A stretch of 64,000 bases of DNA from Candidatus Woesearchaeota archaeon (GCA_043818175.1 JBDRGA010000016.1:14003-78002), one strand, 5' to 3'; shown: positions 1-64,000, numbered from the stretch's first letter. Numbers and translations: made by a program. The notes: generated by a model from the letters alone, not told the origin.

Positions 1-935
1 AGCCCGGAAACAGGTGCATTTCCTGAGAATCCACCAAGGATTGTTGCGTGCCCCACCCAACCTTCCAAAAGTCTAGCAAACAACTGTATGTTGGCAATGA
101 GCGCAGCAACAAGAATAACAGGAATGTTGCTTGTGTAGAGGAAACTAAGAGGCCAACGAACACCGTGACCCCTTACTCTGCCAAAACTGAGAGGAATTTC
201 CACTTTCATTCCGTTCACGTAGACAACAAATGCGAATACTGCAAGCGTGCTTATTATACTCGCCAGACTCAGATAGACACCAGTAGGATCCGCGCCAGAT
301 GTGATTCCTCTAATTAATTCAGGAACTGCCCCGGCAAATGCTTCGGGATTGTTCGAGGGATGCAGCCAGCTGAACATTCCGACAAAGATTGTCTGAGATA
401 CACCTGCAGCGATGAATAGGGAAATACCTGAACCAAATCCCCACTTACTGACGACTTCATCCATGAACATTATAAGTACACCACCAAGGAACAGCTGGAA
501 TATCAGTACAAACGAACTGAATCCTGCAGCAGGTGATAGACCACCCATTTGGACATAAACTATCGCTTCGAATATGACGAAGAACACGCTCAAAAGCTTC
601 TGAATTCCTGTGAAACGTGCCTTTCCCTCGTGACTTGTAAGGTCAAACTTCACCAAACCAGAGCCTTGCAGAAGTTGAAGCACGATTGAAGCAGTAACTA
701 TGGGTCCAATACCTAAGGAGATTATGCTTCCGAAGCTTGCTCCGAGAATTATACTCAGAAATTCGAATTGTTGCAACGCGTTCGCACCTAGACCATACAA
801 AGGTATCAATCCTAGAATAAAGAATGCAACAAGCATCAATATTGTCCACTTAAGCTTCGTCTTGAAACCAAGACGCCTTTGGCTCGGACCCTGTACTTCA
901 GGGAGATTCGTCAGGATCGTGTCAAGAAATCCCAT
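1..935 (-). CDS. secY: Preprotein translocase SecY, 5' part of the gene (C-terminus lies beyond the window start)
   Basis: Reverse-complement translation from the ATG at 935 gives MGFLDTILTNLPEVQGP...RLGFKTKLKWTILMLVAFFILGLIPLYGLG with many TM segments, a typical archaeal SecY N-terminus. It sits directly downstream of L15, as in the conserved archaeal operon. The frame is open to position 1. Confidence 0.88.
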   Translation of the reverse strand, partial: MGFLDTILTNLPEVQGPSQRRLGFKTKLKWTILMLVAFFILGLIPLYGLGANALQQFEFLSIILGASFGSIISLGIGPIVTASIVLQLLQGSGLVKFDLTSHEGKARFTGIQKLLSVFFVIFEAIVYVQMGGLSPAAGFSSFVLIFQLFLGGVLIMFMDEVVSKWGFGSGISLFIAAGVSQTIFVGMFSWLHPSNNPEAFAGAVPELIRGITSGADPTGVYLSLASIISTLAVFAFVVYVNGMKVEIPLSFGRVRGHGVRWPLSFLYTSNIPVILVAALIANIQLFARLLEGWVGHATILGGFSGNAPVSG

Positions 936-937
936 GA

Positions 938-1387
938 CTATTCGCCTTCTGGCTTGTTCTTTAAGGTTACGGTTCCACCCGCCTTCTTGACCTTTTCAAT
1001 GGCAAGTGGAGTTGCTGAATCTACAGTTATATCGTATGCCTTCGTAACTGCACCCTTACTCAGAAGCTTATCATAACCTAATTTCTTAAGGTCTATTACA
1101 ATGGACTTACCAGTCATCGACGCCTTTCCAGACTTGATGAGGGATTCTGCACTGGACTCTATCCAGAACAAATTTATTGAAAACACAGAAACGGCATTCT
1201 GGCGTTTGAAACCTCGCTTTCCTACTGGCTCCTTCCAGAAGCTCGGCTTCTTGGCGTCTCCTTTCTTACCCGAGCCTGCTCTGCCCCTTCCACCTCTGTT
1301 TCCTGCGCCCCTGCGCTTCTTCATCGCGCCGCCACCGTGGGTCTTACTTCCTCTGTACTTCGTGACTTTTTTTCGTTTGAAAGCCAT
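938..1387 (-). CDS. rpl15: 50S ribosomal protein uL15
   Basis: 149 aa; KYRGSKTHGGG...GAGNRGGRGRAG glycine/arginine-rich L15 signature; position between L30 and SecY. Confidence 0.9.
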   Translation of the reverse strand: MAFKRKKVTKYRGSKTHGGGAMKKRRGAGNRGGRGRAGSGKKGDAKKPSFWKEPVGKRGFKRQNAVSVFSINLFWIESSAESLIKSGKASMTGKSIVIDLKKLGYDKLLSKGAVTKAYDITVDSATPLAIEKVKKAGGTVTLKNKPEGE

Positions 1388-1734
1388 CAGAGCATCCTCC
1401 CAATCAGTTCATTCATCTTGTCTCTTCTGTTACCAAGGGCACCACCAGAGGAATATGGCTTCTTAATTCCCTTTCTCTCGAATCCCTTTCGTGGGGGTGG
1501 CATTCCGTAATAATTTTCTTTTTTGAATTTACTCTTGTCCAATGCGTCCTTTGTTTCCTGGCTTATCTCGCCATAAGTGATATAATCCTTCACAATCTGG
1601 AGCATTCCCCTGACTTCGGGAGTATCTGATAGAACAACCAATGTGTGTTTTCTCCTGAGACGTAGAAGGTGAAGTGTCCTCTTTATGCCTACTTCTATAT
1701 TTATTGGGCCGCGCACAAGGAGTGCTGCTATCAT
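1387..1734 (-). CDS. rpl30: 50S ribosomal protein uL30
   Basis: MIAALLVRGPINIEVGIKRTLHLLRLRRKHTLVV... is an L30/L7 ferredoxin-like fold. The track ORF starts at 1767 and would overlap S5, so I took the internal Met at about 1734 as the start. Confidence 0.82.
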   Translation of the reverse strand: MIAALLVRGPINIEVGIKRTLHLLRLRRKHTLVVLSDTPEVRGMLQIVKDYITYGEISQETKDALDKSKFKKENYYGMPPPRKGFERKGIKKPYSSGGALGNRRDKMNELIGRML

Positions 1735-1741
1735 TGTTCCA

Positions 1742-2524
1742 TTACTGGGCTTCTTCGGTGCTGCCATGGTTTTCCTTCCTGCTTCCCTCTAGGACACTTA
1801 AGCGCTCAATATGTTCGGGCTTGAGCTTTGTTGTGCTGAGCTTCTTTAGTGCATCCACTAGAGCATATATCATGTTAATCCTGTTCTTGGTCTGGCCATA
1901 ACTCTTGCTCCAGACATTTTCAATGCCTGCAAGTTTTAGGACCTTTGCGCAGTCCTTTTCTGCAACGAGCCCCTTTCCTTTGGGAGCAGGCATTAGGACT
2001 ATGCGTACCGAACCACACTTACCTTCCACTTTGAATGGAATTGTGTGCGCGTCTGTCGTGTTATCATCCCACGCACCATTTCCCCTTCTGATCTTGATTA
2101 TGTTCAGCTTTGCACGGCGCATTGCCTTCTCGCGGGCAGGCACTGTTTCCTTTGCCTTTCCTACACCAACACCAACGTGACCATTCTTGTCTCCAACAAC
2201 GGCCATGGTGCTAAACTTGGGCTTGTTGCCTTCCATTGTTTTCTTCTGCGTCTGCTTGAATATTCTTCTCTGGCCGCCTCCAAACTTACCTCTACTTTGA
2301 CCTATAAGCAGCAAATCGGATTCCAGCTGAAGAAGCTCATCGACCATCTCCGGCTCGAGAATCGTGAGTCCTCTATCCAGAATTTCGTCAATGTCAGTTA
2401 TGAGTTTTGCCTTGACTTTCTTTCCCAATTCAGTCTTAGGCTTCCACTCTGGAGCTGGCTCTGTAGCCCTGGGTTGCCGGGGTTGCCTGTCCTGTCTTGA
2501 TTTTTCTCTTGCCATAATATTCAC
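1742..2524 (-). CDS. rps5: 30S ribosomal protein uS5
   Basis: 260 aa; S5 dsRBD and C-terminal domain (GKFGGGQRR..., VGVGVGKAKE, GKCGSVRIVLMPAPKG). Confidence 0.9.
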   Translation of the reverse strand: MNIMAREKSRQDRQPRQPRATEPAPEWKPKTELGKKVKAKLITDIDEILDRGLTILEPEMVDELLQLESDLLLIGQSRGKFGGGQRRIFKQTQKKTMEGNKPKFSTMAVVGDKNGHVGVGVGKAKETVPAREKAMRRAKLNIIKIRRGNGAWDDNTTDAHTIPFKVEGKCGSVRIVLMPAPKGKGLVAEKDCAKVLKLAGIENVWSKSYGQTKNRINMIYALVDALKKLSTTKLKPEHIERLSVLEGSRKENHGSTEEAQ

Positions 2525-3072
2525 CGTGCGAGCGCGCTCTTGATGCGCGACACTTCCTTTTCGATTTCTGAAGGATCCGCCTTTAATTTCGCGTAACCTG
2601 TGAAAGGGTCCTTGTTCTTGATGAAATGTGCCGAAATGTGTTTTCCGTTTATCCTTTCATCGGGTGGCACAATAGTATTGTCTACTCTAACTGTGAAGTG
2701 CTCTCCCGCACCCTTTGCAACAGCATATAGTTTACTGCCTTTGATTGGTACTTGGAGTCCAAGGTCAAGAATGACATCGTTTACTTTTCCCTTTGCCTTT
2801 GCTCCCAAAGCATACCCTACAAGATACGCAGCAGGAGTGTTCTTGCAGGAATACTTCCAACCGTGCTTCTTCAGTAGCATGCTGTTTGCGGCAGCGATGA
2901 CTTTGTCTCCATCCGGAAGGTACTGAACAATCTGTACTATTATCTGTTGATTTGTCTTACGAATTACCATTCTGGGCAGTCCGCTTTTGAGAAGAGCCAA
3001 TCTCTTCTTGTAATTCGTCTTGCCTTCTCTCTTTCTTCGATATGGTACAACGTGAGTAGTGTGACTAGCCAT
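2521..3072 (-). CDS. rpl18: 50S ribosomal protein uL18
   Basis: 183 aa; the N-terminus RRKREGKTNYKKRLALLKSGLPRMVIRKTN is a canonical L18/L5e start. Confidence 0.9.
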   Translation of the reverse strand: MASHTTHVVPYRRKREGKTNYKKRLALLKSGLPRMVIRKTNQQIIVQIVQYLPDGDKVIAAANSMLLKKHGWKYSCKNTPAAYLVGYALGAKAKGKVNDVILDLGLQVPIKGSKLYAVAKGAGEHFTVRVDNTIVPPDERINGKHISAHFIKNKDPFTGYAKLKADPSEIEKEVSRIKSALAR

Positions 3073-3610
3073 CCTTTTTCACCTCTTCCTTGAATTTACT
3101 TGTTTTCTTTTTGACAGGAACGGCCTGTGTTTTCTTCGCGACAGGAGACTTGCTCACTCCTTGCTTGATTAGTATGTTGTTCTCTTCAACGTAAAGCTTG
3201 AGGTGTCTTCTGCTACGGAAGAAGCCCCCTTTGGCGCGATTAAGCAACAGTCTGGCATTCTGCCTTGAAACATGTCCATTGTCCCTTAATGCGCGTATGA
3301 ATGCTCTCTGAAGCCTCAACCTGTTTATCCAAGTGTCCTTCCTGTTTGTGCGGGCATTATCAGTTCCCTTTCTGCTTCCCCTTGATTTTTGAAGACCTTT
3401 TGCCTTCTGCCTCTTCGTCTTCCTGGCGCGTGACCTGCTCACACCCTTGACAGGCAGCGCAGTTACTGCTTTCTCCCCAATCAAACCTCTTAAGTCAGTC
3501 TTGGTTATCGCTTCCTTAACATCATTCAATCGAGACTGGTCAAACCTGACACGCTTCTCACTCACACCAAGCAATGTAGCTGCAAGCCTTCTTTGAACGG
3601 TGAGTTTCAT
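3065..3610 (-). CDS. rpl19e: 50S ribosomal protein eL19
   Basis: 181 aa; MKLTVQRRLAATLLGVSEKRVRFD...IRALRDNGH is an L19e signature. This is an archaea/eukaryote-specific r-protein. Confidence 0.9.
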   Translation of the reverse strand: MKLTVQRRLAATLLGVSEKRVRFDQSRLNDVKEAITKTDLRGLIGEKAVTALPVKGVSRSRARKTKRQKAKGLQKSRGSRKGTDNARTNRKDTWINRLRLQRAFIRALRDNGHVSRQNARLLLNRAKGGFFRSRRHLKLYVEENNILIKQGVSKSPVAKKTQAVPVKKKTSKFKEEVKKDG

Positions 3611-4218
3611 TGTGACCTCTTTGTTAGCAGTTTATCCTTCTCTGCTTTCTCGAGTTTCTTCTTCTCGTCGGGATCCTCTTCCACGGGCTTCTCAGATTCC
3701 TTCTTCTGCGAAGTCTTCTTTTCTGCTTCCTTCTTCTCTGCCTCTTTCTTCTCTGTCTCTTTCTCCCGCTTTGCCTTGTCTACTTTCTTTGCCTTCCTGG
3801 CTTTCTGCCTTTCTTGAACTAGCTTGAACTTCTCATCGAGTCCTTGTGCATTCAGCAGCGTAATACCAAGCTTCAAAGCAGCATCCCTTATTGCTATCTT
3901 GTTCTTGATGCTGACACATCCAGCTATGATGACGACCTGCATTTTGGCATCAATTACCTGCAGGTCTTTGAGTGTACTGACGTGCTTCACAACTTTTCCA
4001 TCCTGAGTCATTCCCCTTATTGCGGAGGGACTGCCCCAGCCATCCTTGACTACCCTGCGATATCCTCTCTTCTCAAGCCGCATCTTATTATGCAGACCTC
4101 TTGGTTCTCTCCACTTCTTGGCGAGTTTCACCTTCTTGTGTCCATCTGCACGCAGGAACGAAGGCTTTCTCTTCTTTACCTTCTTCCGTTCTTCCAAGAG
4201 TTGTTTGGTGGTTGTCAT
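3607..4218 (-). CDS. rpl32e: 50S ribosomal protein eL32 with a long Lys/Glu-rich C-terminal extension
   Basis: 203 aa; L32e core (KRKPSFLRADGHKKVKLAKKWREPRGLHNKMR) followed by a ~70-aa tail carrying EKKEAEKKEAEKK repeats. Confidence 0.85.
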   Translation of the reverse strand: MTTTKQLLEERKKVKKRKPSFLRADGHKKVKLAKKWREPRGLHNKMRLEKRGYRRVVKDGWGSPSAIRGMTQDGKVVKHVSTLKDLQVIDAKMQVVIIAGCVSIKNKIAIRDAALKLGITLLNAQGLDEKFKLVQERQKARKAKKVDKAKREKETEKKEAEKKEAEKKTSQKKESEKPVEEDPDEKKKLEKAEKDKLLTKRSQ

Positions 4219-4772
4219 TGTGCTATTGTCTTGCCGTCCTTCTCTGTGATGTATATTCCGTCCTGAAATATTCTTGCGTCAAAATTTGGTCTTCTCGTGA
4301 GTTGCTCTATCCTTGCTGCAGCATCACCGACCTTTTCTTTGTCTATTCCTTCTGCAATAATCATATCTCCTTCAATCTTGACGCTAACTCCTTCAGGTAT
4401 TGTTGTGGTTCTGGGAACCTTTTCTCCGATGAAATTCTTAATCTCCAAATTCTGACCTTTGATTGTCACGCTCATCGGGAAGTGTCCTGAGCATATCTTG
4501 AGCTTGTACAAATGACCTTCTGTTACTCCCTTTGCCATGTTGCGAAGGTGCGCCGCATAAGTTCTGATTAACTTCTTTTCTCTCTGGGTCTGTTTCTTGG
4601 GCTTCAGGTGCACGACACTGCCCGCAACACTTATCAACACAGAGGGATTAGATAGGTTCCTCGTTACCGTTCCTTTGGGACCTTTGAAAGTCATGACTCC
4701 TACAGAAACGCCCACTTCCACAGCAGGTGGGAACGTTATGTCAAGGTCCATGCGCTTCTTTCTCTCTTCCAT
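4215..4772 (-). CDS. rpl6: 50S ribosomal protein uL6
   Basis: Two L6 alpha/beta repeats (VTFKGPKGTVTR..., VSVTIKGQNLEIKNFIGEK). The track start at 4790 overlaps S8, so I preferred the internal Met at about 4772. Confidence 0.88.
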   Translation of the reverse strand: MEERKKRMDLDITFPPAVEVGVSVGVMTFKGPKGTVTRNLSNPSVLISVAGSVVHLKPKKQTQREKKLIRTYAAHLRNMAKGVTEGHLYKLKICSGHFPMSVTIKGQNLEIKNFIGEKVPRTTTIPEGVSVKIEGDMIIAEGIDKEKVGDAAARIEQLTRRPNFDARIFQDGIYITEKDGKTIAQ

Positions 4773-4773
4773 T

Positions 4774-5166
4774 TTAGTAGCAGTAGGCAATCAACCTACC
4801 TCCAAGATTCTGTTCTTTCGCCTTTTCATGAGTTAATAGTCCCTTACTTGTTGATACTAATATTATTCCAAAACCCTTCGCGGGAAGGTAACGTTTCTCG
4901 AACTTCACGAATTCATCAGACTTCACACTATACCTCGGCTTAATAACACCACACTGGTTAACACCACCAAGCAGATTTATCGTGATTGTTTTGCCTCCAG
5001 GTACTGCAGTTTCTTCATGACTGCCCAAGTATCCGTGTTCCTGCAGCAAAGCGAGAACTTGCTTGATCAACTTGCCTGTGCTTCGTGTGGTAACTGACTG
5101 TTTGCCTTCATGCTCCGCATTGTTGATGTGCGAAAGCACGTTTGCGAGTGGATCATTCAGTGTCAT
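4774..5166 (-). CDS. rps8: 30S ribosomal protein uS8
   Basis: 130 aa; MTLNDPLANVLSHINNAEHEGK... and the C-terminal GGRLIAYCY are typical S8. Confidence 0.9.
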   Translation of the reverse strand: MTLNDPLANVLSHINNAEHEGKQSVTTRSTGKLIKQVLALLQEHGYLGSHEETAVPGGKTITINLLGGVNQCGVIKPRYSVKSDEFVKFEKRYLPAKGFGIILVSTSKGLLTHEKAKEQNLGGRLIAYCY

Positions 5167-5177
5167 TTTGTTTACCC

Positions 5178-5408
5178 TCAGCTATATTTCTTGAATCCTA
5201 TCTGGCTTGCCACTTCCCTAAAGCACTGTCTGCATATCTTCAAACCGTACTTCTGGATGTGGGCCGCAGTTCTGCCGCAGCGCAGGCATTCGTGAGCTTT
5301 CCTTCCAAATGCACGTTCTTTGGGAACGTTGTACTTCTTGTGACGCAGCACCTTGCTCGGCTTGTGGCCAATCTGCTTCATTACTTTATCATGCCTTGAG
5401 TATGTCAT
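5178..5408 (-). CDS. rps14: 30S ribosomal protein uS14 (zinc-binding type)
   Basis: Small basic protein with CLRCGR...CRQCFRE, the two CxxC pairs of archaeal S14; located between L5 and S8. Confidence 0.85.
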
Positions 5409-5923
5409 TCTGCGTCACCCACTGTTATTTTGTAATGTTTCTTGAAGTAATCAATTGCATTTTCTCTTGTTATCTGGTGTTTCCTGCTGATTCTTGTTTT
5501 CTTAATCTTGCGTCTCTTGATTCTGAAGCCTGGCCTTTCCAAAGTTACGGAGACCTGGAGTCCCAAAATTCCAAGCTTGGGATCGTACTTCACACCTGGA
5601 ATGTCTATGTACTCTTTAATTCCGAAGCTTACATTTCCGAAATCATCAAAGCAAGGAGTGTCAAGGATGTTCTCTCTTGCCTGAACTAGGCGAGTCAGCA
5701 TTTCGTGCGCTGGTGGGCCTCTAAGCGTAATCTTGCATCCGATGGGCAGTCCAGGTCTAAGGCCCCATGCGGCCAACCTTTTTTGGGTTACTGTCTTGAT
5801 AGGTGGAATGCCAGTTATGAGTTTAAGTAATTCTACTCCCTTGTTAAGAAGGGCCTGGTCCTTACCCGCACCGAAGTTAAGGGTGACCTTCGCTATCCTT
5901 ATTTCACGCATATTGTTTTCCAT
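5405..5923 (-). CDS. rpl5: 50S ribosomal protein uL5
   Basis: 172 aa; L5 motifs (NFGAGKDQ..., [16 protein letters not shown]). Confidence 0.9.
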
Positions 5924-5925
5924 CT

Positions 5926-6618
5926 TTATTCGAGCTTGACGCTCGTCTTACCTGCCTTACCCACTACATGGGCAAAGGAAGTCGCTGTTTCGTATTCGTC
6001 GTTGCCGTGTTTGAACCGTATCATTTCTTCTTCTATCTTGACAATTGTGCCTATCCGGCCCGCGTACCTTCCAGCAGTCAGCAGAATCGCTGCGTTCTGT
6101 TCGAAAGGAAGCACCTCTTGCACTTTCTGGTCTGGAACTGTAATTAGCATCGTGTCACCAACTTTGACAGTTTCTTTGCCAAGCAAAAGAGTTCTGCCAT
6201 CTGATAAGCCCACTTGAATCTTTTTACCTCTGAGCATCACTTTTGATTTTACTCTAAGAGGCTTCAGGTTTGCTTCCTTTGTTGATATTTCCAATAAGTC
6301 AAGCTTCGCCCTTGCATTGAGTATTAACCTATACTGTTTGTTCAGAGCGGGGAAGCTCAGTACATCCATGAGTCCTACTTGTGCCTTTTCATCATACATC
6401 GGCTTTCCATCCTTGTGAACTTGCTTGTTGTGAAGCATGAACTTGACTTCCTTAGTTGTCCTGGCAAGCCCCAGAACTTCCTTAAGTGCTGTATTAACAC
6501 TCATGGCCGTGTCAAAGGAGTGTCCTCCTGGAAGTGGCCTCGATATGAATTTTGATATCTTTCTTCGTACGTCCCACGTCCTGGGGGTGCTTATTCTTTT
6601 GAGGTGTGATTTTACCAT
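5926..6618 (-). CDS. rps4e: 30S ribosomal protein eS4
   Basis: 230 aa; S4e N-terminus (HLKRISTPRTWDVRRK) and KOW-like region; archaea/eukaryote-specific. Confidence 0.9.
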   Translation of the reverse strand: MVKSHLKRISTPRTWDVRRKISKFISRPLPGGHSFDTAMSVNTALKEVLGLARTTKEVKFMLHNKQVHKDGKPMYDEKAQVGLMDVLSFPALNKQYRLILNARAKLDLLEISTKEANLKPLRVKSKVMLRGKKIQVGLSDGRTLLLGKETVKVGDTMLITVPDQKVQEVLPFEQNAAILLTAGRYAGRIGTIVKIEEEMIRFKHGNDEYETATSFAHVVGKAGKTSVKLE

Positions 6619-6620
6619 GA

Positions 6621-7013
6621 TTATGCCTCTCTGGCGAGCTTCGCCTTCCTCTTCTTGTCGTCAAGGTTCAATTCTGTAATCATCATGTTGCTTGGATGGA
6701 TTCCCACTTGCACCTTTGAGCCGTCTCTCTTTGTCTGCTGTGCCTTGCCGAGGAACACTCGGGTCTCCTTTATGTCTACTCGCTCGACCTTCGCTTCTAT
6801 TCCTTTGAATGCACCACGAAGCACTTTCACCTTGTCACCTGTGCGAACCCTTATGTTTCGCATCTTATGCTTCTCACGGAGGAGTTTGCTAAGGTGGACT
6901 GACAGAAGATGCCCTTTAGTGTGGAGTGGCGCGTTGGCTGTGTACTTGCGCTGCTTCCTAGGTTGACTGCTTGCCTTCCATGCCGTGCTGAATTTTGCTT
7001 TCATCTCATACAA
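6621..7013 (-). CDS. rpl24: 50S ribosomal protein uL24
   Basis: 130 aa; KOW motif (RTGDKVKVLRGAFKGIEAKV). Confidence 0.88.
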   Translation of the reverse strand: MYEMKAKFSTAWKASSQPRKQRKYTANAPLHTKGHLLSVHLSKLLREKHKMRNIRVRTGDKVKVLRGAFKGIEAKVERVDIKETRVFLGKAQQTKRDGSKVQVGIHPSNMMITELNLDDKKRKAKLAREA

Positions 7014-7407
7014 TCGTACTCGCGACCTTTGCTATTGCAGGCCAGCGTGAGCACGCCTCCTTTGCTATTGGACCCTTGAAAATGGTCCCTTTGGGATTGC
7101 CCTTGTCATCCTTTAGGACAACAACAGCATTATCTTCGAATTTGATTCTGGTACCGTCTGCGCGCCTATACTCCTTCCTCTGGCGTACGATGATTGCGTG
7201 CACAACCTGCTTACGCATGTCCGGTCTGCCTTTCTTTACTGCCACCATCACCAGGTCGCCTACTCCTCCTGCGGGAATTCTTCCCTTTCTCGTATTATGA
7301 CCAACCACGCTAAATACCTTGACGACTTTCGCGCCAGAGTTATCACAGACATCAACCTGCGCCCCAACAGGTATTCCTCTTGTTACGCTCGCGCTTATGG
7401 CCTTCAT
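7006..7407 (-). CDS. rpl14: 50S ribosomal protein uL14
   Basis: 133 aa; L14 signature (VCDNSGAKVVKV..., GDLVMVAVKKGRPDMRK). Confidence 0.9.
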   Translation of the reverse strand: MKAISASVTRGIPVGAQVDVCDNSGAKVVKVFSVVGHNTRKGRIPAGGVGDLVMVAVKKGRPDMRKQVVHAIIVRQRKEYRRADGTRIKFEDNAVVVLKDDKGNPKGTIFKGPIAKEACSRWPAIAKVASTIV

Positions 7408-7685
7408 ACCTTTTCCACCTTGTTCACTATTTCTGTAACGATAAAGTGTTTTGTCTTGCTTATTGGTCTAGTTTCACATACTATGACCTTATCTCCTACT
7501 TTCGCATTGATTGACTCGGGATTGTGTGCTTTGATTCTGCTTCTGCGTTTCTCGAAACGTTCGAACTTGCTGATGTATTTGCGTCGCTCCCATTCTACTG
7601 TTACTGTGCGCGCCATCCTGTCTGCTATTACAGTACCTACTAGGGTCTTCCCGCGAGGGATTATGTTTTTCTTGGTTGGTGTCAT
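7404..7685 (-). CDS. rps17: 30S ribosomal protein uS17
   Basis: 93 aa; OB-fold S17 (GKTLVGTVIADRMARTVTVEWERRKYISKFERF). Confidence 0.88.
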   Translation of the reverse strand: MTPTKKNIIPRGKTLVGTVIADRMARTVTVEWERRKYISKFERFEKRRSRIKAHNPESINAKVGDKVIVCETRPISKTKHFIVTEIVNKVEKV

Positions 7686-7963
7686 ATTCTCTTGATCCTT
7701 TCTTCCGGACGATGCCGGATGTCATCACCCATTACTGTCGAAGTTCCTATGCGAAACACACCTCCCTTCTTCGGGAAGTGAATTTCACCCTCTTCAGTCC
7801 TGACGATGAACGTCTCCTTTGTTTCGTCGATGACTATGCCTTTGCTGCCCGCCAACTTTTGTGTTGGCGAGTCAATAACCTCAATCTGCAACCCAATGAA
7901 TGGGCGCTTGAGGTCACCTGACTTCGATTGTTTCCGGGGCGAATCCCAGTTTGACGAGCTCAT
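7682..7963 (-). CDS. rnp1: RNase P protein component 1 (Rpp29/Pop4 homolog)
   Basis: 93 aa; IGLQIEVIDSPTQKLAGSKGIVIDETKETFIVRT...HFPKKGGVF matches archaeal Rpp29 Sm-like barrels. It sits in the conserved position between L29/SUI1 and S17. Confidence 0.75.
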   Translation of the reverse strand: MSSSNWDSPRKQSKSGDLKRPFIGLQIEVIDSPTQKLAGSKGIVIDETKETFIVRTEEGEIHFPKKGGVFRIGTSTVMGDDIRHRPEERIKRI

Positions 7964-8222
7964 CTTTTATTTTGTTCCTGTGGTCTCCTTGTAATTCGAT
8001 GATTCCGCCCTTTGACGTTCCACCACATGCAAAGGTACCTTTCAGCTTCTTGGCGACATCCTTGATGTCGACTTCGTGCTTATTGATACCTTCAACAATC
8101 GTGTACGGCTTGCCAAACTTACGCTTGACGAGCTTTGCCTTGATTGTCTGGCCCTCTTTTGCGATTTGATCCCACGCGCCAAGGACCTTGGGCAAGCCTG
8201 TGATTGGGTCGATTTCCGTCAT
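7914..8222 (-). CDS. sui1: Translation initiation factor SUI1 (aIF1/eIF1 family)
   Basis: 102 aa; KAKLVKRKFGKPYTIVEGINKHEVDIKDVAKKLKGTFACGGT...IELQGDHRNKI is the SUI1 fold signature. Its 3' end overlaps the Rpp29 ORF by ~50 nt. Confidence 0.85.
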   Translation of the reverse strand: MTEIDPITGLPKVLGAWDQIAKEGQTIKAKLVKRKFGKPYTIVEGINKHEVDIKDVAKKLKGTFACGGTSKGGIIELQGDHRNKIKDELVKLGFAPETIEVR

Positions 8223-8425
8223 GCTTGTTCGCCCGTCACCTCCTTGTTTTTCTGTGCTGTTCTTATCTGCGCTATTGTGCGCTTGATTAACTTAATCTGG
8301 TTTGGATTCTTTGGAGGAGTTCCTGTGCTGGACTGTGCCTGTAGTTTCATCAAATCCATCTTCAGTTCCTGCTCTTTCTTGACGAGCGCTTCATCATTCA
8401 TCCTCGAAATATCCTGGAACTTCAT
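8219..8425 (-). CDS. rpl29: 50S ribosomal protein uL29
   Basis: 68 aa helical protein, L29-like (ALVKKEQELKMDLMKLQAQ); between S3 and SUI1. Confidence 0.82.
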   Translation of the reverse strand: MKFQDISRMNDEALVKKEQELKMDLMKLQAQSSTGTPPKNPNQIKLIKRTIAQIRTAQKNKEVTGEQA

Positions 8426-9216
8426 GAGCCCTCCGTGGCGTCTTCATTTTTCACGGATTTCTTTGTTGATTTCTTAGCGGCCTTCTTTGCTGATTTTTTT
8501 GCTTCTTTCTTTTCTGGTTTTTCTTTGACAGCGACTTCTGGTGCTTCCGTTGAACCGCTGTCTTCAGCTACTAATGCAGCTACTTTCTGAACTGGTTCCT
8601 CCAGCTCTGCTATGACCGCTTCAACGTTAACATGTATTCTGTCTGGAAGTATTGTGCCTGGAGGCATTATACTTACTTTAACGCCAACGGTTCCTGCCTT
8701 GAGTTTTGCTGTGGCGTATGCTCTGTTGACTCCTGTAAGAGCAACGTCTCCTGCCTTCTTGAGGTATCCCTTGGCAAATCTCCAGGACTTTGCTCTTGCA
8801 CCTGGAATCTTTCCTTTTATTATGATTTCAACACCTTGCGCTCCCGCATTCATGACTTCTGAAAGGTACTTGTGACCAACACCTTTGAACCTGTTCGTGC
8901 CAAAGCGTTCAAGACTCGATGCGATGAGTTCTGCAATTATGTTTGCGTCCAAACCCACGTTCTGAACTTCCTCTATCTCTATCTGTGGGTTTTCCAGCTT
9001 GAATTCTTCTTTTAGTTGTCTTGTCAGCCTGCTTATGTTGCTTCCTGCCCTTCCAACAACCAGACCAGGCCTGCTTGCCGAGATTACTATCTTCTCACCC
9101 AAGGGCGTTTTCTGGAGCTTGACTGTGCTCAGCCCTACCCTGCCCAAACTGGCTTTCACGAATTCTGTAATTCTAAACTCATTCAAGTTGTCCTGTATGA
9201 ATTTGCGCTCGATCAT
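8422..9216 (-). CDS. rps3: 30S ribosomal protein uS3 with a Lys-rich C-terminal tail
   Basis: 264 aa; KH domain and S3 C-terminal domain, ending in a KKEAKKSAKKAAKKSTKKSVK tail. Confidence 0.9.
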   Translation of the reverse strand: MIERKFIQDNLNEFRITEFVKASLGRVGLSTVKLQKTPLGEKIVISASRPGLVVGRAGSNISRLTRQLKEEFKLENPQIEIEEVQNVGLDANIIAELIASSLERFGTNRFKGVGHKYLSEVMNAGAQGVEIIIKGKIPGARAKSWRFAKGYLKKAGDVALTGVNRAYATAKLKAGTVGVKVSIMPPGTILPDRIHVNVEAVIAELEEPVQKVAALVAEDSGSTEAPEVAVKEKPEKKEAKKSAKKAAKKSTKKSVKNEDATEGS

Positions 9217-9719
9217 TTCTTGGTCTCCGTCTGCACTTTTTGTTCAATTGATTTCTTTGGTGCTTCTTTCTTTTCCTTCTTGGGCTTGGCTTCACCCAAC
9301 GCAATCTCAATATGTGTTCTCTTTGAAATCCTTCTTGAATGTCTACCGAACTTCATGCTCCTGGTGCCGTGTTGAGCTCTGGCATGAATTATGACTAGGT
9401 TTTTTCCAAGCCCCTTAACTTGGGCGTTTGCTTCCGCGCTTGACAAGATCTTCAGTATTGCTGTTGCCGCTTTAACTGGATATCTTCCCATTCCAATGCC
9501 TGGCTTGTGAGATGCGCCCTCACTGAATCGATTGTACCTTATTGGTGCGTCCTGTGTCATCGCGCCTTCCAACATCTTCTTTGCACGGGCAACTGGTTTC
9601 TTCCTTATGGCATCACATATCTCGATACTATCTTTCGTGCTTATTCCCATATCTACACCCAGCGCTTTGGCAAGGGGTACGTCGGGTTTCTCGTTCAAGC
9701 TGTATCCATATTTTGCCAT
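9213..9719 (-). CDS. rpl22: 50S ribosomal protein uL22
   Basis: 168 aa; L22 fold (AKYGYSLNEKPD..., KNLVIIHARAQHG) with a Lys-rich C-terminus. Confidence 0.88.
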   Translation of the reverse strand: MAKYGYSLNEKPDVPLAKALGVDMGISTKDSIEICDAIRKKPVARAKKMLEGAMTQDAPIRYNRFSEGASHKPGIGMGRYPVKAATAILKILSSAEANAQVKGLGKNLVIIHARAQHGTRSMKFGRHSRRISKRTHIEIALGEAKPKKEKKEAPKKSIEQKVQTETKK

Positions 9720-9721
9720 TA

Positions 9722-10102
9722 TTACCTCACGCTGAGTGCGGCGCTGCTCTTGGTTGCGCCCACTCCTGGTGCGTTATGTCTAACATGACTTCTCGTCAAG
9801 ACGAGTTCTCCAAAGTACAAGCCGAGCATGTCTTCAGTAATTGTAACGGGAACGAATATCTTGCCATTGTGAATGCTGACTGTCTTGCCAACCATGGACG
9901 GGAATACCAACATATCCCTGCGATGGGTTTTCGCTGAACCTTTCTGCTCTATTTTTGCCAGGAGCTTCTTGTGTTCAGCGGATAGGCCTCTTGCAATCTT
10001 CCTGCGTTGCCTTGAAGGATATAATTCTGCCAACTCTTTCATTGAGAGTGCCTGCAGCTCCTCGAGCGTCTTTCCTCTGTACGTGAATATTTTCTTTGCC
10101 AT
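9722..10102 (-). CDS. rps19: 30S ribosomal protein uS19
   Basis: 126 aa; S19 signature (GKTVSIHNGKIFVPVTITEDMLGLYFGEL). Confidence 0.9.
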   Translation of the reverse strand: MAKKIFTYRGKTLEELQALSMKELAELYPSRQRRKIARGLSAEHKKLLAKIEQKGSAKTHRRDMLVFPSMVGKTVSIHNGKIFVPVTITEDMLGLYFGELVLTRSHVRHNAPGVGATKSSAALSVR

Positions 10103-10104
10103 GG

Positions 10105-10806
10105 TTACTTCTTCCTTCCTGTTCTTCTAGGTCTAATCATACCAACATTGCGTCCTGGTGGTGCGTTCTTTGGCGCAGGTCTTGCCTTGCTCTTACGTGA
10201 GCTTCTCTTGTTACCCATTGGGTGAGCAACTGCATTCATCGCGCCTCCCGAAACGATTGGCCAGTACGTGTGCCTTGCTTTCATTCTGTGGAACTTGAAT
10301 CCTGCTTTGAGAAATGGTTTCTCTGTTCTGCCGCCTCCTGCCGCATCTCCAATCATTGCTTTGCAGTCTGGATTGAATGATTTCTGTTTCTTGCTCGGAA
10401 GCTTTACTACAACCTTGTCAGGACCTCGCAATACAATAGTCGCGGACATTCCCGATGCACGAACCAATTTTCCTCCGTCTCCCGGACTGACCTCGATGTT
10501 AAAAATAGAAGTGCCTTCCGGAATTTCCTTCAATGGAATGGAATTTCCTATCTTTAGAGGTGCGCCGCTGCCCACCTCAAATGTCTGACCTACTGTGGTG
10601 CCTGTAGTTGCGAGCACTGTTCCTATTGTTTTATCATCGTAAACTACTACTGCCAAAGGCGCTGTATGCGATGTTGACCTGATGAATCCATTTATTGTGT
10701 ATGACTTTGCTGATTTCAGGAATACCTTCTGCTTGGATGTAGACCTGGGTCTCTTGAACACACTTGAGCCCTTGCCTCTCCTTTGCTGAATAAGGTTCTT
10801 TCCCAT
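10105..10806 (-). CDS. rpl2: 50S ribosomal protein uL2
   Basis: 233 aa; L2 signature (GAMNAVAHPMGNKRSSRKSK, GGGRTEKP). Confidence 0.9.
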   Translation of the reverse strand: MGKNLIQQRRGKGSSVFKRPRSTSKQKVFLKSAKSYTINGFIRSTSHTAPLAVVVYDDKTIGTVLATTGTTVGQTFEVGSGAPLKIGNSIPLKEIPEGTSIFNIEVSPGDGGKLVRASGMSATIVLRGPDKVVVKLPSKKQKSFNPDCKAMIGDAAGGGRTEKPFLKAGFKFHRMKARHTYWPIVSGGAMNAVAHPMGNKRSSRKSKARPAPKNAPPGRNVGMIRPRRTGRKK

Positions 10807-10808
10807 TG

Positions 10809-11054
10809 TTACATCATCCCCAGCCTGCTCGCGATATCAATGGCTGGTGTTTCTGGACTGAATTTGACTATTGCCTTCTTCTGGCCCTTCCTGTCTATGA
10901 GTGTGTTTACTGAAATCACTTTGGCATCAAACATTTCTTCGACAACCTTTCTGATCTCTGGTTTCTTCGCTTTAAGGTCAACTACGAAAACTATCTTGTT
11001 CTCTGCTTCCATCAATCTTATTGCCTTTTCCGTGCTCACTGGATGCTTGATCAT
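10809..11054 (-). CDS. rpl23: 50S ribosomal protein uL23
   Basis: 81 aa; L23 fold (KIVFVVDLKAKKPEIRKVVEEMFDAKV). Confidence 0.85.
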   Translation of the reverse strand: MIKHPVSTEKAIRLMEAENKIVFVVDLKAKKPEIRKVVEEMFDAKVISVNTLIDRKGQKKAIVKFSPETPAIDIASRLGMM

Positions 11055-11992
11055 TTGCTAACCTTCTTCGTGGGTTTCTTAACTGCTTTCTTAACTGTTT
11101 TCTTAACTGGTGCTTTCTTCGTTCTTGATGCTGCTTTCCTCTTGGGTTCTGCAATCTTCTCTGTCCTTTGCTTTGCAGGCGGCACATTTAGGAATAGACC
11201 TTCCTCAATCAGCCTCTTGATTGCTGTTTCGGTGAATAATGTTATTCTTCCATGGTGTGTTCCTGGTGCGAGGAGTTCCGCATTCAAAGCATGCACGGCA
11301 ACACAGTCAACTCCTGGAATGTTATTCAATGCCTTCATGACTGGAGCTTCCTGTGCCGTTACAATCAGGATACTCTTGCCTATCTTATGCTGTCTTCCTC
11401 TTGTTCTAGCGCGTCCTGTTCTTCTCGTTGGCTTTTCGGTTCTTGCAAGCTCATCTGCAAACCCCAGGGCATCCAGCGTTTTCCACGCTTCTGCGGTCTT
11501 CTGAATGTTTTCAAATCCAGATTCGATTATGAATGGATATTCCTTTGGGGGTATGTGTCCCCTTGCTTTAACAACTTCAGGAATCAAAGTGGCACTCATT
11601 GCGCTTCTTATGGCAAGACGGTTCTCCTTCTTGTTGACTTTCTTATCCCAAATCTTTTCTGCCTTGGGAGGATGTGCTCTCCTTCCACCGACTGTTCCGG
11701 GAGCGAGGGCTCCAACCCAATTCATTCTTGTTCCTCTCCTTGACATGATTTTTCTAGGAACACGACTTATACCTATGCCGTACGCCCCTCTATAGTCTCT
11801 TCTTCTTCTTGAGAGCTTTGCGCTGACCTGTTGGCCCGCTTCCTTAAACGAACCATATGGTTGTCGTGCTCCTGCCTGAAGAGCCAAAACTGCTTTCTTG
11901 ATTATGTCCTCTCTGAGCGGCTCGCTGAACTGTATGGGCATCTCCTGTTGCCCTTTTGACGTGTTCTGCATTGACCGTATTGTGAGTTTCAT
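11051..11992 (-). CDS. rpl4: 50S ribosomal protein uL4 with a Lys-rich C-terminal tail
   Basis: 313 aa; archaeal L4/L1e core followed by a KKAPVKKTVKKAVKKPTKKVSK tail. Confidence 0.88.
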   Translation of the reverse strand: MKLTIRSMQNTSKGQQEMPIQFSEPLREDIIKKAVLALQAGARQPYGSFKEAGQQVSAKLSRRRRDYRGAYGIGISRVPRKIMSRRGTRMNWVGALAPGTVGGRRAHPPKAEKIWDKKVNKKENRLAIRSAMSATLIPEVVKARGHIPPKEYPFIIESGFENIQKTAEAWKTLDALGFADELARTEKPTRRTGRARTRGRQHKIGKSILIVTAQEAPVMKALNNIPGVDCVAVHALNAELLAPGTHHGRITLFTETAIKRLIEEGLFLNVPPAKQRTEKIAEPKRKAASRTKKAPVKKTVKKAVKKPTKKVSK

Positions 11993-12936
11993 CCTTGCTT
12001 GCTCCTCGTGCTTATTGAGTCAATGGTGTATTGTTCTGGTGCTTCAGTTGGTCTAAGGGCTTGCGCCATTATTACCATGCGTTTCTTTGGTCCTGGTATT
12101 GAGCCCTTGATGAGAACATAGGGGTTCTTTACCACACCATATCTTATGAAACCGCCCTTGGGCGTTACTTCTTCGCCTTTTGTACCAATTTTGAGAATGA
12201 GGTTGTTGTATTGTGTTCTTTGATGGTAACCCATCTGGCCTGCATGCGCTACCCTGTACATCATGTGGGCCTGGCCATACCAAGCACCCAAGCTTCCGGG
12301 CCCTCTCTTGGTTTTCTCGCTCTTGTGGTGTCTGATGCTTACTCCAAATCTTTTTACCGGACCTTGGAATCCCCTTCCTGTTGTTATTGCATGGAAGTCA
12401 ACAAGTGAACTTTCCTTAAGAGCATCCTGAACTGTTATTTCCTGATGCTCCTGGGCGTACTTAATCTTCTCTTCCATGCTTCCACCCATCGGAATTTCGA
12501 AGAGCTCCGGCTTCTTCTTGATGCCAGCAAGAGCAGGTTGAGTATGAATTATTAGAACAACATCCTCGTATTCAGCAGCATTAACCTTTGAAAGGTCTCC
12601 TTTCTGCTTAAGATTTACTTTTCTTAGAACGTCTTTGGATGGTTTGAAATGAATGTCGAGAGAAGGAATGGAATTTTTGTAGAAACGGACGCCCGCGACC
12701 TTGAGCGGCGGACATTCAATGACCGTCACAGGGATTGCGAGCGTTTCGCCCTTCATTGGACTATTTTTTCTTCCATCGGTTGCCATGACATGGGTCATGC
12801 CTGCCTTATAGCCAGGAAAACCAGCAGGGCCTGGATTCTTTGTGTTCCATGTTCTGACGCGAGCATAGCTTCTCCTGGCACGTACTCGAGGCCATACTTG
12901 CATGCTTCCGTGTCTTGGTTGTGCTGGTTTCGGCAT
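11989..12936 (-). CDS. rpl3: 50S ribosomal protein uL3 (first gene of the r-protein operon)
   Basis: 315 aa; archaeal L3 N-terminus (PRHGSMQVWPRVRARR...) and conserved core. Confidence 0.9.
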   Translation of the reverse strand: MPKPAQPRHGSMQVWPRVRARRSYARVRTWNTKNPGPAGFPGYKAGMTHVMATDGRKNSPMKGETLAIPVTVIECPPLKVAGVRFYKNSIPSLDIHFKPSKDVLRKVNLKQKGDLSKVNAAEYEDVVLIIHTQPALAGIKKKPELFEIPMGGSMEEKIKYAQEHQEITVQDALKESSLVDFHAITTGRGFQGPVKRFGVSIRHHKSEKTKRGPGSLGAWYGQAHMMYRVAHAGQMGYHQRTQYNNLILKIGTKGEEVTPKGGFIRYGVVKNPYVLIKGSIPGPKKRMVIMAQALRPTEAPEQYTIDSISTRSKQG

Positions 12937-13056
12937 CTTCTTGAAAGCCAGGGGAACTCGACAGAAAGGTCTCTCTTGAGAGTGACCAGCAACCGTCTCG
13001 CGCCGGGCTCGGGTTCAACTTTGCGTAAGTTGAGTGTTCCCGGAATTCACGAGGGC

Positions 13057-13064
13057 TTTATAAA
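13057..13064 (-). promoter_or_regulatory. Candidate TATA-like element (TTTATAAA) about 120 bp upstream of rpl3
   Basis: The only strong A/T-box in the 230-bp gap upstream of the operon's first gene. Its distance from the start codon implies a long leader, so this is uncertain. Confidence 0.25.
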
Positions 13065-13215
13065 GATTTGGGAATGGGTGTGGGTGACCGCACGAGTAAT
13101 AGAAAAGGGTAGGTAGCCCCGCTCGGACACTGAGGGTGGTTTGGTCTGAAGAGGACTCTATGTTGTTTTGCGCTATTATCCCTTATTTAAATTAGTTTGT
13201 ATTCTAACACAAACG

Positions 13216-13225
13216 TTTATAAATA
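13216..13225 (+). promoter_or_regulatory. TATA box (TTTATAAATA) for the downstream ATPase gene; leaderless-type spacing
   Basis: A canonical archaeal TATA lies ~22-30 bp upstream of the ATG at 13246. Purines precede it, consistent with a BRE. Confidence 0.45.
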
Positions 13226-13245
13226 GTAATGGCTTCTGCTCATTC

Positions 13246-14367
13246 ATGAGGGAAGAAATCGAAGCAGTAGCTCAAACAAAGTTTGCGAATGTGGGTGTGT
13301 TCCGTAAGAAGTACATCTCGAAGATTGAGGTGTGGTTGGAGAGACCTGAAATTATCATAGTCAAGGGGGTGCGTCGCGCAGGCAAGTCTACTATTCTAAG
13401 GCAGGTTGCTTCTAAGTTGGAAGGAAAGGCTGTTTATGTGAATTTTGATGATTATCGCTTGTTGCCTCATCTAGGATTGGAACTTCTTGAAACGGTAGTC
13501 GAGAAATTTCCCAATGCACAATATTATTTCTTTGATGAGATTCAGAAGGTTCCTGGTTTTGAAAGTTGGCTGCGAACATATTATGACATTAAAGTTCACA
13601 AGAAGTTCATTATCAGTGGTTCAAATATTTCGCTGCTTTCTCCAAAGCTTGGTACTGTTCTTACAGGTAGGAACATTACTTTTGAGATATTTCCTTTGGA
13701 TTATGCCGAGTTTCAAGCATTTGGCAAAGGATCGTTTGATGATTATCTTGAGTTTGGAGGGTTCCCAGAAGTTGTTCTCGAATCCGATGAAGGAAAGAAG
13801 AGACAGTTGTTGAGTCAGTACTTCAACGATATTCTGCTTAGAGATATCTTAGAAAAACAAGGTATTGCACCCACGCAACAATTCAAGGCGGTTGCACAAT
13901 ATGTAATATCTAATACGGGGTTGAAGGTTAGTGCTAACAAGCTCGCCAAGGAGTTGGGGGTAAACAGCAGGACGGCCGAGGCCTACTTGTCTCACATGGT
14001 GGATGCCTACTTGATTTTTGAAGTGCCTTTCTTTTCTTATTCCACGAAAACAAAGTATGTTGCAGGAAGGTCTTCAAAATACTATGCTATTGATAACGGT
14101 CTTACTACGGCGCTTTCTTCGAAGAAGAACAGAGGACATTTGTTCGAGGCGCTTGTTGCCCAGGCTTTGCGGAGGAAAGGACCTGATTTGTATCATTGGA
14201 TTGGAAAGAAGGAAGTGGACTTTATACAAAAGAACATAGCTTACCAGGTTTCTTTTGCAAAAGTCGAAGAAGACACGTTTGTTGAGCTAAAAAAGGAATT
14301 CAAGCACATAGAAACAACCAAGACAATTACCCCCGGAAACTTTGAAGAAGAATTAAAAGAACATTAG
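13246..14367 (+). CDS. AAA-type ATPase of the archaeal COG1373 / DUF4143-containing family
   Basis: Walker A GVRRAGKST and Walker B-like YYFFDEIQ motifs, followed by a C-terminal DUF4143-like region. The track ORF starts at 13168; I used the ATG at 13246, which has a TATA box upstream. Confidence 0.7.
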   Translation: MREEIEAVAQTKFANVGVFRKKYISKIEVWLERPEIIIVKGVRRAGKSTILRQVASKLEGKAVYVNFDDYRLLPHLGLELLETVVEKFPNAQYYFFDEIQKVPGFESWLRTYYDIKVHKKFIISGSNISLLSPKLGTVLTGRNITFEIFPLDYAEFQAFGKGSFDDYLEFGGFPEVVLESDEGKKRQLLSQYFNDILLRDILEKQGIAPTQQFKAVAQYVISNTGLKVSANKLAKELGVNSRTAEAYLSHMVDAYLIFEVPFFSYSTKTKYVAGRSSKYYAIDNGLTTALSSKKNRGHLFEALVAQALRRKGPDLYHWIGKKEVDFIQKNIAYQVSFAKVEEDTFVELKKEFKHIETTKTITPGNFEEELKEH

Positions 14368-14446
14368 GCAAGTATGGTTGGGTGCTCAATTGGTTTGGTA
14401 TGGAAATGATTTCAAGTACCTTGAATTGGGTGTAGCCCCACCCAAA

Positions 14447-15301
14447 CTACACAGGCTCACAATAGAACGCTTCGAACGTTTTGAAGCTCGCGCCCCTGTC
14501 GTCCATCGCGGTCATCGTGAACCTGTATGCTATTGTGTTCTCCCGCTCAGGCAGGTAGTTCCACGCGTAGAAAGTGTGCGTTCCCCTTGTGCAGTTTATC
14601 GCAAGAAGGTTCCTGCAGGTTGGCACGTCCTGGCAGGTTATGCTCTTCCAATCTGCCCAAGTAGCATAATCAAGAATCTTAAGTTTGGCGTCTTCTTTCC
14701 TGGAATTTACCAGACTAAGATAATAGTCGGGCATCTCATAAACGTTGCTTCTCAGATTGTTCACAGTATACTCAATACTGCCATCGAAGTATTGATTACG
14801 TAAGAGCCAGAACGGGTCTTCGATTGGGTTGTTTGGATTTCCTTCACGCCAGTAATATCCAACTTTTCCTTGGGTGTATAGTACCTTGCGATATGTTACT
14901 CCTCTGAACGCGGGATTAACCACAGCCATTGCCTGCACAATTTCTGTTTGGGTCCATCCTGTTATGTCAACATAAATCGGGTCTTCTGTTGGTATTGGCT
15001 CCTCTGGTGGTTTTTCTGCTGGCCTTGAAGGAACGTCTGGCATTGTTGTTGTATTATTGTCTGTGCTGTTCCTTCTCTGCGGGCAATCTGCCAATTTGAG
15101 AACCTTCGTTCCATCAGGACAAACATACTCAGTGGGAGGAACTACTTCTGCAGTAGTATTATTCGGGGTGAACATGGCAAAAACTCTGCCTTTGAATACG
15201 ACGAATAGAACAACGAGGATTAACACACCTAGAAATGTAAATAGAACTTTCTTATTGAGTATCGGCTTGAGAAGAACCTTTAGGATTGCGCCCAGTATCA
15301 T
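14447..15301 (-). CDS. Hypothetical membrane-anchored/secreted protein (N-terminal TM, Cys- and Trp/Tyr-rich ectodomain)
   Basis: 284 aa; N-terminal hydrophobic helix followed by a Pro/Thr-rich linker; I recognise no domain. Confidence 0.45.
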   Translation of the reverse strand: MILGAILKVLLKPILNKKVLFTFLGVLILVVLFVVFKGRVFAMFTPNNTTAEVVPPTEYVCPDGTKVLKLADCPQRRNSTDNNTTTMPDVPSRPAEKPPEEPIPTEDPIYVDITGWTQTEIVQAMAVVNPAFRGVTYRKVLYTQGKVGYYWREGNPNNPIEDPFWLLRNQYFDGSIEYTVNNLRSNVYEMPDYYLSLVNSRKEDAKLKILDYATWADWKSITCQDVPTCRNLLAINCTRGTHTFYAWNYLPERENTIAYRFTMTAMDDRGASFKTFEAFYCEPV

Positions 15302-16637
15302 GCTTCTTAACCTTGATTGGTGCTTTTAAAGGTTTCTGGGTGTTCAGGTATCTCGCTCTTCTTTTTGCGTACTGCAGTGGGTTCTTCACTCCTTTATGTC
15401 CTGGAGCGTCCTTACAATGTTGCATCGCGCCATAATACAATTGGTTGTCGCAGTTTGGAGGTAGTACTTTCTCCTTCCTTGCAAGATGATACCTTAGGTG
15501 GCCTGTAAGAATAGTTTCTCGCAATGGTTCTGGATTGCGCTTGTTCCATGCTCTTAATTCCTCTTCAATTCTATCGTTGGGCCAATTACAACATTTGAGG
15601 AAATTTATCAGAACGAACAGTGCTCTTTTCTTACCATCTTCCATTCCTTCCAGCATCGTCTTTATGCAGTCGGGAAAGCAGTGTACTGGAATCATTTCTG
15701 TAAAGTCCTCGTGAAAGACCTGTTTTGTCTCGAACTCTTCTTTTGGAAGTTCGGGCGCGAAATCATATGATTGCATTACGAGCAAAGATGCTTCTCCTTT
15801 CGTAACGTTCCTTGATAAGAAATCCGCATTGAATTTTACTTTGTCTGGTTCGGCCATTGCACGTTCGAACTTTAATACGTCTTCTGGATTTATCGGGACT
15901 GAAATCAGCTCGGACTTCTCGTGAAAGCTGTAAGGCATTCTGTAAAGATGTCTGCTCGATAGAAGAATTGTGTCTATGTCGAGGAAGGCTTCTGCATTAA
16001 GCTTGGGAACTTTTCTGCCATTTGAGTCAACGTATCTCGTTATTGCTTGGGCACTCATGTTGACGCGTTCCTTAACGGCATCGAAGCTTTCCCCTTCCAA
16101 TTTGAGAATTGCGTCGCTCACCGGCTCCTTTATCATGTGTTTTATGTACGTCGCGATTCTCTTGGGCGCTTCAGGAAACGATTCATTTGTGGGTTGACCA
16201 TTGATTGTTTCGGGAAACGATTCAAAAGGAACGCCTATGTGAAAACCTTTATTGCCGGAGAACTTGCAACTTATTCCTTTGATGCCATGGTGCTTTAGTG
16301 CTTCAATTGTGTAATGCGCAGCTATTCTTGAGTACTCAAAAAGATGACAATCAATATCCAGAACTAAATCCCAGCCTGCACGTAGTTCATCCAATTGAGA
16401 ACGGGACATCCCTGGAGTAATCTGCATTGGGTTAGTCCATATCTCTTCGCTGGCGTGAAAGCTTGTTGCTTTGTTCTTTGCGTGCTCAAGAACATCGTTT
16501 GGGTACATTAATACGTCCGGCCTCTTTCCAAAACTGTCTCCAAAACGAACACCAACCTCTTTACTCCTGGCTTGCACAACCATCGCCTGCTGTACTTCCG
16601 GCTTCTTGTACCATGAAAGGGTTTTTGCTATGAACAT
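15252..16637 (-). CDS. priS: Single-chain DNA primase: PriS catalytic domain fused to a PriL-CTD-like Fe-S domain
   Basis: PriS catalytic motifs are LVLDIDCHL (DxD), KFSGNKGFHIGVPF and YRMPYSFHEKSELISVPI. The C-terminal ~170 aa carries FPDCIKTMLEGMEDGKKRALFVLINFL..W, which matches the PPCMxxL...RxxxxLFL motif of the PriL C-terminal domain, and has multiple Cys. Confidence 0.7.
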   Translation of the reverse strand: MFIAKTLSWYKKPEVQQAMVVQARSKEVGVRFGDSFGKRPDVLMYPNDVLEHAKNKATSFHASEEIWTNPMQITPGMSRSQLDELRAGWDLVLDIDCHLFEYSRIAAHYTIEALKHHGIKGISCKFSGNKGFHIGVPFESFPETINGQPTNESFPEAPKRIATYIKHMIKEPVSDAILKLEGESFDAVKERVNMSAQAITRYVDSNGRKVPKLNAEAFLDIDTILLSSRHLYRMPYSFHEKSELISVPINPEDVLKFERAMAEPDKVKFNADFLSRNVTKGEASLLVMQSYDFAPELPKEEFETKQVFHEDFTEMIPVHCFPDCIKTMLEGMEDGKKRALFVLINFLKCCNWPNDRIEEELRAWNKRNPEPLRETILTGHLRYHLARKEKVLPPNCDNQLYYGAMQHCKDAPGHKGVKNPLQYAKRRARYLNTQKPLKAPIKVKKHDTGRNPKGSSQADTQ

Positions 16638-16712
16638 ACAATTGAAGACTTCTTCAGATTATATAATCGTTATGGCGAAAATTGTAAAAACACAGCACGA
16701 TTCCCCTTAGAA

Positions 16713-17075
16713 ATGGAACGCGCACCCGTGACGGACCTCACCCTTGCTCTTCTTAGTCAAGGATACAACTGGTACCTTCCTGAAGGCACGCAAGGTCAAC
16801 CCGCAATACTATCGAAATCCACAAATAAACGTGGAGTGTACCTCATGATGAGCCCAAATGATGGCACGTCAATCATGCAAATCGGATTTTGGGATGCTGA
16901 ACCAAAAACAGATGTTATTCAATTTGGTAATATGCTTCTTGTGCACGTACCTGTGCACGGCACGGACGGGACGTACAGCGGATTGGCGGCGGCAGTTGCC
17001 GAAGCGGATACCATTTGCACTGACAAATCAGACGCCGATGCTCTGACAACAGCCCTGCGTGCATTCAAAATATAA
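16713..17075 (+). CDS. Hypothetical small protein
   Basis: 120-aa ORF in an otherwise empty intergenic slot; no recognisable motifs. Confidence 0.3.
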   Translation: MERAPVTDLTLALLSQGYNWYLPEGTQGQPAILSKSTNKRGVYLMMSPNDGTSIMQIGFWDAEPKTDVIQFGNMLLVHVPVHGTDGTYSGLAAAVAEADTICTDKSDADALTTALRAFKI

Positions 17076-17984
17076 CTACATACCTTCCAATCGCTTGATT
17101 CTCTCGTCTATTGGCGGGTGTGTGCTGAACAAACCAGACATGAATGCCTTTGAGTTTCTCAACGGGTTTTCGATGTAGAGGTGCGCGGTTGCTCTGTTTG
17201 CAGTATCAACAACTTTATCGTGGTCGTCACGAATCTTCTTTAAAGCGCTGGAAAGACCCGCAGGATAACGAGTCAATTGTGCTCCTGTAGCATCTGCCAA
17301 GTACTCTCGTTTTCTCGAGACTGCCAGCTTGATCATTTGCGCGAAAATGGGTGCGAGTATCGCCAACGCGATTGCAACAAGAATCAGAACGATACCAAGG
17401 CCGCCAGAATCCTTTCCTCCGCTTCTTCTGCCCCCTCCAAAAAGAAAGCTTCTCAACATTATATCAGCAAGGATAACAACACTGCCTGCGAGTATTGCTG
17501 CCAGCATCATGACTCGTATGTCATAATTCTTAACATGACTTAGTTCGTGCGCAATTACCCCCTCAAATTCTTGCCTGTTCAATCTTTTTCTGCAACCAGA
17601 AGTAACGCAAACAACTGCGTGCTTGGGGTCTCTTCCTGAAGCAAAAGCATTGATGCTTTCTTCTTGAATCATGTATAGTTTGGGCATGGGAAGTCCTGCA
17701 GCAATGCACAATCCTTCAACAGTATTGTAGTAGAAAATGTCATCTTTCTTTTCTATTGGCTTGGCACCATTCAAAGATAAAACAGCATTCTGACCTGAAT
17801 AGAATCCTATCAGACTCATAATTACAGCCACTGCAAACGCAATTATTATACCAAATATTGGAGCTCCAAAAATATATCCAAGAAAATAACCCATTACTAA
17901 TAGGAGGGCGCTGAACATGACCAAGAGCATGAAGCTCCTGGTCTTGTTGCTCGACACTTCTTTGTAGAAGTTTGTCGTGGCCAT
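17076..17984 (-). CDS. htpX: Zinc metalloprotease HtpX (M48 family)
   Basis: HELSHV HExxH motif, N-terminal TM helices and a conserved C-terminal ENPL...THPP region. Confidence 0.85.
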   Translation of the reverse strand: MATTNFYKEVSSNKTRSFMLLVMFSALLLVMGYFLGYIFGAPIFGIIIAFAVAVIMSLIGFYSGQNAVLSLNGAKPIEKKDDIFYYNTVEGLCIAAGLPMPKLYMIQEESINAFASGRDPKHAVVCVTSGCRKRLNRQEFEGVIAHELSHVKNYDIRVMMLAAILAGSVVILADIMLRSFLFGGGRRSGGKDSGGLGIVLILVAIALAILAPIFAQMIKLAVSRKREYLADATGAQLTRYPAGLSSALKKIRDDHDKVVDTANRATAHLYIENPLRNSKAFMSGLFSTHPPIDERIKRLEGM

Positions 17985-17986
17985 GC

Positions 17987-18541
17987 CTAGAATTCTACTT
18001 TCACGTTCTTCCTTTCAGATTCCTCTGTTTTGAAGAACTCCATTTGGACGAAGTGGAACATTCCCGCTATTATGTTTGAGGGGAATGATTCTACCAGCGT
18101 GTTCATGACAAGCACGGAATCGTTGTAAAATTGTCTTGCGTATGCTATCTTGCTTTCTGTGCCTGACAATTCTTCCTGTAGCTGCATGAAGTTCTCATTT
18201 GCTTTTAGTTGAGGATAGTTCTCAGATACGGCAAACAAGGATTTCAGCGCTCCTGATAACATGTTGTCTCCCTTTGCCATTGCTGCTGGCGTTTTCGCGG
18301 ACATTATAGCTGCACGTGCATTCGTGACTTCAGTCAACACACCTTTTTCGTGCTTCATGTATCCCTTTACTGCATTTACCAGGTTGGGAATAAGGTCGTT
18401 TCTTCTCTTAAGCTGGACGTCAATTTGACTCCAGGCATTCTTTGCTCTGTTCTTCGTGACGATAAATTTGTTGTATGCTGCAATCAACCATATCACTATA
18501 ATTGCCAAAACTATTATTACAATCCAAAGTATGATGCTCAT
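17987..18541 (-). CDS. lemA: LemA family protein
   Basis: 184 aa with an N-terminal TM; LemA motifs (YNKFIVTKNRAKNAWSQIDVQLKRRNDLIPNLV). Its pairing with HtpX is a well-known gene couple. Confidence 0.8.
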   Translation of the reverse strand: MSIILWIVIIVLAIIVIWLIAAYNKFIVTKNRAKNAWSQIDVQLKRRNDLIPNLVNAVKGYMKHEKGVLTEVTNARAAIMSAKTPAAMAKGDNMLSGALKSLFAVSENYPQLKANENFMQLQEELSGTESKIAYARQFYNDSVLVMNTLVESFPSNIIAGMFHFVQMEFFKTEESERKNVKVEF

Positions 18542-18593
18542 TTTTTAGGTCACCCCATCTTGATATGAAGTTTCGATTTATATGCGTGTTGGT

Positions 18594-18989
18594 TCATGCG
18601 AGCGTGCCAATCTCAAAGCCATTGAGTGTACGTTCTGGCTTTCCCTGGCCGCCATGCTGAGCCAAAAATGCTTGCGTTGCGTCCTTTCCACACATGTTTA
18701 TTATGTTCTGCGAGCCCCCTGGATGCTGTTTAATCCAAGGAGTGAGGTCATAAACGACACCAGTTACTGCGCTCCAACATGCATCTGAAGTTCCGTGTGT
18801 CTGCACGTCTTGTAATGTGTACGTATCTTCTTGGGTTGTTGTGCTTGTTGGGTTTTCCGTCGCGGGCATTGTGCCGGTGGCTTGCTGCCCACTCTCTGTG
18901 GTTGTGATGTCAGTCTGTGATTTTGGCGTGCATGCTGTGATCACTAGCGCCACAAACAATAGTAATCCTAGTATTGTGTATATTTTCAT
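18594..18989 (-). CDS. Secreted lipoprotein with a cytochrome b5-like heme-binding domain
   Basis: Signal peptide plus lipobox (LLLFVALVITAC), a Thr-rich linker, then a HPGG motif typical of cyt-b5-like domains. The track ORF extends to 19115; I used the internal Met at 18989. Confidence 0.55.
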   Translation of the reverse strand: MKIYTILGLLLFVALVITACTPKSQTDITTTESGQQATGTMPATENPTSTTTQEDTYTLQDVQTHGTSDACWSAVTGVVYDLTPWIKQHPGGSQNIINMCGKDATQAFLAQHGGQGKPERTLNGFEIGTLA

Positions 18990-19059
18990 TGTTTTTGAAT
19001 ACCTCGGAAGTGAAAGAGTCAGTTCTGTAGATTTATAATACTTATGCACAATAAATACA

Positions 19060-21246
19060 TCAGTCAGAATACTCTGTATCAAGCACTTCGCGAATCCTTG
19101 CTGCTTTCTTTTCACCTATTAAGTCAACTTTCTGCAATTTTTCTTCAGATGCGGAAAGTAACTTCTTGGGCGTTTTGAACTTCTTGAGTAATGGTTTTGC
19201 AAGGGCAGGTCCAATACCAGGGAGTGAAGATATAAGATATTCCTGCTGTTCCTTCAGCGTTAATGGCTTTGCAGAATGCATTGTGAACTCCTTCTTCTTG
19301 TCTTCCTGAAATCGCTTTGCAATAACCCCAAATAATGCGGCAGTCTCTGCAGGACCAGAAGTTCTTAGCACAGGAATCTGAAAACTCAAAGCTAAAGTTG
19401 CAAGCATGCCCTGAATTGCAGAAGGATGCATATTCCTCTGCGCATACATATCTTCATCACCCTCAATGAGTATCAGTGGTTTCTGGTAAGCACGCAATCC
19501 TTTTGCCTGTGTAAGAAGCCGTCCATCAACAATACTATCAACAAAATCACGCACAGTCTTGAACTCAACACAAACATCCTCAGATAAAAGGTAATCTCCT
19601 ACTTCGAGTTGGGAGAGGTTAATAGTAAAGCCCTGTTCCGACAGGAGTTTTACTGTCTTTGATGCTTTCTCCCTGTGATCAACATAAATAGTCAATTTGT
19701 TGTCTGAGTAGTCCATAAGACTCCTTGTGCTCTTTTGGGGTGAGAAAGTTCTTTTCATCTCTTTCAATTCGCGATACATTCTAATCTCTTTATGGTGTGC
19801 GCTCCACCTGTGCGCTTCATCTCTTGTTCCCTTTGTTACTAGAACAACAACACGCCCTTTCTCCTGTCTCCCCGTTCTTCCTCTGCGTTGCACTGTTCTT
19901 ATTGCTGAAGGTACAGGTTCGTAGAATATCACCATATCCACTGCTGGAATGTCCAACCCTTCTTCTGCTACAGAAGTGGCCACTAAAACATTAAAACCTC
20001 CTTCCCTGAACGATTGCAATGTTGCCTGTTGTTTTTTCTGCGACATACCCGTATCTGCTTTCATCTGTTGGCCTACAAATATCTTGCAAGGTATCTTCTC
20101 TGTTTCGAGAGCGCGCACAAGCACAGATGCCTGGTCTCTGTATTGATTAAACAATATTATCTTAACCTCTTTATTGATGACATATTCATTCCTGATAAGC
20201 CGCACGGCTTCGCCGAGTTTCGGATGCTCAACTCCTTCCTCGAGAAGACGCGACGCCAAAAGGTGTGCCGCCTTAACATCTAGATGCTGCATCAGGTTCT
20301 TCACTGCTTTCACATTGGTGCTTCTAGACTGTTCGGAAAGTTTGTCAAGGTAGGCAACAACCGAAGCCACACCTTGTGTTTCCGCTAATTCTATGGCGTG
20401 CTGAACTTTCGTTGCCTGCGCAATAAGAGATAATGCTTTCATGGCAGTAAAATCTCTGTCGCGAGATACTGACGCACCAAGCGCGCGTTGAAGATGAAGC
20501 AAGTCCACTTTGTTCATCTGTGAACTATTATTTGGGGCGTGGCCCGTGGCAGCAAGCTGAGTCATTGCGTCGTCGTATGCTTTTTTCAAGTAATCTCTCA
20601 GCGCCAAAATCTTTGGGTGTGGTGTTAAGGTAACCCAATCCACGTTGATTTCCTGCACGTACTGTTTTACGTCGGGGTCTTCTTCTGTTCTTACTTCTAT
20701 ATCTTCAATATGAAGATTCTGCATTACTTCTTGAATGTCTTCTTTCCTGCTTCCCGGGCTTGCAGTTAGTGCGAGAAGTCTGGCGTGTGATGCTGACGCA
20801 AAATACCTCTTTGCAATAAAGACATAACCATAATCACCCACTGCTCTGTGCGCTTCATCCACTACGAGAAGCGAGACTGAGTCGAGTTTTATCCGTTTCG
20901 TGAGTATGTCGTTTTCAAGTCCTTGTGGTGTTGATATTACAACGCGCGCATCCTTCCACAATTCCTCTCGTGTTTCTGGTTTTACGTGGCCTGTGAACAA
21001 AACTATACGTTCCTCTGGAATGTCAAGATGATTTCGAAAACTGGCGGCGTGCTGCTCACATAAAGGTCTTGTGGGAGCCAACACCAACACTTTCGATCCA
21101 GAATAATGCTCTAGGCGGTGTGCGGCAAGCATCACGGCCACCATCGTTTTTCCCAGCCCCGTGGGCAAAACAACTAAAGTGTCGTGCTTTACTGCAGTGG
21201 CTAGAATTGTCTGCTGATATAGCCTTGGCTCGAACCCTTTAATCAT
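19060..21246 (-). CDS. hef: Hef: helicase-associated endonuclease for fork-structured DNA (SF2 helicase + ERCC4/XPF nuclease + HhH2)
   Basis: LPTGLGKT Walker A, VVDEAH DEAH box, a helicase C domain, an ERCC4 nuclease motif (IYVDHREKAS...) and C-terminal helix-hairpin-helix repeats. At ~728 aa from the internal Met (MIKGFEPRLYQQ), the size matches Pyrococcus Hef. Confidence 0.8.
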   Translation of the reverse strand: MIKGFEPRLYQQTILATAVKHDTLVVLPTGLGKTMVAVMLAAHRLEHYSGSKVLVLAPTRPLCEQHAASFRNHLDIPEERIVLFTGHVKPETREELWKDARVVISTPQGLENDILTKRIKLDSVSLLVVDEAHRAVGDYGYVFIAKRYFASASHARLLALTASPGSRKEDIQEVMQNLHIEDIEVRTEEDPDVKQYVQEINVDWVTLTPHPKILALRDYLKKAYDDAMTQLAATGHAPNNSSQMNKVDLLHLQRALGASVSRDRDFTAMKALSLIAQATKVQHAIELAETQGVASVVAYLDKLSEQSRSTNVKAVKNLMQHLDVKAAHLLASRLLEEGVEHPKLGEAVRLIRNEYVINKEVKIILFNQYRDQASVLVRALETEKIPCKIFVGQQMKADTGMSQKKQQATLQSFREGGFNVLVATSVAEEGLDIPAVDMVIFYEPVPSAIRTVQRRGRTGRQEKGRVVVLVTKGTRDEAHRWSAHHKEIRMYRELKEMKRTFSPQKSTRSLMDYSDNKLTIYVDHREKASKTVKLLSEQGFTINLSQLEVGDYLLSEDVCVEFKTVRDFVDSIVDGRLLTQAKGLRAYQKPLILIEGDEDMYAQRNMHPSAIQGMLATLALSFQIPVLRTSGPAETAALFGVIAKRFQEDKKKEFTMHSAKPLTLKEQQEYLISSLPGIGPALAKPLLKKFKTPKKLLSASEEKLQKVDLIGEKKAARIREVLDTEYSD

Positions 21247-21307
21247 AATGAAACAGAAAAGGAAGAATCGTTTAATTGCTTTTCCTCCGAAAAAAAGAGG
21301 AAAAAAT

Positions 21308-21562
21308 TTATCGCTTCTTGACAGTGCGTTTCCTGCCACGCGCCATCTTTGCGCGGCTGATGTCGCCCTGACTGTCTACGAAGTACAGGTATCCTGACTC
21401 CTTCTTGACGCCTGCCTTGGCTACCTTCTCGCGTTTGGCTTTTCCTTTCTTCTTGCCACCACCGCGGGCCATCTGTGCGCGGGAGATGTCTCCCTGCTTG
21501 TCGACGAAGTACAGGTAACCGTACTGTTTCTTAACTCCTACTTTTGCAACCTTTTGTGCCAT
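21308..21562 (-). CDS. Small basic protein built from two tandem ~36-aa repeats (VAKxGVKKxxGYLYFVDxQGDISRAxMARG)
   Basis: Directly visible internal duplication; Lys/Arg-rich with no Cys; possibly nucleic-acid binding. Function unknown. Confidence 0.45.
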   Translation of the reverse strand: MAQKVAKVGVKKQYGYLYFVDKQGDISRAQMARGGGKKKGKAKREKVAKAGVKKESGYLYFVDSQGDISRAKMARGRKRTVKKR

Positions 21563-21683
21563 GGTTTGTTATCCCTCCACTATACTGGATTATCGTCTTC
21601 CCGAGGAATTGCATATATAAAGGTTTTGGTTTTCTCGACGGTGCGGCCTCCATATTTATATTTCAACAGGAATTCCTAAAGGA

Positions 21684-21959
21684 ATGGCAGACTTGTTTGT
21701 CTCGGCTCTTGGCATTATGGACGTGCTATCCGGGCTTGGTGCAGTGCTCATAGGCCTTGATATTTTTGGATTGAGGGCGGGCGTGGGAATTGCCATGTAT
21801 CTAGTGCTTAAGGCAATAGTATTCAGATTCGAGATTCTTTCCACTATTGACGCGCTTGCTGGCCTTGTGGTGCTTATTGGCTCTCTGCTCCCTTTAGGAA
21901 TAGTTTTCTGGGTTGGAGCAGGTTACCTCATCGGAAAGGGTGCTTATTCTCTCCTTTAA
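21684..21959 (+). CDS. Small membrane protein (about 3 TM helices)
   Basis: 91-aa hydrophobic ORF. A TATTTATAT element lies ~25 bp upstream of the ATG. Confidence 0.45.
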   Translation: MADLFVSALGIMDVLSGLGAVLIGLDIFGLRAGVGIAMYLVLKAIVFRFEILSTIDALAGLVVLIGSLLPLGIVFWVGAGYLIGKGAYSLL

Positions 21960-22693
21960 GACTTCTCAAATGCTCTTGTGTATAACCAGGTGGCAAGAGC
22001 GGCCAGAACTACGGCCAGAATTACACCCCCAACACCACCTATGAGTGCGAGAAAACCATAGAAGAACACGAACGTGAAAACAAACGCCCAACCCATTCTT
22101 GAAGTCTTGAACAAATCAAGCCCTTGGTTCCACGGAAGGGGCAGAAGCATACCCACACCCAACCACCACGAGAGAAGTAGCAGGTCTCTCGCCAGTTCGG
22201 CACCAGATGCATAATATATTAGTTTGAAGAGTAAAACTCCAAGCACGGATACTAACGCGCCACCCGCAACTATTTTGGCAAGGTCTCCGTGGTTCCTCCA
22301 GTATCTAAACTGCCCGAGGCGCAGCCGTTCATGATGGTGCGCGTAGAACGTGCCAATGAATAGCCAGGGCGTTATTATTGTAGGAACAAGAGGTTCGAGC
22401 ATGTACGCAAGATACAAACCAATCCCTAGCAAGATTATGCTCATTCTGAATTCAAGACGATAACCCATGGAAAGTGCGAGAACCTTCTGAAATCCCAAGA
22501 TTGCGTACAGAAGAATAAGAACAACAATAAGATATAATATGAACACACTTATCCAAGTTATCAACGAATATTCTCTCTCAAAAAATCTAGGTATTGAGAA
22601 TGTTATCGCAAGTACAATTGCAGTAACAACATAATTTCTGAATTCCTCATCAGACCAAGAATAGTGTGCCCTTGCCCTTGCGAAGATTCCCAC
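21956..22693 (-). CDS. Polytopic membrane protein, unknown function (downstream partner of TraB)
   Basis: 245 aa with 6-7 predicted TM segments, directly downstream of the TraB-family gene on the same strand. Confidence 0.5.
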   Translation of the reverse strand: MGIFARARAHYSWSDEEFRNYVVTAIVLAITFSIPRFFEREYSLITWISVFILYLIVVLILLYAILGFQKVLALSMGYRLEFRMSIILLGIGLYLAYMLEPLVPTIITPWLFIGTFYAHHHERLRLGQFRYWRNHGDLAKIVAGGALVSVLGVLLFKLIYYASGAELARDLLLLSWWLGVGMLLPLPWNQGLDLFKTSRMGWAFVFTFVFFYGFLALIGGVGGVILAVVLAALATWLYTRAFEKS

Positions 22694-22716
22694 GTCAGTG
22701 CCGCTGGGAAAGTCGT

Positions 22717-23358
22717 TTATATTGCTTTTGCTTTGGTTAGTGCTTCAAGTATTCCCGGCACGTGGCCTGCACCCACAACAGCCAGAACGTCTTTAGAAGC
22801 TAATGCTGCGAGATTGCGCGCCATATACTCATCTCTTTCAGAAACAAGAACTGCATAGAGTGAAGGATACGATTTTTTGAACATTTGCATCACTTCAAGT
22901 ATTAGTTTGTCTTCTGGCACTTTTCTTATGTCCAGACTAAACTTCTGCCTTCTTGGAATTATCATATCTCTAAAAAGTCGCAATTTCTCTCTGAACGTGA
23001 ACTTCTTGGAGAACCTTTTCATCGTTATTACTAGTGGACGGTCTATTAATGCTACAGGAACATTATTTTCAGAAGCAAGCTTGACTGCATGAAGCATCTC
23101 ACTTCCGGGATTCATACCTACAAATCTACCAAACTTGCCTTGAATCCAGCTTCCTATTAAAACAAACAAATAACCAGCAAGACCTATCTGTCTTATCAGG
23201 TTGGGACTTCTGGAAGACTTAATGTTGTTTTGAAGAGCATACAAACGTTGAGAATCAAGTTCGACAGCCACGATTTCAGGAATCCTTTCCTTGAACGCCG
23301 CATTTATTGAATTAATAGAGTCCTTGGATACATGGGACGTGCCTAAAATACGAATCAT
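22717..23358 (-). CDS. TraB/PrgY/GumN family protein
   Basis: N-terminal ILGTSHVS (the GTxHxS hallmark), and the C-terminal AVVGAGHVPGI motif. Confidence 0.75.
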   Translation of the reverse strand: MIRILGTSHVSKDSINSINAAFKERIPEIVAVELDSQRLYALQNNIKSSRSPNLIRQIGLAGYLFVLIGSWIQGKFGRFVGMNPGSEMLHAVKLASENNVPVALIDRPLVITMKRFSKKFTFREKLRLFRDMIIPRRQKFSLDIRKVPEDKLILEVMQMFKKSYPSLYAVLVSERDEYMARNLAALASKDVLAVVGAGHVPGILEALTKAKAI

Positions 23359-23400
23359 GAACTTAAGATTAAGATAATGAATTAAAAGATTGCGAAATGA

Positions 23401-24213
23401 TTACGAAGTTGCCTTCATATTGTCCCAAGTGGTCTCAAACATGGACTTCAGGGCCTGGCCAAAGGACGGTGTCGTTGCCCAGATTCCAGCATCATATGAT
23501 GGATGTACGTTTTCATCGTGCAAAAACATGAACGCCACTTGTTTGTCGTCAACAATGCAGAATCTCGCCTTCTGATCTTTTTGAGTTCGAACTTCGGCCA
23601 CGGCCTTCAAAGACTCGATTGCTCTCTTTGTCTTTGCTGTTAGGGGGGCAGATATTCTTATTGATACGCCCCTGTCCTTTGCTTTCTTGAAGGACAGCAT
23701 CAACTGCTCGCTCTTCTTTACTATACCTTCTTCGCTCGTTACAAGAATTATTGAATGCTTTGCTTCGTTGATCATATACTCCAAATGGTCTGTGAGGCTG
23801 TCCCTTCCTTTTATGGATCCTGCCATATCTGAAGGATTAATCATTTCAATGCCTTGAGAATGAAGAATGGAAAGTTCAGTAAGGACTTCAGAACCTTTTA
23901 TTTCATCCATCATTTGGATATGTGTTTCTGAATCCTCTTTTATGCGCTTCTTGACACGTTCAAGAACCTCGTTTGGTTGAATGGCAAGGTACTTTATGGG
24001 TTTTCCAACCTTCATCATGATGAAGCCCTTCTTTTCGAGGGACTCAAGAACATCGTAGCTTCTGCTTCTGGGAACATTTGCTATGTCGCTTAGCTCGCCA
24101 GCAGTGCTTACGCCACGGCTGAGCAAAGCTGCCCAGATCTTTGCTTCGTAGCTGTTAAGCCCGAAATCCTTCAGTTTCTTGAGGAATCTTTCATTCACGA
24201 CCATTATCGTCAC
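23401..24213 (-). CDS. TrmB family transcriptional regulator
   Basis: N-terminal wHTH (LGLNSYEAKIWAALLSRGVSTAGELSDIANVPRSRSYDVLESLEKKGF), a coiled-coil and a C-terminal effector domain. Confidence 0.8.
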   Translation of the reverse strand: MTIMVVNERFLKKLKDFGLNSYEAKIWAALLSRGVSTAGELSDIANVPRSRSYDVLESLEKKGFIMMKVGKPIKYLAIQPNEVLERVKKRIKEDSETHIQMMDEIKGSEVLTELSILHSQGIEMINPSDMAGSIKGRDSLTDHLEYMINEAKHSIILVTSEEGIVKKSEQLMLSFKKAKDRGVSIRISAPLTAKTKRAIESLKAVAEVRTQKDQKARFCIVDDKQVAFMFLHDENVHPSYDAGIWATTPSFGQALKSMFETTWDNMKATS

Positions 24214-24565
24214 CTGTTAATGGGAATGTTTGTTGTATATATAAGCGTTTCGACATTTGACTATTGAGTAGTGATTACAAATTGTGGATGTTATGTGACC
24301 CTCCTGTTGCACTTGGAAACGCGAAAATCAAAATAAACGAACTTTTTCGAATGATGTTTATATATAATATATAATATATTTCAATATTGAAAAATAATAA
24401 TAAGAGTTCTCATTTCTGATATTAAACAAGAAAACAGTCGCAAGCCATATAAGAAAGTTCCATAGGAAATGAAGGGGTGTCTCTTCATCACTCGAAACCA
24501 ACAATTCCCTTACTTATATTCTCGTAGCGCAATCCTTAAATAGGGGTGTGTTTCGAGTGCAACGT
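24214..24565. other. Putative replication origin (oriC): ORB element, AT-rich unwinding region and inverted repeats upstream of orc1/cdc6
   Basis: A full ORB-like box GTTCCATAGGAAATGAAGGGGTG lies at ~24457-24479. A ~70-bp >85% AT stretch at 24355-24420 contains the palindrome TTTCAATATTGAAA. Inverted repeats GTTGCACTTGGAAAC (24306-24320) and GTTTCGAGTGCAAC (24550-24563) flank it. The layout matches the Pyrococcus cdc6-polD origin. Confidence 0.55.
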
Positions 24566-25771
24566 ATGGGGAATTTGAAGAATTATTTCGAGGCATACCT
24601 GAACACAACAAGCATTTTTAGTGATAAACATGTGCTTCAGAGCAACTACTTTCCAACCGAAGTAAATCATCGGAACGAACAGATAACTCAAGTGGCTAAA
24701 ATACTCGCTCCAGCACTTCGCGGCGAGAAACCGAGCAACCTATTTATTTATGGAAAAACAGGAACCGGAAAGACACTTTGCGTGAAACACACAACAAGTC
24801 AGATGTCCAAGGTGGCATCTGAGAAAGGAATTGCATTAAAAGTGTGTTATTTGAACTGCAAACTCAAGAAGATTGCAGATACAGAATACAGGCTTATTGC
24901 ACAGCTCGCGAGAGAATTTGGCAAGGCGATTCCACCAACAGGACTACCAACGGACGAAGTTTACAACACTTTCTTTTCTGCTCTAGATGCCGAGAAACAA
25001 ATAGTATTGTTGGTTCTGGACGAAATTGACCAATTGGTTAAGAAAGCAGGGGATGAAATAATATACAATCTCACAAGAATAAATTCAGACCTTAAGAACT
25101 CACAAGTGAGCATTATAGGAATAAGTAATGATTTAATGTTCAGTAACAATCTAGACCCACGCGTCAAGTCGAGTTTGAGTGAAGAGGAGCTTCTCTTTCC
25201 ACCATACAACGCGCTTCAGATCCAGGAAATACTAAAAGAAAGAGCAGACATCGCATTCAAAGAAGGAGCACTCCAGGAAGGAGTAATACAAAAATGTGCA
25301 GCATATGCTGCAAGGGAACACGGTGATGCGAGAAGAGCACTAGAACTGTTAAGAGTTGCAGGAGAACTGGCAGAAAGAAGCCAACAGGAACAAGTAACAA
25401 CAGAACAGATAGACAGCGCAGAGGATAAGATAGAGCACGACAGAGTGTATGAATTGGTAAAAACACAACCAAAACAACACCAACTCGTACTTTTCAGCAT
25501 TTTAAACATAAAACCAGAGAACTCACAAACCCAAATTTATACAGGAGAAGTTTACGATTATTACAAAGGGCTCTGCGACCAGGTTAGCCAAAGACCATTG
25601 ACGCAAAGAAGAGTCAGTGATGTAATACAGGAAATGGACATGTTGGGCATAATAAATGCAAACGTGATAAGCAAAGGCCGTTTTGGCCGGACAAGAGAAA
25701 TAAGTCTTGCGATACATCATTCCCTGAAGACAAAAATAATGACCACGTTGAAAGATGAAGTATTCTCCTGA
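24566..25771 (+). CDS. cdc6: Orc1/Cdc6 replication initiator
   Basis: AAA+ Walker A GKTGTGKT, Walker B LVLDEID, sensor motifs and a C-terminal winged helix. The track ORF starts at a GTG at 24548; I used the ATG at 24566. Confidence 0.88.
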   Translation: MGNLKNYFEAYLNTTSIFSDKHVLQSNYFPTEVNHRNEQITQVAKILAPALRGEKPSNLFIYGKTGTGKTLCVKHTTSQMSKVASEKGIALKVCYLNCKLKKIADTEYRLIAQLAREFGKAIPPTGLPTDEVYNTFFSALDAEKQIVLLVLDEIDQLVKKAGDEIIYNLTRINSDLKNSQVSIIGISNDLMFSNNLDPRVKSSLSEEELLFPPYNALQIQEILKERADIAFKEGALQEGVIQKCAAYAAREHGDARRALELLRVAGELAERSQQEQVTTEQIDSAEDKIEHDRVYELVKTQPKQHQLVLFSILNIKPENSQTQIYTGEVYDYYKGLCDQVSQRPLTQRRVSDVIQEMDMLGIINANVISKGRFGRTREISLAIHHSLKTKIMTTLKDEVFS

Positions 25772-27204
25772 TGGACCCCGAACTCATCAAACGGCTTCTT
25801 GAGAAGAACATTCTGGTGTCGCCAGACACCACAGATGAAGAAGCCAGAAGGCTACTTGGCGATGCACCAGAAACCAAATTAGTTATCAATCCAAACGAAG
25901 CACCGGAATTGAATATAGTTTATGATTTCAACGAACCGCCAAAGAAACGCACAGTTCAGGACTTTGTAGGGTTATTTAATGCGAGATTCCGCGAGCTTGA
26001 AGGAATACTGAGGAATCGTGTTGAACTACAGAACCTTACCAGCATTTCGAGAGCCAAGAAAATGCAGGCCAGAGAAAGAACAGCAATTATTGGAATGGTT
26101 CTGGACAAGCGCGAAACAAAAAATCACAACATAATACTTGTCATGGAAGACCAGACCGGAAGCATAACAACAATATTCACTCAGAAAAACAAAGAAACGT
26201 TTGAAATGGTCAAAGACATAATGCTGGATGAAGTAATAGGCATAACAGGCCAGACCGCAGGAGATGCAATCTTTGCTGATAAAATAATTTTGCCAGATGT
26301 GCCAGTAACAAAAGAACTCAGAAAAGCACAAGAGGATGAATATTTGGTCGTGCTTGGAGACCCACACATAGGAAGCAAACGATTTCTAAGACACAGCTTC
26401 GGAAAGTTTCTCCAATGGATAAATGCAGAGGCGGGCACACCAGAACAAAGAGATAATGCGAAAAAAGTAAAACACATAATTGTTACTGGTGATTTGGTTG
26501 AGGGAGTCGGAATTTATCCAAACCAGGAAAGGGACTTGGAAATTCCAGACATACGTGCACAGTACGAAGCCCTAACGAGTATAATCAGTCAGATTCCACA
26601 ACGAATACGGATAACGATGTTCACAGGCAACCACGATTCTGGCAGGATGGCAGAACCCCAACCCGCCCTGGGAGACTATTATTCAGAAACGTTGCACAAA
26701 TTACCAAACGTGACGTTCGTAAGCAATCCAAGCGTAGTCAACATAGGCAGAACAGACAAGTTTGAAGGATTTGATTTGCTTCTTTACCATGGATATAGTT
26801 TAGGATACTACGGGACAAATATACCAAGCGTCAGAGCGGCAGGAGGCATGACGCGCGCGGACCTAATCATGAAATACTTTCTTCAGAGAAGACACCTTGC
26901 GCCATCTCACAAGAGCACACTGTATGTTCCCACACCTCAGAAAGACCCGCTAGTAATATCCACAATTCCCGACTTCTTCATAACCGGGCACACCCACTGT
27001 GTTACTGTAACCAATTACAGAAATATTACTTTAATTAATGGCAGTTGCTGGGCGGGAATGAGTGAAGACCAGGAAAAGAGAGGAATAACACCAGCTCCAG
27101 CAAGAATAATTCTGGTGAACTTGAAGACAAGAGCAGTAAAGATAATGAATTTCATGGACAAGACAGACATAGAAGAAGGAAGGAGCCTGGAGCTGGTTGC
27201 ATGA
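25771..27204 (+). CDS. polB: DNA polymerase D small subunit (DP1; Mre11-like phosphoesterase)
   Basis: 477 aa; OB domain plus calcineurin-like phosphoesterase motifs (VVLGDPHIG, GDLVEGVG, GNHD, GHTH). Confidence 0.85.
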   Translation: MDPELIKRLLEKNILVSPDTTDEEARRLLGDAPETKLVINPNEAPELNIVYDFNEPPKKRTVQDFVGLFNARFRELEGILRNRVELQNLTSISRAKKMQARERTAIIGMVLDKRETKNHNIILVMEDQTGSITTIFTQKNKETFEMVKDIMLDEVIGITGQTAGDAIFADKIILPDVPVTKELRKAQEDEYLVVLGDPHIGSKRFLRHSFGKFLQWINAEAGTPEQRDNAKKVKHIIVTGDLVEGVGIYPNQERDLEIPDIRAQYEALTSIISQIPQRIRITMFTGNHDSGRMAEPQPALGDYYSETLHKLPNVTFVSNPSVVNIGRTDKFEGFDLLLYHGYSLGYYGTNIPSVRAAGGMTRADLIMKYFLQRRHLAPSHKSTLYVPTPQKDPLVISTIPDFFITGHTHCVTVTNYRNITLINGSCWAGMSEDQEKRGITPAPARIILVNLKTRAVKIMNFMDKTDIEEGRSLELVA

Positions 27205-30200
27205 ACGCAAGCAAACAGATGCAGCAGTACTTCAAGGAACTAGAGAAACAGTGCTTCAAAGAGCTTGCTGTTGCCGAGTCCTGTAGGAAAAAGTCATACG
27301 ACCCGACAAAAGAAGTGGAGACAGCTCTCGCGAAGAACATGGCAGAGCGAGTAATAGGAATAATTGCAGTTGTAGCACCCCAGATACGAGGAAAAGGAGC
27401 AGAAAAAAGAATACAGGAACTCGAGAAAGAGTATGGTGTTCTCGACTGGAGAGTTGCGCTGAAAATATCTGAAGAGATTGCAAGGCAGAAATTCTGCACG
27501 TTCAAAGATGAACGGGAAGCAATGGAAGTGGGTATTCGTGCAGGATTCACATATGTTACAGTTGGTGTTGTCAGCAGTCCCTTAGAAGGATTCACAAGCC
27601 TGGAACTGAAAGACAGAATGGATGGAACGGGGAAGTATTTCTGTCTGAATTATTCTGGCCCAATTAGGAATGCAGGTGGAACAGCGGCGGCGGTAAGTGT
27701 CATAATAGGAGATTATGTTCGAGTAAAGTTCGGCTATAAAGAATACGATCCAACAGAAAAAGAAGTAAAGCGTTGTTTTGCAGAAATGATGGATTATCAT
27801 GAATGGATTGCGAATTTGCAATATGTTCCTTCGGAAGCAGAAACGGAATTCTTGTTGCAGAGAATACCTGTAGAAGTAAGTGGCGACCCAAGCGAGAAGT
27901 ACGAAGTAAGCAACATAAATTTGAAAGACCTTCCAAGAGTGCAACATAATAGATTAAGGTCGGGCTACTGTCTGATTCATTCAAGCTGCATACCTTTGAA
28001 AGCACCAAAGCTGTGGAAGCAATTGTCTGTTTGGGGAGAAGAATTCTCGATGGGACACTGGAAGTTCCTTGAAGAATTTCTCGTGCTGCAGAAGAAGATG
28101 AAAGCACAGGGAAAGAAAGCAGCAAGTGACAAGCTTGCTCCGGATTATACATTCATTCATGATCTTGTTGCTGGCAGGCCGGTATTTGGACATCCATCAA
28201 GACAAGGAGGGTTCAGGTTAAGATATGGTAGGAGCAGAACATCAGGATTCAGCGGTCAAAGTTTGCATCCAGCAACAATGGTAGTGATGAACGAATACAT
28301 TGCTACTGCAACGCAACTCAAAGTCGAAAGACCCGGAAAAGCAGCAGCGTTTACGGTTTGTGATACAATAGAAGGTCCCGTAGTAAAGTTAGAGTCGGGA
28401 GACGTGGTGTGTTTGAACAACGAAAGGGAAGCACGAAAAATACGACCACAGATAAAAGAGATAATATACGCAGGAGACATCCTGATAAACTGGGGTGATT
28501 TCCTCAACAGAGCTCACGTCTTGGCGCCGGCAGGGTATTGTGAGGAATACTGGATACAGGAAGTTGAGGAGAGAATAGTGCACTTGTTCGGTACTCTGGA
28601 CTTCGAAAAGGCAGGATACTTACTGGATGAAGAAGAAGGCAAACTTCGAAGTATGTTCTCAAATCCTTTAGGGACGAATGTAAATGCGAGCACTTCAATT
28701 AAAATGAGCACGCGGCTGGGCTGTCCATTACATCCAGCACATACATTCAAATGGCGCGCATTGTCTGCGAAGCAACTCAAGGAACTTGTCGTGTGGCTAA
28801 AGAAAGGAAAAACAATAGAGGAAAGTGAGTATAAACTCATTCTTCCATTGGATTCAGCGAAGAGATATCTCGAGCTAATTGCATGTCCCCACAAACACAT
28901 CCAGAATGAACATTCAGTCATACAGCACGAAGCATTGCTGGCGCTGAAGACACAACTGGACTTCGAAAACATAAAAGAAGAAGACCTGTCTGAAGAGGGG
29001 AACGCGCTTAATGTTATAATATCACTCGCGGCCTATCCAATCAGAGATAAATTGGGCATTTCAATAGGTGCGAGGATGGGTCGTCCCGAAAAAGCAAAGA
29101 TGAGGAAGCTCACTGGAAGCCCGCATGCACTTTTCCCAATAGGCGAACAAGGGGGAAAACTGAGAAGCTTCCAGGAAGCACTGGTGGCTGGCAATGTTGA
29201 AGCAGATTTTGGAGTTTATTGGTGTGGCAAGTGTAAGAAAGAACAAGTATTGCCAATATGTATAACTTGTGAAAAGCCAACAGAGAAGAAGAAATTCTGC
29301 ACGACCTGTGGTGTAGTTGATGAATGTCCTCACGAACCAAAACCATTCAAGCGCAGCACAATACCAATACGAGAATACTTCAATTATGCACTAAAAAAAG
29401 GAGGCACAAGCATATATCCAGACCTGATTAAAGGGGTGAGGGGCACAGTTGGCACTGAACACATACCCGAGCACCCGTTGAAGGGAATATTGCGTGCAAA
29501 ACACAGCATCTGTGTAAACAAAGACGGCACAACCCGGTATGACATTAGTGAGGTCACAATGACCCACTTCAAACCAAAAGAAGTTGGCACATCTGTGGAA
29601 AAATTAAGGGAATTGGGATATACTAGTGACGTTTATGGTAAACCATTGGACCACGAAGACCAGGTTCTCGAATTAAAAGTGCAGGATGTCGCGCTTCCCA
29701 GCTGTCCAGATAGCCCCGACCTTCCGTGTGATGAAATACTATATAGAACTGCGAACTTCATGGACGAGCTGCTCGTGAGTCTTTACGGTCAAAAACCATT
29801 CTACAATCTCCAGAACAGAGCAGACTTGGTGGGTCATCTAGTGATTGGGTTGGCTCCGCATACTTCTGCAGGCATCCTTGGGAGAATCGTTGGCTTCACA
29901 AAAACACAAGGATTCTTCGCCCACCCTCTCTATCATGCAGCAATGCGCAGAGACTGCGATGGTGATGAGAGTTGTGTTGTGTTGCTTCTTGATTGTCTTG
30001 TCAACTTCTCCAAATCTTTCTTACCCAGCAGCAGAGGAAGCACGATGGACGCACCAATAGTACTGACATACATCTTAACACCATCAGAAGTGGACGATAT
30101 GGCATTTGATGTTGATAGGGTTTGGAAGTACCCTCTGAAACTGTACAGGGCTGCAGAACAATACAAAATGCCCTGGGACGTCCCACTTGATAAAATAGGG

Positions 30201-30704
30201 AACCACCTCGGAAAGCCAGGCGAGTACGAAGGCATGGGTTTTACGCACGACACAGACAACATCAATGCAGGTGTTCTTTGCAGCGCGTACAAGCTCTTGC
30301 CAAGCATGCAGGAGAAACTCATGAGTCAAATGGACCTAGCCGAGAAACTCAGAGCAACAACAGCTTCAGAAGTGGCAGCTTTGGTGATTGAGAAACACTT
30401 CATTAGAGATATTAAGGGAAATCTTCGTAAGTTTTCGCAGCAGGAATTCAGGTGTGTTAACTGTAATGCTAAATACAGACGACCACCCTTGAAGGGAAAT
30501 TGCACTACCTGTAATGGAAAGATAATATTCACAATAGCAGAAGGAAGTGTCATTAAGTACTTGGGCCCTTCAATCAGTCTAGCAAAGAAATATGGAGTTA
30601 GCACTTATCTTCAACAGACATTGGAACTTACACAGCAGCGTATTGACGAGCTTTTTGGCAAGGACAAGGAGAAGCAGTTAGGACTTGGTGCGTGGTTTGG
30701 GTAA
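27201..30704 (+). CDS. polC: DNA polymerase D large subunit (DP2), intein-free
   Basis: 1167 aa collinear with archaeal DP2. Zn-finger cysteine clusters (CGKCKKE..CITC, CTTCG, CVNCNAKY..CTTCNG). Its start overlaps the DP1 stop by 4 nt. Confidence 0.85.
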   Translation: MNASKQMQQYFKELEKQCFKELAVAESCRKKSYDPTKEVETALAKNMAERVIGIIAVVAPQIRGKGAEKRIQELEKEYGVLDWRVALKISEEIARQKFCTFKDEREAMEVGIRAGFTYVTVGVVSSPLEGFTSLELKDRMDGTGKYFCLNYSGPIRNAGGTAAAVSVIIGDYVRVKFGYKEYDPTEKEVKRCFAEMMDYHEWIANLQYVPSEAETEFLLQRIPVEVSGDPSEKYEVSNINLKDLPRVQHNRLRSGYCLIHSSCIPLKAPKLWKQLSVWGEEFSMGHWKFLEEFLVLQKKMKAQGKKAASDKLAPDYTFIHDLVAGRPVFGHPSRQGGFRLRYGRSRTSGFSGQSLHPATMVVMNEYIATATQLKVERPGKAAAFTVCDTIEGPVVKLESGDVVCLNNEREARKIRPQIKEIIYAGDILINWGDFLNRAHVLAPAGYCEEYWIQEVEERIVHLFGTLDFEKAGYLLDEEEGKLRSMFSNPLGTNVNASTSIKMSTRLGCPLHPAHTFKWRALSAKQLKELVVWLKKGKTIEESEYKLILPLDSAKRYLELIACPHKHIQNEHSVIQHEALLALKTQLDFENIKEEDLSEEGNALNVIISLAAYPIRDKLGISIGARMGRPEKAKMRKLTGSPHALFPIGEQGGKLRSFQEALVAGNVEADFGVYWCGKCKKEQVLPICITCEKPTEKKKFCTTCGVVDECPHEPKPFKRSTIPIREYFNYALKKGGTSIYPDLIKGVRGTVGTEHIPEHPLKGILRAKHSICVNKDGTTRYDISEVTMTHFKPKEVGTSVEKLRELGYTSDVYGKPLDHEDQVLELKVQDVALPSCPDSPDLPCDEILYRTANFMDELLVSLYGQKPFYNLQNRADLVGHLVIGLAPHTSAGILGRIVGFTKTQGFFAHPLYHAAMRRDCDGDESCVVLLLDCLVNFSKSFLPSSRGSTMDAPIVLTYILTPSEVDDMAFDVDRVWKYPLKLYRAAEQYKMPWDVPLDKIGNHLGKPGEYEGMGFTHDTDNINAGVLCSAYKLLPSMQEKLMSQMDLAEKLRATTASEVAALVIEKHFIRDIKGNLRKFSQQEFRCVNCNAKYRRPPLKGNCTTCNGKIIFTIAEGSVIKYLGPSISLAKKYGVSTYLQQTLELTQQRIDELFGKDKEKQLGLGAWFG

Positions 30705-31127
30705 TTGTGTATAGTAATCGGCAATCATTCTTTCGAGTACTGTAAAAAGATCCGGGTCTGTTGTTTTGTGTATTGTTGTGTATTCTGCAATGTCTTTCTT
30801 TCCTATGGCGTATGCTTCCTTTCCATTGTGCATTACAGGACTCAGATCGAGAAAGGGCATGCCCCTGCCTGTTAGCTTTGCATCAGGAATTCCCGAATTT
30901 CTGTCTATTCTGAAAAGCATTTTTACAGGAAGAAATGGCTTTCTTCCATTTTCAACGTCGACGAGAATTTTGTATTTTGGCACGGAGAATGCATAGTAAA
31001 TTATTTGCTGTTCTTTGTCATAAATAACAATTCGTTCTTCTATTTCGCCGAGTCTTGAAGCAATATCTTCGAGGTATTCTCTTCCGTTAAATGAGTTGGC
31101 AATGTCAGCAAAAGGAACCCTTTTCAT
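30678..31127 (-). CDS. Hypothetical protein
   Basis: 149-aa ORF convergent with DP2; no recognisable motifs. Confidence 0.35.
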   Translation of the reverse strand: MKRVPFADIANSFNGREYLEDIASRLGEIEERIVIYDKEQQIIYYAFSVPKYKILVDVENGRKPFLPVKMLFRIDRNSGIPDAKLTGRGMPFLDLSPVMHNGKEAYAIGKKDIAEYTTIHKTTDPDLFTVLERMIADYYTQLPKPRTKS

Positions 31128-31221
31128 TCAACAAGGTAATCTTTCTGCGCTATTATGTCTGTCCCCTTTGTTTTCGAAAACCTTCCAAAGCATTAAAAAG
31201 AAAGAGCGTGATAATTTCGAC

Positions 31222-31875
31222 ATGCATCGCTGGCACGGAATCGCGTTGTTTTTCATGACTGTAGTTATTCTGGGGTTTGTGTTCTATTCGATGGGTGCAG
31301 GCCTTGACGCATTCCAAATAGTGCAGGGCACGCACAGCGAGAAGACTGTGTCTGTTATTGTGTTGTTCTTATTACAGACCGCTGAAAGCGTTGTTCCGGT
31401 GTTTCCTGGGGTTGTTCTTGCTGCCGTTGCAGGTTACACATTTGGCACGTTTGTGGGTGCAATAATTAGTTTGTTGGCCAATCTCGCTGGTGCGTCCATC
31501 GTTTATTATCTCGCACGAAAAATACCAATTGATATTATAATAGGAAAGCATGAAATGTTAAGGTACGAAAGTTATGTTAAAAGGCATGGCACTCTGGCAG
31601 TGCTCGTTGGAAGAATGGCAATAGTTTTTCCCAATGCGGCAATAAGTGCAGGCGCCAGTTTGGGAAGAATGCATTACTTGAGGTTTATTATCTTAAGTGC
31701 AATTGGTTCTCTTCCTGTGCTTGTTTTGTTCAGCTATTTTGGAAGTGCGTTGACAGGCCTGCATAATTTGCCTGTGATGCCTGCATTCCTTGCTGTACTG
31801 GTTGTTCTTGGTGCGTTTTATGCTCGAAGAATTATCCACGCACAGAGTATTTTGCGCCGCAGGCCTGGCATCTGA
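31222..31875 (+). CDS. DedA / SNARE-associated (VTT domain) membrane protein
   Basis: Multi-TM protein with a VTT-like core (...ESVVPVFPGVVLAAVAGYTFG...). The internal Met at 31222 gives the typical ~217 aa. Confidence 0.65.
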   Translation: MHRWHGIALFFMTVVILGFVFYSMGAGLDAFQIVQGTHSEKTVSVIVLFLLQTAESVVPVFPGVVLAAVAGYTFGTFVGAIISLLANLAGASIVYYLARKIPIDIIIGKHEMLRYESYVKRHGTLAVLVGRMAIVFPNAAISAGASLGRMHYLRFIILSAIGSLPVLVLFSYFGSALTGLHNLPVMPAFLAVLVVLGAFYARRIIHAQSILRRRPGI

Positions 31876-32239
31876 CGAACAAGAAACCCTGTTCCTTTAG
31901 AAGTTTTGAATCTGGTTTTCCACATTCCTTACAGAAGACGTACAAATCTGCATATTTCTGGATTTTCTCGTTGATTTTAGAAGCGGGTATTTTTGCGTTG
32001 AAAATCGCTGCCTGCTTTCTCATTTCACCTTTAGTTGCCAGCTCTTTCAGAATGAATTTCATGAAATGCTGTGCTGGCCTGTTCAACGTTTGAGTTATCT
32101 GCTCAAAATTCGTGATTAAGGTCTTATTACCCTCAATCTGGCCTCTAACCTTCGGAATCTCAAATCTTTCTCCCGAGTCCTTCTGCTCGGGAAGTTCCTT
32201 CTTTCCCTTGTCCAATAACTCTTCGTAGGTTGGGGTCAT
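31832..32239 (-). CDS. eif2b: Translation initiation factor 2 beta subunit (aIF2-beta)
   Basis: 135 aa with a C-terminal zinc ribbon (CKECGKPDSKLL...LFVRCQACGA) and an eIF2-beta core. Confidence 0.85.
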   Translation of the reverse strand: MTPTYEELLDKGKKELPEQKDSGERFEIPKVRGQIEGNKTLITNFEQITQTLNRPAQHFMKFILKELATKGEMRKQAAIFNAKIPASKINEKIQKYADLYVFCKECGKPDSKLLKEQGFLFVRCQACGAKYSVRG

Positions 32240-32278
32240 TGTATTCGAGACTGTCGGGCGTTTTAAAACCTTTGTGAT

Positions 32279-33034
32279 TCAGGTTCGCTTATTCCTGATG
32301 CTTCCTTTCAGTTCTTTGAAAGCAGAATATTCCTTGTTGACTGCAAACTCGGCAAGTGTGTCAAGGCAACGCACGTCGCCACTATAATATAGTTTGTCTG
32401 TAGCGTCGAGTGCAGCAAGATAGATATCTCGTTCAGTCCTATCAACTTTAAATGGGAGGAGACCTCCACCTGCCAAAATGGCATTTTGTAGTATCCTTGC
32501 TGTTCTACCATTTCCGTCTTCTAGAGGGTGAATTCGTGTGATGCCGTAGTGGCTAAGCAAAGCTCTTTCGAATCTCGAATCTCGATTGCGAACATCTGTG
32601 CTAAGTGTAAGAAGCTCATCTAGCAATCTGTGTGGTGCGGGTGGTTGGTGAGTCGCTCCACTTATCTTAACGTCTCCTTCCCTAAATCCGTTTCCAGGAT
32701 GGAACTGTTGATTTGGGGCTATGTAGAGACCAATCTGCATTATTTCTCTCGTGCCGTATGTGCCCTCAGGAGCAACCTTTTCCAAGGCATATGCCCAGGC
32801 ACGCATGTGTCTTGCAACTGCTTCTTTCCTTACTGTTTGAGAGACGTGCTGAGGTCTGAAGAACGGGTAGTGTGTTCGTAATTCCAAATCCACACTGTGT
32901 CTTCCCGCAGCATCTGCTATGTGTCTTCTTATTGTTTTTTCTCGCTTCAAATCTGCTTCGTGCTTGTTTGCATCGACGAAACTAAGTATTTCTTGCTCTA
33001 GTTCCACAACAGATGAAGGCAGTTTTATTTTCAT
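32279..33034 (-). CDS. Fic/Doc family protein (putative AMPylase)
   Basis: The canonical Fic motif HPLEDGNGRTARIL (HxFx[DE]GNGRxxR) is present. Confidence 0.8.
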   Translation of the reverse strand: MKIKLPSSVVELEQEILSFVDANKHEADLKREKTIRRHIADAAGRHSVDLELRTHYPFFRPQHVSQTVRKEAVARHMRAWAYALEKVAPEGTYGTREIMQIGLYIAPNQQFHPGNGFREGDVKISGATHQPPAPHRLLDELLTLSTDVRNRDSRFERALLSHYGITRIHPLEDGNGRTARILQNAILAGGGLLPFKVDRTERDIYLAALDATDKLYYSGDVRCLDTLAEFAVNKEYSAFKELKGSIRNKRT

Positions 33035-33121
33035 GTTACTACTGTGGCGTGGTGTTTGTAGTTTATATAGTTTTCGGTTGTTTGGGGTTCTCGAGGTAAA
33101 CTTTATAAATACTCTTTAAGC

Positions 33122-33982
33122 ATGGGTCGCATGGTCCTCGAGTCCCTAACCTCGCCTTTCTCTGCAGAGAAAACGCCGTGGAAGATGTTCTTCTTCGGGA
33201 TTGTGTATGCTTCTGCTGGTGCGTTCCTGGCGATGTGGATATTCAAGGAGTACAGTTCCTTGATTATGGTATTCTTAACCACGATGGCCGCAATTCCACT
33301 GATTTACAATACAATCAGAATGGAAGAGAAGAAAGATCTCGAAGAACTCTCGGAAAGAAGGCTCTTAAAAGAGCACGGTAAAGCATTGAGTTATTTCATG
33401 TGGTTGTTCTTTGGAATGGTCGTTGCTGGCGTTTTCTGGTTTGCAGTCTTGCCTTCAAACACAGTAAGCACACTCTTCGAATCACAACTCGCAACAATTC
33501 AAACATTAGCACCAACAACAGGAAACGCAATACAAGCTTCTGCAAGCACTTTCAACTTCATATTCCTCAACAACGTACAAGTCTTAATCTTCTGTATTTT
33601 GTTTAGTTTCTTGTATGGTGCGGGCGCGATATTCATTCTCACTTGGAACGCTTCAGTAATTGCTGCAGCAATAGGAAACTTCATCAGAGGTGGACTTTCA
33701 GTAGCAAGCACCGCCATCGGCGCGGACAAGATGGGGCAGTACTTCAGCACGGTTGCCATAGGTTTGTTGAAATATACAATTCACGGCATTCCGGAGATTC
33801 TGGCATACTTCACTGCTGGTTTGGCTGGAGGAATAATATCTGTTGCAGTAATACGGCATGATTTTGGGACGAGAAGCTTCGAACACATATTGCTTGATTC
33901 GGCGGACTTGATACTGTTATCTTTGCTCTTGCTCTTTGTTGCGGCGATACTTGAAGTGTTTGTAACGCCGATAGTGTTTTGA
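33122..33982 (+). CDS. DUF95 / SpoIIM-like membrane protein
   Basis: 286 aa polytopic; IHGIPEILAYFTAGLAGG is a motif typical of the stage II sporulation protein M family. Confidence 0.6.
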   Translation: MGRMVLESLTSPFSAEKTPWKMFFFGIVYASAGAFLAMWIFKEYSSLIMVFLTTMAAIPLIYNTIRMEEKKDLEELSERRLLKEHGKALSYFMWLFFGMVVAGVFWFAVLPSNTVSTLFESQLATIQTLAPTTGNAIQASASTFNFIFLNNVQVLIFCILFSFLYGAGAIFILTWNASVIAAAIGNFIRGGLSVASTAIGADKMGQYFSTVAIGLLKYTIHGIPEILAYFTAGLAGGIISVAVIRHDFGTRSFEHILLDSADLILLSLLLLFVAAILEVFVTPIVF

Positions 33983-34014
33983 ACAAAGAAGTACTTGAAG
34001 TGTTCAGTAATAGT

Positions 34015-34533
34015 TCAGTCAATATCAACGAATGAAGGTTCGAGAGTAATCATCTTGACAAGATCTTTAAGAGTTCTTCCTCTTGATGTTGTATGCCTGA
34101 TTGCAGGCGAGAAGGAAGAGCAACGTCCAAGGTATCCTTCGTCTATGTTGTGCGCGTCATCACAAAACAGTATGACGTCAGCAACGTTTCTTGCCGGCTC
34201 CATGTTGTAATGTTCGCAGGCGGGGCACGTTCCGTTAGTAGTTGAACCCCACGATTCCAACGCTTTGTTCAACAGCGAGAAATCAAACTCGACATCTCCA
34301 AGAAGGCCTAGGTTCGTGTTGTTCACTCGTTCCAGACGCACCACAGGAACACTGGACGTTACGACCTCGAGTAGGTCCTCAAAAGATTGCAGGGGCATTC
34401 CTCTTGAATTCCATATGAGGTGCATTCTCGAGCAGGAATCATACACAATTCTAAGGTCCCTGAGAACGGTCATCACGTCCTCCTCTTTGGAGAACCGGTC
34501 GTTGCAGACGTACTGTATTCGGTAGTTCGCCAT
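34015..34533 (-). CDS. Hypothetical protein with a C-terminal Cys cluster
   Basis: 172 aa from the internal Met (MANYRIQYVCNDRF...); contains CPACEH...C. No confident family. Confidence 0.35.
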   Translation of the reverse strand: MANYRIQYVCNDRFSKEEDVMTVLRDLRIVYDSCSRMHLIWNSRGMPLQSFEDLLEVVTSSVPVVRLERVNNTNLGLLGDVEFDFSLLNKALESWGSTTNGTCPACEHYNMEPARNVADVILFCDDAHNIDEGYLGRCSSFSPAIRHTTSRGRTLKDLVKMITLEPSFVDID

Positions 34534-34643
34534 GCTTTGAACCTCCCTACTCGACTTAGTGTTGTAGTAAATAAGATGGTTTGCTGTATATTTATTGCAA
34601 CGCTGTCGCAAAATATATGAACTTGAAAGCAAATTGAAGATTA

Positions 34644-35468
34644 ATGACTCTTAACGAAGAATCAAGAAAGAAGCTTTTGGAATTCGTAAGGCCAGAACCG
34701 AGAACAATGCAGGACGTGGCAAATGTTCTTGGCGTTTCATGGCATACAGCAGAATCGTATGTTTCAACTCTAGGAAAACAGACCGGTCTTGTCGACGTTA
34801 AAGTGTTCAGACCAGGAACCAAAGCAGCCTTGAAAATTGTGTATTGGAACTACTCTGAGCGAAATTCTCCCGATGAAGTGCGAGAAGGGCTCGTTAACCA
34901 ACTCATGCTGGGAAGAAAGAAAGGTGATTTTGATGTTTTGGATATGTTTGAGTTGGTTCCTGATGAGAGAAAAAGAGCAGTAACAGAACCACCAAAAGTC
35001 AAGACGGCAAGAATAAGGAATTTTATCGAGGCAACGAAATCTGAACTATCCTCTTTCTCAGGGAACATCTCCTGGATGCGTCTTCCCGACGTAGCCGAAG
35101 CTCTTGAAAAGGCATTAAAACGAGGGGTTCACGTAACGATTCTTTCGCGAATTGATTACGGGACCATCGAGAATTATCGTGCCTTGAATGAACTCATGAA
35201 GAGATACCCTGGTAGTATTGAGATAAGGCACGCATTTCAGCCATTGAGGGGTTTCATCCGTGACGGAGAGCTCGTTCAGTTGAAGGATGAGAAAGAATAT
35301 GGAGAATATAGGTCTGGAGAGATGCGCGCAGATAGCATTAGGATAGTGTATGAGATAACAGACAAGGAATGGGTTGATTGGATTCAACACGTGTTCTGGA
35401 CGATGTTCAGACGCGCTTCACAGGCAGAAAGCAGGATACGAGAGCTGAACAGATTACAGACTGTTTAA
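34644..35468 (+). CDS. Putative winged-helix transcriptional regulator (TrmB-like N-terminus, uncharacterised C-terminal domain)
   Basis: N-terminal wHTH-like segment (RTMQDVANVLGVSWHTAESYVSTLGKQTGLVDVKV) plus a ~190-aa C-terminal domain. Confidence 0.45.
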   Translation: MTLNEESRKKLLEFVRPEPRTMQDVANVLGVSWHTAESYVSTLGKQTGLVDVKVFRPGTKAALKIVYWNYSERNSPDEVREGLVNQLMLGRKKGDFDVLDMFELVPDERKRAVTEPPKVKTARIRNFIEATKSELSSFSGNISWMRLPDVAEALEKALKRGVHVTILSRIDYGTIENYRALNELMKRYPGSIEIRHAFQPLRGFIRDGELVQLKDEKEYGEYRSGEMRADSIRIVYEITDKEWVDWIQHVFWTMFRRASQAESRIRELNRLQTV

Positions 35469-36059
35469 TTATTCAAGAACCCTAACCTTTCCCTTGACTT
35501 CATAAACATCGCCTTCCTTCATCAGCGTGTCCAGTATTTCATCGAAGTTCGGAAGATTGACTTCGTTTTCCAATGCAACAATATCAACACCTTGGCCTTT
35601 GTCTAACGTTCTTATTGCTTCAACAACAAGATTATTAGGACTTTTTATGAGCTCGGCTTCCTGAACGGGCGCTATGTGTTGCTTTACTGTCTGCGTCGGA
35701 CGTCTGTTTTCCAGTTCTTTTCGTCTGATAAGAACCCAAGTCATATCTTGCTTTTTTATAATTTCAGAAGCGAGGAAAATTCCTCCGGAGCTCCTTGGTC
35801 TGCCTATAACAAGCACGATGTCTCCGACATCTTCGTTTATCGTGCCATCAAAATTCCTGACTGTTATTTGGCCGGAGCCGTCGTCAACGAGAACTTCGGA
35901 AGTGGAATCTTTCTGCACGACAACCCCGATTAAGTTAACACGAGAAACATCACCAAAGCGCGTCTGCAAGACACTTGGCTCCATTCCTTCCCTCTGCACG
36001 TAACTCCCTTCAACAATATCCTTCGCGGAAAGCTTGACTGCGGTTAGGTGGGGTCGCAT
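35469..36059 (-). CDS. OB-fold plus C-terminal winged-helix protein, RPA32/Rpa2-like
   Basis: Central OB-fold pattern (VNLIGVVVQKDSTSEVLVDDGSGQITVRNFDG) and a C-terminal wH-like segment; lies downstream of MCM on the same strand. Assignment is tentative. Confidence 0.35.
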   Translation of the reverse strand: MRPHLTAVKLSAKDIVEGSYVQREGMEPSVLQTRFGDVSRVNLIGVVVQKDSTSEVLVDDGSGQITVRNFDGTINEDVGDIVLVIGRPRSSGGIFLASEIIKKQDMTWVLIRRKELENRRPTQTVKQHIAPVQEAELIKSPNNLVVEAIRTLDKGQGVDIVALENEVNLPNFDEILDTLMKEGDVYEVKGKVRVLE

Positions 36060-36167
36060 GGCGTTGGTAAATTTGAAGAAGTATTAGAGCGTTTCGCAAA
36101 TGTATGATGAGAGCACAATTGCCTTTCCATTAATGTGTATGTAATTTAAGCAGTGAACTCAGACAGT

Positions 36168-36569
36168 TCAAGGGTACAAGTCATATCTGCAGGTGTAGAT
36201 GTTGCCGTTTGTGTCGAGTGCTTCATCTAGACGGAAAAGCATCCAAACACCGCTTATTTCTGTTCCGTCAGTCAATACGATATCTAGGTCTCTTCTGAAT
36301 AAGTTTCTATCCAACGCTTCGGAATATGTCATATCTTCTGGAAGCTTATCTTCGACCCACATCGTACCGTTCTGGTTGTTGTACGTGTTGCCTTCCTTGA
36401 GTATTGTGAATGCTTGTTCGTCATTTTGGACGGGCGCACCAACGGCGCCGGACAATTCATAGATACCAGGGCACGATATATATTGCGCACTCGAAGAAGA
36501 TTTACATCCTGTCAGCGCACCAGTCAACAAAATGAGAATGCATAAAGCGAGAATGCTTTTCGATGTCAT
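36168..36569 (-). CDS. Small secreted lipoprotein
   Basis: Signal peptide with lipobox LTGALTGC; 133 aa. Confidence 0.5.
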   Translation of the reverse strand: MTSKSILALCILILLTGALTGCKSSSSAQYISCPGIYELSGAVGAPVQNDEQAFTILKEGNTYNNQNGTMWVEDKLPEDMTYSEALDRNLFRRDLDIVLTDGTEISGVWMLFRLDEALDTNGNIYTCRYDLYP

Positions 36570-36659
36570 AAACGCATAAAACGTTTTTCAGTTTATAAAT
36601 CTCACGAAAAATGCCATCCTACTTTGTCCTTCTTTCAAAGGCAGCAACACATTTCTAAC

Positions 36660-39600
36660 TCACATCTTACTAATCTTTCCAGGCTTGGGATGATAGATAT
36701 CTCCCTTCCTGGTTAGCTTTTCTAAGATTTCTTCTGCCTTGTCCTGGTTGATGCTCTGGTTCAGGGCTTCCTGGATAACGTCTTCCGTCTCAATTACCTT
36801 GCCGTACGTTTCAGTCAGTTGATTAATAATCTCCTTGATTTGGTGAATCTGATTACGTTCAGAAGCAGGAATACCTCCAGTGAAACGGTCAATGTCAATC
36901 TTTCCCGTTTGAGGGTCCATTCCAATCTGTTGCAAGCAGTAATGAACCAGTTCAATCGCTCTTCGGGAGTCCTTCCTTCTAATTACAGTGTCCAATCTTG
37001 TTTTAGCTGAAGCTTCACTCAAACGAACAAGCGCTTCCAACTGACGAGCAGAAATCGGTACTGCTTTAACACCACCCTCGCCTCCACCAGAAGCACGCAT
37101 TTCAACGAAGTATCTTTGGATCTCTTCCTTGGCTTCATCGCTTAGAATGGGCTTGCAGCGTATCCTAGCATAACTCACGTACTTCTTGTAGAATTCAGTC
37201 TTCAGTTCAACCGTGTCAAGAGCGTGCTCATCCTGATGCAGGTCTAGGATGAAACTAGCCATCTGCTCGTCCTTGAACTTATCGGGCATGTCTTTCACTG
37301 CAAAGATTAGGTCAAAGCGATTAATCAACGTAGAAGGCAGTTCAATCTGTTTTCCAACCATCTCGTAGGGGTCAAAACGCCCGAATTTTGGGTTTGCAGC
37401 TGCGAGAACAGTTGTTTCAGCCCTCAATGTTGCCTGAATGTTCGCTTTAGAAATAGAAATAGTCTGCTGTTCCAAAGCTTCGTGCAAAGCACTAGTATCT
37501 TCTTTAGTCATCTTATCTAGTTCGTCAATACAACAGATGCCTTTGTTCGTTAAAGGCAAGGCTCCAGCTTCCAAAGCCCAACCACGAAGGAAATCATCTT
37601 TCACAACCGAAGCAGTATTGTGAACCAAAACACCGTCAACGATGAAATTATGCGAATCCTCCACAGTTAAGTCATACACAAAGTCAAACTTTGACTTCTT
37701 CAATTCAACAGATTTCACCTTTTCCCAGAACACATCGCTGTTTGCCAGCGCGAGAAGCTCGACGTCTTCTATTTGATTCTCAAGTACAATTCTCTGCAAC
37801 GCTTCTTTGCTCAGATTGGGATGCCATCCTGCCTTTTTGAGTGGAATCTTTCTAGATTGGAGAATCTCCTTCAACCGCTCAGAAACGCCAGGAACAACAT
37901 CAATGTTTGTATTGTGCTTGGTTTTTGAAATTAATGCCAGTTTTGCCTTCTTTTTGGGGTGGCGTAATGGAATCTCTTTTGCAAATGTCTCGATGTCCTT
38001 ACCTCTTATTGATAGAACCCATTTGTCCAGTTTTCCCTGAATCTTCGAATTAACACTCGGGCTTCTGGGTCTTAATCGTGCATGCACGCCATATCTTAGG
38101 AATGCAAGCTGAAGCTGCCGTGCGAGTTTCTCTGAACAAGTCGTGAACTCGATGCACGAGCTATTATGTCCTTTACTGACGTAAACAGATCCATCTGCGT
38201 CATATAGTCCTGCGATGTATGAAGCAAGAAGTTTATTTGAAAGGTGAAGGAGTGTATTGGACATAAATATTGAAGACGATTTGGGGCTTAGTGAAATTCC
38301 GAGAGACATAAGAATCTCTCCAACAATCTTTGATGCAACTCTGCTTGCCTGTGGTCTGGTATCTGATTCTGGTTGAGTATCACATGAAAGTTGGAATTCC
38401 TTCTCAAACAAGTTTCTGAATGTGTCAAGAATGGTTGGTTCGCCGTTTGACAACCTAATGGCTATTGAATCTCCTGGAGTTTTTCTCATGTCGCCGTCGC
38501 CTGCGATGAGCCCTGCAACATGGAGAAATTCTTTTGAGAGATTGATGGGCACTTTGTGCTTCTTCCCGTTCCAGAGACTCACTGTCTGTACTCTGTGTTT
38601 CCAAGGAATCCTCGCAGCTTCAGCAAGGAGTCTCAGGTCATTAAGCTTGATGGTCCCTCTGGTTTCTGGATTCACCCAATGATGATATAGTTGGTTCTCG
38701 TTTATGCAAAGCGCGTTGGCTGCCTTTCTCACAGAACCGTATATTTCTTTCAGAATCTCAACAGATTCCTTGACCAAATCCTCAACGCCGCGCACAACAG
38801 GATTGCTCGCAATAAGGTCAACTGGGCTTTGCTCATTGACTGTGCCTCCAATTAGTTTTCTGGGTGTTCCGACAAAAGTGCCAGTTGTTATCTCAGAACT
38901 CTTAGTCCAAGACGGCTTACCACCATTTAGTACGAAGAGTTTCGTATTTGCAGTAAGTTGAACCCGTTTTCCGCTATCAAGCGTTACCTCATACATGAAT
39001 TCAGGAGCCTCAAGACGCCATATTGCAGAGGGATGCTTAGAATGTAACTTCATGTCTTTAGATAAAGACTGTATTTTGACATCTGTCACGTTATCTCTTT
39101 TCCACACACCTGATCTGAACTCAAGAGGAAATTCCATTCTTGATTCAACAACCTCTTGGATTGTTTCACATCCTCCTGGATTTGTAAGAACCATGCTTTC
39201 AGGGCTCACGCACAATCCAGCACCGGACGCACCTTTACCAGAAACAAACCTTGATTTAGGCGCAACTTTAGCAATTCTCCTCAACAATTGTGATTTTCCC
39301 GAACCAGGGTCTCCAATGAGCAGAATATGTATGTCTCCTCTCCTAACTACACCATCGGTCATGCTCTTTCTCACACCACCAAACAATTGCAATAACAGCG
39401 CTTCCTTGATTTTATCGTGACCGTAAATGCTTGGAGCTAAACTACCAATCAATGATTCGTAAACATCAGGCCTTTTGGCGAAATCCTCTATTCCAGCCAG
39501 TTCTTCAGGAGAAATAGCCATCTCAGAGAAATCTTCAAGCACTGGTTCTACAAAATTTGCTTCGCACATCAAATCAAAGCGAGTGCTCTGTCCGCCTTGT

Positions 39601-40295
39601 TGCAAGGTAATTGGAACCTCTTTTACGATTCCAACAACCTTTATCTTTGCACCAGGATTGGTTCTTTTCTCTGTTATTGGAGAGACAAGATCGTTCTTCA
39701 GGAAGATGTTGAACCTTTTAGGTTGCTCTCCGCCTTCTAATTCGTCAGGAGACTCTTCTAAAGTAATCTTCTGCGCATCGACCAGTTCCTTACCAATCAA
39801 ACGGAACTTACCTTTTCTACCACAACCACATCTTGTTGGCTCCTTGAATTTAGTATCGAGCTGTAGCACCGCAATAATATTGCCACAGGAAGGGCATTCA
39901 AAACGAGCAGCCGTTACTTGAGGCCGGACATCTGTCTTCTGCTTTACGATACCCTGCATCTCGAGAAATTTGCCAATATGTCTGGAACGAATATCTCTGA
40001 TCATAATCTGCTGACTTTCAGGAAGGTCCTTGAATCGTATCTGGAAGTTCTTTACTTCTCCAGCAAGATCAAACCGGTCAACGGCAGCAGAAGCAGCAGC
40101 CAGTACTTCTTCAGGGTCTTCGAGCAGCAGGTCAGCTAGTTCAGGATTGAACTTCGCGAGCTCTCCAAGCTCCACAACGAGAAACTTATGCCCCTTCGAG
40201 GCCTGTTTTACCAGGTCTGCGTAATGATGTTCCTCGAGGAACTTGTGGAAAAGCTCAATCTGCTTGGCTGCATCGATTGTTTGAGCTTCCTGCAT
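36660..40295 (-). CDS. mcm: MCM replicative helicase interrupted by one large intein
   Basis: N-terminal Zn motif CPSCGN...CGCG, Walker A GDPGSGKSQ, Walker B CCIDELDKM, sensor and arginine-finger regions, and a C-terminal wH. It is 1211 aa, of which ~679 aa is extein. Confidence 0.88.
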   Translation of the reverse strand: MQEAQTIDAAKQIELFHKFLEEHHYADLVKQASKGHKFLVVELGELAKFNPELADLLLEDPEEVLAAASAAVDRFDLAGEVKNFQIRFKDLPESQQIMIRDIRSRHIGKFLEMQGIVKQKTDVRPQVTAARFECPSCGNIIAVLQLDTKFKEPTRCGCGRKGKFRLIGKELVDAQKITLEESPDELEGGEQPKRFNIFLKNDLVSPITEKRTNPGAKIKVVGIVKEVPITLQQGGQSTRFDLMCEANFVEPVLEDFSEMAISPEELAGIEDFAKRPDVYESLIGSLAPSIYGHDKIKEALLLQLFGGVRKSMTDGVVRRGDIHILLIGDPGSGKSQLLRRIAKVAPKSRFVSGKGASGAGLCVSPESMVLTNPGGCETIQEVVESRMEFPLEFRSGVWKRDNVTDVKIQSLSKDMKLHSKHPSAIWRLEAPEFMYEVTLDSGKRVQLTANTKLFVLNGGKPSWTKSSEITTGTFVGTPRKLIGGTVNEQSPVDLIASNPVVRGVEDLVKESVEILKEIYGSVRKAANALCINENQLYHHWVNPETRGTIKLNDLRLLAEAARIPWKHRVQTVSLWNGKKHKVPINLSKEFLHVAGLIAGDGDMRKTPGDSIAIRLSNGEPTILDTFRNLFEKEFQLSCDTQPESDTRPQASRVASKIVGEILMSLGISLSPKSSSIFMSNTLLHLSNKLLASYIAGLYDADGSVYVSKGHNSSCIEFTTCSEKLARQLQLAFLRYGVHARLRPRSPSVNSKIQGKLDKWVLSIRGKDIETFAKEIPLRHPKKKAKLALISKTKHNTNIDVVPGVSERLKEILQSRKIPLKKAGWHPNLSKEALQRIVLENQIEDVELLALANSDVFWEKVKSVELKKSKFDFVYDLTVEDSHNFIVDGVLVHNTASVVKDDFLRGWALEAGALPLTNKGICCIDELDKMTKEDTSALHEALEQQTISISKANIQATLRAETTVLAAANPKFGRFDPYEMVGKQIELPSTLINRFDLIFAVKDMPDKFKDEQMASFILDLHQDEHALDTVELKTEFYKKYVSYARIRCKPILSDEAKEEIQRYFVEMRASGGGEGGVKAVPISARQLEALVRLSEASAKTRLDTVIRRKDSRRAIELVHYCLQQIGMDPQTGKIDIDRFTGGIPASERNQIHQIKEIINQLTETYGKVIETEDVIQEALNQSINQDKAEEILEKLTRKGDIYHPKPGKISKM
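37617..39212 (-). mobile_element. MCM intein (~532 aa) with a LAGLIDADG homing-endonuclease domain
   Basis: Inserted after SGKGASGAGL. It begins CVSPESMVL and ends GVLVHN, with T as the +1 extein residue. Two LAGLIDADG blocks are present (VAGLIAGDGDM and LASYIAGLYDADGSV). Coordinates are derived by residue counting, +/- a few nt. Confidence 0.8.
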
Positions 40296-40921
40296 TAGCG
40301 TACATTCTTGACGTTCTCGATGAGCATGGCAAGCGCTTTATGCACCTGTTCTTCGCTCTTAGTACCTGTGCAAACAACCTTTCCGTTGCTGAACAGGAGG
40401 AACGTGGCTTTTGCTTCCCTTAGCTTGTATACAAGTCCTGGGAACTGTTCTGGCTCGTATTCTGTGTTTTCGAGCTTCATAGCCAATGTGTTAAGGTTAA
40501 GGTCCATGCCTATGCTTCCTGAAGCAACGATGTTCTGGATTATTATCTTAGGTGTTATTGTTATCTTTATACCTATTTTCTTCAAAGATTCGATAATCTT
40601 CTGGATTGACTCCTCAACTTTCTCCATGCTTCTCGCGCCAGTGCAGACCACTTTGCCAGAGCTGAATATCAAAGCTGAAGTTTTGGGTTCACGAATCCTA
40701 ATTACCAAACCAGGGAACTGCTCAGGATTGTATTCTGTGTTGGACAAAGTTGCAGCCATCTTTTCCAGAGGAATATCGTGCTCAAGGCTAGTGCTAACTA
40801 CCATATTAACAACTTCAACTTGAACTTCGCGTTTAATTCCTTTATCGGTCTTAATTGCTTTGTCGGTTGATGTTTTCTGTACGGCCTTTTTTGCTGCTTT
40901 GTGTGCGGCTTTCTTTGGCAT
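40295..40921 (-). CDS. tbp: TATA-box binding protein with a Lys-rich N-terminal extension
   Basis: Two TBP repeats (NTEYNPEQFPGLVIRIREPKTSALIFSSGKVVCTGARS and NTEYEPEQFPGLVYKLREAKATFLLFSNGKVVCTGTKS). The track ORF runs to 41029 through a TTG; I used the Met at 40921 (MPKKAAHKAAKK...). Confidence 0.85.
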   Translation of the reverse strand: MPKKAAHKAAKKAVQKTSTDKAIKTDKGIKREVQVEVVNMVVSTSLEHDIPLEKMAATLSNTEYNPEQFPGLVIRIREPKTSALIFSSGKVVCTGARSMEKVEESIQKIIESLKKIGIKITITPKIIIQNIVASGSIGMDLNLNTLAMKLENTEYEPEQFPGLVYKLREAKATFLLFSNGKVVCTGTKSEEQVHKALAMLIENVKNVR

Positions 40922-40928
40922 AATACAA

Positions 40929-41150
40929 ACCCCCTGTTTCGGGTTCTTTCTTAAACCCTTTATAAGGGGAATTGCTTTCTTATTTATAAAGGCTTTCGTT
41001 CCCTGACCAGTATGTTGCTTATACACCAATTCCAGAATCTAAGACCCCTTGATTTCCACTGGAACTTTGGCTGTAGAGGCTCTGTAAGGCCAGTATTTGG
41101 TGTTCTTTATGTTTTGGTGACGAAATAGACCCCCTTGTTTCCGATGGAAC
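40929..41150 (-). promoter_or_regulatory. Cluster of ORB-like elements (two full boxes plus a mini-ORB) and a TATA element upstream of tbp-mcm
   Basis: On the minus strand the full boxes are GTTCCATCGGAAACAAGGGGGTC (~41128-41150) and GTTCCAGTGGAAATCAAGGGGTC (~41044-41065). A mini-ORB CCCGAAACAGGGGGT (~40929-40943) lies 8 bp before the TBP ATG, and CCCCTTATAAAGGG sits at ~40956-40969. Confidence 0.5.
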
Positions 41151-41164
41151 TCATTTATAAACAA

Positions 41165-41956
41165 TCAACGTTTTCTTGATGCTCTTTCAATGATGTTCTT
41201 AGTGATTATTCTATTCTCGCTGCATATCTGCAAGAGTTCTCCTGTTGGTCTGCGAGGAAAACTGCAGTAGACCACTTTCTTGTGGAACTGGTTGATTGCG
41301 GCCTTGATTGCAGGGGAGAAGTCGGCATCGTTGCTGAACAACAGCGCCAAGTCGAAGGAATCCTGTGCGGCATCAAGCAGGAGAACTGTTGCCAGTTGAA
41401 CATCCACTCCCTTCTCAATGCTCTTCTGGATGTCCTTTGTGCGTATTAGGTTTCCACAGTCCGGACACGAGAGAGTCTTTACGTTCCGGCAACCGCACGA
41501 AGGACACGCCGCCATGATGTGTCCAAGAGGTCTGTTCGCGAGCTTTCCGAAATGAAGGTCGATTCTTCCAGTCTCTTTCAAGCGCGCAAGAAATGTGTGG
41601 TGTTTCTCTTGAGTATTCTGGTTGAGTTGACCGTTTCCTGAAGTCGTAAAGTACTTGATTCTCGACAGAGTCTCATCACCAAGGAGCATTCGTTCCGCAA
41701 CTCGGACGAGGTCAACTCTGTGAATCCCGAAAGCTCGTTTGCATGAATGATAGAAATTGCTTCCGTCTACGTATGCATTCACTCTCGCTCGATAAGCATT
41801 CTTGTTTGAGTTAGAAACGTGCCCACCATTACTAGACCTTTCAGTCAAGCAAGGATGGGGAGGTAATTGATTATCGGAAGACTCCTTATTATATAATCCT
41901 TTGCTCGAGAAATCCGGAAATCTTTCAGACTCAATGATGCATTCAGAAGACGTCAT
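41165..41956 (-). CDS. NYN (LabA-like) domain protein with an inserted/C-terminal zinc ribbon
   Basis: The NYN N-terminal signature VNAYVDGSNFYHS and the catalytic-core D residues are present, plus a CPSCGC...CPDCG zinc ribbon. Confidence 0.6.
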   Translation of the reverse strand: MTSSECIIESERFPDFSSKGLYNKESSDNQLPPHPCLTERSSNGGHVSNSNKNAYRARVNAYVDGSNFYHSCKRAFGIHRVDLVRVAERMLLGDETLSRIKYFTTSGNGQLNQNTQEKHHTFLARLKETGRIDLHFGKLANRPLGHIMAACPSCGCRNVKTLSCPDCGNLIRTKDIQKSIEKGVDVQLATVLLLDAAQDSFDLALLFSNDADFSPAIKAAINQFHKKVVYCSFPRRPTGELLQICSENRIITKNIIERASRKR

Positions 41957-42029
41957 TAACCTGTGATTCTTTCATTCAATAAATCCGTTGCCCACGAAAA
42001 CATAGAAATCCTTCGAGAGTACTGATTTA

Positions 42030-42043
42030 TTTCAATATTGAAA
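42030..42043. promoter_or_regulatory. Perfect 14-bp palindrome TTTCAATATTGAAA (copy 2 of 3)
   Basis: An exact self-complementary 14-mer in the NYN / small-ORF divergent intergenic region. The AT-rich flanks are conserved with the other copies. Confidence 0.5.
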
Positions 42044-42102
42044 ATAAATGTGGCCTTTGTCAACTTGCAAATCTTATTAACTAAAACAAGAACCCCATCT
42101 AA

Positions 42103-42459
42103 ATGCATGAAACACCATACGATTCATTATATGAAGTAATAGTCGCAGCTAAAGACAGACATCTCCCCGAGCTGAGGGATGCTTTGGCAGACGAAGACCC
42201 CGTAAGAAGAAATGAACGACTTCAAACTCAATGGATGTACGTCACGAACACGCTTGATATATACGCCACATTTCTACAAAATGGACCTGAGTTACCTGAC
42301 ACGGCACGTATTCGAATTTCCTGTCTTCATGAATCGCTACGCGGTATTTCCACCGAACTTGGAGAGAGAAGAGACAACATAGAGGGTCTTCTTGCTATTG
42401 CTGAAGGTGCGGCCAACGACGCGGTGTTCATGGTAGAACCGTTGGCAGGAAAAAAATAA
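42103..42459 (+). CDS. Hypothetical small acidic protein
   Basis: 118 aa, helical and acidic, with GC content visibly above the window average; no known motif. Confidence 0.4.
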   Translation: MHETPYDSLYEVIVAAKDRHLPELRDALADEDPVRRNERLQTQWMYVTNTLDIYATFLQNGPELPDTARIRISCLHESLRGISTELGERRDNIEGLLAIAEGAANDAVFMVEPLAGKK

Positions 42460-42549
42460 GAAAAATAATTCTAAGCCCATTGGCTGTTATCCGTGCTCGA
42501 GTTAAAGTTAAAGGAAAAATAGATAAAATCGGCAGAACCACAAAAATGC

Positions 42550-42879
42550 ATGCCGTGCCTTACGCGCGAAGACTACGAGGGAACTGCTCGAGTTTTAAGA
42601 CAAATAAGAGATGACGCGTTTCCGACCATTGAGAGAGGAGACTACGGGAGTGCTGCAATGATGTTGGGAACAATGCTCCCTGTGCTACGAATGTTCGGAA
42701 GAGAATATTACGTCAGAGGAGTCCCAGGAGTGAGACTGCTAACGATAACGTCTAGGCTGCCATTGCTAGAACGAGCACTACTCGAGTCAAACGAGAGGTA
42801 TATCCTGCAGAACAGAGACGCAATAGATGCGGCCATATCCATTGTTCTTTTTGATTTGGAAGGAAATGAAGAAGAATAA
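42550..42879 (+). CDS. Hypothetical small acidic protein
   Basis: 109 aa; same orientation and composition as the preceding ORF; no known motif. Confidence 0.4.
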   Translation: MPCLTREDYEGTARVLRQIRDDAFPTIERGDYGSAAMMLGTMLPVLRMFGREYYVRGVPGVRLLTITSRLPLLERALLESNERYILQNRDAIDAAISIVLFDLEGNEEE

Positions 42880-42889
42880 AGAAAAGAAA

Positions 42890-43222
42890 TTAAGCTCCTT
42901 GGCTGTAACCCGTTCTCCACAAATCGAAGTTGAAGAACGTCAGGAATTGTGCCTGTAATTCAGGACGCGTGCCTAACCAATCATGCAACCTTTGGGTATA
43001 GCAATAAGGACAGACACCCATAGGGTCATGACACTTAATGCACTTCGTATTGCCATTCGTGGACTGCATCTCACTTGACACGTCCAGAAACGTGGGCAAT
43101 AGCCCTGGCGCTTCCCACTGGAGCCACTCATGCACGGCTTCCTGCAAACAAACCGTGCATAATGGTGTCGTTATTACTTCTTCGCACACATTGCACGGCA
43201 TGGGTCTCTCCTCCAGAGCCAC
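42890..43222 (-). CDS. Small double zinc-ribbon protein with an internal repeat
   Basis: CNVC...CTVCLQEAVHEWL and CIKC...CPYCYTQRLHDWL are two copies of a CxxC-x8-CxxC-x5-H[ED]WL module. Confidence 0.45.
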   Translation of the reverse strand: MALEERPMPCNVCEEVITTPLCTVCLQEAVHEWLQWEAPGLLPTFLDVSSEMQSTNGNTKCIKCHDPMGVCPYCYTQRLHDWLGTRPELQAQFLTFFNFDLWRTGYSQGA

Positions 43223-43497
43223 AGTTTCTCAGCAGTACGTTGTCTTAGATGACGCCGAACCACTGAGCCCTAACGGAGCCAGCAGTTCAGCAGCGCTTTG
43301 TAATCGTGTTGAACAGATAGCTCACACTAGTCGAATTCCAATTTTGGATTCCGGTAATGTGGCTCATGATTTCTTTCTGAACGTACTTGTATTTAATTAT
43401 TGTGTAAACGCAAATGCTAGTTTCCAAAATGATAGGTTGTGAAATCGCGAATAACATTCAACGAAAACATTATGAACGCACGCGGCATTAGCTATCC

Positions 43498-43965
43498 ATG
43501 CGCACAAACGCTCACTTCATCATAACTGCGATATTCGCGTACTTCGTGTTCCGAAACACGCCATTGTACACTCTTGATACTGTTCTCATAATGCTAGCAA
43601 CAACAATGCTGATAGACTTTGACCACTTGATCAACTATGTTGTGGGGAAGAGGAGTATGAACATCAAGCGCTTCGTGAAGTATCACTTCTTCACGTACAC
43701 GCACAAAAAACAATTGCTTTATCCGTTTCACACACTGGAGTTTCAGGCAGTTCTGTTTCTCTTGGGATTCCTAGACATACGATTCTTCATAGTATTTGTA
43801 GCGTGCATCTCGCACATAGTTGCGGACATAGTTCCGTACATGTGGCATCACGGCTCAATACTTTCAATAAGGCCTTGGCTGATGACGTGGCACATAAGAA
43901 ATCAATGGTGGAAACGTGCACATATCCATAGAAGCGGAAAACCGGACTACCTCTATACACTTTGA
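43498..43965 (+). CDS. Membrane-bound metal-dependent hydrolase-like protein (DUF457/YdjM-like)
   Basis: Polytopic membrane protein with His/Asp motifs in helices (LIDFDH, SHIVADIVPYMWHH), characteristic of the YdjM/DUF457 family. Confidence 0.5.
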   Translation: MRTNAHFIITAIFAYFVFRNTPLYTLDTVLIMLATTMLIDFDHLINYVVGKRSMNIKRFVKYHFFTYTHKKQLLYPFHTLEFQAVLFLLGFLDIRFFIVFVACISHIVADIVPYMWHHGSILSIRPWLMTWHIRNQWWKRAHIHRSGKPDYLYTL

Positions 43966-44110
43966 GGGCAGTGCAAAAGAGCTTTGCAAGAAGCTAGGGG
44001 TTAACGTAGAAACTGTGCTGGTAATACAGAACGGTACTTTAGTTGGAGATGATACTTTATTGAAAGATTCTGACAAGATTGAGTTGTTGAGCGTTGTTAG
44101 CGGGGGATAG
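43916..44110 (+). CDS. ThiS/MoaD/SAMP-like small ubiquitin-fold protein ending in Gly-Gly
   Basis: 64 aa; beta-grasp pattern (ISIEA..TSIHFEG..AKELCKKLGV..VLVIQNGTLV..DTLLKDSDKIELLSVVSGG) with a C-terminal GG; overlaps the upstream ORF by ~50 nt. Confidence 0.65.
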   Translation: MHISIEAENRTTSIHFEGSAKELCKKLGVNVETVLVIQNGTLVGDDTLLKDSDKIELLSVVSGG

Positions 44111-44114
44111 AGAT

Positions 44115-44948
44115 TCAAAGCGTCCTGAGCACTTCTGGATATCGTTCTCTCAAGATTAGATGATTCGCGTACATCATCCTTCCAAATGGAGTTCCTGCAC
44201 GCACTTCTGCAATCACTTCTTGTGGGGTGTATTGTTTTATGGTTTTTCTGGACTTTAATGTCAAGAAACCAGATTCCTTAGAAACCAACCTGATGATTTC
44301 GTCCAGAAGTTCGGGTTTCAGAACGTCTCTCTTCACAATTAGAAGTTCTCCGTGTTCGCCTTCTTGCACCCAGGGATTAATAGGGGCTGCGCTGTAGATG
44401 CTGAAGCCAAGCCTTTCGAAGGATCTGGGAGTGTGGTGTTTTGGAGATGACCAAACGCCTCCAAAATATCCATCTGCTCTTCTGGCAGGGTCCTCAGAAT
44501 GTTCGATTTCTTGTTCCCACGCTCTTCTTAGCGCGTGTGCAAGGCCTTGACTCTTGTAAGCTTCACGTACATTCAGATGAATCTCAGGTAAGCCTTTTGG
44601 CATTTTCGGAGAATGTTTTATGAGTGCGGGCATGGTTTCTATGAACTTGCGCATGTCTGCTGACTCATCCCCAGCATACACTCCTGTTGCACCATAAATC
44701 AGCATTTTAGCAACGTCACCAAGAAGGCTGAAAGTCATTGGCTTTGTATGCGCTCCAAGAAGATATCCCTGCACTTCTCCGTTTTCAACCCCAACAAAAC
44801 CCCATCCTGCTTTCAAATGCTGATGTAATACAGAATGAACAAATGGCTCCGCAAACTCTTCAGGAATGGGTCTGCCACCTGCGAAGGTTTCCTGGCATAT
44901 CTTTTCGATGCCTGGTTTGTGTTCTGGCTTGTATGGTACTACTTGCAT
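44115..44948 (-). CDS. GNAT-family N-acetyltransferase with a C-terminal extension
   Basis: GNAT motif A-like IHLNVREAYKSQGLAHALRRAWEQ and motif B-like SFERLGFSI. Confidence 0.5.
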   Translation of the reverse strand: MQVVPYKPEHKPGIEKICQETFAGGRPIPEEFAEPFVHSVLHQHLKAGWGFVGVENGEVQGYLLGAHTKPMTFSLLGDVAKMLIYGATGVYAGDESADMRKFIETMPALIKHSPKMPKGLPEIHLNVREAYKSQGLAHALRRAWEQEIEHSEDPARRADGYFGGVWSSPKHHTPRSFERLGFSIYSAAPINPWVQEGEHGELLIVKRDVLKPELLDEIIRLVSKESGFLTLKSRKTIKQYTPQEVIAEVRAGTPFGRMMYANHLILRERYPEVLRTL

Positions 44949-45069
44949 TTTCTAGGGAAAGGAAACGCACTTATAAGCATTTTCTTTTTGTTGTCTCTCT
45001 ATAGTGATACTTTTGTGTTGGGTGTGTTGTTCGCAGCACATATAAGAACAGGCGAGAACTCTCAAAGTT

Positions 45070-45936
45070 ATGCAATGCTGCGTGTGTAACAACAATGCAA
45101 TCATCACGAAGCCAGAGCCGCGCTGTTCTGATCACTTCAAGGAATACTTTGAAGCGACTGTTAAGGACACGATTAAACGCTTCTCGTTGATTTCGCCAGG
45201 TGAGAAGATTGTTGTTGCAGCTTCCGGAGGAAAGGACAGTATGACCTTGTTATATTTGTTGCATTCTTTCGGGTATCACGTTCACGCGCTGGCCGTAGAC
45301 GAGGGCATCAAAGGATACCGAGACGAAACTCTTGAGCACCTTAGAGCATTCTGCACGCCAAGAAGCATACCTTTGAAGATTGTTTCGTTCAAGGAAACAA
45401 CGGGAAAGACGTTGGACGAGATGAAGCCAGAACACCCATGTAGTACTTGTGGCGTACTAAGAAGAAAGGCTCTGAACGATAATGCAGAAGGATACGATAA
45501 GATTGCATTAGGACATAACTTAGATGATGAAGCCCAAAGCATTCTTATGAACCTGTTCAGGAACCAGATACCTTTGCTCTTTCGCTTGGGACCAATGAGC
45601 AAAACACAAGAAGGCATGACTCCAAGGATAAAACCTTCGTATTTTCTTTCTGAAAAGGAAGTCGCAACGTACGCACACCTGATGAAACTAAGTCCAGCAT
45701 GGAGCGAATGCCCGAATGCAATTGATGGTTACCGTTCAGACGTGAGAAACTGGCTGAACAAACAGGAAGAAGAACATTCTGGCTCTAAGAGAAACATAAT
45801 CAACTGGTTCCTTAAGATAAAAGAAGAAAAGATTCTGGAAGAAAAAGAAGCAAAGAAATGCGCTAAGTGCGGGGCGCCGAGCTCTGCAGAACTATGTCGC
45901 GCGTGTCAACTTCAAGTTAAACCTACTCGAGTTTAA
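45070..45936 (+). CDS. ncsA: tRNA 2-thiolation PP-loop ATPase (TtuA/NcsA/Ncs6 family)
   Basis: PP-loop SGGKDS, an N-terminal CxxC...C zinc finger (CCVCNN..C), a central CSTCG and a C-terminal CAKCG...CRAC zinc finger. Confidence 0.8.
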   Translation: MQCCVCNNNAIITKPEPRCSDHFKEYFEATVKDTIKRFSLISPGEKIVVAASGGKDSMTLLYLLHSFGYHVHALAVDEGIKGYRDETLEHLRAFCTPRSIPLKIVSFKETTGKTLDEMKPEHPCSTCGVLRRKALNDNAEGYDKIALGHNLDDEAQSILMNLFRNQIPLLFRLGPMSKTQEGMTPRIKPSYFLSEKEVATYAHLMKLSPAWSECPNAIDGYRSDVRNWLNKQEEEHSGSKRNIINWFLKIKEEKILEEKEAKKCAKCGAPSSAELCRACQLQVKPTRV

Positions 45937-46177
45937 TCTTGATCTTTTTGCCTTTGAGTTTTGCCTCAATTGCGGGAGCGACAGTTTGGCCTTGGAAAGT
46001 TGTCACGTCAAATTCTTTCATGAATTTCTTGGTAACACTTTCAGAACCAGTCACGATATAGATGCCATTCTCCAGAAGAATAGCGACTCCATTATTTGCT
46101 GCGTTAGTGACACTGCTAACTTTTGATTCCATTTCTTTTCCCATATGATCACCTTTACTTTGTTGTTTCCAAATCAA
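45923..46177 (-). CDS. Hypothetical small protein
   Basis: 84-aa ORF immediately downstream of two paralogous small membrane proteins; no motif. Confidence 0.35.
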   Translation of the reverse strand: MIWKQQSKGDHMGKEMESKVSSVTNAANNGVAILLENGIYIVTGSESVTKKFMKEFDVTTFQGQTVAPAIEAKLKGKKIKIKLE

Positions 46178-46451
46178 TTTTTATTCCGACAACCCATTTG
46201 GCGAATACATTGTAGAGCCACGCGCCTATTATTCCGGAGACGAAGCCCATTATTCCGTATAGTATGATGTACAGGATGCCCGCTATCAAAACACCAAGCG
46301 CAATCCAATAACCATAATTCTGGCCCGCAAAGCCAAGCGTCAAACCAAGCAAAATGATTGCGATGAATGCAACGACCAGAATGCTCATCATACCCAACGC
46401 GCAAAGCAATCCAGTCTTCAAAACGTCAATTCGTTTGAGCTCCTGTTTCAT
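46155..46451 (-). CDS. Small membrane protein, paralog A of a tandem pair
   Basis: 98 aa with 3 TM helices; shares YxIMGFxSxxIxGxLYNxxAK with the next ORF. Confidence 0.5.
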   Translation of the reverse strand: MKQELKRIDVLKTGLLCALGMMSILVVAFIAIILLGLTLGFAGQNYGYWIALGVLIAGILYIILYGIMGFVSGIIGAWLYNVFAKWVVGIKIDLETTK

Positions 46452-46765
46452 TCTTTCACCAGTTCAACACCAATACCACCTATCTTCTTTGCCCAGAAGT
46501 TGTAAAGGCCACCAGCAATAAATGCCGAAATAAAACCCATTATTGCATAAAAAATGGGGAAGATGATTATCGCCAGGGCGCCAAGCCCTAACATCCAGGC
46601 ATTCACAGGATCGACGGTTGCTGCAGTGTCAACGGGCACGCTGCTCATGGCCCACGAGAATAACGCGAAGAATATACCAACGATAATGCCAAGGACGGCA
46701 TACGTCAGGGTCATTATTTTTGCTAGAGACATTACATCAAGATGCTTTACAACGTTTCTTGTCAT
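46448..46765 (-). CDS. Small membrane protein, paralog B of a tandem pair
   Basis: 105 aa; clear sequence similarity to paralog A; overlaps it by 4 nt. Confidence 0.5.
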   Translation of the reverse strand: MTRNVVKHLDVMSLAKIMTLTYAVLGIIVGIFFALFSWAMSSVPVDTAATVDPVNAWMLGLGALAIIIFPIFYAIMGFISAFIAGGLYNFWAKKIGGIGVELVKE

Positions 46766-46811
46766 GAGACCACCAATAACGGTCTGGACGTGCTAATATA
46801 TAAGAATATCG

Positions 46812-48284
46812 TCACAACGGTTCAACAGATTGAGGGAGGGTCTTCACGAAATTCAGGCGCTCTTCTCTGTTTATCTTGTCGCTCTTGAACATATAACGGC
46901 TCCTGCAATACCTGCAGCACGGTTCATTGTTCATTTTGAAGAATTTTGGGGGTATGTCCTCTTCCACAACACGAGAAATGCAGTTCTGGTTCTGGCACAG
47001 AAGATAGACAAACTTCTTCGTGATTGTTCCTTTGTTGATGTAATTTATTGTTGTCTCGGGCGATATCAAGGCCGCCCGTTTCAAGTCACGATCAGTCAAC
47101 GATGGAAGGTCCGTCTTCAATATGTTTGTGCTCTTTTGGGGAATGTGTGCAAATATGGCCAGCTTCCCTCGCTCCTTGAGCTTCAGTTGCATTCCGATTT
47201 CTAGTTCAAGTCCCTTTGCTATGTGGTCAATTACAACACCATCTTTTATGTCATTTATTATCCCTGGTTCTCTGTTCTTTGAACCATGTCTGAGCAGAAT
47301 GTTGTTTCCATTTTCCAACAAAGGATTCAGGATGCCTGAGAATTGAACAATTTCGGCGTCTTTGAACATACTGTAAAGAAGCGCTTTCCTCAGAAATATG
47401 CCATTCTCCGCCTGCTTGAAGAATCCCTGTGCATCGCTGAAGTAAACAGCATGGTCAATTTCTGCCAGTTCGCTGTTGACAGGCAAAGGATGCAAAACCT
47501 TTCCCTTGAATTCACGAACCCGTTCAAGTGTGATCCTGTACTTGTCCATTAAATCATGGACTTGAGAGGCAGAACTACCCATTCTCTCCAATTGAGGTCG
47601 GGTCATGTAGAAAACATCAACGTTCTTCATAACATCAACAACTTCAGCATGTCGAACGACTTTTACGCCTTTCTTAGCAAGGTGCTCTGTAAGTGAAGTG
47701 GGCATTCCAAGAAAATCCTCAGCACACCAATGAATCTCAACGTTATCATAATTGGCTAAAGCTAATGTCTGGGAATGTATAGTTCTTCCATGCGCTAGAT
47801 CACCTCCATAACCCACTTTTATTCCATCGAGCTTTTCTCTCAAAGTGCTCATCGTGAAAAGGTCAAGCAATGCCTGCGTGGGGTGCTCGTTCTTTCCATC
47901 GCCCCCATTAATAACAGGAATCTCAGAAACGTCAGCAGCCCACTGAACACTTCCATCTTTAGGATGTCGCATCACGATAGCGTCAGCATGATTGGCCTCA
48001 AACATCTTTATCGTATCTCTTATGCTTTCCTTCTTCGTTACGGACGTGCCCTCAATACCGCTGAAACCACCTGCTCTTCCACCAAGCTCTACAATTGCAG
48101 TTATGAAACTCTGCCTTGTCCTTGTGCTTGGCTCGTAGAAAAGGTTTGCAAGCCGGAAAGTGCGAGGAAGCTGTAGTGAATACCTCTTGCCAGATTCCTC
48201 AATTTGCTTCATCTTCCCGGCCAACGCGAGAAGCTTGTTGATTTCGTCCTTCGAGAAGTCCTGAATGGAAATTACATCCCCCAT
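46812..48284 (-). CDS. pyrBI: Aspartate carbamoyltransferase with fused catalytic (PyrB) and regulatory (PyrI) chains
   Basis: N-terminal ~310 aa carry STRTR, HPTQ and HPLP ATCase motifs. The C-terminal ~150 aa match PyrI (GVVIDHI..., zinc site CQNQNC...CCRYC). Confidence 0.8.
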   Translation of the reverse strand: MGDVISIQDFSKDEINKLLALAGKMKQIEESGKRYSLQLPRTFRLANLFYEPSTRTRQSFITAIVELGGRAGGFSGIEGTSVTKKESIRDTIKMFEANHADAIVMRHPKDGSVQWAADVSEIPVINGGDGKNEHPTQALLDLFTMSTLREKLDGIKVGYGGDLAHGRTIHSQTLALANYDNVEIHWCAEDFLGMPTSLTEHLAKKGVKVVRHAEVVDVMKNVDVFYMTRPQLERMGSSASQVHDLMDKYRITLERVREFKGKVLHPLPVNSELAEIDHAVYFSDAQGFFKQAENGIFLRKALLYSMFKDAEIVQFSGILNPLLENGNNILLRHGSKNREPGIINDIKDGVVIDHIAKGLELEIGMQLKLKERGKLAIFAHIPQKSTNILKTDLPSLTDRDLKRAALISPETTINYINKGTITKKFVYLLCQNQNCISRVVEEDIPPKFFKMNNEPCCRYCRSRYMFKSDKINREERLNFVKTLPQSVEPL

Positions 48285-48325
48285 TCTATTGCTTGGAATG
48301 ATGAGTATTTAGAGTTTGTTGTGGT

Positions 48326-48628
48326 TCATAATCTCTTTCCCACACTAATTGCTGAGATTATTGATAATATGATTCCAGCAATTGCAGTCAACGTGCCAGG
48401 GAACGGGATTAGTGTTACGAACGCAAGAACAACAGCCGCGATTGAATTACCCTTTACTTCGTTGAGCAGTATTGAAAAAATCAAGTTCATAACTGCCAGG
48501 GGAATAACCCACCATGCAGCAATAAGATAAACAAAAGGAATCAGCCCAATCATGAATCCTCCACCTACTAGAATGATCGATGCGAACAGAATTACTCGCA
48601 TCACCTTCTTGTCTGATGAAGAAACCAT
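48326..48628 (-). CDS. Small membrane protein
   Basis: 100-aa hydrophobic ORF with 3 TM helices. Confidence 0.4.
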   Translation of the reverse strand: MVSSSDKKVMRVILFASIILVGGGFMIGLIPFVYLIAAWWVIPLAVMNLIFSILLNEVKGNSIAAVVLAFVTLIPFPGTLTAIAGIILSIISAISVGKRL

Positions 48629-48644
48629 AAAAAAGAATTAGCCC

Positions 48645-49091
48645 TTATTTCTTGGCTGCAGGTTTTGCTGCCACTGGTGCTGCTTTCTGTTCCTTCCACG
48701 CCAGGAATCCCAATACAATCCACTGTGCAATTGGAACAACCATTAATATTCCCAAAGGTCCTGGATAGTTTCTCCTTTCCGAGATCTTCCACCACCACCA
48801 GATTGTTGCTGCAATCACAACTACAATTCCAAGGAACGGTATGAACGAAGCCACCACAACTATTAAGGCAGTCCACCACGGAACCTGGGCAATCATCGGC
48901 AACAGGAATAGATTCGCTATCGGAATCCACGCCAGCCAGGGATATTTTGTCTTTGTCTTCTGGGCTATTACCATCGTAGCCCACGCCTGGTAGATGTACG
49001 CAGCAATGAATAGTATCACGAAGAACACCATCATTCCAGCGAACGCACCCAACAGCGCACCCATACCATAAGCATCAAGCATGTTTGCCAT
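48645..49091 (-). CDS. Membrane protein with a Trp-rich motif and an Ala/Lys-rich tail
   Basis: 148 aa with 4 TM helices; WWWWK motif; C-terminal AAPVAAKPAAKK. Confidence 0.4.
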   Translation of the reverse strand: MANMLDAYGMGALLGAFAGMMVFFVILFIAAYIYQAWATMVIAQKTKTKYPWLAWIPIANLFLLPMIAQVPWWTALIVVVASFIPFLGIVVVIAATIWWWWKISERRNYPGPLGILMVVPIAQWIVLGFLAWKEQKAAPVAAKPAAKK

Positions 49092-49127
49092 TACGCATCA
49101 CCAATGAGAACACGGTCTGAATGATAT

Positions 49128-50408
49128 TTAAACGTTTGCCTCGGCTGGCTTTCCTCTAAGGTCGAGAGGAGTAGCATTCTCGACTTGTACAATGATTGCT
49201 GAGCCAAGCGGCACCTTGCTTGCGAGTATCACAGGCCGGTACGAATCAGTCCTTCCAACAAACGTACCGTTCTTGCCCGTTTCATTTACTGTTACCTTTC
49301 CGTTCAAACCAATCCACTTCTTGTTGTTCTTTTCAGCCATCGCGAAGAACTCATTTCTGAGTCGTATGCTTCTCTCCTTTACAGCATTGCTCGGTACTTG
49401 CTTCATCTTCGCAGCCAAAGTATCGGGTCTTGGCCAGAACCGTGACATATTCAAGACTTCTGGCTGAACGTCATGCAATAGTCTCATAGTCAACTCGAAA
49501 TCCTCGTCAGTCTCGGAAGGAAATCCAACTATAATATCTGTTGCGATGGTAATGCCGGGAATTGCCTTTCTCGCTTTCTCAACTATAGTGCGGAAATTTG
49601 CGATAGAATATGGTCTTAACATCTTCTTCAACACGGCGTCAGAACCAGATTGTACTGGTACATGAAGGAACTTGAACATCCTTTCATTTTTCATCACTTC
49701 AAGCAATTCATCAATGTATTCAAGTAAATGGTCTGGATTTCCCATACCCAACCTAACTTTGAATCCGCCTCTTTCCATAAGAACAGCACGAAGAAGTTCG
49801 GGAAGTTGCTTGCCAATGTCCTTGCCCCATGTTGCAGTATCTGGAGAAGTAAGCCAGATTTCTTTAGCACCATTATTGACTGCGTTTTTGACTCTCGCAA
49901 CTATGTCTTCAACAGAATAACTTGTCGTGTTGCCTCTTGCTTTTTTGGTATGGCAAAAAGAGCACGCGCTCATACATCCTTCGTTGATGGGTATTATTGC
50001 GATAAGATTGTTGGTTCGAATAGTTGGTAAAGAAATTCTCTCTTGACTGTGCTTTTCGCCGATGAATGAAACAACCTTTCTTTCATTTGCCGCATTAACA
50101 GCCGCGCCTATCTTATCAATTGTGTTCGTACCAACACAAGAGTACTTTTCGTACAACTTTTGGCCGTACTTTGTTTGGGAAAGGCATCCGGCAAGAACCA
50201 CTTTCTTTTCTTGTGATTCCAACTCTCGCAACTCCTTGCGTATCTTGGCTTCGGTTGGGCCTTTTACGGTGCACGTGTTAATCACCACGATGTCTGCTGT
50301 ATCTTTGGACAGTACAATATCATGTCCTTCTTTAGCAAGCACGCCCGCAATTGATTCTGAATCTGATTGGTTTAAAGCACAGCCGTATGTGCTGATGTAA
50401 ACTTTCAT
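49128..50408 (-). CDS. mtaB: Radical-SAM methylthiotransferase, MiaB/MtaB (CDKAL1-like) family
   Basis: An N-terminal MTTase domain (YISTYGCALNQ...NTCTV), the radical SAM CMSACSFC motif and a C-terminal TRAM domain. I used the internal Met (MKVYISTYGC). Confidence 0.8.
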   Translation of the reverse strand: MKVYISTYGCALNQSDSESIAGVLAKEGHDIVLSKDTADIVVINTCTVKGPTEAKIRKELRELESQEKKVVLAGCLSQTKYGQKLYEKYSCVGTNTIDKIGAAVNAANERKVVSFIGEKHSQERISLPTIRTNNLIAIIPINEGCMSACSFCHTKKARGNTTSYSVEDIVARVKNAVNNGAKEIWLTSPDTATWGKDIGKQLPELLRAVLMERGGFKVRLGMGNPDHLLEYIDELLEVMKNERMFKFLHVPVQSGSDAVLKKMLRPYSIANFRTIVEKARKAIPGITIATDIIVGFPSETDEDFELTMRLLHDVQPEVLNMSRFWPRPDTLAAKMKQVPSNAVKERSIRLRNEFFAMAEKNNKKWIGLNGKVTVNETGKNGTFVGRTDSYRPVILASKVPLGSAIIVQVENATPLDLRGKPAEANV

Positions 50409-50439
50409 CAACGAAGTAAATTCGTTAACGTTTAAAGCG

Positions 50440-51504
50440 TTACGGATACTTCGTCTTCCCAGTATTAACAATGAGAACTTTCGCGTCCTTTGGAACAAGC
50501 CCCTGAAGCTGTAAAAGCATACCAAGACCTGCGATGCCAGAGGGCTCACAAGTGATACCTTGTGCTTCAGCAATCTCCATCGCTTTCAATAGGTATTGTT
50601 CTTCCAATGGAATCACGTCTGAATGAGAACCACAGAAACCAAGATACTTGTAAAGCCGCATGGCCTGTTCGTCATAATGCTTGAATGGTGAGTGTGGTGA
50701 GTAAAGCTTTTCTGCCTTGCTCTTGGCATTGTTGGTGGTAACGCCGATAAAGTTGCATTCGCGTAGCAAAGCAACGTTCCCGTTGAACCTCGGATCATGT
50801 GACTCGGTGGCGAGCTCGTGCTTAGTAACGTTGAGTATGTTCTCAAAAAGGTTTCCAGTGCCAAAAGGAACGAAACAATACACAGGAGAAGAATTTATGA
50901 TCTCGTAGCTCAACCAATCGTAAAAATTCGTCGTGGGGTCCAAAGCATCTGCGCTCGTAATGTCGAAACCCTCCCAATTGTTTGTTAAGGAAAGAATTTC
51001 TTTCCATGTTAATGGTTTCTTGCTTAAATCCGTCTCGAAAAGCTCACAACCTACACGTTTTAGACTGGCCTTCACTGAAGGTTTCATCTTATAGTCAACA
51101 AGAACGTGGAGATTTGGAAGTCCATATTTCATAAGCATGGTTTGGATTGCAACTGCAGCACTACCTGAACTTATTATACTCATATTCGGCAAGCGACCCG
51201 AAATCTGCCCTCTTTTCTTTGCAAGAAGCATGCTTCTATACGTGACGACAATCTCCCAAGCCATCCTATCCTTGTGCGTTCCTGTGGGATTTTTGCTTTC
51301 GTCTTTCAACCAGACATTTGTGAAGCCAGGCACTTCAATCTGGTATGTTGGGGTAGCGGGAAATTTCGGGGCATGTGGAGGAAACTCGGGATGTTCAGGG
51401 TCGTTCTCACTTGCAACAACGATTTGTTTTAGAATCAAGGCTTCGCGGGCATTAAGCATCATGAACATCCAGTTTATTTCAGTACATAAAAACGTTTGCA
51501 ACAC
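50440..51504 (-). CDS. PLP-dependent fold-type II enzyme, threonine-synthase-like
   Basis: Lysine motif KDESKNPTGTHKDR (compare threonine synthase NPTGSFKDR) and a Gly-rich PLP phosphate loop (SSGSAAVA). Confidence 0.6.
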   Translation of the reverse strand: MLQTFLCTEINWMFMMLNAREALILKQIVVASENDPEHPEFPPHAPKFPATPTYQIEVPGFTNVWLKDESKNPTGTHKDRMAWEIVVTYRSMLLAKKRGQISGRLPNMSIISSGSAAVAIQTMLMKYGLPNLHVLVDYKMKPSVKASLKRVGCELFETDLSKKPLTWKEILSLTNNWEGFDITSADALDPTTNFYDWLSYEIINSSPVYCFVPFGTGNLFENILNVTKHELATESHDPRFNGNVALLRECNFIGVTTNNAKSKAEKLYSPHSPFKHYDEQAMRLYKYLGFCGSHSDVIPLEEQYLLKAMEIAEAQGITCEPSGIAGLGMLLQLQGLVPKDAKVLIVNTGKTKYP

Positions 51505-51569
51505 TTACTGCGCAAATAAGTTACTACCAAATAGTAACACTTATAAAGGGGCGCGGGTTGCTTTAGGTT

Positions 51570-52652
51570 ATGAACATTCTCGAGACGCTAGAAAACGAAC
51601 TTCGGGAATGGGAGCACGGGGGAACTTATCCTGCGGTAGTTCATCCAAATGGCGTTTTTTCATCCAAATACACGCCCGAGGTAGATTTTCTTAATACGAA
51701 GCTTAATGAAATGCAACGTGGAACAATTCTGCCCCAACTTCGCAGCGCAGTGAAGAAACTTGAGAAGGTTAGGATATCCCAAGGTCCTCTGGCGTTCGAA
51801 GAAGCGCTGAAATACGCTGACGGTATACGGGTAAGAACTGGCACGACTGAGAACGGTGAAACTGCCACCGGACTCGGGTTCTGGGTAAAGACAGACTCAG
51901 GATACCATGAAGAACAACCCCCTGAATGGTTATGGCCAGTCTGCAGAGCAATGGGCAATCTCCTGGAGTCCAGACTGGAATGTGCCAGGTTTCTTGCTTG
52001 TCCGCCAAGCTTCGCATTCGAGTCAGGAGAATTCTCAACGAGGGGCCTTGTAAATTTGGTAAATGATACGAATTTCACATATGATGCCCACCGTCATAAT
52101 CTCAGGTCTAGCGTGGTGCTTCCTTCAAACTTTCCAGGGAGAAAGCTTAAGGTGCAGCTGATGCTGGGCGAATCCTCGAGCAGAATGATATTCGACGTGA
52201 AGTACATGGCCTTCGGTCTAGAAAGGGATGGGAAGCAGGACAAGTTCGACGTGGTTGTTGAACTCGACGCGGCAGGGAATCCTTCTGATATCCCACATTA
52301 TGAGAAAGCCCTGCCCGTGGCCAAGCAGATATACATGGTCCGCGCAAAGCACGACCTGGCAGACTGCCTACAGGGTTATCAGGAAGCAATGGCATACAAG
52401 CGAATTGGAGTCAGTGGCAGGTACAGATTCGAACTGGATGGCATGGATGGAGTAAAACAAGTATTCGAGACTGACAAGCTGAACATGGTGCGTAATTTGG
52501 AAATAGTTCTGAATGACCCAAGACTGCTTGGTGGACTCCCCCTGCAAAGGGCAATAACCCATGTTCGTGCGTATGCTAATGAATTGAGAAACATGTACTT
52601 CAAATTCAGAGCAGGTAAAATGGACTTTCCGCGCAGGGAGCAGTACGCTTAA
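51570..52652 (+). CDS. Hypothetical protein (360 aa)
   Basis: Long ORF with elevated GC; no recognisable motifs. Confidence 0.4.
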   Translation: MNILETLENELREWEHGGTYPAVVHPNGVFSSKYTPEVDFLNTKLNEMQRGTILPQLRSAVKKLEKVRISQGPLAFEEALKYADGIRVRTGTTENGETATGLGFWVKTDSGYHEEQPPEWLWPVCRAMGNLLESRLECARFLACPPSFAFESGEFSTRGLVNLVNDTNFTYDAHRHNLRSSVVLPSNFPGRKLKVQLMLGESSSRMIFDVKYMAFGLERDGKQDKFDVVVELDAAGNPSDIPHYEKALPVAKQIYMVRAKHDLADCLQGYQEAMAYKRIGVSGRYRFELDGMDGVKQVFETDKLNMVRNLEIVLNDPRLLGGLPLQRAITHVRAYANELRNMYFKFRAGKMDFPRREQYA

Positions 52653-52676
52653 ATAAGCAGGAAAAACAACATTACT

Positions 52677-52901
52677 ATGCCAAGAGTCAGGTACGAAAGA
52701 GAGAAATGCATAGGCTGTGCTGCCTGTGCAGCCGTAGCTCCTGATTATTGGGATATGCATGGCGAGAAAAGCGTTCTGAAAGGAAGCATAGAGATTAAGC
52801 CCGACATATTTGTGAGGGACATAAAGGACTCAGAAAGAGACATTAATCAAGACGCGGCAGATTCCTGTCCTGTGGAATGCATACATTTAGAGAAAGATTA
52901 A
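52677..52901 (+). CDS. fdx: Small single-cluster ferredoxin
   Basis: CIGCAACAAVAP...CPVECI is the CxxCxxC...CP iron-sulfur binding pattern. Confidence 0.65.
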   Translation: MPRVRYEREKCIGCAACAAVAPDYWDMHGEKSVLKGSIEIKPDIFVRDIKDSERDINQDAADSCPVECIHLEKD

Positions 52902-52939
52902 ACCTGCAAAGCTTAAATACTTGATTAGATTCACCACTC

Positions 52940-54190
52940 TTGAGGACTATCAAAATGGCCAAAATAATCGAAACTGAAAGATCCATAGTACCTGCGTGGA
53001 ACGTCAAAACATCAAGATTTAGAAAAGTCTTGCAGGGAACTGCAAACGTTGAGGGTATTGGCGCGTACATGATAGGCGCGGTTCCAATACTTGAGCATGG
53101 CCTTCCGGAAGCAGTTGAGCGTGCCCGTGAAGTAAGACAAGGAGTGCCCTTGCTCTACAACCACGGAGGGCTAGGAAGTGACTTTGAGCAATTACAGTCT
53201 CCAGTATTTCAGGAAATCAAGAGAGCAGGAGTAGAAGCAGTAGTTCTGACTGGATTGGCAGGGCCAAGTGTTCTTTCAAGCTGGATACGTGCTGCCCAGA
53301 CAGCAGGTCTTGAAGTCGTGTTGGAACAAATGCAGCCACACTCAGGATTCTTAAGTCAGAATCCAATGGATACATCAGATGTTTTGTCTGGTTATCTGCT
53401 CCCTAAGGCAATCATTGATGCGCACAAGTTAGCAGTCTCGCAAGGTGTGAGAATGTTCATCCTTCCTGGCGAATCAGCATACTTGCCCGATTTTGTCGAG
53501 CAAATGAAGGGAAAAATTAAGGCGACTTTCAAGGACAGAGACTGTACTGTCCACTATAGAAGCACGGAAACTGGTAAATTGGAACGGAGTCCTTATCACG
53601 AAATCAACGGTGTTGACGTGATGGAACACGGCCTCGGCGGCGTGCTTTTCGAGTTGGCGCAGCACAATGACAAATCTGCAATAATAGATTGGCAGAGTTT
53701 AGGTACGTACACACCCAACAGGGCAGCAGAACTTGTCGGTGCTGTACTAAAAGCGCCGATGAAGTCAAGCGTACGTGCCATAAGAGTTCTGCCGCTTTCT
53801 GGTTCGTCCACTCTGGATGCGATTAGCGAGGCAGCAGGAACAAGAGTGAAGCTTCTAGTGGAAGCACATCGTGGAAACGAAGACTACACAAAGTCAAATG
53901 GAGGTTTCCTAACAACTGAAACACCCGAGTTCATCTTGTCAGAAGCAAACGCAAAGGGAACAGGAATAATGTTCCCATCGAACAGAGAACGCGAGCTCAA
54001 AGCGTTCATGGAAACGCATCCAAATGCTGAGTTCTTCATTGGAGGGTCTAGTGGGAGTAACAGAATTCCAACGGACAGATTATTACCTAGGTCATATCAT
54101 AGGGTTATTGGAAGCGCACTAGTATTGAACTCAGATTCAGGCGCGATTGAAAGACTGGCAGATAGTTACGTCCAGAAGCTACGTTCCTGA
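52940..54190 (+). CDS. Hypothetical protein (416 aa), possibly an alpha/beta-barrel enzyme
   Basis: No confident motif; Gly-rich segments. Confidence 0.35.
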   Translation: MRTIKMAKIIETERSIVPAWNVKTSRFRKVLQGTANVEGIGAYMIGAVPILEHGLPEAVERAREVRQGVPLLYNHGGLGSDFEQLQSPVFQEIKRAGVEAVVLTGLAGPSVLSSWIRAAQTAGLEVVLEQMQPHSGFLSQNPMDTSDVLSGYLLPKAIIDAHKLAVSQGVRMFILPGESAYLPDFVEQMKGKIKATFKDRDCTVHYRSTETGKLERSPYHEINGVDVMEHGLGGVLFELAQHNDKSAIIDWQSLGTYTPNRAAELVGAVLKAPMKSSVRAIRVLPLSGSSTLDAISEAAGTRVKLLVEAHRGNEDYTKSNGGFLTTETPEFILSEANAKGTGIMFPSNRERELKAFMETHPNAEFFIGGSSGSNRIPTDRLLPRSYHRVIGSALVLNSDSGAIERLADSYVQKLRS

Positions 54191-54227
54191 GCGACAGTTT
54201 TTTATAGCCGTTTCTTGGTAGTGTAGT

Positions 54228-55127
54228 ATGATTGTCAAGAAGATAATTCCTTTGTTTCTGGTCTTAGTTTTGACTACTTTTGCAAATGCAGCAACCCTCT
54301 CAGACTTTCCCTCAATCTTTGTGGAGAAAGGCTGGGAATTACAGGCTAACTTCGTTGTTGGGGAAAGGGCTTCCAGCAGCGATGTACTTCTTGGTGTTGA
54401 TCTGGCAACAAGGCTTTCACAATGGGTAAGTCAGGAAAATGAAAACAGACCTCTTGACAACCAGATGGAATATGACCGCAAGGGAATAAGCAAGACTGCG
54501 GACATGGACGACCTTGGTGATAATTATTTTGCAATCGGACTTCCATGTAAGAACAAGATTGTTTCTAAGTTGTTGAATACCACCAGTTGTTCAGCATTCA
54601 AAACAGGAGATGGTTATCTCGCACTGTTCATTTCAAACGAAACCAAGATTATTGTGATAACCGGAGGGGATTATGCTGGAATGGAAAAGGCGAAGAATGT
54701 GCTTTACAATTTTGAAGAATATAACTTGAACAGCGAAAATATTTTGATACGAGAATCAAACCCGTATGTGCTAATTGACATGAAATTCAAGTCTACAAAT
54801 GAAACAGAAGACATAGTTCTTAATGAAACAGACGAGACAAGCGTAAGCGAGGATTCACAAATAAAGAAAGAGGGATGCTCTGGCTGTCTTGTTTCAGGTG
54901 TTTGTTATTCGATTGGAAGCATATCAAACGGTACGTACTGCAGTTCTGCAGGTGACTTTGAACCGCAGATTGGTGAAGGTGAAGCGTGCGGTTCGAGTTA
55001 TCAATGTACCATTCCTTTAATGTGCATACAGAATGTATGTGAGAAACCTGAAGCGCCGGAAATGAAGAGCGAAGGTTTCTTCCAAGCAATTGCGAACTTC
55101 TTCAAGCGATTATTTGGGAAGAGTTAA
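54228..55127 (+). CDS. Secreted protein with a Cys-rich C-terminal module
   Basis: Signal peptide (IIPLFLVLVLTTFANA); C-terminal CSGCLVSGVCYS...CSS...CGSSYQC...CIQNVC. Confidence 0.5.
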   Translation: MIVKKIIPLFLVLVLTTFANAATLSDFPSIFVEKGWELQANFVVGERASSSDVLLGVDLATRLSQWVSQENENRPLDNQMEYDRKGISKTADMDDLGDNYFAIGLPCKNKIVSKLLNTTSCSAFKTGDGYLALFISNETKIIVITGGDYAGMEKAKNVLYNFEEYNLNSENILIRESNPYVLIDMKFKSTNETEDIVLNETDETSVSEDSQIKKEGCSGCLVSGVCYSIGSISNGTYCSSAGDFEPQIGEGEACGSSYQCTIPLMCIQNVCEKPEAPEMKSEGFFQAIANFFKRLFGKS

Positions 55128-55154
55128 ATACACGAAGCCTTGCGAAGATAAAGC

Positions 55155-55556
55155 ATGCAAGTCCTTTCTGCTGGAGCGGGCAACCGTGCAAGAGAATACT
55201 TGGCAAAGAGTGCTGGACTTGAGCAGAATGATTGTATAAAGCCATACGGTGCCATTTTAGCAGATATTCTTCAAGGTGATTGGCGTGAAGTTGCGAGACA
55301 GGCATCAGGCAATCATTGCAAAGATTGTGACGCCAGCGAAGCTTATTGTGCACATCCTGGACTCAGAATAACAGAAAAAGTAAGGCCTAGCGAATTAGAA
55401 GGAAGAACATTATTTGTCAGCGGCATGTCGGAAGAGCACATCCACTGCGGATTATGTAACACTGCTTTCTTGAGGCAGGGTCTGCATTCAGTTATCCTGC
55501 GCGTTGACGGGGAACCCGTCGAGTTTACTAGAACAGACATGGAACGTCAGACATAA
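55155..55556 (+). CDS. Small CxxC...CxxC protein, possibly Rpp21/Rnp4-like
   Basis: CKDCDA...HIHCGLCNTAF resembles the Rpp21 zinc-ribbon arrangement, and the gene is adjacent to Rpp30. This is weak evidence and the ORF may be spurious. Confidence 0.2.
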   Translation: MQVLSAGAGNRAREYLAKSAGLEQNDCIKPYGAILADILQGDWREVARQASGNHCKDCDASEAYCAHPGLRITEKVRPSELEGRTLFVSGMSEEHIHCGLCNTAFLRQGLHSVILRVDGEPVEFTRTDMERQT

Positions 55557-55581
55557 ATAGTTGTATTGGGTTTCTGTGTGA

Positions 55582-56145
55582 ATGTTCATAGACATATGCT
55601 TTCCATCTGGGAATGAAGAAGAGTTCTTGAAAACAGCGAAAGCTTTGGGCACTGGGAAGTTGTTGTTTGTCTACAAAGAAATGCCTTCCCATTCAAAAGG
55701 AATCAAAGCAGCACTCTTCAACACGAAAGCAGCAAGACAGAAACCTTCGCTTGTTTTGGCTTCTGGAGCTAGGAACGTGTTCGAGCATCCTTCAGTTAAT
55801 CTTGTTTACGGACAGGAGAAATTAGGAGTTAAAGATACGGTGAGGCAACCAGACTCAGGAATGAATGAAGTGCTTGCTCGAATTTTAGCCAGGAAAGATA
55901 AAGCATATGGAATTGCTATTAGTGATTTGATTGAGAATCCTGCATTGATAAGAAGGTTCAAACAGAACATCATTATTTGTCAAAAAGCAAAAACACCAAT
56001 TGTGCTGGCGAGTTTTGCCAAGAAGCCAGAACAAATGAGAAAAGCAAGCGATCTGGAAGCTCTTGGTTCGTACATTGGAATCGCACAGCCGAAGAAAGCG
56101 ACAGAAGCACTTTCTAACTTTCTTCTAAAACACGGCTCTGAATAA
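55582..56145 (+). CDS. rnp3: RNase P protein component 3 (Rpp30 homolog)
   Basis: 187 aa collinear with archaeal Rpp30 TIM-barrels; the C-terminal RFKQNIIICQKAKTPIVLASFAKKPEQMRKASDLEALGSYIGI resembles the Rpp30 C-terminus. Confidence 0.5.
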   Translation: MFIDICFPSGNEEEFLKTAKALGTGKLLFVYKEMPSHSKGIKAALFNTKAARQKPSLVLASGARNVFEHPSVNLVYGQEKLGVKDTVRQPDSGMNEVLARILARKDKAYGIAISDLIENPALIRRFKQNIIICQKAKTPIVLASFAKKPEQMRKASDLEALGSYIGIAQPKKATEALSNFLLKHGSE

Positions 56146-56719
56146 TCCTTAGAGGCATGAACGTTGGAATTTCAACATAGCTGAGGTTCCACGTCTTCAA
56201 GTAATCTTTTACCTCTTGAAGATTTTCTTTTCCCACACCCAGAACTTGGTCTGCAACCTTGATTAGTTTGAATCGTTGTACCATTCCCTTGTCTGTTTTT
56301 GTTCTGCCATTCAAACTGTAGTAAAAGCGTACTCTATTGGATTTTGAAAGACCTTCCAACGAGTACTTGAACAGTATTATTTCCTGGAAACCAAGTCCTT
56401 CTGCAATTCCTCCCTTCCTAATTAATGAGTAGCCTTCAAGGAACGCTTCCCTTGCGATGAAACTGGGCTCGAACAACGAGAAATATGTTCTTGAGGTTAC
56501 TTCAACATTCCAGTCTGACATTGTTTTCTTTAATTCGTAATTCAAGTTTAAGTCGTCCTGGTCTTTGTAGATTACTAGAATATCAACGTCTTTAGGTGAT
56601 TCTTTTCCCTTTAGGATTGAGCCGAATAACAATATGTCTACAATTCTGCTGTAGTGCTCTCTGTAGAACTTATTTACCTTCGAGAGGAATACTGTATTCT
56701 TGTACAAGGGCACTGACAC
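56114..56719 (-). CDS. Minimal nucleotidyltransferase (MNT-type) with a C-terminal extension
   Basis: LLFGSILKGKESPKDVDILVIY matches the GSx9-13Dx[DE] NTase signature. Confidence 0.65.
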   Translation of the reverse strand: MSVPLYKNTVFLSKVNKFYREHYSRIVDILLFGSILKGKESPKDVDILVIYKDQDDLNLNYELKKTMSDWNVEVTSRTYFSLFEPSFIAREAFLEGYSLIRKGGIAEGLGFQEIILFKYSLEGLSKSNRVRFYYSLNGRTKTDKGMVQRFKLIKVADQVLGVGKENLQEVKDYLKTWNLSYVEIPTFMPLRIIQSRVLEES

Positions 56720-57014
56720 TCTTTCTCACCTCGTCGGTTGTTTCTTTGCTGATTTCTGTTGTGTACGTAGTCCTGTACGTGGGGAAGAGTTTGTCGAGGA
56801 TTCTGTAAAGGTTTGGGTACTTCTTCTCGCAGATTCTGAAACGGTCGCCATGGTCATGTGGGATTCTTCCTTCGTTCTGCAGTATTACATAATCAATCGC
56901 CATGAACAACGCCTTGAAATAAAGAATTGCTGCAGACGTGTAATCCTTCATCGCGTAAACAGCTTTCGCTGAATCAAGAATGCGTTTCATGTTCTTCGCG
57001 AGGGCACGTTCCAT
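56670..57014 (-). CDS. HEPN-domain protein (partner of the downstream nucleotidyltransferase)
   Basis: A 114-aa helical protein with an Rx4H (RIPHDH) motif. It overlaps the NTase gene by 50 nt in the classic HEPN/MNT arrangement. Confidence 0.5.
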   Translation of the reverse strand: MERALAKNMKRILDSAKAVYAMKDYTSAAILYFKALFMAIDYVILQNEGRIPHDHGDRFRICEKKYPNLYRILDKLFPTYRTTYTTEISKETTDEVRKSVSALVQEYSIPLEGK

Positions 57015-57142
57015 GTTATGTTTGCTAATGGAACTCGTGGTTTATATGGTTTTTGTTGGTTGAGCTAACTTGTTGGTTGGGATAATGTGGGTGGTTTATT
57101 TGGTCTATCTGGTTATTCGTGCTAACTGGAGGTTTATGTTGT

Positions 57143-57156
57143 TTTCAATATTGAAA
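57143..57156. promoter_or_regulatory. Perfect 14-bp palindrome TTTCAATATTGAAA (copy 3 of 3)
   Basis: Lies ~90 bp upstream of the giant surface-protein gene. It is preceded by a 100-bp stretch of degenerate GGTT(T/G)AT / GCTAAC direct repeats. Confidence 0.5.
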
Positions 57157-57246
57157 TCTATTATTGTGTTCGAATCAACGCAGGTCGACAAAAACGCGGA
57201 CTCCATAACAAACTATTTAAACACATAATCGGCGAAGCAGTCTATA

Positions 57247-60200
57247 ATGCGGGTCGGAGTCATCATTCCAGTACTGTTCTTGCTTCTTGTGGTTGTCTCA
57301 AGCGAGACACTTGCTGTTACTCCACCAGTTACGGCAGGAACGCCAAGTTATCCGTATGGGGCAGATGCGTGGAATGTCGCAACCCGTGGCGACAAGACAT
57401 CCAATCCAACAATATATTACGCTGGCGAAACCGTGAACGTTGGCAGTTTTCCGTTCAGCCGTTTGAGTGGTAGCGCAGATCAGTACTCGAGTATTCTTAC
57501 TAAAATAAACGATTATTCTACCATTGCAGGGGCGTGCTCACACAATTCAGAAAATGCAGAACAGTCAACAGACAGTAATGAGGGTGACTGTGCCAGAACA
57601 GGAGATAAATACCGCGAATTCTTTTGGCAAACTGAGGTATTCATCCCAGCACATGTAAAAAAAATTCGCCTCGTTGCGTGGGTTGACAATGATGCTGCAG
57701 TGTACATTGCACCATACACGCGGACAGGAAACACGTACAACTTTGACTTGTTGGACTTCAAACCTACAAGTAGTAAATCCATATTTTATTCTCCTGGAAA
57801 CGGGGGGAACATCGATGTTTCAAATTCAAAATATGGGAAAGGGCTTATACTTTGGGGTGGGTCATCGTGTCGGAGTGTAGCGTTTGGTTACGCTTTTTTT
57901 TGTAAGCCCGACACACCAACACATGCAGATTTAGTTCAGGGAGCCGACTTTCAACCAGGATGGAATGTGCTTGGAATTTGGTACAGGGACCATGAAGGGG
58001 GTGACCACCTAACAATCAAGATGCTTGACCCAGATAAGCCGGAGCCGGAAACAAGCGACATGCTCCTTGAAGGAATAAAGCTCAGAACAGACATGCCACT
58101 CATCTCATACCGAAGTGTATTCTCGGCAATAAGTACAAATTCCCTCGCGGACACAGTACCAGCCAAACACCAGAATGATGGTCGCTCGGTCAATTATATT
58201 TCACTCAGGCAGGCTATGGGTACTCGTGAAGGAGATATTTCTGGTGGGTGCTGGGACGGTATTGACAACGATGGAAACTGGATGGCTCCTAAAGACTTGA
58301 TAGATTCAGAAGGCAGAAATTATCCTGACGGAATAATTCAAGCAGCAGAACTGAAGGATCCAGTTACTGGAAGTTATTTGAATGATGATCATAAATTGCA
58401 GACGACAGAGTACACATACAATGGAACAATAATAAACAGACCACCAGTATATTACGACACAGAATACAAGACGCCGTCCGAAGGCAACTTACAGCCAAAC
58501 ATCGGAGAATACGGCGTTGACTGTTTGGACAAGAGTTGTGATGGTAAACCAGGACCGGGTGGCGTAACATGCAATTGGGCTGACCAGTCTTTATCTTATC
58601 CGACAGAATCAGATTGCACTGACGGCGAAGACAATGACTTCGATGGCAAAATAGACCTTCTCGACGAGGACTGCTTGAACGCGCAGTGTGGTATCCCTCC
58701 AGGCACAACAATCTCTCAAATAATTGACTCTTTGAATTCAGCAGAAGACACGTATGATGCTGGAGCATTAGATGGAAGTGACGCCTGCTGTGGGGATGAT
58801 TTGCCTGAGCTTGGATGTGCTTCTCCTGAGGGTCAGTGTTCTGGCACACTGAATGATTGTAGAGGAACACCTGTGGATGATTTTTCGAGGGTGTGTGCTT
58901 CTAAGAACGGGCCAGACTGTAATGCAGACTACAGGTGTGCTTGGGATGGTGACTATTGCTGGGAAGCGGGATGTTCCGACTTGTCTGTGGACGCGTGTAA
59001 AAAACTAGACGGGTGTTCTTTGAAAACGTGCAGTGATTATAATCATTCGACGTGTCTTAGTCCACAATGCTCATGGGAAGAAACATGTCCTGCAGGCACA
59101 CCTCAAACGTATACGACGCTTGGTGACCTCGGCTACATCACCCCCGACGGAAGGTACTTCTGTGGAAAGGACAGCAAAGATGGTGCCATAACATATGACG
59201 GCACTGGCTCTTGGAAATGGTGGGACGCGCAAGCTATGGGTTCTCCCTTCACGATACACGAAGTGAAACCAGAAACAGACGTAGCGAGCAATGGAGAAGC
59301 GTGGTATTATTGCACTGCGCCAGAGTTTGCCACAGACACAGAGCAAAAGGTTGAGAAATGGGCCATCTTGCCAGAACCAAGTTTTGTAACTGGAATTGTA
59401 TTTGGCCAGTATCAGCAGTGGCCCGATAGGTGCACAATCAACGAAACAACAAAGAAGTGCATACTAAACAGCGAACCCGATGGGTTTGCCGACTGTGATA
59501 TAAACAAGAACACCCAAATCGATCCAGGCGAGGACTGGAGATCGTTTGCGAGCGTATATGCTGGTGTTTATCCTCCTATTACCACAGGGTCATTGTATTG
59601 TTCTGATGGCATCGAGGGTTTTATGACTTTGTGCGACGCAATCAATCCAGAAAAGGGCAACTACCCTTGGCTTGCAAACATAGAGAAATGGAAGGATGCA
59701 GCACTCGAATGTGATAAAACTGAAACGTCAGTACAAAAATGTCCAGATGCCGGAACAAGCGACGCAACAGTTCCAAAACGAGGATGGCGTCCAGATTTCA
59801 ATCCAGGATGCACGCCGGAAAACACAGTATTCGCAGATGGAACTTCAGGTTGTGCAGACGGAATAGATAATGACTTTGATAATCTTGTAGACTGCAATGA
59901 CCGTCTGTGTGATGGGCTGCTGGGTCCAGATGGGCAGATCTGTGAGTTCCAAGGTGAGCTTAATTGTCAGGACAAACAGGATGATGACGGGGACACATTA
60001 ATAGACTGTTCAGACCCTGACTGTATATTCGAAGCGAGTTGCAGGTATGAATCACCAAAAGTAGCGCCACATTACCAGGCATTGCTTTGCTTGCAAGGCA
60101 ACAATCCAGAATATCCACAATTCCAGGAATGCTGTGGTGCGTCTGCTTGCTCAAATACAGACGCAATTCTTCTTGGAGCCGCAAAATTGTACGGACCTGG

Positions 60201-61740
60201 TACGACCGCTGAAGTGGCAATGGACTTTAACGAACTCGTAAACAGCGCGATTTTGGATAAAATTCGACCGATACGAACTACAAACAGCATTCCAATTCAG
60301 AGAATTGTCAGTGCAGGCGACACACTTGAATTTGACTACATAACAAACAATCCCGCGGGAAGCATCACGCTCACAGGAACAGCAAGCGGGACATATTCTC
60401 TCTGGGAAAATACCGTAAACAAACCAGCCAATTTCGGAATCATCACAGGATATTGGTGGCATGTGCGAATACCAATGGATACTTCTGGTGAGATATTGAG
60501 TGTCAAGTTCACAGCTCCGGCATACGTTGACAACATACAAATCGTTCCTGGTGATGCAGAAGGCGAACAAAGATATTGCTCGTACGGTGGTTCGTGGAAC
60601 ACAAGTCTTGTTGACCCAGCAACCTGCAACAGTGTTGTTGCTCTGGGATACGGAAGTTATGGTTGGACGGGAACAATGTGTTGTGGTGACAATACAAATG
60701 AAGAGTACTACAAAGACAGTAACGCAGGATGCTTTGCCCGAAACACAATATATGCAGGCCAGAGAGTTGGAGATGTCTTACACAACACGTCTTTGAATAA
60801 CCTGCTTTATTATGATGGAAAGTTCTGGGCGTGCGTTGAAAATGTCTCTGGTTTAAGCAGGGCCGTTGTGGGTGCAATAACCACTACTGAATCAAGGAAA
60901 ACTCCAAGCTTCACAATAAAATCCCAGTGGTACTGCGATCCGGACCACACTTGGAAAGTGCTGAAGGACCTGAAAGTTGAGAATGTCCTTGCAGGAAAAC
61001 TGGCAGACATGGGTGACGAGTCAGGAAAGTCATACACGCTCTTCTGTGACGATGAGCAAAGAAGCATTAACAACGTCGAATCAGTTAATCCCAGCACGCA
61101 AGGAGCATTCTGTGTGCTCACCGGACCCGAGACAGAAAATCAGAAAGAAGTGTTTGTTGGCTTCGTGCTTGACCGAAAAGCAGGCGCGAACATAAACGAT
61201 TACCTTACCTCTTTACAGGAGAACTATGTTCCAGAGTGGCAGGATGATGAATCTGAAATGATACCTGCAGATTACTGTGATGATGTAACAAATCCAAACG
61301 TAAACGAATTCTTCGAAGCATGCACGAATGGCGGAGTGAAGAACTACAAGGTCTACTATAACAAGGCATTTGGCATAGTCATAATTGGAAGAGAACCAGC
61401 ATCAACTAATTGGGCTGATTCCATGTGGCGAGCCGTCAGAAATTTCTTCAGGAATATATTCGGGTACGTTCCACCATCACTGGGACGCCCCGTGCTGCCC
61501 AGCGAGATACCGTCTCAATTCGAAAAACTATACTTACACGTACAAGATGGCAAGAGCATAGTGGGTGCGTATTACAATAATGCATTCCTTGTTAACTATA
61601 CTAACTATGATGGCACGGCAGTCCGCAGACTTGCTTCAGCCAATGGACTCACATACGATCCATCAAGCAACACGATATACTCAAAGCCAGGGGACTTGAA
61701 AGCATGGCAACAAGTAACTTCCGCACTGAGGCCGCGCTGA
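57247..61740 (+). CDS. Giant secreted Cys/Asp-rich surface protein (1497 aa) with CxDGxDNDxDxxxDxxDxDC repeats
   Basis: Signal peptide (VIIPVLFLLLVVVSSETLA). At least four copies of an acidic Cys-bracketed module are present: GGCWDGIDNDGNWM, CTDGEDNDFDGKIDLLDEDC, CADGIDNDFDNLVDCNDRLC and CQDKQDDDGDTLIDCSDPDC. Many additional Cys are present. Confidence 0.7.
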   Translation: MRVGVIIPVLFLLLVVVSSETLAVTPPVTAGTPSYPYGADAWNVATRGDKTSNPTIYYAGETVNVGSFPFSRLSGSADQYSSILTKINDYSTIAGACSHNSENAEQSTDSNEGDCARTGDKYREFFWQTEVFIPAHVKKIRLVAWVDNDAAVYIAPYTRTGNTYNFDLLDFKPTSSKSIFYSPGNGGNIDVSNSKYGKGLILWGGSSCRSVAFGYAFFCKPDTPTHADLVQGADFQPGWNVLGIWYRDHEGGDHLTIKMLDPDKPEPETSDMLLEGIKLRTDMPLISYRSVFSAISTNSLADTVPAKHQNDGRSVNYISLRQAMGTREGDISGGCWDGIDNDGNWMAPKDLIDSEGRNYPDGIIQAAELKDPVTGSYLNDDHKLQTTEYTYNGTIINRPPVYYDTEYKTPSEGNLQPNIGEYGVDCLDKSCDGKPGPGGVTCNWADQSLSYPTESDCTDGEDNDFDGKIDLLDEDCLNAQCGIPPGTTISQIIDSLNSAEDTYDAGALDGSDACCGDDLPELGCASPEGQCSGTLNDCRGTPVDDFSRVCASKNGPDCNADYRCAWDGDYCWEAGCSDLSVDACKKLDGCSLKTCSDYNHSTCLSPQCSWEETCPAGTPQTYTTLGDLGYITPDGRYFCGKDSKDGAITYDGTGSWKWWDAQAMGSPFTIHEVKPETDVASNGEAWYYCTAPEFATDTEQKVEKWAILPEPSFVTGIVFGQYQQWPDRCTINETTKKCILNSEPDGFADCDINKNTQIDPGEDWRSFASVYAGVYPPITTGSLYCSDGIEGFMTLCDAINPEKGNYPWLANIEKWKDAALECDKTETSVQKCPDAGTSDATVPKRGWRPDFNPGCTPENTVFADGTSGCADGIDNDFDNLVDCNDRLCDGLLGPDGQICEFQGELNCQDKQDDDGDTLIDCSDPDCIFEASCRYESPKVAPHYQALLCLQGNNPEYPQFQECCGASACSNTDAILLGAAKLYGPGTTAEVAMDFNELVNSAILDKIRPIRTTNSIPIQRIVSAGDTLEFDYITNNPAGSITLTGTASGTYSLWENTVNKPANFGIITGYWWHVRIPMDTSGEILSVKFTAPAYVDNIQIVPGDAEGEQRYCSYGGSWNTSLVDPATCNSVVALGYGSYGWTGTMCCGDNTNEEYYKDSNAGCFARNTIYAGQRVGDVLHNTSLNNLLYYDGKFWACVENVSGLSRAVVGAITTTESRKTPSFTIKSQWYCDPDHTWKVLKDLKVENVLAGKLADMGDESGKSYTLFCDDEQRSINNVESVNPSTQGAFCVLTGPETENQKEVFVGFVLDRKAGANINDYLTSLQENYVPEWQDDESEMIPADYCDDVTNPNVNEFFEACTNGGVKNYKVYYNKAFGIVIIGREPASTNWADSMWRAVRNFFRNIFGYVPPSLGRPVLPSEIPSQFEKLYLHVQDGKSIVGAYYNNAFLVNYTNYDGTAVRRLASANGLTYDPSSNTIYSKPGDLKAWQQVTSALRPR

Positions 61741-61775
61741 AATCTTTAAATAATCAAGTATGGCATAGACTAATA

Positions 61776-64000
61776 ATGCAACGCCGCGCGCAACTAACAC
61801 TTTTGCTTCTCGTAGGAATCATGCTGGTTCTTGCCTTCGGCTTCGTTCTGTATCTTAGAGGAATAATCGTTGAAGAAAGAATCAATGCACAGGCAGACAA
61901 AGCAATTCAGGGGTACTTACAAGCAGCTTCGGCATCAACATATGTATCAAGCTGCGTGACAAGAATAAGCGATGAAGCAATATACATGCTGGGAAGACAA
62001 GGAGGAGTAATATACAAGTCCCAGAACGGAACCATAGACCAGCAGACAAGAACATATGTTCCATTCGATGAAGCGGGAAAGCAATGGAACGTTACATACT
62101 CCCTGAGCAGATACGTCAACGATAATTGCGCAGTAACAAACCCACCAGAGTATCCTTATCCTGAAACACCAGTGAACAGACTGCTGGTTCCATTCACCCA
62201 GAGATTGAACAGTGGCCAGTGTCCAATCCCGCCAGGACTGTCGTCAGGGCCGGTTGGAAATTATACACTGCAACCATTATGCGATCCACAAGGTAAGAAT
62301 GGTATTGGCGCATCCACGAGGAATACTTATTTATGTATCATATCCAGTTATGGGGAAGAAAGTATCCAACTGCAACTCGAGAAGTACATAGAAAACCAGC
62401 TACCCCTCTGCGTAAACTTCACCCTATTCCAAGATATCACAGGAAACACAATCAACGTCACAGGACTTCCAAACGTTTCGATAACCCTTGGCCAGGATGA
62501 TATGTTGATTCAATCAATCTACCCGTTCACAGTAAGCCTGCACGGAGGCGAACCAATAACTAGACTAGTAACATTCGATGTGTCAAGAGACATTCCATTA
62601 AAACGAATTCATGAAACACTGAGCTACCTTCTAACATTGGACGCCAAGAACCTACATTTCAGCCCGACCGCAAACGCTACCAGAATTGCAATCAGACCCT
62701 TGCCAGAAATTGAGAGGTATAGGGACGTATGCACTACTTGTGTTGCTGAAAGGCACGACGACATCCTGAACCTAACGGACACAACAAGCAAAGTAAAGGG
62801 AGAACCATTCACATTCCTTTCCGCAATACAAAACAGGGCGCCGGTACTTGATTATATACACTTCTCCGAAGGAAACCCAGTACCACAACATTATGACCTG
62901 GTAATCCTGGAAGGCCTCACAATAGAACTCAGCCCCGAGGGGTACGACCCTGATGAGGATAATGCAAACAACTCACAGTATCTCATGTCCAAGAATTATT
63001 CATACAAAGGATGGAAAGCAGAATACGAACAGGAAAACAGCATTCCTACAGAATGGATGTGGAATGGCGTGTGGCGTGGCGGCACAGTAATCGCGGCGGG
63101 AAGAAGTTTCAACATTTCTCTGCTGGCAGACCTGATACTTTTCCCGTACTCAAACATATCCTGCTATAAGGATGCCACTTACAATATTGGACCAACACCA
63201 CCCTGTTCTGATTTAAGAAACATATGGGAAAACAGCCAAAAATTCATGCTCACAAAAAGGGAAGCAACGTACACCACAGGACCACCAGACATTGGTCCAC
63301 ATGAGGTCAAAATAATAATAAGAGAGGACTCAGGCCTCCTTGACTACCAGTTGCTTCACATCCTTGTTGCAGATTTATGTGCCAACGGCAGACAGGTATA
63401 CACCGAATTTGCTGGAAAGGATGCAAGCGTTGAAGACCCATACCTGCTCGAAAGCTGCAGCGTAACTCCCATGCCTGGATGGGACTACCTTTGGAACAGC
63501 AGCAAGGAAGGAGAACTGGGAAGACTGCCAGTGCTTAACTTCGGCAAGGACATTATGAACCCCCTTGAAAGCCCTTTCACGAAAACAGGAATGCACACCA
63601 TAACCCTTTGGATAACAGCACAGGACGGCCAGGTAAGCAATACAAGCATTAACGTTGAAGTGAAGCAGTGCATTCCATTCAATAACGGGCCTGGAGGCAT
63701 TCCGTACCCATACTCCACAGAAAGCGACCCATTCTTAGCGGACCATGTTTGCTGTGAGAGCAATGGAAACTTGAGGAATAAAAACTTCGCTTGTTATTCT
63801 TTTGATGAGAACTGGTGTTATCCTTCAGACATAACGCTTTCAGAATTTCCACCTCTTGATGTTGCAGTTAAAGAAGACCCACTTATTGAAAAGAAGATTT
63901 TGGATGCCGCCTCATCAGACTATCGAGGAACAAGCAAGTTTGAAGATGACGGTATAGAATTAACTCCCGGAAGAGCACTGCAAAACGACATCTTCAACCG
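61776..64000 (+). CDS. Second large membrane-anchored/secreted surface protein, 3' truncated by the window end
   Basis: The ATG at 61776 is followed by a TM/signal segment (LTLLLLVGIMLVLAFGFVLYL). An open frame of >740 codons with no stop runs to position 64000; it is absent from the ORF track only because it has no in-window stop. Asn/Thr/Cys-rich ectodomain. Confidence 0.6.
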   Translation, partial: MQRRAQLTLLLLVGIMLVLAFGFVLYLRGIIVEERINAQADKAIQGYLQAASASTYVSSCVTRISDEAIYMLGRQGGVIYKSQNGTIDQQTRTYVPFDEAGKQWNVTYSLSRYVNDNCAVTNPPEYPYPETPVNRLLVPFTQRLNSGQCPIPPGLSSGPVGNYTLQPLCDPQGKNGIGASTRNTYLCIISSYGEESIQLQLEKYIENQLPLCVNFTLFQDITGNTINVTGLPNVSITLGQDDMLIQSIYPFTVSLHGGEPITRLVTFDVSRDIPLKRIHETLSYLLTLDAKNLHFSPTANATRIAIRPLPEIERYRDVCTTCVAERHDDILNLTDTTSKVKGEPFTFLSAIQNRAPVLDYIHFSEGNPVPQHYDLVILEGLTIELSPEGYDPDEDNANNSQYLMSKNYSYKGWKAEYEQENSIPTEWMWNGVWRGGTVIAAGRSFNISLLADLILFPYSNISCYKDATYNIGPTPPCSDLRNIWENSQKFMLTKREATYTTGPPDIGPHEVKIIIREDSGLLDYQLLHILVADLCANGRQVYTEFAGKDASVEDPYLLESCSVTPMPGWDYLWNSSKEGELGRLPVLNFGKDIMNPLESPFTKTGMHTITLWITAQDGQVSNTSINVEVKQCIPFNNGPGGIPYPYSTESDPFLADHVCCESNGNLRNKNFACYSFDENWCYPSDITLSEFPPLDVAVKEDPLIEKKILDAASSDYRGTSKFEDDGIELTPGRALQNDIFN

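Follow-up and report, generated by a model that had tools for sequence, protein, structure and literature searches.

Introduction

Bacteria are known to have modular pilins that bear adhesive modules (PMC8179133), and large adhesin-like proteins recur at the type IV filament loci of archaea (PMC4858521; bioRxiv 10.64898/2026.04.22.720090). Adhesion or recognition roles have been proposed for the Ig-rich proteins of TFF loci, and the 2026 TFF survey makes no mention of Woesearchaeota (0 occurrences; bioRxiv 10.64898/2026.04.22.720090). Among calcium-binding modules, the C-rich domain of teneurin holds three Ca2+ through its ligand residues, two of them in a TSP3-like geometry and at sites that match thrombospondin type 3 repeats (PMC9058538).

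Here we describe two adjacent giant genes, ORF1 and ORF2, at the end of a 64,000-nucleotide stretch of DNA (the window), which an initial annotation had read as two neighbouring adhesins of a DPANN archaeon. The source is confirmed by the identity of ORF1 with the hypothetical protein ABIA93_02740 from a Candidatus Woesearchaeota MAG (NCBI), and the adjacency of the giant genes also stands; however, the locus holds more than that, as sequence and gene-order comparisons make the two, the second of them with a pilin-type signal, the first genes of a surface gene cluster conserved in MAGs of Woesearchaeota and Nanoarchaeota. The cluster appears to be previously undescribed, and the explanation that we favour, to which we give an even chance, is that it encodes parts of an adhesive structure associated with a type IV filament.

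The gene pair and its upstream DNA

The features that frame the pair are the following:

57143..57156, no strand: TTTCAATATTGAAA, a perfect palindrome of 14 bp, in the intergenic DNA from which a HEPN gene (minus strand) and ORF1 (plus strand) diverge
57214..57221, plus strand: TATA-like box TATTTAAA, read from the sequence, some 29 nt before the ATG of ORF1
57247..61740, plus strand: ORF1, 1497 aa, predicted to be Sec-exported, multidomain, Cys-rich (4.0%) and Asp-rich (9.0%)
61745..61752, plus strand: TATA-like box TTTAAATA, read from the sequence, some 27 nt before the ATG of ORF2
61776..64000, plus strand: ORF2, partial, 741 aa, giant type IV pilin-like protein, open at the window end

A palindrome and a degenerate direct-repeat tract had been reported upstream of ORF1. 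The former is present as described, but the tract (57030-57145) is a G/T-rich stretch with imperfect short repeats in two or three copies each, where Tandem Repeats Finder returned nothing beyond one score-30 match. The window contains TTTCAATATTGAAA in three exact copies (24379, 42030 and 57143), all of them intergenic and with flanking sequences that are not alike, and no copy was found among 29 related loci; we regard it as a candidate operator. The position of TATTTAAA suggests a leaderless or short-leader ORF1 transcript, and TTTAAATA falls within the 35 nt that separate the ORF1 stop from ORF2. An S-layer-like secreted protein is encoded just upstream of the pair, at 54228-55127.

ORF1 and its acidic modules

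Along ORF1, we distinguish eight regions, all on the plus strand:

57247..57315, plus strand: signal peptide, aa 1-23, MRVGVIIPVLFLLLVVVSSETLA, the sole hydrophobic window of ORF1
57316..58236, plus strand: N-terminal region, aa 24-330, orphan
58249..58305, plus strand: acidic module 1, aa 335-353, CWDGIDNDGNWMAPKDLID, a half-module with 1 Cys
58615..58689, plus strand: acidic module 2, aa 457-481, CTDGEDNDFDGKIDLLDEDCLNAQC, second Cys missing
58852..59406, plus strand: Cys-rich stalk and Trp-rich region, aa 536-720, from a local iterative HMM search
59851..59943, plus strand: acidic module 3, aa 869-899, a complete four-Cys unit
59956..60042, plus strand: acidic module 4, aa 904-932, a complete four-Cys unit
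60559..61737, plus strand: C-terminal conserved domain, aa 1105-1497, ending in ...AWQQVTSALRPR, the family-defining part

As initially annotated, ORF1 is a 1497-aa protein that opens on a Sec-type signal peptide; its N-terminus reads MRVGVIIPVLFLLLVVVSSETLA/VT, no other hydrophobic segment follows, and the -3/-1 rule predicts cleavage after TLA. The cysteines number 60 (4.0%), not the "hundreds" first claimed. A Pfam scan of ORF1 gave no family at E<=0.1, and aa 24-330 are without relatives in Pfam, PDB or local homologue searches, while aa 536-720 are common only to the closest ORF1-like proteins, the iterative HMM matches being those of two loci (L002 and L005).

The motif C.D..D[ND]D occurs four times in ORF1, at aa 335, 457, 869 and 907, against a maximum of 2 matches in 20,000 composition-preserving shuffles. 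The proposal of at least four Cys-flanked acidic modules thus holds at the level of motif matches, but only two modules are complete: the ~32-aa acidic unit with four Cys is found at 869-899 and 904-932, and not at 335-353 or 457-481. The NCBIfam model NF033662 (acid_disulf_rpt) matches ORF1 over three stretches with E=1.2e-6 and a whole-protein score of 28.2 bits, which falls short of the curated naming cut-off of 41 bits, and its best stretch, aa 904-932, extends over positions 4-32 of the 32 in the profile. Module 4 is also the best match to the teneurin C-rich domain: aa 904-934 align with that of teneurin-4 (PDB 7plp) at E=6.6e-4, with counterparts for each of the nine side chains that ligate Ca2+ (N844 and eight acidic ones), the position of Asn844 being occupied by Asp in ORF1.

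The modules had been likened to calcium-binding TSP3 or excalibur loops. The teneurin-4 alignment with its nine ligand counterparts and the NCBIfam match bear out the calcium-loop-like character, but the families themselves were not recovered, as Pfam gave no match to TSP_3, TSP3_bac, Excalibur or MopE, either for ORF1 (E<=0.1) or for isolated module segments (E<=10). Judged by these matches, the module type is one already known, from the acidic double-disulfide repeat of NCBIfam, for which a literature search found no descriptive paper, and from the Ca2+-binding C-rich domain of teneurin; the four TSP3/teneurin-like modules of ORF1 are likely to bind Ca2+ and to be made rigid by disulfides.

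The C-terminal domain family of ORF1

The conserved part of ORF1 comprises its C-terminal ~390 aa, the first ~1100 aa being a lineage-specific extension. This C-domain family is without a Pfam model and, in an exhaustive HMMER search, encompasses 1188 representative clusters at 50% identity, 814 of them with E<=1e-30. In about nine tenths of the best 150 family members, the domain lies at the very C-terminal end of the protein, and protein lengths range from 352 to 2798 aa, with N-terminal extensions that are highly variable and a hydrophobic N-terminus in 124 of the 141 members starting with Met. It is a large family, so far uncharacterised, whose genes are paired with ORF2-like ones.

Being host-dependent, DPANN archaea could direct large secreted proteins at the surfaces of their hosts, and ORF1 and ORF2 might be secreted enzymes or toxins that break down or breach host envelopes or polymers, with their Cys-rich and acidic parts as mere stabilisers. 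A match of the C-domain profile to a CdiA toxin fragment would point in this direction, but it is weak and not significant (E=0.063), Pfam, NCBIfam and PDB searches revealed no catalytic domain in ORF1, ORF2 or their families, and the recognisable folds are Ig/cadherin-like. We regard an enzymatic or toxic function as very improbable.

ORF2, a giant pilin-like protein

Three features stand out in ORF2:

61776..61856, plus strand: class III signal, leader MQRRA followed by a 22-aa hydrophobic segment
61782..61997, plus strand: long N-terminal alpha-helix, aa 3-74, from an AlphaFold2 model, resembling pilin alpha-1
62946..62960, plus strand: DPDED motif, aa 391-395, from alignment A1, within a beta-sandwich domain

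The frame begins at the ATG at 61776 and continues for 741 codons without a stop up to the window end, in agreement with the earlier report of a second frame open for more than 740 codons. Its homologues have ~1000-1270 aa, and ORF2-like proteins are 5-10 times the size of ordinary pilins. Of the secretion signals ascribed to both proteins, that of ORF1 is indeed of Sec type, but that of ORF2 is class III (pilin-type) and not classical: the N-terminus, MQRRA/QLTLLLLVGIMLVLAFGFVLYL (MQRRA/QLTLLLLVG...), combines a short basic leader ending in [KR][GAS] with a ~20-aa hydrophobic stretch, and matches the pattern [KR][GA][ALIFQMVED][ILMVTAS] followed by a hydrophobic stretch. Across 17 homologues with a mean column identity of 27% (alignment A1), the [KR][GAS]/Q junction is found in 17 of 17, Gln6 (+1) is invariant and G14 nearly so, and prepilin-peptidase cleavage is predicted before Gln6. 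The AlphaFold2 model places a helix at 3-74, then strands at 94-111 and beta domains (block pLDDT mostly 67-94 over aa 1-110), that is, the pilin-type arrangement of an extended N-terminal helix against a beta-sheet, and the helix is followed by a QGGVIY motif (aa 75-80) whose QGG is invariant in alignment A1. Curated pilin and class III signal models from Pfam and NCBIfam gave no match in ORF2, in its homologue P0004 or in the small proteins of the cluster.

Further along the chain, D391, P392 and D393 of the DPDED motif are invariant (alignment A1), and the motif may form a cadherin-like Ca2+ site. Foldseek searches with ORF2 returned tandem Ig-like adhesins SiiE, protocadherins, RTX adhesin repeats and GhpA hook-protein fragments. 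The adhesin-like role first suggested is in line with these Ig/cadherin-like folds. As part of the explanation that we favour, and with the same even chance, ORF2 would be a modular type IV pilin-like protein in which Ig/cadherin-like beta-sandwich domains follow one another in a row, with a C-terminus, beyond the window, that is rich in Cys.

The gene cluster and its setting

MAGs of Woesearchaeota/Nanoarchaeota type and metagenome contigs yielded 52 non-redundant loci with the cluster, which encodes a protein similar to ORF1, a giant pilin-like one similar to ORF2, a Cys-rich protein of 1200-2800 aa and four to six small pilin-like proteins. In 33 of the 40 non-redundant loci with enough upstream sequence, an ORF1-C-domain gene lies at most 3 genes upstream of the ORF2-family gene, and the ORF1-like and ORF2-like genes often overlap or stand 2-12 nt apart. 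The gene for the Cys-rich giant comes next in at least 28 of 38 loci, and the downstream genes of relatives include four to six whose small products have a class III N-terminus of the form K/R-[GAS]-Q. Some genomes (L007, L008 and L009) have the gene pair alone, the downstream pilin-like genes being absent, and the four closest relatives of ORF2 (L010, L030, L031 and L032) have no ORF1-like gene upstream.

This last finding, the separate TATA-like box of each gene and the lineage-specific nature of the ORF1 acidic modules and N-terminal region would all suit two independent giant secreted adhesins that happen to lie side by side, with no functional tie to each other or to pili. Such independence is nevertheless improbable, given that the pairing is kept in 33 of 40 loci at only 20-30% protein identity, with frames that often overlap or nearly abut, and that the conserved pilin-type N-terminus of ORF2 is unlike that of an ordinary secreted adhesin.

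Housekeeping genes, among them RNase P p30 and ribosomal protein operons, surround the cluster. The 64-kb window and 55 related loci revealed neither an assembly ATPase nor a platform protein nor a prepilin peptidase, in a survey that consisted of Pfam scans of selected ORFs and the reading of N-termini and gene maps rather than a dedicated HMM search, and no Pfam match to a PilY1/DUF2341 domain was obtained in ORF1 or the tested ORF1-like proteins. Archaeal pilin loci commonly have their ATPase and platform genes elsewhere in the genome (PMC4858521). The same may apply to the ATPase and platform genes here.

A cluster in which no ATPase or platform genes are seen, and whose neighbours are housekeeping genes, could also encode a cell-envelope scaffold and not a filament. 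In the Sulfolobus bindosome, sugar-binding proteins are anchored in the membrane via N-terminal helices; ORF2 and the other class III-signal proteins could be anchored by theirs, and form, together with ORF1 and the Cys-rich giants, a wall, a sheath or an S-layer-associated lattice. An occurrence in 52 non-redundant loci is what would be expected of a core envelope component, an S-layer-like secreted protein is encoded at 54228-55127, and some Ig-rich cluster proteins resemble S-layer proteins (bioRxiv 10.64898/2026.04.22.720090). However, several distinct small pilin-like proteins alongside ~85-aa pilin-like ones are what filament systems with both minor and major pilins typically encode, and the extreme variability in N-terminal length within the ORF1 family is better suited to exposed recognition than to a lattice, which makes a scaffold rather unlikely in our view.

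Proposed function

Under the filament-associated explanation, the cluster probably makes an adhesive appendage for attachment to hosts or surfaces. ORF2 would undergo pilin-like processing and be anchored by its N-terminal helix either in the membrane or at the tip or base of a type IV filament, along with the small pilin-like products of the downstream genes that relatives have. The conserved C-terminal domain of ORF1 would dock the protein onto this ORF2 assembly, and its variable, Ca2+-rigidified N-terminal region would project as a contact surface for the host cell or substrate. The role in cell-cell interaction first proposed for the two proteins is an inference.

More tentatively, and with some doubt on our part, the pair of ORF1- and ORF2-family proteins could be the core of an undescribed surface apparatus across Woesearchaeota and Nanoarchaeota, in which a ~1000-aa pilin-like membrane or filament stalk carries a C-domain-docked partner whose fast-diversifying N-terminal "warhead", of 0 to ~2400 aa, sets the choice of host or surface. 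If so, the ORF1 warhead with its predicted Ca2+-binding modules would determine the host or surface attachment of this symbiont.

Comparison with known systems

The acidic modules share with NF033662 the ~32-aa, Asp/Asn-rich units bracketed by four Cys, matched by ORF1 in three stretches, but ORF1 has two complete units only, and its 1497 aa have nothing else in common with the repeat. With the teneurin C-rich domain, ORF1 904-934 shares matches to E835, D840, D843, N844, D845, D847, D851, D854 and D856, and four of the six teneurin Cys have counterparts; in contrast to the three disulfides of teneurin (1-3, 2-5, 4-6), the four Cys of ORF1 allow two, the equivalents of C858 and C869 being missing. 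ORF1 is, moreover, an archaeal protein otherwise unrelated to teneurins and TSP3 proteins, and its Ca2+ binding is a prediction.

The central region of ORF2 resembles in fold the tandem Ig-like Ca2+-binding repeats of SiiE and RTX adhesins, at low TM-scores (0.10-0.17 on the query), and ORF2 has a conserved DPDxD motif, but these adhesins are exported by a T1SS whereas ORF2 carries a pilin-type signal, and there is no sequence homology between them. The archaeal TFF loci of systems 2, 4A/B and 4G also encode large Ig-fold-rich, Cys-containing proteins beside class III-signal proteins (bioRxiv 10.64898/2026.04.22.720090), and GhpA hook-protein fragments are among the Foldseek matches of ORF2; what defines these loci is an ATPase together with a platform gene, neither of which was seen near the present cluster.

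The modular type IV pilins and pilus-tip adhesin complexes, namely Streptococcus sanguinis PilB, bacterial minor pilins with PilY1, and the Methanococcus maripaludis Epd cluster with its large DUF2341 proteins, differ from the present proteins in that we found no sequence match here to PilY1/DUF2341 or curated pilin models, no ATPase or platform gene linked to the cluster, and, in the ORF1 C-domain, a partner family without known relatives. What they have in common is a pilin N-terminus fused to large extracellular modules (PMC8179133; PMC4858521), several small pilin-like genes accompanied by large non-pilin secreted proteins, and partners with calcium sites, all of this at a far larger scale in the ORF2-like proteins, with their ~1000-1270 aa.

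Genomic context

ORF1, which encodes a Cys-rich secreted protein, and ORF2, which encodes a giant pilin-like protein directly downstream, head a conserved and apparently undescribed pilin-like gene cluster found in Woesearchaeota/Nanoarchaeota, which includes a large, uncharacterised family of partner proteins, and this cluster context is more interesting than the acidic modules of ORF1. The initial annotation, which had described two giant secreted proteins, the first with Cys-bracketed acidic modules, was mostly right in what it observed, and right in part only in how it interpreted this. Its guess of a DPANN archaeon proved correct, the sequence of ORF1 exactly matching a hypothetical protein (ABIA93_02740) encoded on a 103-kb contig in a MAG of Candidatus Woesearchaeota. 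The window is ordinary archaeal chromosome: it encodes PolD, Cdc6, an MCM with an intein, TBP, Hef and RNase P p30 as well as a ribosomal protein operon, and scans for tRNAs and Rfam families returned no matches in it. Genome and metagenome scans turned up only relatives, at no more than 31% identity.

Several neighbouring genes deserve mention in their own right. The MCM helicase gene (36660-40295, -) is split by an intein that contains a homing-endonuclease domain of the LAGLIDADG type, and the catalytic and regulatory domains of aspartate carbamoyltransferase, PyrB and PyrI, are fused in one 490-aa ORF (46812-48284, -); in two related loci, L007 and L008, the ORF2-like gene is directly followed by pyrB- and pyrI-like genes that are not fused. 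Just upstream of the cluster, 54228-55127 (+) encodes a 299-aa signal-peptide protein with a Cys-rich C-terminal part and a weak match to an S-layer outer domain (PF05124, E=9.7e-6). Between RNase P p30 and ORF1 lies a gene pair of overlapping ORFs (56114-57014, -) encoding MNT (nucleotidyltransferase) and HEPN proteins, which looks like an insertion because p30 directly precedes the ORF1-like gene in related loci; MNT-HEPN in housekeeping surroundings is among the DPANN-specific families of PMC6393860.

The palindrome reported upstream of ORF1 is indeed there: TTTCAATATTGAAA, a perfect 14-bp palindrome, occurs in exact copies at 24379-24392, 42030-42043 and 57143-57156; of the window's nine perfect 14-bp palindromes, these make up three. 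All three copies are in divergent intergenic regions, and none was found in the 29 related loci checked. A candidate genome-specific operator is a reasonable guess from the sequence. The copy at 24379 is flanked by a TrmB-family regulator gene (23401-24213, -) and by cdc6/orc1 (24548, +), and the palindrome may be an operator of this adjoining regulator. The degenerate direct-repeat tract described beside it is weak and is not taken as a feature here: positions 57030-57145 are G/T-rich with short imperfect repeats (GTGGTTTAT[A/T]TGGT and TTGTTGGTTG[A/G]G, twice each), and Tandem Repeats Finder returned a single, non-significant match (score 30, 9 bp, 2.4 copies).

ORF1: secretion signal and acidic modules

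Features of ORF1 and its surroundings (nucleotide positions in the window; aa, residues of ORF1)
57214: TATA-like box TATTTAAA, upstream of the ORF1 ATG
57247-61740, +: ORF1, 1497 aa
61745: TATA-like box TTTAAATA, upstream of the ORF2 ATG
aa 335-353: module 1, half-unit
aa 457-481: module 2, one Cys missing
aa 869-899 and 904-932: modules 3 and 4, tandem complete four-Cys units

The distance from TATA-like box to ATG is 27-29 nt for ORF1 and ORF2 alike, suggesting leaderless or short-leader transcripts from separate promoters. The N-terminus of ORF1, MRVGVIIPVLFLLLVVVSSETLA followed by VTPP, is the sole hydrophobic segment of the protein and hence a Sec-type signal peptide, with no membrane anchor. 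Asp (9.0%) and Gly (8.9%) are abundant in the protein, which contains 60 Cys (4.0%), not the hundreds previously claimed, most densely at aa 400-1000 and again at 1100-1300. Pfam searches with whole ORF1 and ORF2, and at E<=10 with eight segments of ORF1, yielded no significant match. The sole Pfam match, Collagen_bind_2 in the N-terminal region of ORF1, is non-significant (E=0.096) and leaves a PA14-like reading of aa 25-330 unsupported; PDB sequence and profile searches with this region also found nothing significant.

ORF1 contains four copies of the motif C.D..D[ND]D (aa 335, 457, 869 and 907), and 20,000 shuffles of the protein or of its Cys/Asp-rich centre never gave more than two. The four modules noted initially are thus present, but unequal: two are complete, module 2 is one Cys short and module 1 is a half-unit. 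They belong to an already known kind of repeat. Pfam did not recognise the modules alone at E<=10, and the NCBIfam "acidic double-disulfide repeat" matches three stretches of ORF1 (E=1.2e-6) at 28 bits, short of its naming cut-off of 41, while aa 904-934 align to human teneurin-4's C-rich domain in its crystal structure (7plp, E=6.6e-4). In the teneurin domain, three Ca2+ ions are held by eight acidic residues and Asn844, two of the sites having thrombospondin type 3 (TSP3) geometry, and there are three disulfides, made by six Cys (PMC9058538). Module 4 has counterparts for all nine ligand positions and for 4 of the 6 Cys, and together with the NCBIfam match this bears out the proposed TSP3-like calcium loop at the level of sequence resemblance.

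The C-domain family

A word-index homology search with full-length ORF1 retrieved ORF1 alone, and its homologues were reached solely through synteny and profiles. A profile built from the C-terminal 398 aa of ORF1 (the C-domain) and 12 database homologues, scored against 1.84 billion representative proteins, collected 1188 clusters at E<=1e-3, of which 814 also pass E<=1e-30. Members range in length from 352 to 2798 aa and are named "hypothetical protein" in every source record seen; about nine-tenths of the best 150 carry the C-domain at their extreme C-terminus, and numerous members consist of a signal peptide and the C-domain, nothing more. Among 156 family sequences, the median Cys content is 4.1% and 96 have the terminal motif W..L[TS]..LR; of the 141 starting with Met, 124 have a hydrophobic N-terminus. 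Neither Pfam nor NCBIfam has a model for the family, and sequence and profile searches of the PDB gave no relative. Only 7 of the 156 contain at least one strict acidic module. The conserved part of ORF1 is therefore its C-terminal core, to which the four modules, the orphan first 300 aa and the Cys-rich stalk have been added in a lineage-specific way.

ORF2 as a pilin-like protein

ORF2 begins 35 nt past ORF1, at an ATG (61776) set by comparison with homologues, and is still open after 741 codons at position 64000. Its N-terminus, MQRRA followed by QLTLLLLVGIMLVLAFGFVLYL, comprises a five-residue basic leader, a Gln and 22 hydrophobic residues. Judged by sequence, it is the archaeal class III signal pattern, of the type IV pilin kind, in a variant with Gln at +1, an assignment made by comparison with the FlaFind rule and the Pfam Class_IIIsignal description. 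We found 19 homologues at 24-27% identity, from Woesearchaeota where a source is named; in a 17-sequence alignment, the [KR][GAS]-Q junction is present in all 17, Gln6 is invariant and Gly14 almost so. PDB sequence and profile searches with the family gave no significant match.

Given this alignment, AlphaFold2 predicts an unbroken helix at residues 3-74, followed by a β-sheet and several β-sandwich domains (mean pLDDT 63; blocks mostly 67-94 across aa 1-110). A Foldseek search of the PDB with this model retrieved SiiE, protocadherins, an RTX adhesin and GhpA, all of the tandem Ig-like adhesin kind, at significant E-values (1e-6 to 1e-5 for the best, 93 matches at E<=0.001) and with low TM-scores, as expected for a multidomain chain. 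At aa 391-395, the motif DPDED, of which DPD is invariant, resembles cadherin-like Ca2+ sites and may have a similar role. Full-length homologues are ~1000-1270 aa long with a Cys-rich C-terminal end, and ORF2 enters such a region (HVCCES...) right at the window end. The family also has a short form of ~420-590 aa with low Cys (L007, L008, L009, L012, L019 and L026), as opposed to the long form with its Cys-rich C-terminal extension (L001-L005, L030 and L031); in L007-L009, downstream giant and pilin-like genes are absent.

Gene order in related loci

Gene order of the cluster, read from contigs with ORF2 homologues (the window itself ends inside ORF2)
1: RNase P p30 or ribosomal protein operon
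2: large Cys-rich protein with Sec signal
3: Memo-like gene, one subclade only
4: ORF2-like gene
5: one or two Cys-rich giants, 1200-2800 aa
6: four to six genes for small proteins (~80-380 aa), each of which has a class III N-terminus of the form K/R-[GAS]-Q

The large protein encoded upstream of the ORF2-like gene is homologous to ORF1 solely at ORF1 aa ~1105-1497 (BLASTP and local profile iteration). A gene with this C-domain lies at most three genes upstream of the ORF2-family gene in 33 of 40 non-redundant loci with at least 3 kb of upstream sequence, the two reading frames frequently abutting or overlapping (e.g., L019, L026, L027); the exceptions include the four closest ORF2 relatives (L010, L030, L031 and L032), which have no upstream ORF1-like gene. 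The next gene downstream encodes a Cys-rich giant in at least 28 of 38 non-redundant loci with at least 1.5 kb of downstream sequence, and small class III genes were found in 12 of 22 with at least 8.5 kb, the flank stopping within the giant gene in most of the other 10. L007, L008 and L009 hold the gene pair alone. Source records of the genome assemblies name Woesearchaeota, Nanoarchaeota or Nanobdellota. MAGs titled "uncultured Methanosarcinales archaeon" supply L032, L034, L035, L038, L040-L042, L045, L046, L052 and L054, titles that are probably a labelling artefact, wrong or placeholder; L035 and L003 are one contig.

In L002, L003, L005, L039, L043 and L050, a Memo-family gene (PF01875, ~290 aa, no signal peptide) stands at ~9040-9970, between the ORF1-like and ORF2-like genes; its product is 79% identical between L002 and L003, the flanking surface proteins just ~50%. 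The Cys-rich giants 3' of the ORF2-like genes (L012 11254-19572, L001 13260-20039, L004 4478-7015) have matches to bacterial TSP3 repeats (PF18884, E=5.8e-14), Ig-like domains and the "cysteine-rich acidic repeat" (TIGR02232), and sometimes also contain the C.D..D[ND]D module, so that acidic Ca2+-type modules are scattered over the proteins of the cluster.

Proposed function and comparison with known systems

To our knowledge, host recognition and attachment in DPANN archaea are largely unexplained and most of their surface proteins unannotated. Two "hypothetical" giants are now tied to a gene cluster found repeatedly in Woesearchaeota/Nanoarchaeota-type genomes, which yields a family definition, that of the ORF1 C-domain, for which Pfam has no model; a clear candidate anchoring principle, a pilin-type N-terminus on ~1000-aa proteins; and testable parts, namely a predicted peptidase cleavage site, putative Ca2+-binding modules and a proposed docking domain with its variable counterpart. 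If host range should prove to depend on the variable N-terminal extensions, the family would serve as a practical marker from which to predict host association in metagenomes.

The constant C-domain, the hypervariable N-terminal extension and the tight linkage to a pilin-like gene suggest a docking domain bearing a variable exposed part. ORF2 would be cut by a prepilin peptidase and seated by its N-terminal helix either in the membrane or within a type IV filament, alongside the small pilin-like proteins; ORF1 would join this assembly through its C-domain and display its N-terminal region, stiffened by Ca2+ and disulfides, for adhesion. The main rival, by analogy with the Sulfolobus bindosome, is an envelope assembly that would likewise be anchored by pilin-type helices and form no filament. 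In Pfam scans of selected ORFs and in gene maps, neither the window nor the 55 related loci showed an ATPase, a platform protein or a peptidase, and no curated pilin or class III model (Pfam, NCBIfam) matches ORF2 or the small cluster proteins, both of which weigh against the filament reading. We also compared, by description, the putative secretion system associated with arCOG01314 and the DPANN NEQ255 family (PMC5898192, PMC6393860), whose described parts (MoxR ATPase, vWA protein, multi-TM S-layer-like proteins) were not seen here. For a pilin-anchored adhesive assembly, the nearest analogies are the minor-pilin/PilY1 tip complexes of bacteria, modular pilins, S. sanguinis PilB for example (PMC8179133), and the large proteins resembling adhesins that have been described for type IV filament loci of archaea (PMC4858521; bioRxiv 2026).
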